A stretch of DNA of 32,109 nucleotides, taken from positions 1 to 32,109 of the forward strand of contig JBIQJB010000024.1 of NCBI GenBank assembly GCA_044507735.1, in the 5' to 3' direction. Positions 1-32,109 of the stretch are shown here, piece by piece (the stretch's first letter is position 1; the number at the start of each line of letters is the position of its first letter). Position numbers and translations under genes: made by a program. Under the pieces are notes generated by a model. It was not told the DNA's origin. It worked only from the letters and a program-made list of their open reading frames with translations, and made no database searches. The DNA is from Nitrosopumilales archaeon. Its GTDB lineage: Archaea > Thermoproteota > Nitrososphaeria > Nitrososphaerales > Nitrososphaeraceae.

Positions 1-766
1 ATGGCTCGTTCCAGTAGTGGATGAACCTGCCATGGAGCGTCCTGTTGTTCCTGATAAACTCTTTAATCTCTACCTTGAACTGGCTTTTCTTGAACGGGTT
101 GGCCATGTCAAACTCGCCGGCAATGAGGGCGTCAAAGAACGCGCCTGCTGCTCCGTCTATCTCCGGTCCAATGCCTCCAAGCTCGCCTTCCAAGATGCCA
201 TACAGGTCGTATTCCTCGATCTTGGCTGGGTCATAGTTGTACTGCCAAGTGCCTGATGCGCCGACGACCACCTTGGCCTTGCTTCCAGTTCTTTTCTTGG
301 CGGCGATTATCCTGTGGTGAAGGTCGCGGTTGTAAAACTCGTCGTAAGACATGTTCTTGCGACCGTAGGTGAATGTCATGGTGACAGGGCCCATGCCCAG
401 CGGGTCCATCTCATAGGTTCCGACCACCTGGGTCTCAGGACCGATGAACTTCTCGATGTGATCAGGATGCGCCACCACCACGTCTTCTCTGCTGTAGCCG
501 TCTCTCAGTAGAGCGGCCTCGACTTTTCTCAGTCCATAAGGCGCATAGTTGGCATACCCGTTGGTATGATCAATCGGGTTGCAGATAAAGTCAAAGAGGA
601 CTTTTGGAGTGACTTGGTTGCGCAGCACGAAATACCAGAAGGAATTGCGATCTCTGTTAAAGTCGAGAGCCGGTGCACATCCAAAGAAAGATGCAAGCGA
701 AATCCCCCTGTACGGAGACATCAAAGTGCGATCTGCGGTAAGAACAACCTTAGGAGACCTTCCCAA
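1..766 (-). CDS. B12-binding radical SAM protein, GDGT ring synthase (GrsA/GrsB)-like; N-terminal part only, runs off the left edge
   Basis: Manual translation (not in the ORF track). TTG at 764-766 opens a stop-free frame to base 1: MGRSPKVVLTADRTLMSPYRG...NYAPYGLRKVEAALLRDG...YEMDPLGMGP...KVVVGASGTWQ. VLTADRTLMS, APYGLRKVEAAL and MDPLG are motifs I associate with the archaeal Grs-type family. The CxxxCxxC motif is outside the window. Confidence 0.8.
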   Translation of the reverse strand, partial: MGRSPKVVLTADRTLMSPYRGISLASFFGCAPALDFNRDRNSFWYFVLRNQVTPKVLFDFICNPIDHTNGYANYAPYGLRKVEAALLRDGYSREDVVVAHPDHIEKFIGPETQVVGTYEMDPLGMGPVTMTFTYGRKNMSYDEFYNRDLHHRIIAAKKRTGSKAKVVVGASGTWQYNYDPAKIEEYDLYGILEGELGGIGPEIDGAAGAFFDALIAGEFDMANPFKKSQFKVEIKEFIRNNRTLHGRFIHYWNEP

Positions 767-831
767 CGCTCTAAATCCCTATTTACAAGAAAATGATTAC
801 AGGTGCAATTAAAGGTTTCCAATGTCTTCTT

Positions 832-2016
832 TTAGCGAATGCTGGCATCCCGCCTTTCTATAAAGTCCTGCAAGGTGGTAGCAGCCTCACTGCTTAGCTT
901 TTTCTTCAAGACCTCGTGTATATCTCTCACCAGCCCAAAGCCATAGAAAGTCAGGGCGGTATATAATGAGACGAGCGTGGCACCCTTCTCATATGCCTTC
1001 CAGGCATCCTCTCCTGAAAATATTCCGCCGCATGCTATTATCGCGAGGTCCGGAAATGCCCGGTGCACATCCTCTACCAATCTCAGCATATACGGAAAGA
1101 GCGGCCTGCCGCTCTCGCCGGCGACTCCTCTTGTAAAATTCCTCGTAATCTTGGTGGATTTGGTATCGATTGGCCGGGTGTTGCCTATCGTAACGAGCTG
1201 GCCGCCATTTTCGTAAAAAACCTTGATCGATTTGATCTTGGCCTCCCTTTCGTCATCCGATGGAGGCAGTTGGCTGTATGGCGATATCTTTGACGCCTTG
1301 ATCTTGCCAGGTGCATGCGTATTCATCAGATCAATCATCTTCTTTGTAAACTCAGGTGTCTGCAACACCTTGTTAAAGTCGGTGTTTGGTGATGTCCTGT
1401 TCTCCTCGAATCCAAAGTCTACGAACGGTGCAGCCCTGACCAGGATCTCTTTGCACGAGTCCAGCACCGCATCTTCTGTATATACGTCAGTAATACCAGA
1501 AAAGTTGAGCAGGATCTTGGCGCGCCCTCTTGGCCCTTCGCTGAACCTTTTCAGGTTTTTGATCGTGTAATCAATGCCCTTGTGTGGGTACCCTTGTGCA
1601 TTGATTATGGCCTCCCTTTCGTCATCCACGACAATCCTTACGGTTCCGTCAGTCTTTGGACGCTGTGGATTGCCAACGCGCGGGTTTTTCAGCACGCTCC
1701 CAGGGTTAAGAAATCCAAAGACATATGACAAAGGCTCAAGCACCTCGCAATTCTTGTCAAATCCTGCAGCGATTCCAACTGGGCCCGCCAATTTCTGATC
1801 ACAAATTGCCACCGCCAGCTGCTCTCCAGGATCAAAATATGAAGCGTTTTGCCTGAACTTGTCTGTCATCTTGCGCAGACGTTCCTTTGCTTTCTCATGC
1901 ACCACTTCTGCCAGCGCGAGCTCGTCTGTTGCTTTGTGCCGAGAGTATAGATACCTGCGGTAAAGCCGAAAGAGGGACGGATCCAAGCTTGCCTTGAATG
2001 TGTCTACAAGCTGCAC
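832..2016 (-). CDS. pyrD: Dihydroorotate dehydrogenase, class 2 (quinone)-like
   Basis: Motifs GPVGIAAGFDKN, GNPQRP, IINAQG, NRTSPNT (catalytic Ser loop), KISP, GNT, GESGRPL, IIACGGIFSGEDA and LVSLYTAL, plus an N-terminal helical extension. Confidence 0.85.
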   Translation of the reverse strand: MQLVDTFKASLDPSLFRLYRRYLYSRHKATDELALAEVVHEKAKERLRKMTDKFRQNASYFDPGEQLAVAICDQKLAGPVGIAAGFDKNCEVLEPLSYVFGFLNPGSVLKNPRVGNPQRPKTDGTVRIVVDDEREAIINAQGYPHKGIDYTIKNLKRFSEGPRGRAKILLNFSGITDVYTEDAVLDSCKEILVRAAPFVDFGFEENRTSPNTDFNKVLQTPEFTKKMIDLMNTHAPGKIKASKISPYSQLPPSDDEREAKIKSIKVFYENGGQLVTIGNTRPIDTKSTKITRNFTRGVAGESGRPLFPYMLRLVEDVHRAFPDLAIIACGGIFSGEDAWKAYEKGATLVSLYTALTFYGFGLVRDIHEVLKKKLSSEAATTLQDFIERRDASIR

Positions 2017-2051
2017 TTTATGCTGTCGCTATTCTACTTTCCTATATAGGC

Positions 2052-2267
2052 TTAATGCTGGCTATCCTTGACAAACTGCCACAGGTTCGCCAAGAGGCGG
2101 TCAAAGCTGTGGCTGTTTGAAATTTCGTACTTGAGCGCGTTACCGTATTCGTTCGTGAGTTCTAGCACAGGTACTCCAGATTCCAAGGTTATCGTGATGT
2201 TCTTCTTGTCCAGGCTAATGGATAGCCCTTCGCTCTCTTTGCCCTTTACTATCTTGGGTTCTACCAA
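2052..2267 (-). CDS. Small hypothetical protein
   Basis: 71-aa ORF with protein-like composition, co-oriented and filling the gap between the cupin gene and pyrD. Confidence 0.6.
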   Translation of the reverse strand: MVEPKIVKGKESEGLSISLDKKNITITLESGVPVLELTNEYGNALKYEISNSHSFDRLLANLWQFVKDSQH

Positions 2268-2306
2268 AGCAATATTATTGTTCGATGCGAAGGATATATT
2301 TCAAAG

Positions 2307-2678
2307 CTAGGCAGCCGCTATGCGGGTCTTGGTGACTGGCACCCTCTGGTAGTCGTCCTCGATGCGGACAATGTCACCTTCTTCAAACTTGCCGTACGCG
2401 ATTTCAAGTATCACGCAATCGCGGTCAAGTGCACCCAGTCTGTGCTTTGCTTTGCGCGGGATCATTAGGGTTTCACCTTCGGTTAGAAGTATGGACTTGC
2501 CGTCCAGCTCGACTGCTGCAATCCCCTTAACGACCCTCCACAATTCAGAGCGCTTATTGTGATACTGCAGGCTGAGCCTAGAATTAGCATTGACATGGAT
2601 CAGTTTTACGGTGCAGGGTTTGTTTTCATGAAACTTTACAAACCTTCCCCACGGCCTGCTTTCAGAATAGATCTCCAT
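2307..2678 (-). CDS. Mannose-6-phosphate isomerase type II C-terminal cupin-domain protein
   Basis: RPWGRF...RLSLQYHNKRSELWRVVKG...IPRKAKHRL...ILEIAYG..EGDIVRIEDDYQR signature. Confidence 0.9.
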   Translation of the reverse strand: MEIYSESRPWGRFVKFHENKPCTVKLIHVNANSRLSLQYHNKRSELWRVVKGIAAVELDGKSILLTEGETLMIPRKAKHRLGALDRDCVILEIAYGKFEEGDIVRIEDDYQRVPVTKTRIAAA

Positions 2679-2751
2679 GAAACAAAAGGGGCAGAAAATG
2701 ATTTAAAAATTTCCATTTAAAATAAATACGGTTTCGTCAAAAGTATCAGGC

Positions 2752-2958
2752 GTGTCCAAGTCGGACGACTGCATTAACAGCGAACATGGTGCATGCAAAG
2801 GAGTGATCATAGAGAATATCAATTCTTCCACGATAACAAAAATGTGCACGTGTCAGTGCCACGACAGCATGTATCAGCTCATCAGGAACACCATTGCCGT
2901 GATAAATCAGAGCCAAAGGAACAACCCTTACCAGTTCACGCACGACGACGGATTCTAG
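2752..2958 (+). CDS. Small Cys/His-rich hypothetical protein (possible metal binding)
   Basis: 68 aa with C-x4-H-x2-C and CTCQCH; AT-rich TATA-like sequence at ~2716-2728; converges on the SemiSWEET stop. Confidence 0.55.
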   Translation: MSKSDDCINSEHGACKGVIIENINSSTITKMCTCQCHDSMYQLIRNTIAVINQSQRNNPYQFTHDDGF

Positions 2959-3221
2959 GCTATCCTTGCAGGCTTTTTTCGAAAAGCAAATTTCATGTAA
3001 AGAAGGGCCACATTGAACGAAGTCGCAGTCGCGTTTGCGCTTATTATCACCCAGTCGGCCTTGAATATGCCATAAACCATCCACAAAACAGTACCAGTGG
3101 CAAAAAAGCTCATCAGGTAACTAGACACATCTTGCATGCTCTTAGTCCTATAGGCCTTGATTATCTGTGGCAAAAAGCTAGAAGTTGTAAGGGTTGCTGC
3201 AGCAACTCCGATTAATGACAT
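2955..3221 (-). CDS. SemiSWEET / PQ-loop (MtN3-like) transporter
   Basis: IGVAAATLTTSSFLPQIIKAYRTKSMQDVS...LWMVYG...VIISAN pattern with three hydrophobic helices. Start moved to ATG 3221; the track ORF extends to 3365. Confidence 0.85.
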   Translation of the reverse strand: MSLIGVAAATLTTSSFLPQIIKAYRTKSMQDVSSYLMSFFATGTVLWMVYGIFKADWVIISANATATSFNVALLYMKFAFRKKPARIA

Positions 3222-3693
3222 AATCAGATCTGACGATATGTCGGGTGATGCCTGACCCAACTGAGGAGAAAACATTACTATTTTTGGTTTCCCGGCAATT
3301 GCTATTAAAACTCTGCTATGCACGTTCATGTTCTCAATTCGAGATATCCATCCCTTGACAGTCATGCATCATGATGCAGATATTGCTCACGATCGCAAGG
3401 ATTCGTGCCCGGTCTATTTTCCAGCAAGTCTGCATGAGACATTACTGCTCACTTGCCAGTGGGCTGACGAGTTCATTTTTGGCGGCACATCTGCAGCCTC
3501 GTTTCAGTCCTTTTTCCCATTTTTCTTGACCTTATGGGATGCGTGTTTCCTCTTGCTGTTGATACGGACTGGACACCTTATTGCATGTTCCTGTGTCGGT
3601 TGTTGACAGTCAAGTATGGGTCCTTGATGTGGCAAGGCCCTCGTTTGGCCTGCCAGAGTTATTATATATAGTCAGACCAGCATAGCACCAGCC

Positions 3694-3855
3694 ATGGCGC
3701 ACCTGAAGGACCTTGTAGACGGCACGGTAGTGGGGTCGGGTTCTGATTATATCGTCATCCAGAAAGGCAAAAAGAGGCTCTTGGTAGAGTTTCAGAACTT
3801 CAGGATACAGGAGCTGAAAAACGCTACTACGCCGTATGGCTCTCAGATAGACTAG
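3694..3855 (+). CDS. Small hypothetical protein (53 aa), not in ORF track
   Basis: MAHLKDLVDGTVVGSGSDYIVIQKGKKRLLVEFQNFRIQELKNATTPYGSQID*; TATA-like TTATTATATATA at 3659-3670, about 24 nt upstream. Confidence 0.6.
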   Translation: MAHLKDLVDGTVVGSGSDYIVIQKGKKRLLVEFQNFRIQELKNATTPYGSQID

Positions 3856-3925
3856 ATTTGTCAATTGAGTCAAGAATTTTGTCGTAAAAAGTTAAATTGA
3901 GTTAGCGAAAATAGTCCCATCGTCT

Positions 3926-5962
3926 TTGACGCAGAAGCCTACTGTCGAGGTTGCAGCTGTTGCTCAGCAAAAGTCAGTGAAAGGGAAGGTCAAATATGAC
4001 AAGAAGGCAGAATCAGAATTCTTTGTTGACAACTCTGCTCTAGCAGGCTTTACTACAGAGCGCATTCTATACATGGCTGTCAGGGAGCTCATCGAAAATT
4101 CGCTTGATTCTTGCGAGACGGGCCACATCCTTCCCAAGATATCGCTGTCGCTCAAAATGCTCGATCAGGCAAACGATCTCTGGATAATAACCTGCGAAGA
4201 CAACGGAATCGGTGTTCCGTCTGACAAAGTTCCTGTCGCAGTATGCTCGTTCTTGACATCGGGCAAGTATGTCGAAAAGCAGCAGCGCGGCCTTTTTGGC
4301 GTCGGTCTGAAGATGATTGCTGCCTTTTCAACAAAGGATACGATTCATCCAATCAAGGTCTGGTCGAAATCACAGGACGAAGGTGTCGAATACTACTTTG
4401 AACTCCGCACAGACATCAGCACGAACAGGCCCATCCAGCTTGCTAAGAAGGTGCTCAAAGGAGAAGATTGCAAGATCACCGGTGACTCTGGTTTCAGGGT
4501 TGAGGCTATACTTCATGCAAAACTATCCCCTATTACAAGGAACAACATAAAGAGTAAGATCAACGAGTATATCAGCCAGACAAGCGTCGTAAACCCTTAC
4601 GCCATTATTGAATACGAGACCGATGAGGGAAGAGTCACATTTGAGAGAAGGACAGAGGTAATGCCGCAGCCCGCAAGAGAAGTCCTTCCGCATCCCGCAG
4701 ACATGGATCTCCAGACTCTCAAGAAGGCGATAATGAATTTCATGAACCAAAAGACGACGCTTCAGGGCGTCCTGTCGGCGTCCTTCCAAAAGATGTCAAG
4801 CGAAAAGGCAAAGGACATTATTGCCAAGGCCGGTGTTGAAAACAAGCCAGCTGACAAATATACTGAGAACGAGCTTATCGAAATTGTAAAGGTGTGTAAG
4901 CACACACCATTCCAGCAGGCAAACACAGACCACTTGAGCCCCATAGGTGAGGAGATCCTAACCACTGGAATGACTTCTGAATATACGATTGTAACAACAA
5001 GAGAAGCCAGTCAGTCGTCATCATCAACTGCTGAAGGCGGCGGTGGCGCTCCAGAAGTCCAGAAACCCCAGCTTACAGTCAAGATATTGAAGCCGGCATT
5101 GACAGCCTATTCTTCCCGCACATGTGTCATTAACAATCGGCCGACCATAGTAGAGTGCGGCATTGCGTATGGTGGCGACATCCCTTCATTCAAGCTCTAT
5201 AGGTTTGCAAATAAGATTCCTCTGCTGTATGACGAGGGATCCGATGTTGCCAGGGAAGTCGTGTCCGAAGTGGAGATTAACAAGATGGGCATCACGAAAA
5301 AGGAAGCAAAGGAGCAGTTTGCCAACGTCGGAGCGAAATCCGACAGGGCAGTGGAGCTCTTGCCGTTGCACATATTCTTCCACATATGCTCCACAAAGAT
5401 ACCCTACAAGACTGCGGGCAAAGAAAGCATAGCTTCTGAAGGCGAGCTGAAAAGGTACATGAAGTCTTGCCTGTCAGAGTTATACAGGAAGGTGAGTGCG
5501 CAGATTAGAAAGGAGCTGCGCATGAAGGACGCTGTCAACAGACTCAACCTATACAAATACTACATCCCTCTAGTTGTAAGCGCGATTTCCGAATCAATCA
5601 AGGTTGACCCAGACAAACTGGAACAGGCGTTCACCGAGCTCGCAGAGAAGCACGTAAAGGTAGAACAGCTGGCAATCGCCCCAGTTGAGAAGAAAGAAGA
5701 CAAGATCACCAGTGAGCGCATCAAGGAAGAGACAGAGGGAGAAGGAGAGGTTCAGGAAATAGTGATTGACGACGAGGTTATCCGGCCGGACAAAGAGCAG
5801 ATCGCAATCAACGCTGCACGGAAAAAAGGCAAGACTTCTAAGCCAAAGAACAACAAGAAGAAGGACGGGGAAGCAGCCCCAAGGACCCTCAATGAAAACA
5901 GCAAGCAGCAAACTCTGGATGCAATGATCGAAGACAAGCCGAAAGAAAGGAGAAGAAAGTAG
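3926..5962 (+). CDS. top6B: DNA topoisomerase VI subunit B (divergent)
   Basis: GHKL motifs VRELIENSLDS, EDNGIGV, TSGKY and QQRGLFGVGLK; PHP; transducer motifs RFANKIPLLYD and STKIPYKTAGKESIA. Confidence 0.93.
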   Translation: MTQKPTVEVAAVAQQKSVKGKVKYDKKAESEFFVDNSALAGFTTERILYMAVRELIENSLDSCETGHILPKISLSLKMLDQANDLWIITCEDNGIGVPSDKVPVAVCSFLTSGKYVEKQQRGLFGVGLKMIAAFSTKDTIHPIKVWSKSQDEGVEYYFELRTDISTNRPIQLAKKVLKGEDCKITGDSGFRVEAILHAKLSPITRNNIKSKINEYISQTSVVNPYAIIEYETDEGRVTFERRTEVMPQPAREVLPHPADMDLQTLKKAIMNFMNQKTTLQGVLSASFQKMSSEKAKDIIAKAGVENKPADKYTENELIEIVKVCKHTPFQQANTDHLSPIGEEILTTGMTSEYTIVTTREASQSSSSTAEGGGGAPEVQKPQLTVKILKPALTAYSSRTCVINNRPTIVECGIAYGGDIPSFKLYRFANKIPLLYDEGSDVAREVVSEVEINKMGITKKEAKEQFANVGAKSDRAVELLPLHIFFHICSTKIPYKTAGKESIASEGELKRYMKSCLSELYRKVSAQIRKELRMKDAVNRLNLYKYYIPLVVSAISESIKVDPDKLEQAFTELAEKHVKVEQLAIAPVEKKEDKITSERIKEETEGEGEVQEIVIDDEVIRPDKEQIAINAARKKGKTSKPKNNKKKDGEAAPRTLNENSKQQTLDAMIEDKPKERRRK

Positions 5963-5966
5963 GTAG

Positions 5967-7073
5967 ATGCCAGCAACCGACAAACGCCATCAAGAAGTAA
6001 TTAGAAAGATCAAACAGATAATGAAGGACGTCAGCGTCGATCTGATGGTGCAAAAGACAATGCCCGTTCTGAACGTCCCAAAGGTCGGCTCTGATAATAC
6101 AATGTGGTCTGACGAAAAGAGAATGCTTACGATTGGTGACAAGACGGTCGCCATAAGCCCAGACAGCACGAAAAAGATTCCCACGTTCACACAGTATCTT
6201 GTTATGGCCAACGCCGTCCGCAAACTACTGGACGAGGAGATGGAGAGCACCATTAGAGGGATGTATTATGCAACGCTCAGCACTGTGGGCGATGAAAAGA
6301 ACAAGCAAAAATTCTGGGCGAGCCAAGAAAATTCCGACGATGCCATCAAGGCAATTGAACTGTTGACAGGAGTCCCCAGGGAAGAGTTTTCCGTCACTTC
6401 AAAACCAAAGGGGATGATTTCCGGCCCTATCACTCTACGAGTTGGAGGAGATGTCATCGACTGTAACCTTGGGAGCAGGGCGACTTCTCAGCTGATACCG
6501 ACCAACATCCGCGACGTCGAGATAGTGAAGGTAAAGGCTGACTTTGTGATGGTTGTTGAGAAGGACACCGTCCTCAACAATATCCGCAAGTCTGGCTTTA
6601 TCCAAAAGTACAACGCGATTCTGATGACAGGCTCAGGAGAACCGGACAGGGCGACTAGGATGATGGTCAAGACTCTCAATGAAGAGTGGAAAAAACCGGT
6701 GGTGATATTTACTGACGCGGACCCATGGGGTCTTGGTATTGCACTCCGCTACAAGATCGGCAGTGAGTCTTTGAGCTACGACAGTGACAGGCTGGTTACA
6801 CCTGATGCCAAAGTACTTGGCATGACATTCTCTGACATCTATGACTACAACATCCCGGAGGTTGCGAGGCTTGCCGCGTCGGAAGAAGATTTGAACAGGG
6901 CAAGCGACATGAAGAAAAAGCCATGGTTCCAAGACAAGCAATGGCAGAAAGAGCTTGACCTGTTCTTGAAGAAGAAGGAAAAGTGCGAGCTGGATGCATT
7001 CTTCAAGCACGGATTCAAGTACCTGGCAGATGTCTACTTGCCGCAAAAGCTGCGCGCAGCTGGCGTAATATAG
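5967..7073 (+). CDS. top6A: DNA topoisomerase VI subunit A (Spo11 family)
   Basis: Catalytic-Tyr motif TIRGMYY; TOPRIM motifs VVEKD, GSGEPDRATR and TDADPWG; C-terminal KCELDAF...YLPQKL; 4 nt after top6B. Confidence 0.93.
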   Translation: MPATDKRHQEVIRKIKQIMKDVSVDLMVQKTMPVLNVPKVGSDNTMWSDEKRMLTIGDKTVAISPDSTKKIPTFTQYLVMANAVRKLLDEEMESTIRGMYYATLSTVGDEKNKQKFWASQENSDDAIKAIELLTGVPREEFSVTSKPKGMISGPITLRVGGDVIDCNLGSRATSQLIPTNIRDVEIVKVKADFVMVVEKDTVLNNIRKSGFIQKYNAILMTGSGEPDRATRMMVKTLNEEWKKPVVIFTDADPWGLGIALRYKIGSESLSYDSDRLVTPDAKVLGMTFSDIYDYNIPEVARLAASEEDLNRASDMKKKPWFQDKQWQKELDLFLKKKEKCELDAFFKHGFKYLADVYLPQKLRAAGVI

Positions 7074-7176
7074 TATTATCACCACCAATTTCTCTAGTCT
7101 TTTGATACTATGAGGAGCTACAAATTTTTCCAAACGTTTATAATTGATCCGGGGATGGCTGGCTGCGGAGCTTGTA

Positions 7177-7950
7177 ATGGAGCAGGTTCATTCATTCTGT
7201 CTCATGAATGAAGAGGACGATGGCGGATATCCTGAGCTGTATGACAAGATCACTCATTATGCTTCGCAGAATTACGCTGTAATCTATGCAGTGGAAAACG
7301 ACACGATGCAAACGGTGAGACACATGCGCCGACAGGGCGCTGACGTCGAAACGCTTGTCGAGTCTGGAGCCCTAACAATAGTCGGCAGAAACAGAGTGTA
7401 CTCGGTTGAAGAAACCGATCTCGATGCCCATGCCCTCTTGAATACATGGCACGATCTAATATTGAAGATAAGGAACCGCTCTGATTTCGATGGCATACTC
7501 GCCATTGGCACTGCTGAAGTGTTCTTTGAGCATGCCATCGATCCGTGCAAGCTCATCAAGTACGAGAGGATGGTGGGCCAGAAATTTGCGATCCCGCTTG
7601 AAGCGATCTGCTGCTATAGCGAGGACAGCATTTCAAAGCTGTCTCTTGCTGAGGTAATTGCCATTCTGGATGCACATCACTCAACGATCCACCGCGGATC
7701 CCAATATAGGAAATGGCATCCTCAGAAGATCGTCTCGTTGGCGCGCAGTGGGCTGGAGAGGCACCTTGGCGCCGAGTTATCAAATTTGATCTTCAAGACT
7801 ATGAAACTCTGCTACAAAATCGGGGATGACGAGATCATTTCCAATCCCGCGATCTTGGAATCAATGTTGAAAAGAATAATTGGAAAACGCATGGCAGAGG
7901 CTACAATTGCGCAGATAAAGGAAGAAATCAGAAAATCTATTTTGTTCTGA
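7177..7950 (+). CDS. MEDS-like sensory-domain protein with C-terminal helical domain
   Basis: Pattern VIYAVE...GALTIV...LIKYE...LEAICCY...ILDAHH resembles MEDS. Start ATG 7177 preferred (TTTATAA at 7137-7143); the track start is 7144. Confidence 0.65.
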   Translation: MEQVHSFCLMNEEDDGGYPELYDKITHYASQNYAVIYAVENDTMQTVRHMRRQGADVETLVESGALTIVGRNRVYSVEETDLDAHALLNTWHDLILKIRNRSDFDGILAIGTAEVFFEHAIDPCKLIKYERMVGQKFAIPLEAICCYSEDSISKLSLAEVIAILDAHHSTIHRGSQYRKWHPQKIVSLARSGLERHLGAELSNLIFKTMKLCYKIGDDEIISNPAILESMLKRIIGKRMAEATIAQIKEEIRKSILF

Positions 7951-7963
7951 TTATGTCGTTTTC

Positions 7964-8491
7964 TTATTCGTCAGGCAGAGGCTCGTCCCTGTCAACCCTG
8001 TACTTGAACACATCCTGATAATTCATACCAAGTATTACATTCCGGCCTACAGCAATTATCTCTGACTTGGGTACGTCGAACCTGTAATCATAGTGCCCCC
8101 AGATCACAATCTTGTCGTCAGTCTCTTTCACCACGTGGCCGACATGCTCTTCGTCCTGTGTCCTAACTCCCTTGTTAAAGAGCGACTTTGGATATTCTCG
8201 TTCGTATGTGGCCAAGTCTATGTTGTCTGGCTTTGTCCACGGATCCCTTACAGCTTTTCCAGCAGGCAGCGGTTCTTCTCTGCTCACCTTGTACTTTTTG
8301 ACAATTTCATAAAGGGGCATGTCAATAAGGACATTCCCAGCTGTAAACTTGATCTCTGATTTTGGAATATCATACCTATCATCGCCTCCACCAAATACGA
8401 CTATCTTGTCATCAGTTTCCCTTACCACATGGCCTATGTGCGGTGAATCGAGTGCCTTGACGCCTTTGTTAAAATACTTGCCGGATGTCAT
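7964..8491 (-). CDS. Hypothetical protein with two internal PRC-barrel-like repeats
   Basis: FNKGVKALDSPHIGHVVRETDDKIVVFG..RYDIPKSEI repeated as FNKGVRTQDEEHVGHVVKETDDKIVIWG..RFDVPKSEI. Confidence 0.8.
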   Translation of the reverse strand: MTSGKYFNKGVKALDSPHIGHVVRETDDKIVVFGGGDDRYDIPKSEIKFTAGNVLIDMPLYEIVKKYKVSREEPLPAGKAVRDPWTKPDNIDLATYEREYPKSLFNKGVRTQDEEHVGHVVKETDDKIVIWGHYDYRFDVPKSEIIAVGRNVILGMNYQDVFKYRVDRDEPLPDE

Positions 8492-9043
8492 AATAATCTA
8501 TAGTCCCATCCTTTATTTTATTAACATATCTATGTGGACTAGCATAATTGCGCTATCGCGCGCCGCGCACCGCAGCAGATATTTCGACATGTCCGGTTTT
8601 AAGCCCCTGTCCGGAAGCGATGGGCGATGGCAGATCATGTCCAGCAGGCAAGGTGCAGATGGTGCCTTGAAAATAACAGATCGTAATTGATAGCATATTC
8701 TTCAGCAGCGCCAAAATGGGGCGAGCCTTTTGATAGATATGTTGTACTTGATCATGATCATCCCTTCTATTCTTCTCCAAGAGGTTCTCCTGCATTTTCG
8801 TTGATTAATTCTAGTACATGTGCTCCGTTCCAGAATAGCGCCTAGTCGCCATTGACGATTTGCTATTGGGCTATCTAGCTAAATAGATGGTGCATAAAGC
8901 CATCTGAAAAAAATGGGTTTACATTACTCCTAGAAATAGCACCAAACTTTCAATCTGATAGACCTAGATTAAAGATGATCTTACAATAGACTTTGACTTT
9001 GGGGCATTAGGAAGCACCCGTTCTGCGGATTCTAGATGCAAGA

Positions 9044-9823
9044 GTGTCCGCTAAATTGCACAATGAAAAGATGGGAGAGATCAGCCTTTCTTGCAAAAAT
9101 TCTTTAACACCCCCAAAGCTGAATATACGGTTGTTGTCAATCAGCCTTGCTGACGGTGCGATCACTATTGGTGTTCGCACAAGCAAGAGGTCGAAAAGGC
9201 TCCGGCTTGTCTCCAATATCAACGGCGTAGAAGCAATTGTTCCAATAGACTACAGCACAGAAGAGTTGGAAAAATTTGTTTCATCAAAGCGCGACTGGAT
9301 AATCAAGACATCTCGCTATTATGCAAAGCTGAAGGAGCGCTGCGGCGTGCCAGAGCCGGAAACGATCTATTTCCTTGGCAGCAAATACAGGTATCGAGTG
9401 ATAAAAGACAGGAACGTGTCGGCAGTCGTTTCTGAAACAATGAAGCTCATAACATTCCATGTGACAGACATGCGAAAGAAGAAACAACATATCCAAGAAT
9501 GGTACAAGGAGCAGACCGGAAAGATAATAGCCGAGCGCCTGCCCGCGCTTGCTGCCAAACTGGGCCTGAAATACAACAAGGTATCAATAAAGAGCCAGAA
9601 GTCAAGGTGGGCTAGCTGCTCAAAAAAAGGAAACTTGAACTTTAATCTGCTTTTGTCTGCTGCTCCGCTAGAAGTCATTGATTATGTCATAATCCATGAA
9701 TTAATACATTTAATACAGCTTGATCACTCGCCAAGATTCTGGCAGTTAGTAAGAGATGCGGATCCGGATTACAAGAAGCACAGAGAGTGGCTCCTCAGCT
9801 ACGCTCCAGTGATAAGAGTATAG
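9044..9823 (+). CDS. YgjP/DUF45 M48-like metal-dependent hydrolase
   Basis: QKSRWASCS, LNFNLLL, VIDYVIIHELIHL (HExxH) and HSPRFWQLV; exact start uncertain (ATG 9071 possible). Confidence 0.88.
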   Translation: MSAKLHNEKMGEISLSCKNSLTPPKLNIRLLSISLADGAITIGVRTSKRSKRLRLVSNINGVEAIVPIDYSTEELEKFVSSKRDWIIKTSRYYAKLKERCGVPEPETIYFLGSKYRYRVIKDRNVSAVVSETMKLITFHVTDMRKKKQHIQEWYKEQTGKIIAERLPALAAKLGLKYNKVSIKSQKSRWASCSKKGNLNFNLLLSAAPLEVIDYVIIHELIHLIQLDHSPRFWQLVRDADPDYKKHREWLLSYAPVIRV

Positions 9824-9831
9824 GACAGAGG

Positions 9832-10932
9832 CTAGACACCCTGTGTTGTTCTTGGTCTATCGGTCTCTCCCATGTCTACATTTGTTTGCACTGTGACGCT
9901 ATCAGGGTCCATTCGTTGGGGCTCTGGCTCGGCTGCCCTCTTGAATCGCGGAGCGTCCCTTGCAAGGGACCGGAGCTCCTCTATGTCAGGTTCTGACTCC
10001 CGCTCAAACTTTGACCTGACCAAGCCGCTTGGCGCGTCTATCCATAGCTGGCTGCCGTCATAATCGCGGATGTATGCCTTGGGCACGTAATAGATATGCG
10101 CATCCGATACTCCTTCCCTCACTACCACAAATTCGTTCCCTATCCTCTCGACATATCCTATTTCTACGTTGTCAGTGGTCCGGACATGCTTGTGGATAAG
10201 CTGGTCCCAGGGTATTTTGTAGGTCGTGCCCGAATAGTCTACAGGAATTTCCGTAGAGGGCTCCTTTGCCATCCATGGGACACCGTGCACAAACTGTGGA
10301 TGGTTTGCATCTGCATCGCGCATCTGCTCCCGATATGTCTCACTCTGCAACTCTGAAGGGGACGGCGGGCTATCCCGTTCAAAGCGGTCCTTGACTTCGT
10401 CCTTTGTAAGGGAGGCGTAGAGATTGTCGCCGTCGTAGCCCCGGATGAAGTGTTTGGGGATGAAGTAGTGCTTCTTGCTTAACATGCCTTCCTTAACTTC
10501 AATGTAATCGCGGGAAATACTTTCCACGTCGCCAAGATCTTTCTTATCACTGGATTTCACTTTATTTCCAATTATCTTGTCCCATGGCATTTGCACCATG
10601 CCCGCGGGGATGCTTGATGCAAACTCGGGGTACTGTTGCATGACTGCGGTCCTACGCTCCTTGTACTCTGGTGTTTCAAGCTCTGCAAGATCTGGTTCTT
10701 TTTCTTTCTCAAATCTTGACTTTACTTCATCTTTTGTCAGCGAAACCCATAGATTGTCGCCGTCGTAGCCGCTCAGGTGGTATTTTGGTATGAAGTAATA
10801 GTTCTTCGAGACTGTGCCTTCTTTTGTCTGTATGTAGTCGTGGGTTATGCTCTGTACCTTGCCAAGGTCCTTGTCGTCACTTGACTTGACCTTTCTGCCA
10901 ATAGCCTTGTCCCATGAGATAATGTCATTCAT
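9832..10932 (-). CDS. Protein with three tandem PRC-barrel/DUF2171-like repeats
   Basis: Three units of W..(I)..K(V)KSSD.KDLG.V..I..DYI..KEG......YFIPK..I.GYDG..L...L. Confidence 0.85.
   Translation of the reverse strand: MNDIISWDKAIGRKVKSSDDKDLGKVQSITHDYIQTKEGTVSKNYYFIPKYHLSGYDGDNLWVSLTKDEVKSRFEKEKEPDLAELETPEYKERRTAVMQQYPEFASSIPAGMVQMPWDKIIGNKVKSSDKKDLGDVESISRDYIEVKEGMLSKKHYFIPKHFIRGYDGDNLYASLTKDEVKDRFERDSPPSPSELQSETYREQMRDADANHPQFVHGVPWMAKEPSTEIPVDYSGTTYKIPWDQLIHKHVRTTDNVEIGYVERIGNEFVVVREGVSDAHIYYVPKAYIRDYDGSQLWIDAPSGLVRSKFERESEPDIEELRSLARDAPRFKRAAEPEPQRMDPDSVTVQTNVDMGETDRPRTTQGV
10421..10770. repeat. Intragenic direct repeat from domain duplication
   Basis: Identical 20-mer AGATTGTCGCCGTCGTAGCC at 10421-10440 and 10751-10770, 330 nt (110 codons) apart. 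Confidence 0.9.
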
Positions 10933-11318
10933 ATGATATATTCAAGACTTTTGTGCATGCAATTTATCAGTTGCAGACTAATCTTACATAGTATTTGTGA
11001 CAAAGCGAACAGCCTTCACAGTAGATCAGAGTTCTGTTATCTTGCAGCGTGCAAAACCCTTTTCGTTTCCGAGTCTATGTATGTGGATATACGGAGATTC
11101 TTTTTCACGGCCACAACAAATGCTCTAGGAAGTTGGAGAGAATAGTTGGAAGGCACTCATATGCCGCTATCTCATAGTTTTCAGTCACTGCAGGTTTGTG
11201 CCTCTGCTGCCTTCTTGTGGCACGTAACTGGACACAGCTGGAAGGTATTCAAGTCGTGGAATATGGTCATCAAGACAGATCTTGTACTGTCCAGAGCTGA
11301 GAGGAGTCAATCAACAAC

Positions 11319-12068
11319 TCATGAACGCCTCAGCCGCGCGACTACTATGCCCGCGACTATTCCGGAAGCCATAACTGCGGCTACTGTTGGGAATTCTGGC
11401 ACAATCGTGGCTGAAAATGAAACCGAGTCCACCATATCTTCTGCAGTGGCAGTGTCACCACCCACATCCCAGCCGGGCCGTATGTCGGTAATGTTGACAG
11501 TAACAGGACCGGTATAGTTGTTCTCTCCAAGGTCGATCCTCTGTGTTCCCCTGCCGCCAAGACCAGGTTGATCCATTTGCTCCCACAACAGGTTACCCGC
11601 TTGATCGTAAATCGCGATATCATAACTTTCTATGGGAACGGTGGTCTCGATCAGAGTGGAACCGGTATAGTTGGCCCCCTCAGGCGTATCTGTAAAGCCG
11701 CTTGCGCCGACAGTGCTCTGACCTGTTTCATTTGTTTCTGTCTGTGGAAAGTTTGTTGCATTTGGTCTTGGAGAACTGCCATTGAGGAACACTATTTCTA
11801 TCTGCCACGCGCCCTGCTCATCCAGAGTCACCTGAGGCCACCGGAGCTGCACCAAATAGGTCCCCTTTTCTGACATTTGCTCAAGCACAGGCAAATCTGT
11901 GCCAGACGCGTTGAGCTGCGGATCATCCTCGGTCGCATTCCCCAATGTTGCGCGGGGCTCTATCTCTTGCGCCCCAAATACAGGCGAAAACAAGATGGGC
12001 AACACCATTGTCATTGACGTGGCGAATGCAAGATAAGAATACCTTGTTGACACGACTAGTATCGACAA
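11319..12068 (-). CDS. Secreted/surface glycoprotein with PEF-CTERM (archaeosortase) sorting signal
   Basis: N-terminal hydrophobic signal, many N-x-S/T sequons (NAT, NAS, NGS, NET, NYT, NIT), and C-terminal VPEFP + TM helix + RLRRS. Confidence 0.85.
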   Translation of the reverse strand: MSILVVSTRYSYLAFATSMTMVLPILFSPVFGAQEIEPRATLGNATEDDPQLNASGTDLPVLEQMSEKGTYLVQLRWPQVTLDEQGAWQIEIVFLNGSSPRPNATNFPQTETNETGQSTVGASGFTDTPEGANYTGSTLIETTVPIESYDIAIYDQAGNLLWEQMDQPGLGGRGTQRIDLGENNYTGPVTVNITDIRPGWDVGGDTATAEDMVDSVSFSATIVPEFPTVAAVMASGIVAGIVVARLRRS

Positions 12069-12160
12069 AAATACAATATAAAGAACGGCGATGATTGTTC
12101 AATGGGTTAGATACAAGGTTTATAGAACTGACGGCCCGGCATTCCATACAAGAGAAGCAT

Positions 12161-13207
12161 ATGGATGTTGAAGAGCGCATTGCACTAGTGACGCGCGAGC
12201 CGACCGAGGAGGTCATTACCGCAGACGAACTACGGGCACTACTTGAGACAAAGGCCCACCCAAAGCACTACATTGGGCTTGAAATATCAGGAGTGTTGCA
12301 TCTCGGCAGCCTGGTTCTGACAGGATTCAAGATAAACGACTTTATCAAGGCAGGCATCAATACGACGGTCTTTCTTGCCGACTGGCACACCTACATCAAC
12401 GACAAGCTGGGTGGGGATTGGAACAGGATAAAAAAGATCTCACAATACTATGCAGAAGCGTTCAAGTTCTTTTGTCCTGGCGTAAGCGTCGTCCTCGGCA
12501 GCGACCTTTACAGGCAGACAGAGAACTATTGGGAGGACTTTGTGCGCTTCTCAAAGCACATGACGCTTGCAAGGACCATGCGGTCGCTCACCATAATGGG
12601 CAGGAGCGAGACGGACAAGAACCTCGACCTCTCGCAGCTGCTGTACCCTCCAATGCAGTCAGTGGACATCAAGGCGCTTGACCTTGACATAGTGCATGCT
12701 GGCATGGACCAGCGCAAGATACACATGCTGGTGAGGGAGATATTTCCCAAGCTTGGCTGGAAAGTGCCGGTGGTTGTCCACCATCACCTGCTGCCAGGTC
12801 TTTCAGAGCCAGTAACAATGGGCCTTGACGAGAATGCCGCAGAAGATGCCAGGATATCTAGCAAGATGAGCAAGAGCAAGCCGGGAAGCGGAATACTGAT
12901 CCATGATGATGAAAAGACGATCAGGGACAAGATTTCGAAGGCGTTCTGCCCTGTGGGAGTGGCCGCAGGTAACCCCATACTGGAGCTGGTACGCTATGTC
13001 ATCTTCCACGAATTTAGCGAGTTTGTAATAGAGCGGCCTGCGAAATATGGAGGCAACGTAACGTACGCAAGCTACAAGGATATAGAGCGCGATTTTGTTG
13101 AGAAAAAGATACACCCTATGGACCTAAAGAATGCCACCGCTACCTACATCAACAAGATAATCGAGCCGGTGCAGAGGCATTTTAAAGGAAAGGAACCGGA
13201 GCTCTAG
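12161..13207 (+). CDS. tyrS: Tyrosine--tRNA ligase (archaeal type)
   Basis: YIGLEISGVLHLGS (HIGH-like), LADWH, YPPMQSVDI, AGMDQRKIH, KMSKS and HPMDLK; ATG at 12161. Confidence 0.95.
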   Translation: MDVEERIALVTREPTEEVITADELRALLETKAHPKHYIGLEISGVLHLGSLVLTGFKINDFIKAGINTTVFLADWHTYINDKLGGDWNRIKKISQYYAEAFKFFCPGVSVVLGSDLYRQTENYWEDFVRFSKHMTLARTMRSLTIMGRSETDKNLDLSQLLYPPMQSVDIKALDLDIVHAGMDQRKIHMLVREIFPKLGWKVPVVVHHHLLPGLSEPVTMGLDENAAEDARISSKMSKSKPGSGILIHDDEKTIRDKISKAFCPVGVAAGNPILELVRYVIFHEFSEFVIERPAKYGGNVTYASYKDIERDFVEKKIHPMDLKNATATYINKIIEPVQRHFKGKEPEL

Positions 13208-13587
13208 ATCGCTTTCTTGGCCGCCGCGATGATCTTGGCGACTTCATCTGCAGGCGTTTCCTTCTCCATCGTGATGTAGTAAAAGTACTCTTCGCTTGAA
13301 ATGGTCAGTATCTTGACCTTCTCGTTTTCTGTAAAAGTATATTCGGTCTTGCCAATGGAATCTTCAAAGTTCTTGCGAAGCTGGTTCCTCGTCGCCTCGA
13401 TAAAGTATTCGTTTCGGGCCTCGTCCGGCTTTAGCAGAGGCACGACTCCCTTCCGGAGGCCGCCGGCTAGTGTGCGGCCAAACTTGTTCATGATGCCAGC
13501 GTAGCGTATTCGCGGAGATATTCCAAGGATGCTGTTGCATTTCTCCTTGTATTTCTGCGTGTTTGGATCTGCCTGAGGCTTGGACAT
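13204..13587 (-). CDS. Hypothetical small alpha/beta protein (roadblock/profilin-like, thaumarchaeal type)
   Basis: ILGISPRIRYAGIMNKFGRTLAGGLRKGVVPLL pattern; convergent with tyrS. Confidence 0.7.
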   Translation of the reverse strand: MSKPQADPNTQKYKEKCNSILGISPRIRYAGIMNKFGRTLAGGLRKGVVPLLKPDEARNEYFIEATRNQLRKNFEDSIGKTEYTFTENEKVKILTISSEEYFYYITMEKETPADEVAKIIAAAKKAI

Positions 13588-13624
13588 CAGATTATATTAG
13601 AAAGTGGGTGATATATGAACTACC

Positions 13625-15133
13625 TTACGCAAGGTTTGCAATCGACATCTTGCCAATCTGCCGCTTCAGATATATCGACAAAATTATTGATACGACTGAC
13701 AATAATGCAGCAGTCAGGAAAATGACGCTAAATGCCTGCGTTGAGGGGAAAGACATTGCTCTGCCGGCTACCTCTACAGTTGACTGGTACATCTGCATGT
13801 AGACGCCCGCAAGTGCCGGTCCTATGGAGCTTCCCACGATCCTGAGTAGAGTATTCATCCCAAGCGATATGCCTGTAAATTCTGCGGGTGTGGCAAGCAG
13901 CGTCACGTTTAGGGCACCGACATTAGTGAGGGATAACCCTGTAGACAGTATTGCAAGGTTGGCTGCAACTGCCATCCAACTGCCATGGAATGCAAGAAGA
14001 AAGAAGAACCCTGTAGCTGTTATGGAAGTGCCAATGATTATCGGCTTGATAGAACCCATCCTGTGCACAATGAACCCGGAAGTGGGCCCGAAGATCAAGA
14101 GCACTATTGCAAACGGGAGTTGCACATAGCCGGCCGTCGCTGCGTCGCCTCCAAATCCCAGCGGCTCAGGGTTCCGCACTAGCACAGGCACTGTCTGGAA
14201 CACCATGAACATGGAGAACCCTACCGTCATGATGATCAGGTTAGCAGGCAGGATCGCCCTGTGCGACATTAGCTTAAAGTCCACAAGTGGAAGTTTTTCT
14301 CGCCGCTCGATCATGACAAAAAGCCAGAGTGCAGTAGCCCCAATTGCTGCAAAGATTGCTATCTGACCCGTCATCACAGACTGACCAGAATCGGTTTCAA
14401 GTAGCGTGAGTGCCAACAAGAACGACGTGACAAAGGCTGCAAGCGTCATTGCACCCTTGATGTCAATTCCCCGAGAAGTGGCCGGGGCAGCCTTAGAGGC
14501 CACATGTTTGGGCGCCGCCTCTTCCCACGGCTCAAGCTTGCGCTCGTAGTTGAAGCGCCAGATCAGCACAAATAGAAAGATCGCGATTGGAATGGTAGAG
14601 AAGAACGTCGCTTGCCATCCATAGTTGCTGATTATTATTCCGCCGGCCGCAAGTCCGATGACTGCTCCTGAAGCGAACATGGACGATATCACGCCTTGTC
14701 CTATTGAGATCTTTTCCCTTGGAAACTGGTCGCGAATTATCCCAAATGCAATAACAAACATTGCCATCCCTATTCCCTGTATTGCCCTGGCGGCAAAGAG
14801 AAAGTAGATGTTTGATGAGAATCCTGCAATGCTGATCCCTGCGATATAGATCGCCAGTATAATTAGCAGAATCTTCTTCTTGCCATAGATGTCTGACAGT
14901 TTGCCGGCTATAGGAGTCATGACCGCGCCGGGAATTAGATAGGCCGTTAGAATCCATGATGACATGCTATATGAGACATTGAATTCTCTGACGAGGTCAG
15001 GTATTGCCGGAATAAGCATCGTTTCTGCGTACATGACCATCGTTGCGATGCTGCTAAGGACTGCAAGCACTTTCCATGCAGAAGCAGGAATCTTGGCAGG
15101 GTTTGCAGCTTTGTCTTCTTTAAATGTACCCAA
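13625..15133 (-). CDS. MFS transporter (14-TMS, DHA2/EmrB-like)
   Basis: Motif A GKLSDIYGKK, SWILTAYL, ARAIQGIG, IDIKGA and multiple TM helices. Confidence 0.92.
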   Translation of the reverse strand: MGTFKEDKAANPAKIPASAWKVLAVLSSIATMVMYAETMLIPAIPDLVREFNVSYSMSSWILTAYLIPGAVMTPIAGKLSDIYGKKKILLIILAIYIAGISIAGFSSNIYFLFAARAIQGIGMAMFVIAFGIIRDQFPREKISIGQGVISSMFASGAVIGLAAGGIIISNYGWQATFFSTIPIAIFLFVLIWRFNYERKLEPWEEAAPKHVASKAAPATSRGIDIKGAMTLAAFVTSFLLALTLLETDSGQSVMTGQIAIFAAIGATALWLFVMIERREKLPLVDFKLMSHRAILPANLIIMTVGFSMFMVFQTVPVLVRNPEPLGFGGDAATAGYVQLPFAIVLLIFGPTSGFIVHRMGSIKPIIIGTSITATGFFFLLAFHGSWMAVAANLAILSTGLSLTNVGALNVTLLATPAEFTGISLGMNTLLRIVGSSIGPALAGVYMQMYQSTVEVAGRAMSFPSTQAFSVIFLTAALLSVVSIILSIYLKRQIGKMSIANLA

Positions 15134-15703
15134 ATCTTGCGGTTCAACAGGTTTAATGCACTTTACCTATTAAAAGCTGAGCGGAGAGAAAGAAGAAAGA
15201 TTTCTCTCTAGCCTTCCAGTGCTGTGCGCTCTTCTTCTTACAGCATGTGTGTAACGCAGAGGAAGGTAACTACTCCCGGACTGCAGCGGATTTGCCAGTT
15301 TCGGTTCTCATTTGTGCATGACCCTGAAATGTTGTTTTCGCTGTTCATGACCATTCTTGCCATCTTCTGCTCTTTCACCATCATCCCCATGCCAGAAGCA
15401 AGAGGAAAGATATGCCAGTGGCAGGAGCATCAGCCGCCGGCAGCATGCATGCAGTCAATCAGTGCTGTAGATATCTAGTCAAGGCAACATTTGTGCGCAG
15501 GCTGACAATCTTGCAAGTGTCAATGCTGCAACCACATCCGTCGGCAGTGCGGCACCATCCTCAATGCAGACATGATGCCAAATCTCTTGTGAGCTATCAG
15601 AAAAAAGGATGCGACATATCGCAAGGTCGAAAATTGCTCAGAAAATGAGAAAATGAGATGGTGCAAAGGAGCAATGTGAGATGTTGATAGAAAACGAAGC
15701 AGG

Positions 15704-15710
15704 AAAAAAA
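15704..15710 (-). terminator. Oligo-T archaeal terminator of the arg/lys operon
   Basis: T7 run on the minus strand directly after the lysM stop codon. Confidence 0.5.
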
Positions 15711-16136
15711 CTAGCGCATCGTCTTTAGTATGATTACAGTATTGGTGTCTGATACGCCCTCTATCTTGCGTATGTCATCTATACACTTGTTGATCTCCGC
15801 TATCGCCGGTGCTGCAATAATTGCGGCAATGTCGTATTGGCCAGTTATTTCGTAGACCACTTCGACTCCCCCAAGTTTCATCAGCCTGCCAGAGACTGCG
15901 GAGGTGTCCGCGGTCGATGTTACAGAGATCAGCGTTATAGCACTGGTCTTGTCACTTGCACCGAGTTCGATGGTAAAGCGCTTAATGATCCCGGTGTCTA
16001 CAAGGTTCTTGACCCTGCGCCTTACGGCCGATTCTGAAAGGCCTATGTCGTTAGCGATCTCCACAAACGCCTTGCGCGAATCTGCCTGCAGTATGCGGAT
16101 TATCTTTTCGTCTGTTTCATCAATGTTAGCTGACAT
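15711..16136 (-). CDS. lysM: Lrp/AsnC family regulator LysM
   Basis: IDETDEKIIRILQADSR...GLSESAVRRRVKNL HTH plus RAM domain VYEITGQYD; last gene of the lysW cluster. Confidence 0.88.
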   Translation of the reverse strand: MSANIDETDEKIIRILQADSRKAFVEIANDIGLSESAVRRRVKNLVDTGIIKRFTIELGASDKTSAITLISVTSTADTSAVSGRLMKLGGVEVVYEITGQYDIAAIIAAPAIAEINKCIDDIRKIEGVSDTNTVIILKTMR

Positions 16137-17307
16137 TCCGTCTCTTTTCCTCGTTAGTCAATACATTGTCCATTATATCAATTGCGCGGGAAACCGTCGT
16201 TTCATCCATTACGAGTGGCGGAAGAAGTCTTATGATGTTTCTTCCCGAATATAGCATCAGCAGTCCATTGCGAATTCCGTCAAAGAGCACATCCTTCACC
16301 TCGAAGCGGAGCTCCACACCCAGCATCATACCGAGGCCTCTCACTTCTCGAATTATCTTGTGCTTCTCCTTTAGCCTGTTCAGACCCTCTTTCCAGTGCT
16401 TTCCTACCTTGGCCGCGTTTTCAACCAGCTTGTCTTCGGTCAGAGCTTCAAGCGTAGCGGTACCTGCTGCGCAAGCTATTGGGCTTCCGCCAAACGTTGA
16501 CGAATGCTCGCCCAGCTTTGTTGCTTCAATTATCGCTGGTTTTGCAAGTATCAGCCCCATCGGGATGCCCCCTGCGATTCCCTTTGCAAGGCACATGATG
16601 TCCGGCGTGGTGTTCCAGTTCTGCCCAGCCCACATCTTGCCCGTCCTGCCAAGGCCCGCTTGTATTTCGTCGAATATCAGCACAAGGTTGCGCCTGTCAC
16701 AGATCTCCCTTATCTTTGGCAGGAGGTCGTCCGGTGGCACTATGATTCCCGTCTCTCCCTGAATCGGCTCCAGGATCACAGTCCCAACTGCATCGTCGAT
16801 GGCCTCTTCCAGCTTGGACGGGTCGCTGTATGGGACGAACTTGACTCCATCCAAAAGCGGCATGAACGATTTTCGGTATTTTTCGTTATATGTTACTGAA
16901 AGTGCGCCGAACGTTTTGCCATGGTACGCGCCGTTCATAGCTATCACGCCGTGCTTGCCAGTGTATTTGCGGGCGAACTTGAGAGCACCTTCGACAGATT
17001 CAGCGCCACTGTTTGTAAAGAACATCTTGCTCAAACCCGGCGGAGCAATGGTCGACATTTTTTCCATGAACTTGAGCCGAGTGTCGTTGTAGACTGACAT
17101 GTGCGCAGTTATCAGTGTGTCTGCCTGCCTTTTGATTGCAGCCACAACCCGGTCGTTGCAGTGGCCGACCAATGCAACGCCATAGCCTCCCATACAGTCG
17201 ATGTATTCCTTGCCGCTCGTGTCCCAAACCCTTGCGCCCTTGCCCCGGGCAAGGTTCACAGGAAACCGCTGGTAAAGCGCTGCCAGGTACTGGTCTTCTG
17301 TATTCAT
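16126..17307 (-). CDS. lysJ: [LysW]-aminoadipate/glutamate semialdehyde aminotransferase (LysJ/ArgD)
   Basis: Class III aminotransferase motifs NSGAESVE, YHGKT, EPIQGETG, FDEIQAGLGRTG, AKGIAGG and STFGG. Confidence 0.93.
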   Translation of the reverse strand: MNTEDQYLAALYQRFPVNLARGKGARVWDTSGKEYIDCMGGYGVALVGHCNDRVVAAIKRQADTLITAHMSVYNDTRLKFMEKMSTIAPPGLSKMFFTNSGAESVEGALKFARKYTGKHGVIAMNGAYHGKTFGALSVTYNEKYRKSFMPLLDGVKFVPYSDPSKLEEAIDDAVGTVILEPIQGETGIIVPPDDLLPKIREICDRRNLVLIFDEIQAGLGRTGKMWAGQNWNTTPDIMCLAKGIAGGIPMGLILAKPAIIEATKLGEHSSTFGGSPIACAAGTATLEALTEDKLVENAAKVGKHWKEGLNRLKEKHKIIREVRGLGMMLGVELRFEVKDVLFDGIRNGLLMLYSGRNIIRLLPPLVMDETTVSRAIDIMDNVLTNEEKRRNVS

Positions 17308-18107
17308 TTTGGAGTTATCACCGTGCAGTTATTGTGAGCAATCGCGGAGGAAATTGGGTTCTCGACTTGACCGGATGCGATGATCGCTTCCTTGACTCCC
17401 ATCTCAAGGGCCTCGGTGCAGGCAAGCACCTTCTTCTCCATCCCAAATCCTATCTTTGGCAGCGCGGCCTTGGCCTGCTCCAGCGTCATCGAGGTAACCA
17501 GCTTTTCGTTGAGCATGAGCCCGTTGACATTTGTGATGAATATAACCTTGTCTGCCTTTACCCCACCTGCGACATATGCAGCCGCCCTGTCTCCGTCAAC
17601 ATTGAGAAAATCATATTCTTCGCTCAGTGCAATTGGTGACACCACTGGCACATAGCCACTGTCAACCAGATTGTTCAGAAGTGTGGGATCAACTGCGTTT
17701 ATCTTGCCGGTGTAGCCGCCGTCAATCATCATTTTTCTCCCCTTTTCGTTTATTATCAACAGTTTCTTCTTGCGTTCCGCCTTTAGTATGCCCCCGTCAA
17801 TCCCTGCAATCCCCACAGCCTTGATACCCTGCCGGAGCAGCATGCCGGTGATGGCCTTGTTTATCTTGCCCGACATTACCATCGTGTAGATTTCCGCGGT
17901 TTCCTTGTCAGTGTATCTGCTGCGCACCCCACCGGGGGAGACAATGAATTTCTGTTCCTTGCCCAGCTTTGTGGCGGTAGCTGTAACTTCTTTGCCACCA
18001 CCATGCACAAAGACAAGCTTGTCCTTTCCAGCTATTGCCTTGATATCTGTCAGAGTAGAGGGGTGTAGCCCGTCTACTACGCTTCCGCCTATCTTGATGA
18101 CTATCAT
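17304..18107 (-). CDS. lysZ: [LysW]-aminoadipate/glutamate kinase (LysZ/ArgB)
   Basis: VIKIGGS, VHGGG, SRYTD, GGYTGKI, LNVDGDRAA and GMEKK. Confidence 0.93.
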   Translation of the reverse strand: MIVIKIGGSVVDGLHPSTLTDIKAIAGKDKLVFVHGGGKEVTATATKLGKEQKFIVSPGGVRSRYTDKETAEIYTMVMSGKINKAITGMLLRQGIKAVGIAGIDGGILKAERKKKLLIINEKGRKMMIDGGYTGKINAVDPTLLNNLVDSGYVPVVSPIALSEEYDFLNVDGDRAAAYVAGGVKADKVIFITNVNGLMLNEKLVTSMTLEQAKAALPKIGFGMEKKVLACTEALEMGVKEAIIASGQVENPISSAIAHNNCTVITPK

Positions 18108-19156
18108 ACCGGTGTCAGCGGGGTGTATTTCAGACCATCGGTCTCATCGTAGCCGGCCATAACGTTCATGACCTGTATCGCAGATCCGGCTGCTCCCTTC
18201 ATCAGGTTGTCTGACGCAGAAAGTGCCACTATCCTCTGGTTATATTCGTCTATGTCAAAGCCCACGTCGCAAAAGTTCGATCCTACCACAAACTTGGGAT
18301 CGGGGAACTTGTAGAGGCCCTTCTTGTCTCGTATCAGCCTGACAAAAGGCTCATTCTTGTACGAGTTGCGATACATCTTCCAAAGTTCAAGCTCTTCTAC
18401 CTGTCTCTTTAGGAAAGTGTGGTTGGTCGTCAGTATGCCCCTGACAATGTTGACTGCATGTGGACTCATGCTCACCTTGATCTGCTTTTTCGCTATCGCT
18501 GAAAGCTCTTGCTCGATTTCCCCTGTATGCCTGTGCTTTGCGGGCTTGTATGGCCTAACTACACCATAGCGCATTGCATGGTGGGTGCCAGCATTGGCCT
18601 TCTGCCCCGCGCCTGACGAGCCGATCTTGCTGTCTACCACCACGTGATCGGTGTCTATCAGGTTGTTTTCAATGAGCGGCTTTAGTGCAAGCAGCGAAGT
18701 GACTGCCATGCAGCCAGGGCATGACACCAGCTGAGCGTTCTTGATCTCCTCGCGGTGAAGCTCCGGCACGCCATAGACAGACTTGCTCAACATATCAGGG
18801 AATGGGTGCTCCCAACCGTACCATCTGACATAGTCCTTGGGGTTTTTGAGACGGAAATCAGCCGACAGGTCGATTACTTTCATGCCCCTGTCGTACAGAT
18901 CTTTGACTATCTTGTTCGCTTTGCCGTGTGGCACCGATGTGAACACTAGATCGCAATTGTTTGCCATCTTTTCAGTATCCATTGGCGAGAAAGTGATGTC
19001 AATGAATCCCTTCAGGCTCGGGTGGACGCGGTGCACATATTCACCGGCTTTTTGGCGCGATGTAACCATGCTTACTTCCACTTTTGGGTGTGTTACCAGT
19101 AGGCGGAGCAACTCGCCGCCCACATATCCAGAAGCTCCAACGACTCCGACTTTCAT
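18104..19156 (-). CDS. lysY: [LysW]-phosphate reductase / N-acetyl-gamma-glutamyl-phosphate reductase (LysY/ArgC)
   Basis: GVVGASGYVGGELLRLL, VIDLSADFRL, PGC, SSGAG, HRH and DNLMKGAAG; ATG at 19156. Confidence 0.95.
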   Translation of the reverse strand: MKVGVVGASGYVGGELLRLLVTHPKVEVSMVTSRQKAGEYVHRVHPSLKGFIDITFSPMDTEKMANNCDLVFTSVPHGKANKIVKDLYDRGMKVIDLSADFRLKNPKDYVRWYGWEHPFPDMLSKSVYGVPELHREEIKNAQLVSCPGCMAVTSLLALKPLIENNLIDTDHVVVDSKIGSSGAGQKANAGTHHAMRYGVVRPYKPAKHRHTGEIEQELSAIAKKQIKVSMSPHAVNIVRGILTTNHTFLKRQVEELELWKMYRNSYKNEPFVRLIRDKKGLYKFPDPKFVVGSNFCDVGFDIDEYNQRIVALSASDNLMKGAAGSAIQVMNVMAGYDETDGLKYTPLTPV

Positions 19157-19194
19157 TAGCAATTCTTCTCCCTTATTGCAGCAGAATTGTGCAT
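19156..19194 (-). CDS. Putative 12-aa leader peptide (uORF) MHNSAAIREKNC, coupled to lysY by a TAATG overlap
   Basis: ATG at 19194 lies at essentially the same distance from the TATA box as the argG ATG does in the duplicate promoter; its TAA overlaps the lysY ATG. Confidence 0.4.
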   Translation of the reverse strand: MHNSAAIREKNC

Positions 19195-19222
19195 GTTATA
19201 GAAAAGTCGCGTCAAAAATCCT

Positions 19223-19282
19223 CATTTATATTTTTTGGTCAGATATGACCTAATGCAGGTCAATGGTGACCAGAATTGGTCA
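19223..19282 (-). promoter_or_regulatory. Internal lysY promoter (TATA/BRE) with upstream GGTCA-N4-TGACC operator array
   Basis: Plus strand CATTTATATTTTTTGGTCAGATATGACCTAA; palindromes at 19237-19250 and 19258-19271, half-site at 19278-19282; first 31 nt are 28/31 identical to 21573-21603. Confidence 0.8.
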
Positions 19283-19285
19283 CCA

Positions 19286-20146
19286 TCACTTCCTTGCGAC
19301 CGTGACTGCATAATCTATCATTGCGCCAGGGATATCGGTCTTTGATACGCTGGCGGCGCCGTGGAACTCTACGGTGTTGTTGACTTCGTGTACTATCAGC
19401 CCACGCTTCTTGTCCTCCATCATGTCGACGCCCACAATACCTCCGCCGACTGCGTTGGCAGCTTTAATCGCCAAATCCTCAAGCTCTTTTGTAATCGGTG
19501 CAAGTTCCGCTTTGCCGCCACGGGCCACATTTGTGCGCCACTCTTTTTCTGCAGAGTAGCGATAAATGGCAGTTACAACGCTGTTACCTACTACGATGCA
19601 CCTTATGTCGCGTGGCGGCCTGTCAATCATTTCCTGAACGTAATAGATACGTGCAAATGGACTGTCGTCTTCTTCTCTCATTTCCACTATCATGCTAGCG
19701 GTCTCCGCGTCGCGCAGCGGGAAGACTCCCCTACCCCATGACCCAACGATTGGTTTGAGCACTAGCGGAAATCCGGTCTTCTGTATCGTTTCTAGTGCGC
19801 TCTCCGCGCTGAAGGCAAACTGTGTTCGGGGCGTCGGGATGTTGTTCTGTGCCAGCACAAGCGAGGTTATCAGCTTGTTGCCACAGGTCTCGGCCGCCTT
19901 GAACTTGTTTATCACGCTGAATCCCAGGTGTTCAAGACAGGCTGTGAGATAGAGCCCGCGGTAGTGGCTCACGCTCCTCTGCAGTATCACGTCGCCAAAA
20001 GAAAAGTCGTTCTTTTTGCTGTCGGTGCTGACAACAACAGTTTTTGCGTCCACTATCTGCGCTTTTATGCCCTTGCTCTGCGCCTTTTCATAAAGGGCCT
20101 TCTCTTCAAAGCGCACCTTGTCATAAATGATAGAGAGCTCTACCAT
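19286..20146 (-). CDS. lysX: LysW ligase, ATP-grasp (LysX/ArgX)
   Basis: KPIVGSWGRG, YVQE, RDIR, WRTNVARGG, GVD and EVN; directly follows lysW. Clustering with argG suggests a glutamate-accepting (ArgX-like) enzyme. Confidence 0.92.
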   Translation of the reverse strand: MVELSIIYDKVRFEEKALYEKAQSKGIKAQIVDAKTVVVSTDSKKNDFSFGDVILQRSVSHYRGLYLTACLEHLGFSVINKFKAAETCGNKLITSLVLAQNNIPTPRTQFAFSAESALETIQKTGFPLVLKPIVGSWGRGVFPLRDAETASMIVEMREEDDSPFARIYYVQEMIDRPPRDIRCIVVGNSVVTAIYRYSAEKEWRTNVARGGKAELAPITKELEDLAIKAANAVGGGIVGVDMMEDKKRGLIVHEVNNTVEFHGAASVSKTDIPGAMIDYAVTVARK

Positions 20147-20325
20147 TATTGTCCCCAGTCTTCGCCTACTGTTTCTGCCGGCTTCAGCTCAACCTTGTCC
20201 CCACTCCTTGAGGCGATTTCATAATCGCCTCCACAGTCGGGGCACGTAATGATCTCCCCGACGACCGAGTCTTCTGGAACGCTGATGTCGGCTCCACATT
20301 CTTGGCATTCAACTTTTGATCCCAT
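20146..20325 (-). CDS. lysW: Amino-group carrier protein LysW/ArgW with C-terminal EDWGQ
   Basis: MGSKVECQECG...CPDCG...PAETVGEDWGQ*: two CxxC and an acidic tail; TAATG overlaps with argG and lysX. Confidence 0.93.
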   Translation of the reverse strand: MGSKVECQECGADISVPEDSVVGEIITCPDCGGDYEIASRSGDKVELKPAETVGEDWGQ

Positions 20326-21545
20326 TATTTTTTTCCTCCTTCTTGTTTTTTGTCTGAAATCGCATCTGCAGCCACCGAGTTTGCGATGATGGACTGCAGG
20401 CCCCAAAGCTCAACGAATCCCTTTGCCAGACTCTGGTCAAAGGTAGACCCAGCGGCATAAGTCGCCAGATCGTTCTTGTACAGGGAATATTTCGATTCCC
20501 TTCCAACCACCCGGAGAGATCCCTTTTGCATCTTCAGCCTTACTTTTCCGGAGACTCGCACCTGAGTCGCATCTATAAACTTATCCAAGTCATTGCGCAA
20601 CGGGTCTTGCCACAATCCGGCATATGCTAGCCAGCTCCACTGATCGTCAACCATGCGCTTGAATGCAAGCTCGTGTTTTGTCAGCACCATCTTTTCCAGA
20701 TCCTTGTGCGCTTCAATTATAGTAACTGCGGCAGGCGCTTCATACACCTCTCTTGACTTGATGCCCACCATTCTGTCTTCAATGTGATCTACAATCCCAA
20801 CTCCATGTGCCCCGGCCCTGTCATTCACATATTGAATAAGGTCAATGAGAGGCATGTGCTTGCCGTCAACGGCTATGGGCACACCCTTCTCAAACTCAAT
20901 CTCGATATATCCAGCCTTGTCATTCTGGAAGTTGATATACTGAAATGCTTCCTCTGGCGGTTCAAAATTAGCATCTTCGATGTTGCCGCCCTCAACTGCC
21001 CGGCCCCAAAGGTTAAGGTCGATGCTATATTTCTTGGCCTCTGCGCTTATTGGGATGTTTTGCTCTTTTGCAAACGTCATTTCCACGTCTCGGGTTAGAT
21101 TCATGTCCCTGATGGGCGCAATGATCTTTAACTTTGGATTTAGCGCGCGCATCGTTACATCGAACCGGATTTGGTCGTTCCCCTTGCCAGTGCAACCATG
21201 TGCTATAGAGATCGCGCCCTCTTTGTTTGCGACTTCAACTGCCTTTGCAGCAATCAGGGGCCGTGCCAATGCAGTTGCAAGCGGATACTTGCCCTGATAC
21301 AGGCCGTTTGCCTTGATGCTAGGAACGACGTAGTCAAGAGCAAACTCTTCTCGGGCGTCAACATAGACGTGTTTTATTGCTCCGATCGCTTTGGCCTTTC
21401 GCTCGATCTCCTTAAAGTCGTCTTCCTGTCCGCAGTCAACGGTAACAGTTATGACATCCAGCTTGTGCAGCACCTGCAGGTATCTTATGCATACCGAAGT
21501 GTCCAAGCCTCCCGAGTAGGCCAAAACGACCTTGCCATTACTCAT
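20325..21545 (-). CDS. argG: Argininosuccinate synthase
   Basis: VVLAYSGGLDTS, ALARP, HGCTGKGNDQIRF, YSIDLNLWGR and GIKSREVYEAP; ATG 21545 is about 29 nt below the TATA box. Confidence 0.97.
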   Translation of the reverse strand: MSNGKVVLAYSGGLDTSVCIRYLQVLHKLDVITVTVDCGQEDDFKEIERKAKAIGAIKHVYVDAREEFALDYVVPSIKANGLYQGKYPLATALARPLIAAKAVEVANKEGAISIAHGCTGKGNDQIRFDVTMRALNPKLKIIAPIRDMNLTRDVEMTFAKEQNIPISAEAKKYSIDLNLWGRAVEGGNIEDANFEPPEEAFQYINFQNDKAGYIEIEFEKGVPIAVDGKHMPLIDLIQYVNDRAGAHGVGIVDHIEDRMVGIKSREVYEAPAAVTIIEAHKDLEKMVLTKHELAFKRMVDDQWSWLAYAGLWQDPLRNDLDKFIDATQVRVSGKVRLKMQKGSLRVVGRESKYSLYKNDLATYAAGSTFDQSLAKGFVELWGLQSIIANSVAADAISDKKQEGGKK

Positions 21546-21572
21546 GAATATATCGGTGCCGACCAAGCTCTA

Positions 21573-21632
21573 CATTTATATTTTTTGGTCAAGAATGACC
21601 TAAATCAGGGTGATACTGACCGATGCTGGTCA
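21573..21632 (-). promoter_or_regulatory. argG promoter (TATA/BRE) with GGTCA-N4-TGACC operator array overlapping the divergent gene start
   Basis: CATTTATATTTTTTGGTCAAGAATGACCTAA, then TGACC at 21617-21621 and GGTCA at 21628-21632; ungapped match to 19223-19282. Confidence 0.8.
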
Positions 21633-22315
21633 ATAATGAAAAATCGATAACAAACGCAGTGAAGGAGGTCGTCAACAACGACCTGTCGTTCCAAGATTCG
21701 CTTCAGCGCGATTATTGCAACATAAGCGCTCTTGCACGTATAATCAAGCCTCAGGTGGACCAGTTGCTTGGTGGCAAGAACACGAGCATAGAGAGCATCG
21801 TCACTGCGTTAAAGAGGTCAAGACGCGACTATGACGTGCCAGAAAAGCCGATAGCATCCATACTTGCAGGAAGCACCATTAGCGTCAAGACAGACGTAGC
21901 CAAGGTCTCTGCAAAAAAGAGCAAGAAGACAATTGAAAAGGTTGCCAGAGCGATGACGCAGAACGTTGGCAACTTTATCAGCGTGTCAGAGAGCATCATG
22001 TCTATCACGCTCGTCTTTGACGACGCACTTCTTGACGAAGTCAAGGGGATGTTTGCGCATGACGACATACTGGAAATTGAAGATGACCTGGCTGCAATAA
22101 TCGTCCATAGCCCCGAAGAGATAATCAAGACGCCAGGATGCGCGATAGCTTTTTACAACCAGCTAGCGCGTCGGCACATCAACATAGAAGACACGGTCAG
22201 CTGCTACACAGACACGATAGTACTTGTAAGGATGGATCAGGTGGGCAAGGCATTTAACGCGTTGACAGACCTCATATCCGGCTCAAGGAAGATGCCCAAG
22301 AAAAAGCACAGATAA
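21623..22315 (+). CDS. Putative amino-acid-responsive regulator: N-terminal HTH-like domain + ACT domains
   Basis: N-terminal CNISALARII...SIVTALKR helices; C-terminal ACT-like TPGCAIAFYNQLARRHINIEDTVSCYTDTIVLV; divergent from argG. Confidence 0.75.
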   Translation: MLVNNEKSITNAVKEVVNNDLSFQDSLQRDYCNISALARIIKPQVDQLLGGKNTSIESIVTALKRSRRDYDVPEKPIASILAGSTISVKTDVAKVSAKKSKKTIEKVARAMTQNVGNFISVSESIMSITLVFDDALLDEVKGMFAHDDILEIEDDLAAIIVHSPEEIIKTPGCAIAFYNQLARRHINIEDTVSCYTDTIVLVRMDQVGKAFNALTDLISGSRKMPKKKHR

Positions 22316-22619
22316 GGCCGCTGCCGCTCTCCCTCGCAGCCATTTGTACCGATATAGGAAGCTTGACTATGACCATAGCTAAAGCAAGCGAGCCCATGAT
22401 GGCCAAGCCCCGAATTTATCTACATCACCTTGATGCCACCACGAGCAGCAGCCATTCTGCCTTGTATTTGATATGTCGTACCAGCCCGCGGACAAGACTC
22501 AACATGGTGTATATACATTCACGAACATTTTGTATTGGCTTGGAGGTAGCGAAATCTTCTTCCAGTACGCTTCAAGAAACCATGCAAAGTTTATTTCATG
22601 CAGCTTGGGAAAAGCCCTT

Positions 22620-23525
22620 GTGTACCGGCGTTACACGCTAGACGAGGTAAAGCGCAAGATAGTCGATGTTTTGCAGAGCGCCGGAACCGGCCTGTCTGGA
22701 ATCGAGCTCGCAGACAAGACAGGCATCAACAGGATGACCATAACCAAATACCTGGACGTCATGCATGCTATGGGTCTGGTCAAAAAGAAGAAGACGGGCA
22801 ACGTCAACGTGTGGTTCCTCGAAACAGGGGTCGCGGATATCGAGTTTCCAGTCAACTATGTCCAGGTGCAGCAAAAGCTGATAAGTGCAATTCTGGCAGG
22901 AGAAGAAGAGCAAGCGCGCAGGATCCTGCTGAGTGTCCTAAATTCTAATGTTGACCAAGTAAAGGTGCTGACTGACGTGGTCATGCCAGTAGTAAACACT
23001 GTTGGTGAGCTCTACAGCAGGGGCAGGCTTGACAAGACCGAGAGGGCGTTCCTCCTCAACCTCATCATGGAGCTAATAGATCTTGTAAAATTTAATGTCA
23101 GGCCCACGGAGCAGAAAGCAAATGCCAATGTGCTTGTTGTCGCCGGCTCTGGAGACAAAGTCCATGCAGCCAAGAGTGCAGCCGTAGCGTTTTCTGTGCT
23201 TGGGTGGGATTCGATCTACATCGGAGATGTTGAGGAACAGATTGATCCCTTCTTTGATATCGACTTTCAGCGCTACATTTCCCGCGTCTGGAGCAACAAG
23301 CGCGGCCTGATGGTTATTTGCATATTTTCGTCTGGCGAAGGATCGCTCAGGTTCCTCTCATCTACAGCCAAGGCAATGAAGGGCAGGATTAGAGGAGAGC
23401 TTCGTATCGCTGTGGTTGCCATCCCGGAGCTGCAGGCTATAGCCGAAGAGAACTCGGACTATGTCGCAAAGGACCTGCTGTCGTTGGTAGAATGGGCTGA
23501 GCGTCAGTACAACATTGTGAAGTAG
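22620..23525 (+). CDS. wHTH transcriptional regulator with B12-binding-like cap/Rossmann domain
   Basis: GLSGIELADKTGINRMTITKYL HTH; DVVMPVVNTVGELYSRG cap helix; H...GWDSIYIG. GTG 22620 preferred (TTTATTT about 25-30 nt upstream). Confidence 0.75.
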   Translation: MYRRYTLDEVKRKIVDVLQSAGTGLSGIELADKTGINRMTITKYLDVMHAMGLVKKKKTGNVNVWFLETGVADIEFPVNYVQVQQKLISAILAGEEEQARRILLSVLNSNVDQVKVLTDVVMPVVNTVGELYSRGRLDKTERAFLLNLIMELIDLVKFNVRPTEQKANANVLVVAGSGDKVHAAKSAAVAFSVLGWDSIYIGDVEEQIDPFFDIDFQRYISRVWSNKRGLMVICIFSSGEGSLRFLSSTAKAMKGRIRGELRIAVVAIPELQAIAEENSDYVAKDLLSLVEWAERQYNIVK

Positions 23526-23534
23526 CCATGGCCA

Positions 23535-23996
23535 TCATACCTGTTGGAGAGGGATCGGAGTTATCGGCGGGGCGCCCGGAACTATTGCTTGCGTAACTAG
23601 AGTGATTATTACGCCAATGATAGCAAACACGATTATTGCAAGTATCGCTATTGCTAACGCCCGAATCCATCCGGTATCAAAGCCCTTCTTGAACACACCT
23701 ATCCATGCAATGAACGCAATGATGAAGGCAATGATACCAGGTATTGTGGTCTGATCACCGAATGCAACTGTCAGTGCTGCTACTGAGATAAAGAACACGA
23801 TCGCGTATACGATCGGACCAAACGCTGTAACCAACATTGCTCGCGTGAACCGTGCCTTGCCAAGGGTAAGAATCTTGGCGGAAATCCACACAGGAATTGC
23901 GACTATTATCCATACCGCGATGAGACCTATGATTACCGCGGCCACGACTGCAACAGTTTCAGCGACCTGCATCAGAAGATTTTGGAGCAATGGCAT
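23535..23996 (-). CDS. Hypothetical membrane protein (4 TM)
   Basis: Strongly hydrophobic 153-aa ORF; FDTGWIRALAIAIL. Confidence 0.8.
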   Translation of the reverse strand: MPLLQNLLMQVAETVAVVAAVIIGLIAVWIIVAIPVWISAKILTLGKARFTRAMLVTAFGPIVYAIVFFISVAALTVAFGDQTTIPGIIAFIIAFIAWIGVFKKGFDTGWIRALAIAILAIIVFAIIGVIITLVTQAIVPGAPPITPIPLQQV

Positions 23997-24032
23997 TCTG
24001 TAGTATATGCATCAGGATTTAAGGTCTGTGGC

Positions 24033-24245
24033 TCAATGCTCTACCCCAAACGACAACTTGACAGTGGTCTTGAACCTCGCTATCTTGCCAGATTCGTCCA
24101 CATCTGCAGTCATATCTTGGACTTTTATGCCCTTGATCCCGTGTACGGTCTTTTTCGCTTCAGTTATCGCTATCTGTGCAGCGTCCTCCCACCCTTTGCT
24201 TGAAACGCCGATCACTTCAATGATTTTGGCTACTGATGATGACAT
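24033..24245 (-). CDS. Dodecin (flavin/CoA-binding)
   Basis: VAKIIEVIGVSSKGWEDAAQIAITEAKKTVHGI...VKLSF signature. Confidence 0.92.
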   Translation of the reverse strand: MSSSVAKIIEVIGVSSKGWEDAAQIAITEAKKTVHGIKGIKVQDMTADVDESGKIARFKTTVKLSFGVEH

Positions 24246-24309
24246 ACGAGAGCAATGACACGGTTCTTTATTTAGGCACTATCGAAAAAACGAATAGAAA
24301 TAGAAATCG

Positions 24310-25215
24310 TTATGCTTCTTCCTGTGAAAGAGATGATATTTGCTGGGATTTCTTGGGCCCAACATCGCCATCATCATTAGTGGCATCCATCAGGTCCCTT
24401 ATAAAATCAAGACCTGATTTTGTCGCATGTTCGTAGCCCCTATCTCCAATATTGGGCTCAAAGCTGATGTACCCATCGTAGCAGGTTTCTTGCAGGCATC
24501 GAATGATAGTGGCAAAGTCGATATGGCCAAACCCGGGCATCTTTCTATTGTTGTCAGCAAAGTGCATGTGCTTTAGGTACTCGCCGGCAGTGCGTATGGC
24601 GTCTTCAAATGAATCCTCTTCTATGTTCATGTGAAAGGTATCCAGCAACATTCCAAGAGAATCGTGGTTCACCTGCCTGACTATTGCTAATGCGTCCTTT
24701 GCGGTTGAGCAATGTGGCGTGCTGTAGCGGTTGAGAGGTTCAAGAACGAGCTTGACGCCATAATCGGACGCAAACTTGGACAGATCTGCCAGAACTGGTA
24801 CAGCCTTGCGGGCAAGCCGCTCTTTGTCATTTTGGGAAAAAACATTGTGTGTCCTGTCAAAAAAGCTGGACGAGTCGTCTGCAAATAGGCAGATATTCAT
24901 CTCCTCTCCGTCCAGCAAGTTGCACAATTTGACGCAATCGTGCACGTACTGTATCGAGCTCTGAACCAGACCTTCGTCAGAACTCAAGAGCTTGCGTTTC
25001 CAGCCTTCTTCGCTGCTCCTGCCCCACATCCCGGTTATCCCGCAAACAGGCATACCAAACATCCCAAGGACATCCTCTAGTTTTCGAACATCTACCTCTT
25101 TTGGCTCGCCAAACATCTCCACAGCGTCGAACCCCTGCAAGGTCAGCTTTGAGAGCGTCGATTCGATCGGTTCTATCTTTCTAAAAGATGCAAGCGATAT
25201 GGAATACTTTGGCAT
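24310..25215 (-). CDS. Sugar phosphate isomerase/epimerase (AP-endonuclease-2 TIM barrel; ketose 3-epimerase/IolO-like)
   Basis: LEPLNRY, LLDTFHMNIEE, HMHFADNNRKMPGFGHIDF and YDGYISFE metal motifs. Confidence 0.88.
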   Translation of the reverse strand: MPKYSISLASFRKIEPIESTLSKLTLQGFDAVEMFGEPKEVDVRKLEDVLGMFGMPVCGITGMWGRSSEEGWKRKLLSSDEGLVQSSIQYVHDCVKLCNLLDGEEMNICLFADDSSSFFDRTHNVFSQNDKERLARKAVPVLADLSKFASDYGVKLVLEPLNRYSTPHCSTAKDALAIVRQVNHDSLGMLLDTFHMNIEEDSFEDAIRTAGEYLKHMHFADNNRKMPGFGHIDFATIIRCLQETCYDGYISFEPNIGDRGYEHATKSGLDFIRDLMDATNDDGDVGPKKSQQISSLSQEEA

Positions 25216-25226
25216 CTATGGACTCC

Positions 25227-26546
25227 CTAGGCTGCAAGACAGTGCACGATGTCAGTACATTTGGCAATGCCCGACTTTGCAATGCCATGCTTTTCGCTTG
25301 AACCATAAAATGCGAGCCCTTCTCCGGTGGCAGGGTCTGGGGGTCTGCCATGCGAGCCTTTCACCAAGCGTGCGTCAAGTGGTATTGATTTTGTCTTTGG
25401 ATCAAAGAAGAGCTCGACAGGATCGTATCCGGGTTTTCTATGGATGTCCACTCTACGTGCAAAATCAGGAGCCAAGTTCTCGTCATGCCACCAGTAGTAA
25501 CTGAACCAGGCGTCCTGCTTGGCAATCGCAACTAGTTCTCCGCTCCTTTCATGATCTATACCCAGCTTTTTCTTGCCCTCGCGATCAAGCACAATGTCAA
25601 CACCAGCCGCCGTCTCGATCACTTTTCTTGCTTCATGCTCAAATCCATCCTTGACAAACACGTGGGCCATTTGATGATCGACCATGGCAAACGCCTTGCT
25701 GTATTCAAAATCAAGATATTCCTTTCCGTGTATTGCGCGTACTGAGAGCAGGCCGGCATCTCGCAGAACTAGATTCAGAGGTGTCGCGTTCTTCACATTG
25801 TTAAATCCATATTCTGACAGGACTATGAACTGCGCCTGGTCCTTGGGCACCGTCTTTGAGACCTTGTCTACCAGGCGTCCCACAATTTCGTCTGCTTTCT
25901 TTATATCTTCTCTCACTTGCGGCGCGTCCTTTCCAAATCGCTGCGCAGAATAGTCGACATGGGGGATGTAGACAAATAGCAGCTCGGGCCGTTCGCTTTC
26001 AAAGGTATATTCAGCAGCATTTGCAATCCATTCACTTGACTTGACAGAGGCAAGCGGCCCCCAATAGCTTGCAAGATCGAATTCGCCAAATTTCTCCTTC
26101 AGTCTTTCATAATAACCTACAGGCTTTGAATAGCACCACATCAGCATTTTTTCGTCAAGATGGATAGGCCTCGGTGTCACAACAATATCCGAATTGGCAT
26201 ACATGGTGTTCTGCCAAAAGAGCACGGCGGTTTTCGCACCGTTGCGTTTGGCCATGTCCCACACCCTCTCTGTCTTGACGAGAGAGCTTGGTTGCTCCCA
26301 GAAAGATACGCTAAATGTGTCTCTGTCATAGAGGCCGTTTGCAATTATGCCGTGCTCTCTAGGATGCTTGCCCGAGAGAATGCTTGCTTGAACTGTGCAG
26401 GTGACTGCAGGGAATACTGGCTCCAGGGGAGCTGCTTCGCCGCCTTCTACAAGCTTGGAGATGTTTGGAGCAAGCCCCGAATCAAGGTGCTTCTGTTCCA
26501 ACCCGACAACATCAATAACTATAGAATGCTTCTTCTTCATCATCAT
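25227..26546 (-). CDS. eboF: EboF-like alkaline phosphatase / nucleotide pyrophosphatase family protein
   Basis: VIDVVGL, FPAVTCTVQAS (catalytic Thr), HGIIANG, YIPHVDY, SEYG, AMVDHQMAH, WFSYYWW, VDIHRKPGYDPVELF and LVKGSHG. Confidence 0.88.
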   Translation of the reverse strand: MMMKKKHSIVIDVVGLEQKHLDSGLAPNISKLVEGGEAAPLEPVFPAVTCTVQASILSGKHPREHGIIANGLYDRDTFSVSFWEQPSSLVKTERVWDMAKRNGAKTAVLFWQNTMYANSDIVVTPRPIHLDEKMLMWCYSKPVGYYERLKEKFGEFDLASYWGPLASVKSSEWIANAAEYTFESERPELLFVYIPHVDYSAQRFGKDAPQVREDIKKADEIVGRLVDKVSKTVPKDQAQFIVLSEYGFNNVKNATPLNLVLRDAGLLSVRAIHGKEYLDFEYSKAFAMVDHQMAHVFVKDGFEHEARKVIETAAGVDIVLDREGKKKLGIDHERSGELVAIAKQDAWFSYYWWHDENLAPDFARRVDIHRKPGYDPVELFFDPKTKSIPLDARLVKGSHGRPPDPATGEGLAFYGSSEKHGIAKSGIAKCTDIVHCLAA

Positions 26547-26595
26547 CTGACTTGGCTGCTCGTCAATATTCTACTATTGTTTAAATGAGTTAGCG

Positions 26596-27513
26596 TCAGG
26601 TCATGTATAGCTTTTTTGCTGTCACTACTGCCGGGATGATGAACAACAAAGTAGCCAATCCATAAGATAACCCAGCGGTTCCACTAATGAACACTGAATC
26701 GAAGATTATTATAGAGACTATCATGTTTCTTATCGCTTTTTGGACAGCCTGCGATGTGTCTTTTCCTCTGACATATTGCCTGAAGGTGATCGATATGACG
26801 GCGGCAAATATCGTCAAACTGACCAGAAACTCCCACTTCAGGGCAAGCAACAACCCAATCGCGGCTATGCCAGCAACAAGAACAAAGATCATGTAGAATG
26901 GGAGCATGCCGGGCTTTTCTCCTCCAACCTCCTTCTTGCTAAGCAGCGATATTGCGACGACATACACAAACAAAGATGCAGCTGCAAAGATGGCCGTTTC
27001 TGATTTCAGCGGGACACCGCCAACCAATGCAGCAGATATCGCGGGACTTGCACCCAAGATCACATTGAGAAACCGGGTTCCACCCATTGCGAAGGGACCG
27101 GCAGTAGTAGCACGTTTCAACCGGTAGTCATATGCAATAATCGCGGCAGTCAAGGCAAGGCTCACAGCAAGGGCAATAGGACCAATGGTCGTTAGAACTA
27201 TTGTGTTGGCAGCAATCATTGCGATCAGGGCTATGACCACTGCATGTTTACCAGGAACCCTTCCTGAAGGCAGAGGACGAGAGGGGCGCTCCTTTCTGTC
27301 CGTCTCGATATCAAAGTAGTCGTTCAGAGCAATGCCGGCGATGTATAACAACCCCGAAGAGACCATTAATGATATGAGATGCAGACCATTTGCCTCTGCC
27401 AGTGGCGTAGTCGCAAAATAGCCAGCCAGTATGTTGGAGGGCGTCGTGAATACATTTGGCAGCCTGATCAAGAGCAGGTACTGATGCAGGCGCGAACTTA
27501 CATGATCTTGCAA
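26596..27513 (-). CDS. eboC: EboC-like UbiA family prenyltransferase
   Basis: IRLPNVFT, NDYFDIETDRKERPSRPLPSGRV (Asp-rich motif), YD..LK, MGGTRFLNVILG and multiple TM helices. Confidence 0.88.
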   Translation of the reverse strand: MQDHVSSRLHQYLLLIRLPNVFTTPSNILAGYFATTPLAEANGLHLISLMVSSGLLYIAGIALNDYFDIETDRKERPSRPLPSGRVPGKHAVVIALIAMIAANTIVLTTIGPIALAVSLALTAAIIAYDYRLKRATTAGPFAMGGTRFLNVILGASPAISAALVGGVPLKSETAIFAAASLFVYVVAISLLSKKEVGGEKPGMLPFYMIFVLVAGIAAIGLLLALKWEFLVSLTIFAAVISITFRQYVRGKDTSQAVQKAIRNMIVSIIIFDSVFISGTAGLSYGLATLLFIIPAVVTAKKLYMT

Positions 27514-28343
27514 AGATAGTCGTATGCCTCCCTGGCCGCTTGGACAGGGTTATCTTGGTAGGGATAGAGCTCGACCGTCACAAACCCATCATATCCAATA
27601 TCGTCCATGGCATCAAATATTGGCCTGAAATCAATTGAACCCATACCCGGAATCAGATGGTTATGTACCCTGTTGCTTGCAATGTCGGCAAGATGAAAGT
27701 GCGAGATATAGCCTGACAGCTCGCATACAAGCTTGGCAGGCTCTTCATTTACGCAGTAGAAATGCCCGATGTCAAAGTTGAGCCCTATATGAGTAGAATC
27801 AATTTTTTCCATAAAGCGCATGAACTGGCGTGAGTTTTCGATTAGAAGGCCAGGTTCGGGCTCGACTAGCAGCTTAACATCTTGCTCCTCCGCAACATCT
27901 GCAGCTCTCGCAAGGCCTGTCAAGAATATTTCGAGCTTGTGAGGGTCTAAATCGTCTAAAGGCACCATCACAGGTCCTCCAGGCTCTGTTGAGAGGTGCT
28001 TTGCACCAAGCTCTTTGGCAAGCTGTATGCAGTCGATTGTGTGCCGTATGCGCAAGTCGCGAGCGTGTGCGTCGTCCTCTATCCAAGAAGGGTGGTAAAC
28101 GTCTCCTAGAGCATACAATGTAAATGCATTGAGATTTGAAATCTGTAATCCGCATGATTCAAGAGTGTTCCTAAGTGATTTGATCTGTCCGTTTCCAAAA
28201 TTTGGCGGATACGCGTGTGGCACATCACACAGGATCTCGGCTGCGCTGTAGCCTATCTTTGCAATCTCGCGCACCGAGTCTTCCAGCGAATACCGCTTGA
28301 ATGCATTTGTGCTGAATGCGAGTTGTTGCTTCCCCAACGTCAT
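27498..28343 (-). CDS. Sugar phosphate isomerase/epimerase TIM barrel (ebo-cluster associated)
   Basis: AFSTNAF, VEPEPG, LNFDIGH, HFHLAD..RVHNHLIPG.G.IDF and GYDGFVTVELY; ATGA overlap with the eboB stop. Confidence 0.87.
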   Translation of the reverse strand: MTLGKQQLAFSTNAFKRYSLEDSVREIAKIGYSAAEILCDVPHAYPPNFGNGQIKSLRNTLESCGLQISNLNAFTLYALGDVYHPSWIEDDAHARDLRIRHTIDCIQLAKELGAKHLSTEPGGPVMVPLDDLDPHKLEIFLTGLARAADVAEEQDVKLLVEPEPGLLIENSRQFMRFMEKIDSTHIGLNFDIGHFYCVNEEPAKLVCELSGYISHFHLADIASNRVHNHLIPGMGSIDFRPIFDAMDDIGYDGFVTVELYPYQDNPVQAAREAYDYLCKIM

Positions 28344-29152
28344 GGCTTCCAAGTAAACTTTGGAGACTGCCTGAAGAATTCATATGCATTGTAGAACGTC
28401 ACTCGCTCGATCTCATTGGTGCTGAACCCGGCCTTCCTCATCTCTCTTGCCACAAGTGGTACGCTTAGCGGATCAGACGGACCCCAGTCAGCTGCGCTAT
28501 GCACCATTATCCTTTCGGTGCCATATTTCCGGATAATGTTCATGGCCCGCTCGGGCGATAGCTTTGAAACAGGATAGACAGAGAGTCCTGCCCACATGCC
28601 AAGCTCAAGCGTCTTCTCTATGGTTTCTTCCACGTTGTGATCCACCAGTATCTTCCTCCGATTGTATCGCCTGCCCTTTTCGCTGTTCAAAATCGCTTCC
28701 ATCCTTTCCATCCCTGCTGGCTTGTTGTTATGCGGCAGATGGACTGTCATGAGCATGTCCCTTTCCAGTGCAATGTCCATCTGTTTTACCATGACCTCTT
28801 CTTCCAGATCATTTATCAGGTTGAAACCGATCTCTCCTACTGCGACGACCCTTTCTCTATCAAGATACTTTTTCATTGCTTCTATAGCATCTAGCGCAAG
28901 CGGGCGCTCTGTGGCTTCCTTTGGGTTTACCGAGATGCATACAAAATGCTCAATCCCGTAGTCCTTTGCCCTCTTTGTCTCAAAAGTTATCATGTGCTCC
29001 CAGTAGTCCTCAAACGTGGCGACGGCGGTGCGCGGACTGCCCAACCAAAATGAGGGCTGCACCACGACTTCTATTCCAGCCTTGGACATTGCATCATAAT
29101 CGTCCGTTGTCCGGGAATACATGTGGATATGTGGTTCAAATAGCCTTGTCAT
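28340..29152 (-). CDS. eboB: EboB-like TatD family metallohydrolase
   Basis: FEPHIHMYSRTTDDYDAM, PSFWLGSPR, NPKEA, VGEIG, VHLPH, VDHN and SAADWGPSDPL; start moved to ATG 29152. Confidence 0.88.
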   Translation of the reverse strand: MTRLFEPHIHMYSRTTDDYDAMSKAGIEVVVQPSFWLGSPRTAVATFEDYWEHMITFETKRAKDYGIEHFVCISVNPKEATERPLALDAIEAMKKYLDRERVVAVGEIGFNLINDLEEEVMVKQMDIALERDMLMTVHLPHNNKPAGMERMEAILNSEKGRRYNRRKILVDHNVEETIEKTLELGMWAGLSVYPVSKLSPERAMNIIRKYGTERIMVHSAADWGPSDPLSVPLVAREMRKAGFSTNEIERVTFYNAYEFFRQSPKFTWKP

Positions 29153-29266
29153 GCACGATGATAAACTAGTTGTAACTCTTTTTAGGTTGTAGAACAAACA
29201 CCATTGAACAAACTTACAGAAGGGCAGCGGGACTCCCTTATTATTATTATAGATAAAAGACGTATC

Positions 29267-30340
29267 GTGCTTGCAGCGGTATTCCATGGTCCAAACAACA
29301 TAGCAGTTAGCGAAGTTCCCATGGTCGCCACTACCAACAATAACAACAATCATCATGCGATTCTAAAGGTGAATGCTTGCGCGGTGTGTGGGTATGATGC
29401 TCGAGTTTTTAGAAACGGCCACAGGAAGGTCAGGCCTCCTGTGATTCTGGGGCATGAGCTCTGCGGCGAGATTCAGAAGACTGTCAGGACGCAAGATGGC
29501 ACCACAATAAGTGCAGGCACAAGAGTGGCAATATGCCCACTGATCCCATGCCTCAGCTGTCACTACTGCCGCAATGGACACTATAATCTATGTACAGAGC
29601 TAAATGAGATCGGCTCAAGCCTCGACGGTGGCTTTGCACAGTATGTCAGCATACCCGACCAGATAATTAAGATCGGAGGACTCGTGCCGGTGCCGGACAG
29701 CCTGAGCGACGAGGAAGCCGCACTGCTTGAACCCCTGGCTTGCTGCCTTAACGGCCTGTCGCGGACAGGACTGCCTGCAAAGGAAACACCAGTGGTCATA
29801 ATAGGCGACGGTCCGATTGGGCTCTTGCACCTGCAGCTGTTCAAAAGGGTGGCGGGTGCCAAGGTGGCAATCGTAGGCAGGGTTCCAGCAAGGCTGCAGA
29901 AGGCAAGCGCAATGGGCGCCGATTCAGTGTTTGTCTCCCGCCAGGAATCCGGCCGCGAGGATGCAATTCTTCACGACATAATCGATTTCACGGGCAGGGA
30001 TGGCGCGGGTATTACAGTAGTGGCGACGAGCAACCCTTCGGCGTTTGAGCTTGCAACAAAGGTTGCGGGCAAGAATTCTGTGATTAACTTGTTTGCAGGC
30101 ATGCAAGGGGATCAAGAGTTTTCGCTCGACCCCAACTGGTTGCACTATAACCAGATCTCTGTCACCGGCACTTTCAGCTCCAACCCCTCCATGCTTCAAG
30201 ACGCGGCCAGAATCGCAGCAGAAAGAACGGTAGACCTGGCAGAGATCGTAACGCACAGGTACGCTCTCGAAGAAATCGAAAAGGCCATGCAGGCGACAGA
30301 GAAATACTATGGTTTGAGAGCAGTAATAAACAGGTTCTGA
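29267..30340 (+). CDS. Zinc-dependent polyol/alcohol dehydrogenase (MDR, sorbitol/threonine DH-like)
   Basis: CAVCGYD, ILGHELCG, structural Zn C-x2-C-x2-C-x7-C, GGFAQY, LLEPLACC and IIGDGPIG; GTG 29267 preferred. Confidence 0.9.
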   Translation: MLAAVFHGPNNIAVSEVPMVATTNNNNNHHAILKVNACAVCGYDARVFRNGHRKVRPPVILGHELCGEIQKTVRTQDGTTISAGTRVAICPLIPCLSCHYCRNGHYNLCTELNEIGSSLDGGFAQYVSIPDQIIKIGGLVPVPDSLSDEEAALLEPLACCLNGLSRTGLPAKETPVVIIGDGPIGLLHLQLFKRVAGAKVAIVGRVPARLQKASAMGADSVFVSRQESGREDAILHDIIDFTGRDGAGITVVATSNPSAFELATKVAGKNSVINLFAGMQGDQEFSLDPNWLHYNQISVTGTFSSNPSMLQDAARIAAERTVDLAEIVTHRYALEEIEKAMQATEKYYGLRAVINRF

Positions 30341-30380
30341 TAAAGAAGACTATTATAGCATTGCTGGCAACCAATCAGCA

Positions 30381-30560
30381 ATGGGCTTTATCAAGAAGCT
30401 AAAGGAGACTGCGGAAAAGGGAGCAGAAAAAGCTGCGGAACTTGGCAAGCAGGGCATCGAGAAGGGCGCGGAACTTGGAACCAAGGGAGTTATCGAGGCC
30501 AAAGATGCGGCCAAGAGAGGATATGACAAGGCAAAGCAGGATCTAGAAGAGCACGATTAG
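30381..30560 (+). CDS. LEA-like 11-mer repeat microprotein (59 aa), not in ORF track
   Basis: MGFIKKLKETAEKGAEKAAELGKQGIEKGAELGTKGVIEAKDAAKRGYDKAKQDLEEHD*; TATA-like TATTATAG at 30351-30358. Confidence 0.75.
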   Translation: MGFIKKLKETAEKGAEKAAELGKQGIEKGAELGTKGVIEAKDAAKRGYDKAKQDLEEHD

Positions 30561-30567
30561 AGTCGAA

Positions 30568-30641
30568 TGGGCCGTAAGGGATTTGAACCCTCGACCTTTC
30601 GATTATCAGTCGAACGCTCCACCAAGCTGAGCTAACGGCCC
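30568..30641 (-). tRNA. tRNA-Ile (GAT)
   Basis: Reverse complement GGGCCGTTAGCTCAGCTTGGTGGAGCGTTCGACT-GAT-AATCGAAAGGTCGAGGGTTCAAATCCCTTACGGCCCA folds as a cloverleaf; no intron; TTAAATAA about 25 nt upstream. Confidence 0.96.
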
Positions 30642-31245
30642 GTTCAATTCAAAATTGATAGCGTTATTTAAGCGTGTGCACAGGCAGGGTTTCGACTCCC
30701 ATGTCCCACAGTAGTCCCAGTCCAAAAAATAGGGTTCTTCCCCGCCACTTTTCGATCCCCTGTCCATCGCGACTGGATGTGAGCATCCTCCGATTTGCGC
30801 CCAAAAGATCACTGCGGCTTTACGCGAGCCTCTGACCTAACCTAGCAGCAGAGATTCAAGAATCCAGTAGGCCGCGTTCCCTATTCGTTGTTCAAACATC
30901 TGACAACATAGCTGCATGATGGCCCCTGATTGTATTCGTACAATATTTGGGAGCTCTTGCTTTCACCTCTTATGCCAGAGTGGCGGCAGTGGATTTTCTG
31001 ACTCTGCCCTTCGAACATATCGCGGGTCAACTCTTTCTCCAAAAAGTCATTCGCCATCTGCCTTAACGTTTCTATGAGTTGCAGTAATTGCTTGACCGAA
31101 CACGGCTGCTTGACTCTCTTTCTGTTGCCAACAATAAGAAAATCAGACTACAAGTGCCCAATGAAGCAGATGAGCCGACAATCTGAGAGAATCAGCAGAC
31201 CAGTACACTTTTAACCCTATTGCTCAAAAATAGCTCTGATCTAAA

Positions 31246-31554
31246 ATAGGCAAGAAAAAGGTACTTTCTGAGTCGGAGTTGAAGGAAATGGTCCTGCCTC
31301 AAGAGGGCGAGCTGCTGGGCCGCGTCATCAAGCTGGTCGGCGGCGACAACATAATTGTAAAGTGCACTGACGGCAAGGTAAGGACCTGCCGGATCAGAGG
31401 AAAGATAAAGAGAAGGATGTGGATAAGGGACGGCGATTTGGTCCTTGTTGCGCCTTGGGACTTTCAGTCAGACAGAGCTGATATCATCTGGCGATACATT
31501 TCTGCCCACGCTGAGAAGATGAAGGCAGACGGGCTGCTGCAAGGCCTCGACTAG
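31246..31554 (+). CDS. eif1A: Translation initiation factor aIF-1A, apparent ATA start
   Basis: GELLGRVIKLVGG...CRIRGKIKRRMWIRDGDLVLVAPWDFQ..RADIIWRY. The frame extends upstream as ATA-GKKKVLSESELKEM, bounded by an in-frame TGA at 31237. Confidence 0.92.
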   Translation: MGKKKVLSESELKEMVLPQEGELLGRVIKLVGGDNIIVKCTDGKVRTCRIRGKIKRRMWIRDGDLVLVAPWDFQSDRADIIWRYISAHAEKMKADGLLQGLD

Positions 31555-31627
31555 GCTGATTGGTTTTTCCTACAGTTAAAGGGTAACGCAAATATCCATA
31601 TAGAGCTGTCTGCAACCACACACACGC

Positions 31628-31786
31628 TTGGTCAGGATAGCAAAGAGGCTTGTACGCTACAATATCGCGGAAGGCAAGTCTTCTGAAGTCAGAAGGCGCA
31701 TGCAGTACTCCTGCGAAAAATGCGGCAAGAGGTTTGACGCTTGGAAACACCTGCGCCAGCACAAGGTTGAAAGTCATTCTTATTGA
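31628..31786 (+). CDS. C2H2 zinc-finger microprotein, not in ORF track
   Basis: (M)VRIAKRLVRYNIAEGKSSEVRRRMQYSCEKCGKRFDAWKHLRQHKVESHSY* matches Y-x-C-x2-C-x3-F-x5-L-x2-H-x4-H; start TTG 31628 or ATG 31700. Confidence 0.75.
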   Translation: MVRIAKRLVRYNIAEGKSSEVRRRMQYSCEKCGKRFDAWKHLRQHKVESHSY

Positions 31787-31821
31787 ACATTTAAATTGTC
31801 AACAAATGGGCTAAAGTTTGT

Positions 31822-31898
31822 GGGCCGGTAGTTTAGTCCGGTAGAATACCTGCCTTGCACGTAGGTGGTCGTGGGTTCAAATCCCACCCGGTCCACCA
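31822..31898 (+). tRNA. tRNA-Ala (TGC)
   Basis: GGGCCGGTAGTTTAGTCCGGTAGAATACCTGCCT-TGC-ACGTAGGTGGTCGTGGGTTCAAATCCCACCCGGTCCACCA; G3:U70 Ala identity pair; CCA encoded. Confidence 0.96.
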
Positions 31899-32044
31899 TC
31901 TTACTTTGTCCAAAGGAGCAGAATCCTTGCTCTTTTAGGGCAAACAAGCACGAATAACCGACATCCGTTTTTTGCGGCAACGCACAATACAGACCGCCGT
32001 TCGAACTCCATTTTCCGCCTTAAGTACCTAGGAGGGTCTAGTGT

Positions 32045-32109
32045 ATGATGGCTGTACATGGCAAAGACTATTGTGTAAAAGCCGTACTGACAGCTTTGGC
32101 AGACGGCAG
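32045..32109 (+). CDS. Possible N-terminus of a gene running off the right edge (perhaps an ArsR-like HTH)
   Basis: MMAVHGKDYCVKAVLTALADG... is open to the edge, with CTTAAGTA about 20-25 nt upstream; too short to assign. Confidence 0.3.
   Translation, partial: MMAVHGKDYCVKAVLTALADG

Follow-up and report, generated by a model that had tools for sequence, protein, structure and literature searches.

Glutamine-ended LysW amino-group carrier proteins in ammonia-oxidising archaea, encoded without the ligation glutamate

Introduction

To our knowledge, all characterised LysW pathways rely on the γ-carboxyl group of the terminal glutamate of the carrier protein; glutamine has no γ-carboxyl. In the available part of PMC10433800, the α-amino group of the substrate is described as joined to the γ-carboxyl of that terminal glutamate, and recognition of the C-terminal EDWGE by the ligase LysX is reported to occur through a GSWGR motif. 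The same part of the article deals with the ArgW of Natrinema gari J7-2, which serves an archaeal carrier route to arginine and, as in the locus described here, has an EDWG-type tail and an adjoining ArgX; the E54A change in ArgW made the strain auxotrophic for arginine, and LC-MS/MS located the adduct on Glu54 (PMC10433800). Whereas the Natrinema carrier needs Glu54 (PMC10433800, available part), the natural terminal residue of LysW1, the protein reported on here, is glutamine, a variant that goes unmentioned there.

The LysW/ArgW proteins of Thermus thermophilus, Sulfolobus tokodaii/acidocaldarius and Thermococcus kodakarensis (PDB; 3wwl, 3vpb, 5k2m) resemble LysW1 in length, zinc ribbon, acidic tail and EDWG motif, and those systems share with the genome studied here the partners LysX with GSWGR, LysZ, LysY, LysJ, and LysK. 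The carriers in 3wwl, 3vpb and 5k2m end in glutamate, whose γ-carboxyl bears the substrate, whereas LysW1 ends in glutamine; unlike the Thermus, Sulfolobus and Thermococcus systems, this genome also has two carrier-ligase pairs for one downstream set. A metabolic model of Nitrosopumilus maritimus assumes the Sulfolobus scheme and, in the available part of the article, is silent on the LysW terminus (PMC6038301). In the open full-text literature, we found no prior mention of a glutamine-ended LysW or of EDWGQ.

Results and Discussion

The LysW1 locus

The window, which is the whole stretch of DNA analysed (32,109 nucleotides of the Nitrosopumilales archaeon assembly GCA_044507735.1), contains a cluster in the order ArgG, LysW1, LysX1, LysY, LysZ, LysJ, LysM, with every gene on the minus strand:

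20325..21566 (-): ArgG, argininosuccinate synthase (NF001770, 533 bits, cut-off 334)
20146..20325 (-): LysW1, amino-group carrier protein, 59 aa, zinc ribbon, end GEDWGQ
20151..20149 (-): terminal Gln codon of LysW1, CAA (Glu in characterised LysW proteins)
20148..20146 (-): stop codon of LysW1, TAA, read from the sequence
19286..20146 (-): LysX1, ATP-grasp ligase, predicted carrier loader (TIGR02144, 310.5 bits, cut-off 275.6)
18104..19162 (-): LysY/ArgC-type reductase (TIGR01850, 435.6 bits, cut-off 233.6)
17304..18107 (-): LysZ, [LysW]-aminoadipate/[LysW]-glutamate kinase (NF010662, 300 bits, cut-off 194)
16126..17307 (-): LysJ/ArgD-type aminotransferase (TIGR00707, 412.8 bits, cut-off 410)
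15711..16136 (-): LysM, Lrp-type regulator, end of the cluster (NF040947, 200 bits, cut-off 180)

Translation of the minus-strand open reading frame at 20146..20325 gave a protein ending in AETVGEDWGQ, followed by the TAA stop. In profile searches LysW1 scored 93.9 bits against NF041070 (cut-off 75) and 49.9 bits against PF21344 (cut-off 27), and its four cysteines are arranged as CxxC...CxxC. Three solved LysW chains (PDB; 3vpb_E, 3wwl_A, 5k2m_E) aligned with it from end to end, their terminal glutamate falling on Gln 59, such that the C-terminal EDWGE with its ligation glutamate is represented by EDWGQ as encoded. Judged by its sequence, LysW1 is a LysW homologue, a variant without the ligation residue as encoded rather than a standard member.

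An earlier note on this DNA had read the end of LysW1 as EDWGQ, with CAA followed by TAA, and this was correct: contigs of runs X2, X10, and X14, from three other studies, bridged the codon region 20146-20151 with 0 differing letters. Where the note left room for a glutamate codon, GAA, in reads or close orthologues, the contigs of the three studies and the sampled genomes of the genus carried CAA or CAG. A sequencing or assembly error, or a strain-specific mutation, is refuted by these contigs together with the glutamine ends of relatives described below, and we regard it as practically out of the question. The translational coupling of LysW1 on both sides, also put forward in that note, was confirmed, with TAATG at 20327..20323 common to the ArgG stop and the LysW1 start and TAATG at 20148..20144 common to the LysW1 stop and the start of LysX1, the ATG of which overlaps that stop. 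LysX1 contains the GSWGR motif and matched PDB 3vpd_A (2.3e-63) as well as TIGR00768, the RimK family of α-L-glutamate ligases (285 bits). For ArgG, the true start may lie downstream of the listed TTG. Divergent from ArgG, a 230-aa frame at 21623-22315 (+) resembled aspartate kinase only weakly, in the C-terminal portion of that enzyme (25.9 bits); a 350-aa frame at 22473-23525 (+) and a 127-aa frame at 13204-13587 (-) had no NCBIfam match.

The second carrier and the pathway content of the genome

A family search across the window's own assembly (2.33 Mb, 55 contigs, 97.1% complete) revealed exactly two LysW over cut-off, LysW1 and LysW2. The latter likewise ends in GEDWGQ and lies on contig C3 in a cluster of ArgH, an isopropylmalate/homocitrate-synthase-like gene, LysW2, LysX2, LysK, and Dph5. 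This LysK is the only one in the genome (TIGR01902, 280 bits, cut-off 163; NF003367, 290.8 bits, below the cut-off of 363; PDB 5xoy, 9.8e-52) and, with LysZ, LysY and LysJ in the window, it completes the LysW partner set, giving a genome in which two carrier-ligase pairs have one common set of downstream enzymes. The arginine and lysine assignments of the two ligases were made by gene context, the published 5-residue motif having given no assignment.

No glutamate-ended LysW and neither ArgJ nor DapA was found in this 97.1% complete draft, and its one LysA-like match was below cut-off (254.8 vs 297.9 bits). Because ArgJ and DapA were not found, the LysA-like match fell short and LysK is single, the carrier route looks like the genome's sole path to ornithine and lysine, with both carriers glutamine-ended.

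In most genera of the family the two LysW clusters are joined in a single array, ArgG-W1-X1-Y-Z-J-(M)-HCS-W2-X2-K, whose LysW stops are ~6 kb from each other. The window's genus has them separated, on different contigs or, in the single-contig genomes G014, G070, and G101, 0.7-1.2 Mb apart. The window's genome also has two full-length archaeal AmoA matches (G000:C17:115287-115835 and G000:C9:29699-30247; 398.8 and 383.4 bits), compared with one in most sampled relatives.

Glutamine and glutamate ends within the family

For the comparison of relatives, W1 denotes the LysW copy followed by LysX-LysY and W2 the copy followed by LysX-LysK. Ends were surveyed with a degenerate nucleotide pattern for EDWG(Q/E)-stop, in which the matched letters give the Q or E state directly; its stop element, TRR, reads TGG too, which produced one false match, in G001. 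The pattern had 196 matches in 122 family genomes (18 genera) vs 2 for a reversed control pattern, so that chance does not account for it, and since a LysW profile search gave 195 matches in 121 family genomes, nearly all LysW in the family end in E or Q. Among the matches listed, with g12 not among them and g9 taken from the order-level sample, the W1/W2 states by genus were:

Q/Q: g1 (window's genus, 14/14 genomes), g3, g4, g6, g8, g10, g18
Single Q: g2, g14, g17, g9
Q/E: g5, g11, g16
E/Q: g13
E/E: g15

All 22 of the other sampled genomes of the window's genus had Q ends and no E end, and the terminal codon was CAA or CAG in every sampled genome of that genus, the first base never being G. 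An E-ended LysW was found neither in these 22 genomes nor in the 15 of g2, and several genomes of this combined set are single-contig. In G115 (g5) there was a third pattern match, E-ended, on another contig.

The earlier note had suggested that the Q end might mark an arginine-specific carrier. We rejected this, as Q occurs on both paralogues here and, elsewhere, on a copy that varies across genera: on W1 only in g5, g11, and g16, on W2 only in g13 and in Nitrosopumilaceae-type records, on both, or, in g15, on neither.

Distribution across the order and beyond

The order-level sample comprised 301 genomes (300 besides the window's own), which are kin and not independent samples; G035, G077, G218, and G335, flagged as unpublished, are included in the tallies, but none of the conclusions depends on them, and their removal shifts a count by one or two. 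By family, the numbers of genomes with each feature were:

f1 (window's family): Q ends 73/73; E ends 24/73; archaeal AmoA 69/73
f13: Q ends 72/73; E ends 72/73; archaeal AmoA 73/73
f9: Q ends 7/11; E ends 11/11; archaeal AmoA 11/11
f4: Q ends 2/9; E ends 8/9; archaeal AmoA 9/9
Other 16 families of the order: Q ends 0/134; E ends 110/134; archaeal AmoA 0/134

Q ends in the order are thus confined to the four AmoA-bearing families, with 154/166 genomes vs 0/134 in these sets of kin genomes. Many genomes hold one E and one Q carrier, each pattern being matched by 72/73 f13 genomes; the f13 exceptions were G243, with two Q ends and no E, and G333, with two E ends and no Q.

Among named records, Q-ended zinc-ribbon LysW were present in Nitrososphaera, Nitrosocosmicus, Nitrosopumilus, Nitrosarchaeum, Nitrosotenuis, Nitrosotalea, Nitrosopelagicus, and Nitrosocaldus. 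That scan covered at least 80 loci, 9 of the 80 being without a zinc-ribbon match (5 frames without a zinc ribbon and 4 without a stop after the motif), and in at least 8 Nitrosopumilaceae-type loci an E-ended W1 lay ~5.8 kb from a Q-ended W2. The EDWGQ ends of other Thaumarchaeota mentioned in the earlier note are borne out by these eight named genera.

Relatives in a large protein collection (n=94) comprised 68 EDWGQ, 21 EDWGE and 1 EDCGQ ends, plus 4 ending elsewhere (truncated or frame-shifted). Outside the order, GEDWGQ-stop was present in 2/341 sampled genomes of the phylum, and the one checked was a real LysW. Among the 150 LysW representatives listed at 50% identity, the 149 new ones comprised 92 E, 18 Q and 39 without the motif, and the residue after the W/F/H-G motif was E or Q and no other. 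The Q types outside the order included one Candidatus Gottesmanbacteria record, the one named organism among ten diverse Q-type representatives, and one unrelated record from Jordarchaeia (Asgard), where a complete LysW(Q)-X-Y-Z-J-K operon includes an M20 LysK as its sole hydrolase. Read from the encoded proteins, LysW that ends in glutamine, without the defining ligation residue, is found across a major archaeal clade.

History of Q/E switching

A quick maximum-likelihood tree of concatenated LysX2 and LysK (26 rows, LG+G4, SH-aLRT support only, f4 left out) placed the E/E families f10, f12, and f14 outside a main clade with 100% support, which contained f9, Nitrosopumilaceae/Nitrosotaleaceae and the f1 rows and had W2 = Q at its base. 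Inside f1, W2 was E in g5, g11, g15, and g16, and W1 was Q save in g13 and g15; each of the two genera g15 and g13 had a Q/Q genus as its sister, with support of 92% and 99%, respectively. These data give at least seven E/Q changes, in both paralogues, with several forks not resolved and the place of origin uncertain. The f13 exceptions, G243 and G333, are shallow, and E/Q switching is thus continuing.

The Q/E state is fixed within genera, although variation occurs at the third base of that codon, in the Gly codon before it and in the stop codon. Because these adjacent synonymous sites vary around a fixed state, the Q/E state appears to be held by selection.

Comparison of ligases and release enzymes

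The association between carrier ends and partner enzymes was investigated in a co-variation sample of 34 loci covering all four state combinations, from which a 627-aa frame in the LysX position was dropped for its length. No column separated 28 LysX with Q carriers from 27 with E carriers, and 34 columns, GSWGR included, were invariant among the 55 LysX compared. Within the family, two variable LysX1 columns distinguished 9 Q from 3 E, a distinction that did not extend to the other families. For LysK, 0 columns separated 20 proteins of Q-carrier genomes from 6 of E/E genomes; 22 columns differed from the outgroup LysK, yet were present in the E/E genus g15 too, and therefore followed phylogeny and not the trait. 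LysK stood directly after LysW2-LysX2 in 26/29 W2-type arrangements, the other 3 loci having ended or given no open reading frame there. At L169 (G130:C1:1225500-1235200), in an E/E genome of f10, the frame after the second LysW was 627 aa from stop to stop, or about LysX plus LysK in length, and may be a fusion.

Glutamine as a proposed removable cap

In line with one of the options raised in the earlier note, and by analogy with a described protein-ligation system, we propose that LysW1 may be a working carrier encoded as a pro-form, the terminal glutamine being hydrolysed to glutamate with LysK as the likeliest catalyst, and we give this proposal about an even chance. The hydrolysis would release ammonia, the known cycle would then run, and uncapping would be needed once per LysW molecule. 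LysK would be the favoured catalyst in that it already cleaves the γ-glutamyl amide bond of LysW-Lys or LysW-Orn, and for this enzyme glutamine would present an identical acyl group, with ammonia in the role of the amine.

Several observations argue for the pro-form. Only E and Q alternate, and a single hydrolysis turns no residue but glutamine into glutamate; both paralogues switch although they have LysZ, LysY, LysJ, and LysK in common; no LysX column tracks Q/E, so that adaptation of the ligase is not seen; and the genome appears to need its carriers, given that both are Q-ended and that it has one LysK and no ArgJ or DapA that we could find. LysK in particular is suggested by its position next to LysW2-LysX2 and by the Jordarchaeia LysW(Q) operon, which has an M20 LysK and nothing else of the kind. 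Against a role for LysK, no LysK column tracks the trait (20 vs 6). Recognition by M20 enzymes of the ArgE/DapE type usually depends on the amino acid that leaves; ammonia offers none of its groups, so that LysK may be a poor glutaminase. Deamidation, its enzyme and the reason for keeping glutamine are what we infer rather than what we observed. A glutamine that was no more than tolerated would be expected to mix freely with glutamate, but each paralogue keeps its state within genera, and Q therefore seems to matter beyond what the pro-form model explains.

The ligase itself might instead use the Gln end directly, with LysX either spending ATP to activate the amide oxygen or drawing on bound ADP and phosphate to swap ammonia for the incoming amino acid, and the carrier would in any case be Glu-ended after the first cut by LysK. 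We know of no ATP-grasp ligase that uses a glutamine amide in such a way, and we consider direct use unlikely. The LysX comparison, with no column tracking Q/E, fits a ligase that accepts both ends, and translational coupling to LysX was seen for each of the Q carriers examined. There is also a precedent of sorts in Dop, a homologue of the Pup ligase, which acts on the amide of PupQ with an ATP-derived phosphate and for which its authors propose attack of the amide oxygen on ATP (PMC8599861, available part). Dop and PafA, however, have the glutamine-synthetase fold and not that of the ATP-grasp enzymes.

It is also improbable that uncapping is done by a separate amidase encoded at another place in the genome, with LysK not involved, even though the lack of trait-linked change in LysK would fit this. 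No extra hydrolase was found in either LysW cluster, and a genome-wide search for an EgtC-like hydrolase (PF13230, TIGR03442) matched PurF and three GlmS only, which are the genome's class-II amidotransferase matches, this being the amidase class searched. The three GlmS paralogues are full-length and lie on contigs C49, C37, and C47 (645-671 bits, NF001484), with PurF on C29.

We hold it quite doubtful that the substrate is placed on the free α-carboxyl of the terminal residue, in a RimK-like manner, with glutamine permanent. Such regiochemistry would agree with the membership of LysX in the RimK family (TIGR00768) and with the α-carboxyl that glutamine retains, and a permanent role for glutamine would account for a state fixed within genera for each paralogue. 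However, carriers switch between E and Q with one common set of LysZ, LysY, LysJ, and LysK, E and Q carriers stand side by side in many genomes (as in f13), no ligase column tracks the switch, and an idle side chain should allow residues besides E and Q, of which none appears. Finally, an inert or regulatory role for the Q carriers, with the work done by a Glu-ended LysW, as the earlier note had allowed for a second EDWGE carrier, would suit the many genomes with one carrier of each kind, but it is highly improbable given that the one other LysW here is Q-ended, that no E-ended LysW was found in the sampled g1 and g2 genomes, that the Q carriers show strong conservation and coupling to a LysX that is itself intact, and that no ArgJ or DapA bypass was found in the 97.1% complete draft.

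Significance and comparison with Pup

Ammonia-oxidising archaea are among the most abundant archaea on Earth. Nitrososphaera-type genomes have glutamine on both carriers, and the named ammonia-oxidiser genera examined encode glutamine there. With glutamine at the ligation position and no bypass found in this genome, the synthesis of arginine and lysine in these archaea must include a step yet to be described, which is missing from metabolic models built on the Sulfolobus scheme. More broadly, and as a tentative extension that we think has less in its favour than against it, ammonia-oxidising archaea may possess, in primary metabolism, a maturation like that of Pup and Dop, in which glutamine-capped arginine and lysine carriers have to be opened by LysK (or LysX), carrier activation is thereby tied to the presence of the last enzyme, and the cap is kept by selection, not drift.

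The described system on which this analogy draws is the Pup of actinobacteria, as presented in the available part of PMC8599861. Like the LysW family, Pup is small and is ligated by way of the carboxyl group on the side chain of a glutamate at its C-terminus, and just as LysW alternates between Q and E, Pup is encoded with glutamine in some lineages and glutamate in others (PMC8599861). PupQ is converted to PupE by Dop, which is the depupylase too, so that a single enzyme first takes off the glutamine and later splits the conjugate (PMC8599861). The enzymes differ, Dop being a ligase homologue that uses phosphate and LysK an M20 metallohydrolase (PMC8599861 for Dop). Pup and LysW have no sequence relationship, and the likeness between them is an analogy of logic only.

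Follow-up and report, generated by a model that had tools for sequence, protein, structure and literature searches.

The gene cluster under study, which lies in the window (the whole 32,109-nucleotide stretch of DNA that was analysed, from an ammonia-oxidising archaeon of soil), is a variant of the known bacterial ebo system, and its predicted proteins suggest that it is probably a reduced ebo-family biosynthetic operon in which EboB, an EboE-like TIM barrel, EboC and EboF would together yield a prenylated cyclitol-derived small metabolite. The locus comprises six genes, five of them close-set on the minus strand and the sixth, coding for a Zn-dehydrogenase, transcribed divergently (Table 1). 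The open reading frames and coordinates agreed with those of an initial sequence-only reading, as did the remaining details of the layout: TatD and TIM1 share an ATGA overlap (28340-28343), TIM1 and UbiA overlap by 16 nt (27498-27513), gaps of 49 and 11 nt respectively separate UbiA from the phosphodiesterase and the phosphodiesterase from TIM2, and the motifs HIHMYSRTTDDY and FWLGSPR (TatD) and VDIHRKPGYDPVELF (phosphodiesterase) are present in the translations. The divergent intergenic region, previously put at ~115 bp, measured 114 nt. The families of all six proteins were confirmed with Pfam. The arrangement is not a product of chance: the same gene order recurs in other genomes and the four-gene core is also present in bacteria and haloarchaea.

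Table 1. Coordinates and features of the ebo-like locus in the window.
Feature	Position	Strand	Description
TatD, EboB-like	28340-29152	-	270 aa; operon gene 1; TatD-fold metal hydrolase
TIM1	27498-28343	-	281 aa; xylose-isomerase-like TIM barrel; in-frame ATG at 28343
UbiA, EboC-like	26596-27513	-	305 aa; membrane prenyltransferase
Phosphodiesterase, EboF-like	25227-26546	-	439 aa; type I phosphodiesterase / alkaline-phosphatase superfamily
TIM2	24310-25215	-	301 aa; ketose-3-epimerase / IolO-like TIM barrel; lineage-specific accessory gene
Intergenic region, divergent	29153-29266		114 nt
Zn-dependent medium-chain dehydrogenase, IolM-like	29267-30340	+	357 aa; divergent transcription

The intergenic region contains a conserved element of ~31 nt (29169-29199: GTTGTAAC-TCTTTTTAG-GTTGTAGAAC), near-identical in seven of 12 aligned intergenic regions (the window plus six Nitrososphaera loci) and recognisable in a looser form in three more. 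It has a T-rich TATA-like core bordered on both flanks by a direct repeat, and is a putative promoter or operator.

Membership of the named Ebo families was borne out by the TatD protein (PF01026, TatD_DNase, 50 bits) and the phosphodiesterase (PF01663, Phosphodiest, 203 bits). When the whole genome was queried with the Arenibacter proteins, EboB matched the window TatD only (40% over 264 aa; E 2.8e-68) and EboF the window phosphodiesterase only (43% over 425 aa; E 3e-107), each pair of canonical protein and window gene being reciprocal unique matches. The window TatD also retains all 39 invariant columns, HxH included, of a nine-sequence EboB alignment. Matches to the TatD and EboF proteins of the window lie beside EboC in 64 and 57, respectively, of 68 bacterial EboC loci; the gene adjoining EboC was 35-52% identical to the window TatD in 61 of these loci, and 38-54% identical to the phosphodiesterase in 55.

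TatD and TIM1 might alternatively be regarded as a nuclease pair resembling YtkR4/YtkR5, serving to repair damage caused by a genotoxic natural product and hence forming a resistance module rather than a biosynthetic one. A yatakemycin preprint (10.1101/2024.09.16.613364) records the co-occurrence of the TatD-type YtkR4 with the xylose-isomerase-like TIM YtkR5, and proposes resistance as the role of 'ebo-like clusters' in which a phosphodiesterase and a further TIM accompany a UbiA and an inositol-phosphate synthase. That account is nevertheless very improbable: the same preprint places the identity of EboB to YtkR4 at only about 24%, as against the 35-52% recorded between the window TatD and EboB genes within ebo clusters; the translational coupling with genes for a phosphodiesterase and a membrane prenyltransferase, and linkage to inositol synthase elsewhere, both suit metabolism better; and deletion of eboB in a planctomycete is described in a second preprint as causing loss of thallusin synthesis (10.64898/2026.05.21.724671).

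The UbiA protein (Pfam UbiA, 66 bits) scored best against the NCBIfam models for EboC (154.6 bits; cut-off 250) and SCO3242 (147 bits; cut-off 260), with DGGGPS models at 44-71 bits and PRK12884 (71 bits) and PRK12882 (61 bits) as the next-best models. Since the EboC score lies under the equivalog cut-off, the substrate may differ. All 124 of the nearest full-length representatives scanned matched EboC or SCO3242 families only (E<=1e-30), the window protein retains N-D-x-x-D-x-x-x-D together with all other invariant columns of the EboC clade, and a quick tree placed it within the EboC/SCO3242 clade, apart from heme O synthase, MenA-like and DGGGPS-like paralogues. A housekeeping identity was rejected for the protein, including the DGGGP synthase and MenA alternatives against which the original assignment needed to be checked.

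An EboC-like gene was detected in 170 of 238 Nitrososphaeraceae genomes, whereas in a sister family only three of 56 had one; the distribution was also patchy within the genus (37 of 71 genomes). Such a pattern bears on the product originally envisaged, a membrane isoprenoid-cyclitol or carrier lipid. A structural or carrier lipid with a long isoprenoid chain on an inositol-like head group, destined for the envelope, would be consistent with the integral-membrane character of EboC, with the archaeal lipid prenyltransferases represented by the models ranked after EboC and SCO3242, and with the abundance of geranylgeranyl diphosphate in archaea. It is nonetheless unlikely, the distribution being too patchy for a structural lipid and the cluster being plasmid-borne in Bacillus and haloarchaea. 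Furthermore, as reported in PMC9235831 and preprint 10.64898/2026.05.21.724671, the characterised EboC enzymes use farnesyl diphosphate on aromatic acceptors, namely hydroxyquinaldic acids; according to the preprint, the product of the bacterial ebo genes is thallusin, a meroterpenoid and not a lipid. Nothing was found that pointed to a membrane or carrier lipid as the product.

A neighbourhood check confirmed that gene order is conserved across further Nitrososphaera genomes, Nitrosotalea and additional Thaumarchaeota MAGs. Two same-genus genomes had neither EboF nor TIM2 beside EboC; EboF was located on another contig in one (G021), and was not found in a search of the whole of the other (G020; 94% complete), which counts against the preferred reading. 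Bacillus cereus plasmids, Paenibacillus, some Acidobacteriota and Planctomycetota, and haloarchaeal megaplasmids (Haloferax volcanii pHV3) also carry the EboB-TIM-EboC-EboF core. In consequence, the description of the cluster as a distinct archaeal variant had to be abandoned for the core and can be retained only for TIM2 and the IolM-like dehydrogenase, which are specific to ammonia oxidisers. This core has an inositol-3-phosphate synthase gene as its immediate neighbour in B. cereus pN435-1.1, Haloferax volcanii pHV3 and Halobaculum, and so does the Streptomyces SCO3242-type cluster.

TIM1 (PF01261, AP_endonuc_2, 146 bits) was originally termed a TIM-barrel isomerase, a description that requires correction. 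The protein matched the EboE model NF035939 only weakly (38 bits; cut-off 250); hhalign comparison of the TIM1-family profile with that of canonical EboE (probability 97.1%, E 5.9e-11), together with an EPEP motif common to both, indicated by profile similarity that TIM1 is a remote EboE homologue, 18% identical to the canonical protein across 199 aligned columns. Identity to the TIM located between TatD and eboC was 48-49% in Bacillus/Paenibacillus and 41-42% in haloarchaea. Deletion of eboB, C, E or F, the core genes of preprint 10.64898/2026.05.21.724671, abolishes thallusin according to that source, and the remote homology of TIM1 therefore makes that four-gene core arguably complete here. 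A search of the whole 97%-complete genome for EboA (its model checked with a positive control), the EboD cyclase and canonical EboE found none of them, which extends the absence previously claimed for the window. These gaps may mean that the product is not the same as in bacteria, or that the pathway needs unlinked genes.

If the cluster made the very meroterpenoid of the bacterial ebo genes, thallusin or saccharoquinoline, this would entail conversion of a cyclitol and L-aspartate to a hydroxyquinaldic acid, which EboC would then farnesylate and cyclise. Counterparts of all four core genes are available for such a route, and preprint 10.64898/2026.05.21.724671 mentions two archaeal phyla with ebo clusters, reports thallusin production by an actinomycete that has no eboD, and proposes inositol feeding for an actinomycete type lacking eboD. 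Identity of thallusin as the product is nonetheless unlikely, given the low identity of TIM1 to canonical EboE, the absence of EboA, which is present in the type to which the actinomycete producers belong, and the limited identity of the window EboC to bacterial EboC (27-36%); moreover, no archaeon assayed for thallusin appears in the text consulted of that preprint. The prior mention of archaeal clusters in the same source reduces the novelty of the locus. A literature search found no paper characterising an ebo-like cluster in archaea, in line with the earlier statement concerning ammonia-oxidising archaea. Overall, the earlier interpretation survives in respect of the Ebo families, synteny and a non-housekeeping UbiA, and fails in respect of an archaeal-specific architecture and a membrane or carrier lipid.

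TIM2 (PF01261, AP_endonuc_2, 123 bits) matched best the NCBIfam models for IolO 5-keto-L-gluconate epimerase (155 bits; cut-off 300) and D-psicose 3-epimerase (140 bits), its best solved relatives being ketose 3-epimerases and TM_0416 (E 2.4e-28), which is titled uncharacterized in its PDB entry and which we take to be IolO. Near full-length homologues (48-64% identity) occurred at six of 12 archaeal loci and at none of 68 bacterial loci. The dehydrogenase (ADH_N 81.5 bits; ADH_zinc_N 56 bits) retains the Zn cysteines, both catalytic and structural, along with a GxGxxG motif, and its best NCBIfam model was the scyllo-inosose 3-dehydrogenase IolM (149 bits; cut-off 450); its GTG start codon lines up with an ATG in relatives. 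Across Nitrososphaera, Nitrosotalea and REEA MAGs a dehydrogenase of 55-78% identity adjoins the cluster, its orientation taking three different forms. Together, TIM2 and the dehydrogenase are a lineage-specific addition seen only in ammonia oxidisers.

An operon for catabolism of inositol or a keto-sugar could be proposed from the fact that the best models of both accessory proteins are catabolic inositol enzymes and that TIM2 has TM_0416 as its best solved relative. This is highly unlikely: both scores fall far below equivalog cut-offs, the operon encodes neither a transporter nor a kinase or aldolase, catabolism offers no role for a membrane prenyltransferase, the cluster elsewhere adjoins a biosynthetic inositol-phosphate synthase, and the hosts are chemolithoautotrophic ammonia oxidisers.

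In the preferred biosynthetic scheme, the six-carbon ring would come from inositol phosphate instead of the EboD cyclase, supplied by one of the two inositol-1-phosphate synthases of the genome, both of which are unlinked to the cluster, the surroundings of the inositol synthase here being housekeeping genes. The IolM-like dehydrogenase might oxidise a ring hydroxyl to a ketone, and TIM2 and TIM1 might promote epimerisation or dehydration next to it, the reactions of the dehydrogenase and TIM2 being guesses by family. EboF would remove a phosphate, EboB, as a metal hydrolase, may perform some hydrolytic or ring-modifying step, and EboC would attach the isoprenoid chain to give a product that might act as a signal, a metal chelator or in another role. 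Inositol feeding is favoured because inositol-3-phosphate synthase adjoins the same core elsewhere, and both accessory genes have inositol-pathway enzymes as their best models; the unlinked synthases of this genome and the low IolM and IolO scores count against it.

Among known systems, IolM and IolO provide the best models for the accessory proteins, but belong to a catabolic rather than biosynthetic context. The canonical eboABCDEF operons of Arenibacter palladensis and Leptospira yanagawae resemble the window in having homologous EboB, EboC and EboF clustered with a UbiA prenyltransferase, and the EboB signature columns are conserved in the window TatD. Unlike the window genome, they carry EboA, an EboD sugar-phosphate cyclase (PRK06203, 576 bits) and a ~400-aa EboE (487 bits), and the canonical and Streptomyces EboB proteins are extended at the C terminus by roughly 20-35 aa, a segment that the window TatD lacks. 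Shorter extensions were seen in the EboB rows of Acidobacteriota and Chloroflexota.

The SCO3242-type cluster on a Streptomyces sp. NBC_00376 plasmid (NZ_CP107961.1) resembles the window in having no EboD, in its association with inositol-3-phosphate synthase and in an additional TIM of the sugar-phosphate isomerase type, and its TatD and phosphatase are 42% and 43% identical to those of the window. It differs in having EboA and canonical EboE, in a TIM only 27% identical to TIM1, and in a prenyltransferase that passes the SCO3242 model (347 bits, as against 147).

B. cereus pN435-1.1 (NZ_CP063976.1) and Paenibacillus xerothermodurans share the core and order of the window (TatD, TIM, eboC, phosphodiesterase) with identities of 47-50% (TatD), 48-49% (TIM1) and 46-47% (EboF), and likewise have no EboA, EboD or canonical EboE within the cluster. 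However, a second TIM1-family paralogue lies upstream in place of the epimerase-like TIM2, there is no IolM-like dehydrogenase, and at 321 bits the EboC of this cluster type clears the NCBIfam cut-off that the window protein fails; the B. cereus cluster is also plasmid-borne, with inositol-3-phosphate synthase directly downstream.

In Haloferax volcanii DS2 pHV3 (NC_013964.1 242688-249367) and Halobaculum salinum, TatD, TIM, UbiA and TIM form one operon accompanied by a phosphodiesterase, with identities to the window of 39-41% (TatD), 41-42% (TIM1) and 38-43% (EboF), and the UbiA, like that of the window, scores under the cut-off on both EboC (159 bits) and SCO3242 (157 bits). Unlike in the window, the phosphodiesterase and inositol-3-phosphate synthase occupy an operon of their own that runs divergently, each of the two TIMs is of the TIM1 type, and a dehydrogenase is lacking. 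The haloarchaeal EboC groups in the quick tree with Streptomyces and Planctomycetota rather than with ammonia oxidisers, which suggests that it was acquired separately.

An ORF listing of the window returned the six genes of the cluster at coordinates identical to those proposed in the sequence-only reading, and bore out both the protein motifs that it had quoted, all of which were found in the translations, and the tight spacing that it had described: an ATGA stop/start overlap between the TatD and first TIM-barrel (TIM1) genes, a 16-nt overlap between the TIM1 and UbiA genes, and thereafter gaps of just 49 and 11 nt, leaving the operon without a spare ORF. The divergent intergenic region between the TatD and Zn-dehydrogenase genes was likewise present, and measured 114 nt; alignment of this region placed the GTG start of the dehydrogenase level with the ATG of its relatives. 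Within it lies a conserved element of ~31 nt, consisting of GTTGTAAC, a T-rich TATA-like core and GTTGTAGAAC, which was nearly identical in seven rows (the window plus six Nitrososphaera loci) and could be a putative common promoter or operator of the operon and the dehydrogenase. The winged-helix protein gene and the small membrane protein gene that lie just beyond the operon keep their positions in two genomes of the same genus (G017 and G001), and the former, with its B12-binding domain, could encode a candidate regulator of the cluster. Of the 24 sequencing-run entries listed, 20 contain the window or part of it, and no RNA run is among them.

Coordinates of features in the window and, in the last three rows, in EboC loci (L numbers) recovered by the genome scan
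Feature	Position	Strand	Remarks
Topoisomerase VI subunits B and A (housekeeping)	3926-7073	+	
Ordinary arginine/lysine biosynthesis block, archaeal LysX type	16126-21566	-	Argininosuccinate synthase, RimK/LysX ATP-grasp, semialdehyde dehydrogenase, amino-acid kinase, class-III aminotransferase
Winged-helix HTH + B12-binding_2 protein	22473-23525	+	Just downstream of TIM2, the last gene of the operon
153-aa membrane protein	23535-23996	-	Just downstream of TIM2; no Pfam match
TIM2	24310-25215	-	Pfam-confirmed family
Phosphodiesterase (EboF-like)	25227-26546	-	Pfam-confirmed family
UbiA (EboC-like)	26596-27513	-	Pfam-confirmed family
TIM1	27498-28343	-	Pfam-confirmed family
TatD (EboB-like)	28340-29152	-	Pfam-confirmed family
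Conserved intergenic element	29169-29199		Putative promoter or operator
Zn-dehydrogenase (IolM-like)	29267-30340	+	Pfam-confirmed family
tRNA-Ile(GAT)	30568-30641	-	
Translation factor aIF-1A (housekeeping)	31279-31554	+	
tRNA-Ala(TGC)	31822-31898	+	
PQQ-dependent dehydrogenase, locus L100	4469-7828		
PQQ-dependent dehydrogenase, locus L064	4114-5544		
PQQ-dependent dehydrogenase, locus L124	3782-5203		

A scan for EboC loci, conducted on one genome per species with a seven-sequence EboC alignment, confirmed 238 stretches, from which 80 loci (68 bacterial and 12 archaeal) were kept. Of the 68 bacterial loci, 64 have next to EboC a gene matched by the window TatD, near full length in 61 of them (35-52% identity), and 57 have one matched by the window phosphodiesterase, near full length in 55 (38-54% identity). 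When the proteins of the canonical cluster of Arenibacter palladensis (EboC, 379 bits; EboD, 576 bits on PRK06203; EboE, 487 bits) were compared with the whole window genome, the sole match of EboB was the window TatD (40%, E 2.8e-68) and that of EboF the window phosphodiesterase (43%, E 3e-107), each pair being reciprocal unique matches. The TatD protein furthermore keeps all 39 invariant columns of a nine-sequence EboB alignment and was placed inside the EboB tree. On these sequence comparisons, TatD and the phosphodiesterase are assigned to the EboB and EboF lineages, respectively, of the canonical ebo operon. The same EboB alignment revealed a C-terminal extension of ~20-35 residues in the Arenibacter, Leptospira and Streptomyces proteins, which is shorter in those of Acidobacteriota and Chloroflexota and missing from those of the window, G091, B. 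cereus and Haloferax.

Comparison of the TIM1 family with canonical EboE, a TIM barrel of ~380-400 aa, gave an hhalign probability of 97.1% (E 5.9e-11) over 199 aligned columns at 18% identity, with an EPEP motif common to both, and TIM1 was the sole match of the EboE model NF035939 in the window genome, at 36-38 bits against a cut-off of 250; the TIM1 family is consequently classed, by profile similarity, as a remote homologue only of EboE. Solved relatives are AF_1765 for TatD, and MJ1311 and TM_0416 for TIM1; for the dehydrogenase, the very strict threshold of E<=1e-35 yielded none.

The best NCBIfam models for the window UbiA were EboC (NF035940, 154.6 bits; cut-off 250) and the related actinomycete prenyltransferase family SCO3242 (NF045897, 147 bits; cut-off 260), so that the EboC-like assignment, as with those of the accessory enzymes, is made from model scores lying under equivalog cut-offs. 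A search of 1.84 billion representatives yielded 5910 matches, and of the best 150, 26 fragments or sequences of odd length were left out and 124 scanned with NCBIfam: each of the 124 matched EboC or SCO3242 and no other family at E<=1e-30, with just six passing the EboC cut-off, which would place the window protein within a broad EboC-like clade lying mostly outside the NCBI equivalog model. In an alignment of 21 sequences from that clade, the window protein departs from no invariant column, those of N-D-x-x-D-x-x-x-D included. The prospect that this UbiA is instead a housekeeping enzyme, namely DGGGP synthase, MenA or heme O synthase, was weighed against a comparison of EboC with other UbiA families, as advocated in the sequence-only reading. 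In a quick FastTree analysis of 32 rows, one of which (L046) is a 59-aa fragment whose placement is to be disregarded, the window protein grouped with the EboC-like proteins, which split from heme O, MenA-like and DGGGPS-like paralogues with a support of 97. The DGGGPS models scored only 44-71 bits on the window protein against cut-offs of 269-353, and these weak scores, patchy presence of the gene and separate paralogues elsewhere led to rejection of all three housekeeping roles. Otherwise the UbiA complement of the window genome consists of two heme O synthases, both above cut-off, and one MenA-like gene; a DGGGPS-like UbiA separate from the EboC-like gene was sought in this assembly and not found, and exclusion of the housekeeping role thus depends on distribution and on relatives. 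Three of the latter from the same genus possess separate UbiA paralogues matching the DGGGPS models at 74-82 bits, one alongside an EboC-like gene (G509) and two without (G508 and G513). The missing paralogue may mean that the assembly is incomplete here or that the lipid-synthesis gene content is unusual.

The reported lack of eboA, the eboD cyclase and a canonical eboE was extended from the window to its whole 97%-complete genome. No EboA was found with the NF035938 model. As a check on the model, EboA was recovered at 176 bits in a Streptomyces plasmid and at 167 bits in a Leptospira genome; neither the B. cereus plasmid nor H. volcanii pHV3 gave a match. EboG is described by Yurchenko et al. 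2016 (PMC5133447) as an alternative to EboA. No PF01761 match corresponding to the EboD-type DHQ-synthase-like cyclase was present in the window genome (control positive in 11 of 14 genomes), no protein exceeded the NF035939 cut-off for canonical EboE, and tblastn of Arenibacter EboD and EboE produced no match at E<=1e-3.

Within the window family, an EboC-like gene (E<=1e-30) was detected in 170 of 238 genomes, or 164 of 232 without six unpublished ones (G519, G521, G574, G628, G646 and G022; in another tally the unpublished genomes were G009 and G022), and was not found in the other 68. It occurred in 90 of 116 high-quality Nitrososphaeraceae genomes, 17 of 18 genera and 37 of the 71 genomes of the window's own genus, and was not found in 53 of 56 genomes of one sister family. 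A 401-genome sample of the phylum gave scores of at least 130 bits in only five cases (the window genome, one family member and the remaining three of the sister family), all further matches scoring 74-100 bits. Those three genomes and G027 have the arrangement TIM-TatD-TIM1-EboC-EboF, accompanied by an unrelated dehydrogenase (24-28% identity). The survey of synteny, also called for in the sequence-only reading, established that the core is kept in other ammonia oxidisers, in bacteria and in haloarchaea. In some genomes the cluster erodes or scatters: EboF lies on a different contig from the cluster in G021 (L019), was not found in the 94%-complete genome G020 (L021), and the genes of G415 (L041) occur in three pieces within ~12 kb.

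In a 41-row EboB tree, the window-type archaeal sequences formed one clade (support 100/100), joined weakly (80/62) by a second archaeal type and one Acidobacteria sequence, with Chloroflexota plus Bacillota and Bacteroidota plus Leptospira as separate groups. The ammonia-oxidiser proteins were also a single clade in the EboC tree (98), and because the haloarchaeal proteins fell apart from it, with those of Streptomyces and Planctomycetota, the topology suggests that ammonia oxidisers and haloarchaea acquired EboC in two separate transfers. The names attached to related sequences (Nitrososphaera, Nitrososphaeraceae and Ca. N. gargensis, the last for a close TatD homologue) assign the window to Nitrososphaera.

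As regards the accessory enzymes, the best models for TIM2 were IolO 5-keto-L-gluconate epimerase and psicose 3-epimerase, and that for the dehydrogenase was IolM scyllo-inosose 3-dehydrogenase, all far under cut-off; solved relatives of TIM2 are TM_0416 and ketose 3-epimerases. These models, together with an inositol-3-phosphate synthase gene adjoining the cluster in four unrelated lineages and two copies of the synthase in a window genome with no EboD, point to an inositol-derived ring. With all steps drawn from family membership and linkage, the ring would come from inositol rather than from an EboD product, the dehydrogenase would oxidise it, the TIM barrels would epimerise or dehydrate it, EboF would dephosphorylate, EboB would contribute one further step and EboC would prenylate. 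An inositol catabolic operon was also considered, and rejected.

Thallusin is an algal morphogen active at picomolar concentrations, and Haloferax volcanii is genetically tractable. Archaea have, to our knowledge, yielded very few natural-product pathways, and literature searches turned up neither a paper on ebo clusters in archaea nor a meroterpenoid pathway in ammonia oxidisers. A preprint (10.64898/2026.05.21.724671) describes bacterial ebo genes as determining thallusin production, which is abolished by loss of eboB, C, E or F, with trihydroxyquinaldic acid farnesylated by EboC, and reports that actinomycetes without eboD use ino genes; it also records ebo clusters from two phyla of archaea. 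Farnesylation of hydroxyquinaldic acids by EboC is likewise given in PMC9235831. A second preprint (10.1101/2024.09.16.613364) gives ~24% identity between EboB and YtkR4, the TatD member of the YtkR4/YtkR5 (TatD/TIM) nuclease pair; PMC12904256 and PMC6282210 were also drawn on. It is conceivable, if on balance doubtful, that a hitherto unseen inositol-derived prenylated metabolite, perhaps a thallusin-like meroterpenoid or metal-binding signal and possibly acting on soil plants, algae or microbes, is made by the majority of soil ammonia-oxidising archaea and, independently, by many haloarchaea, through a pathway of bacterial origin acquired at least two times. If so, it would constitute a widespread archaeal secondary-metabolite pathway; were the product related to thallusin, soil nitrifiers would join cross-kingdom signalling or metal-chelation chemistry, and a minimal pathway lacking EboA and EboD would allow the EboB, EboE and EboF steps to be studied. 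As H. volcanii is a tractable host, its homologous pHV3 cluster makes the question directly testable.

Among known systems, the canonical clusters comprise B-C-D-E-F in Arenibacter, with eboA at a separate locus (PMC5133447), B-C-D-E-F preceded by one unassigned ORF in Leptospira, with an EboA match in its genome, and C-D-B-E-F in Acidobacteriota. The SCO3242-type actinomycete cluster, exemplified by a Streptomyces plasmid with genes for inositol-3-phosphate synthase, SCO3242 prenyltransferase, TIM, EboA, TatD, EboE and phosphatase, differs from the window in having EboA and canonical EboE, both of which the latter lacks, and in a prenyltransferase that scores 347 bits on NF045897 (cut-off 260) compared with 147 for the window UbiA. 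The ebo clusters of Arenibacter (canonical) and of Bacillus cereus (TIM type, as defined below) each have, close upstream, a gene for a PQQ-dependent glucose/sorbosone-type dehydrogenase, which may be a recurrent accessory gene of such clusters.

By gene content, the window conforms to a pattern for which TIM-type ebo-like serves as a working label, namely clustered genes for TatD, TIM1-family, EboC-like and EboF-like proteins without EboA, EboD or canonical EboE. B. cereus plasmid pN435-1.1 carries this as TIM, TatD, TIM, eboC, phosphodiesterase and inositol-3-phosphate synthase, its five-gene core recurring in a second B. cereus record and in Paenibacillus. In Halobaculum and on H. volcanii pHV3, a TatD-TIM-UbiA-TIM operon faces away from one encoding inositol-3-phosphate synthase and phosphodiesterase; the pHV3 genes are HVO_RS01040 (TatD), HVO_RS01035 (TIM), HVO_RS01030 (UbiA), HVO_RS01055 (phosphodiesterase) and HVO_RS01050 (inositol-3-phosphate synthase). 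TIM, EboC and EboF are present in B. bingmayongensis, where the TatD match is only partial, and a TIM1-type barrel is also found in one Acidobacteria and one Planctomycetota locus; in plasmids, tblastn with the window TatD gave 60 matching records, among them 27 from Streptomyces, six from Bacillus and three from Haloferax. Since the B/EboE-like TIM/C/F core is thus shared with Bacillus plasmids, Paenibacillus and haloarchaea, the idea that archaea alone devised this architecture was rejected, and the distinct archaeal variant envisaged from the sequence gives way to a core of bacterial and archaeal type. The TIM-type clusters of pN435-1.1 and the haloarchaea nonetheless adjoin an inositol-3-phosphate synthase gene, both copies of which are found away from the window contig and beside housekeeping genes in the window genome, and they have a second TIM1-family paralogue where the window has TIM2, an epimerase-like barrel that shows 17-24% identity to those of TIM1 type in the parts that align. 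Near full-length homologues of TIM2 were present in six of the 12 archaeal and none of the 68 bacterial loci, and those of the dehydrogenase in seven of the 12, with one weak 30% match among the 68; among the 80 loci compared, it is this TIM2 plus IolM-like dehydrogenase that is particular to ammonia oxidisers.

Follow-up and report, generated by a model that had tools for sequence, protein, structure and literature searches.

The window, by which we mean the whole 32,109-nucleotide stretch of DNA analysed here, is contig C13 of assembly G000 (2.33 Mb in 55 contigs, 97% complete) and carries on its plus strand a gene for the translation initiation factor aIF1A. The product matched Pfam family PF01176 over residues 21-83 (E 5.2e-22), scoring 77.7 bits against a cut-off of 30.2 and spanning profile positions 1-64 of 64. 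The gene is flanked by tRNA-Ile(GAT) at 30568-30641 on the minus strand and by tRNA-Ala(TGC) at 31822-31898 on the plus strand, and the stretch between aIF1A and tRNA-Ala holds a 52-residue ORF (31628-31786, plus) whose product has a C2H2 zinc-finger-like motif. The features around the start of the gene are as follows.

31205-31217, plus strand: putative promoter motif ACACTTTTAACCC with the TATA-like box TTTTAA (31209-31214), read in the window and recurring in Nitrososphaera loci.
31237-31241, plus strand: TGATC, which contains the in-frame stop TGA (31237-31239) and as a whole is a Shine-Dalgarno (SD)-like match to the complement of the 16S rRNA 3' end, spaced 4 nt from the ATA.
31246-31248, plus strand: ATA, the probable aIF1A initiation codon, which aligns with ATG/TTG/GTG in 57 distinct loci and with ATA/TTA in 104.
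31249-31287, plus strand: basic N-terminal tail of thirteen codons, GKKKVLSESELKE, delimited by codon-position entropy and synonymous changes.
31279-31290, plus strand: TTG 31279 and ATG 31288, the first canonical in-frame codons and rival start sites.
31246-31554, plus strand: full aIF1A coding sequence of 102 codons followed by a TAG stop; the part encoding the eIF-1a OB domain is at about 31306-31494.

The aIF1A frame runs TGA (31237-31239) TCT AAA ATA (31246-31248) GGC AAG AAA AAG GTA CTT TCT GAG TCG GAG TTG (31279) AAG GAA ATG (31288), and reading the window from the stop at 31237 to the TTG at 31279 we encountered no ATG, GTG or TTG in this frame. With ATG, GTG and TTG as starts, the ORF list holds a single aIF1A ORF of 91 residues (31279-31554); with the start list of NCBI table 11, the ORF covers 31246-31554, encodes 102 residues and has ATA as its first codon. 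Everything that the preliminary description had reported here was found again as described, namely the ATA in the aIF1A frame, the stop at 31237, the TTG at 31279 as first canonical codon, and the TTTTAA box at 31209-31214, which sits inside ACACTTTTAACCC. Assembled contigs from four RNA-library runs cover parts of the window outside positions 31246-31248. One of them (308 nt, run X1) is identical to 31260-31567 with zero differences and begins 3' of the ATA; a relative's RNA contig, with 54 differences, covers 31292-31860.

A first protein search for orthologs recovered the gene in 37 of 41 related genomes, with alignments that open at the Gly following the ATA. The codon before this Gly was ATA in 16, TTA in 8, ATG in 3 and TTG in 3 of the 30 loci returned. 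Ten added loci gave TTA twice, ATA once, ATG six times and TTG once, and further named public loci from Nitrososphaera and Nitrososphaeraceae metagenome-assembled genomes had ATA or TTA in 80 of 80 cases. In a class-wide sample, an aIF1A match was present in 200 of 201 genomes. The 60 start regions of this sample divided by family: the window's family (f1, six genera) had NTA in 16 of 16 (9 ATA, 7 TTA), and nine other families had ATG, GTG or TTG in 44 of 44.

The pooled set comprised 180 loci, 179 of them usable (L173 was too short, and also reads TTA), and was reduced to 161 distinct 90-nt start regions. These contained 104 NTA codons (62 TTA, 42 ATA) and 57 NTG codons (38 ATG, 11 TTG, 8 GTG), all directly preceding the invariant Gly; one of the TTA loci (L020) comes from a genome flagged unpublished (G009). 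Within the window's family, all 117 motif-scanned loci, representing 99 distinct sequences and many independent assemblies, carried ATA or TTA, and the pooled set held no canonical start among f1 loci. Five NTA loci lie outside the family and belong to four other families (G025, G026, G031 with two copies, and G040). ATT, ATC and CTG never occurred at the start position in the 161 distinct regions.

Across the 104 NTA loci, positions 2 and 3 of the codon were invariant and position 1 was A or T (entropies of 0.97/0/0 bits). The third-position A was thus kept in 104 of 104 distinct loci, a canonical start being one A-to-G change away and neighbouring third positions carrying 1-1.9 bits. Many loci have in-frame stops 0-5 codons upstream of the NTA with no canonical codon between, such as TGA TCT AAA ATA in the window and in L007, TAG ATA in L030 and TAG GAA ATA in L027; in the last of these a canonical codon follows only at residue 53, within the OB fold. 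The codon of most relatives, TTA, has two mismatches to AUG and is not a single-mismatch near-cognate codon. Judged across these loci, the conserved ATA/TTA is neither chance nor sequencing error.

The codons downstream of the NTA behave as coding sequence. Over the 13 codons after the start, mean column entropy in the 104 NTA loci was 0.35/0.28/1.31 bits by codon position, compared with 1.46/1.47/1.52 bits over the 13 triplets before it, where no coding periodicity was apparent. The tail, GK(K/R)KVL(S/N)E, is conserved with synonymous changes, Ser being encoded both as AGY and as TCN in relatives, and the same tail is encoded by relatives with canonical starts. At position 14, Met is retained within the window's genus, and other genera of the family have Leu. 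The three-base periodicity begins at the Gly codon, which shows that the tail is translated, and coding constraint sets in exactly at the NTA codon. The preliminary description had proposed both a non-canonical ATA start and a translated basic tail; the alignment of ortholog codons at this position and the periodicity from the Gly codon bear out the former, and the entropy pattern and synonymous changes over the 13 tail codons the latter. It had also named ATG in orthologs as a finding that would speak against it: within the family the outcome is in its favour, all orthologs there reading ATA or TTA, and ATG, TTG or GTG is found in other families. Considering these comparisons together, NUA is very probably the true start of aIF1A.

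Public protein calls reflect this unusual start in several ways. Among the best 120 cluster representatives of aIF1A, 73 were extended upstream by spurious residues, with L (48 calls), I (24) or M (1) before the Gly; L and I are what TTA and ATA would give when read through. Another 33 of the same best 120 lacked the tail motif in their first 80 residues, being mostly truncated proteins with downstream starts, and 14 began with Met-Gly. One of the Met-Gly calls is encoded by L047, where the codon is ATA, which indicates that some annotation pipeline already accepts ATA. TTA is absent from the start list of NCBI table 11, and with that list the ORF search on L013 falls back to a downstream CTG. 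The unusual start also matters for annotation of the gene. A literature search over the full text of papers returned no report of a non-canonical aIF1A start.

To place the trait among other genes, all stop-to-stop ORFs of the whole assembly were compared with 761 kb of G033 (a complete genome of another family, with a TTG start) and, in a second screen, with 761 kb of G141 (complete, low-GC, same family, ATA start). Results were filtered by best frame and flagged rows judged by eye; the screens cover conserved genes in which no canonical codon is reached until 4 or more codons downstream of the start. They yielded 487 (G033) and 527 (G141) best ORF pairs, and aIF1A stood out in both, with identities upstream of its first canonical codon of 8/11 and 8/12, respectively. 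No other start-less gene appeared in these approximately 1000 ORF pairs, the sole other convincing outlier being an interrupted carB. The remaining flagged rows were rRNA pseudo-ORFs, low-complexity shadow frames or genes with a canonical codon at the aligned start; the rows on C22 (5/6 identical), C17:8953 (6/10) and C54 (6/12) were dismissed for a canonical codon at or next to the aligned start. The invariance of the third-position A, together with the gene-specific nature of the trait, indicates that the non-canonical start of aIF1A is maintained by selection.

In the carB-like outlier, which encodes the carbamoyl-phosphate synthase large subunit (G000 C31, minus strand, plus-strand coordinates ~4327-4396), the coding sequence is interrupted and its start is not at issue: it carries a small hairpin-shaped insert between ...GSGAIKIGEAGES and RKFDYSGSQ..., with conserved flanks GGCGAGAG / CCGCAAG. 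In G000 the insert is 12 nt long and holds an in-frame TAA; those of G033 (C1, near 103702; 13 nt) and G141 (C1; 17 nt) shift the frame, and the reading frame is restored in all three genomes once the insert is removed. From its sequence it looks like a mini-intron or an mRNA bypass element conserved across Nitrososphaerales. No paper among those listed by a literature search dealt with this insert.

To follow the history of the codon, a quick maximum-likelihood tree was built from 88 distinct proteins; it is poorly resolved outside the family and has many unresolved forks. The 70 rows of the family group together in it as a single clade (SH-aLRT 97), and each of them is NTA. Two Nitrososphaera paralog groups are sisters within it: group A has ATA throughout, and group B has TTA apart from two rows with ATA. 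ATA is also the codon of the low-GC genus g18, which lies outside the tree sample. ATA is thus found in at least three separate places in the family (the A paralog, two B rows and g18), so the first base must have changed more than once; the third base never went back to G within the family. As for the origin of NTA itself, at least three label changes fit best, and a single origin may also account for the pattern.

Several Nitrososphaera genomes encode aIF1A twice. One paralog has ATA and shares at least 92% identity with that of the window, and the other has TTA and shares ~85%. Such pairs are L047 and L070 (on the same public contig, ~12 kb apart), the copies at 2356813 and 32782 of G203:C1, and those of G003 and L031/L058. 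In the window's assembly the ATA copy of aIF1A was the only one found. One TTA-type copy (L120, G015:C59:7781-8080) is interrupted at residue 13 by an in-frame TAG; this paralog may be decaying.

We then compared the sequences upstream of the two classes of start. The 16S rRNA 3' end of the window's genome is GGATCACCTCCTTAG. Within positions -18 to -1, its complement was matched over 4 nt or more in 75 of 104 NTA loci versus 6 of 104 in a control window, and over 5 nt or more in 40 NTA loci versus 0 controls (of 104). The spacing of these SD-like matches peaked at 4 nt (TGATC type, as in the window, where the match is no longer than the 5-nt TGATC) and at 7 nt (GGAGGT type, in other genera). 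Canonical-start loci, by contrast, showed no SD enrichment (31/57 vs 23/57).

The position of the putative promoter also differs between the two classes. From the end of the TATA-like hexamer to the NTA codon the distance was 29-38 nt in 101 of 104 loci and 42 nt in one, the other two having no match, whereas 21 of 41 hexamers at canonical-start loci ended 22-25 nt before the start, as leaderless mRNAs would be expected to show. In L205-L222, L114 and L116 (f13 and others) the aIF1A ATG, GTG or TTG follows the end of a TTATATA-type box by 22-25 nt, and this spacing in the canonical-start sister family suggests that its aIF1A mRNAs are probably leaderless. At the NTA loci the box lies beyond the approximately 22-27 nt that mark a leaderless mRNA. 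The ACACTTTTAACCC motif recurs at a fixed distance in Nitrososphaera loci of both paralog groups and, by archaeal promoter geometry, probably acts as the promoter. The aIF1A mRNA of the family would accordingly have a short, SD-bearing leader, and many sister lineages would be leaderless and hence in need of a cognate codon. Where NTA has replaced a canonical start, the distance from TATA box to start is longer as well. TAGG was invariant in 37 of 37 aligned leaders. A structured mRNA operator of the ribosomal-protein type was considered and rejected: RNAalifold gave 0 pairs in 37 sequences over -14 to +58, with no conserved structure around the start.

Turning to other components of initiation, both aIF1/SUI1 genes of the genome begin at ATG. 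The second of these is a divergent paralog (G000:C20:16271-16480, minus strand) scoring 52-66 bits versus 70-79 for the main copy, and it was found in six of seven family genomes (G000, with counterparts in G141, G143, G159, G177 and G180). None of the 86 genomes of family f13, among them the unpublished G153, and none of 3 of f9 had it. Extra aIF1 copies also occur in family f18, which uses ATG. In the four NTA genomes from other families, which are 75-92% complete, aIF1 gave one match each and no second paralog turned up. The link between this paralog and NTA is therefore suggestive within the family only and not general, a lead and not an explanation.

The initiator tRNA gene (G000:C33:7699-7804) has A1:U72, three G-C pairs in the anticodon stem, a CAT anticodon and an ordinary loop; with these features the gene looks ordinary, and an unusual initiator tRNA was rejected. 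The gene was missed by ARAGORN and found by the Rfam tRNA model at 36.9 bits. It bears an intron-like insertion of ~30 nt downstream of the anticodon arm, not at the canonical 37/38 position. A blastn search of sampled halves of G033 and G141 gave no match.

These observations can be brought together as follows. A non-canonical NUA codon would serve as the start of aIF1A in the window and in all Nitrososphaeraceae. It is AUA here, is UUA in most relatives, and would sit on a short mRNA leader (about 5-13 nt) with no predicted structure. The complement of the 16S 3' end, 4-7 nt upstream, would place the NUA in the P site, where initiator Met-tRNA would pair with it imperfectly; imperfect pairing would make the start intrinsically weak, and selection would keep it so. 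Both the position of the transcription start and the weakness of the codon in this organism are points that we infer. The likeliest purpose would be to tie aIF1A synthesis to the stringency of the pre-initiation complex (aIF1, aIF1A, aIF2) against non-cognate starts. We consider the chances of this explanation as a whole, a weak NUA start with stringency-linked aIF1A synthesis, to be about even.

The regulatory part of the proposal draws on precedents. Passages of PMC4705826 and PMC6237735 describe that archaeal aIF1 discriminates against AUU in Sulfolobus and that eIF1 and IF3 autoregulate through weak starts; the fidelity role described there is that of archaeal aIF1, not of aIF1A. A selected, gene-specific non-canonical start on an initiation-factor gene is the hallmark of infC- and eIF1-type loops, and with an aIF1 that rejects AUU, feedback is the best available explanation; the invariant third-position A, one change away from a canonical start, and the confinement to one gene lend it indirect support. 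Its sign could be either way, as the basic N-terminal tail of yeast eIF1A favours suboptimal sites according to PMC5756025, and the loop could thus be positive instead of negative. That NUA serves factor-dependent feedback of either sign is, by analogy with these systems, a real possibility that we rate at somewhat under even.

The codon may alternatively act as a fixed throttle that holds aIF1A output low, or matched to other factors, with no sensing of any factor. All the evidence for a real and conserved weak start fits such a device equally well, as does the lack of an operator-like structure in the leader. However, a weaker SD, a weaker promoter or any near-cognate codon would serve the same end, and the strictness of NUA on a gene of the initiation machinery, with no other case among the approximately 1000 ORF pairs, points to a link with initiation. 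We therefore regard a mere throttle as unlikely, though one of the more credible alternatives.

It is also conceivable that the codon is not weak in vivo, the A at +3 being read as G through A-to-inosine editing of the mRNA or through a fraction of special initiator tRNA or of tRNA with a modified C34. Edited AUI or UUI would be equivalent to the normal starts AUG and UUG, and in mitochondria a modified tRNA-Met (modified C34) reads AUA at initiation. Such decoding would fit the invariant TAGG and the restriction to ATA and TTA, which are ATG and TTG with G replaced by A; were a weak start all that is needed, AUU, AUC or CUG should be found too, and only NUA occurs. It would also explain a double-mismatch UUA on an essential gene. 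Codons of this kind, with two mismatches, give near-background initiation in E. coli start-codon surveys, and it is difficult to see how a factor both essential and abundant could start at UUA without further help. On the other hand, the initiator tRNA gene has its ordinary CAT anticodon and loop, general readability of NUA should give more such genes and the screens found none, and we know of no mRNA editing in archaea. Although we judge it rather improbable, specific decoding of the +3 A stays a live reading because of the double mismatch of TTA and the exclusive use of G-to-A versions of ATG and TTG. A dedicated mode of NUA initiation in Nitrososphaeraceae, by editing, by a modified or second initiator tRNA or by a relaxed mode dependent on the aIF1 paralog, could form a private channel for aIF1A. 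We assign this a low probability; if true, it would be a new archaeal initiation pathway and not merely a weak codon.

Initiation downstream, with the conserved tail as untranslated leader, is very improbable: TTG 31279 and ATG 31288 are the only canonical codons and the 33 tail-less public calls mostly start downstream, but the periodicity and synonymous substitutions of the 13 tail codons, the Leu at the Met14 position in other genera, the next canonical codon of L027 within the OB fold and the same tail in canonical-start relatives all speak against it. Hardly any weight falls on termination-reinitiation at a tiny upstream ORF or on readthrough of the upstream stop, for although NTAGG holds a TAG in the +1 frame and in-frame stops lie 0-5 codons upstream, 68 of 105 ATA/TTA loci have no ATG, GTG or TTG in the TAG frame (an upstream ORF there was rejected on this ground) and many have one codon between two stops, the in-frame upstream stretch has no coding periodicity, and no upstream gene abuts, the tRNA-Ile being on the other strand 600 nt away.

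Returning to a weak NUA start linked to initiation stringency, its interest lies in what it may let the cell do, namely tie aIF1A production to the start-codon strictness of its ribosomes. Feedback on start stringency is textbook knowledge for bacteria (infC) and eukaryotes (eIF1, eIF5), and our literature search found no case from archaea, nor any that involves IF1/eIF1A, a factor conserved universally. In this instance, an abundant family of soil ammonia oxidisers has kept ATA or TTA in every locus examined, through gene duplication and first-base changes. This offers a testable system for the role of aIF1A in archaeal start-codon fidelity and for how a two-mismatch UUA starts an essential protein.

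Known systems share parts of this arrangement. Termination-reinitiation coupling explains genes without good start signals in archaea and bacteria (PMC10666635); aIF1A differs in having neither a conserved upstream ORF nor an abutting gene. In Staphylococcus aureus, non-canonical starts with extended SD pairing (PMC13009471) likewise combine a weak codon with close upstream rRNA complementarity. The aIF1A match is, by comparison, short (4-7 nt), lies in a very short leader and concerns one gene. Mitochondrial AUA initiation is similar in that a third-position A is read by a CAU-type anticodon, but it is a genome-wide reassignment, whereas here one gene is involved and ATA is otherwise an Ile codon.

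Among eukaryotes, eIF1 (AUG in poor context) and eIF5 (upstream ORFs) exert stringency feedback through factors homologous to the archaeal set, according to passages of PMC4705826 and PMC6237735. These cases use scanning and Kozak context, whereas aIF1A has an SD-like leader, a non-AUG codon and is the eIF1A homolog; we found no literature report of such a loop for eIF1A. In bacteria, IF1 works with IF3. The counterpart of IF1 in archaea is its homolog aIF1A (PMC4705826, Table 1). The IF3 gene, infC, resembles the archaeal gene in being an initiation-machinery gene with a conserved non-canonical start behind a ribosome-binding site, kept by selection. Its start is AUU and is autoregulated through the discrimination exerted by IF3, whereas aIF1A has AUA or UUA, with a mismatch at the third position and, in UUA, two mismatches; the archaeal gene belongs to the IF1/eIF1A family instead of encoding IF3, and its regulation is proposed by analogy. 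Finally, the infC trait is near-universal, whereas that of aIF1A belongs to one family and a few scattered lineages.
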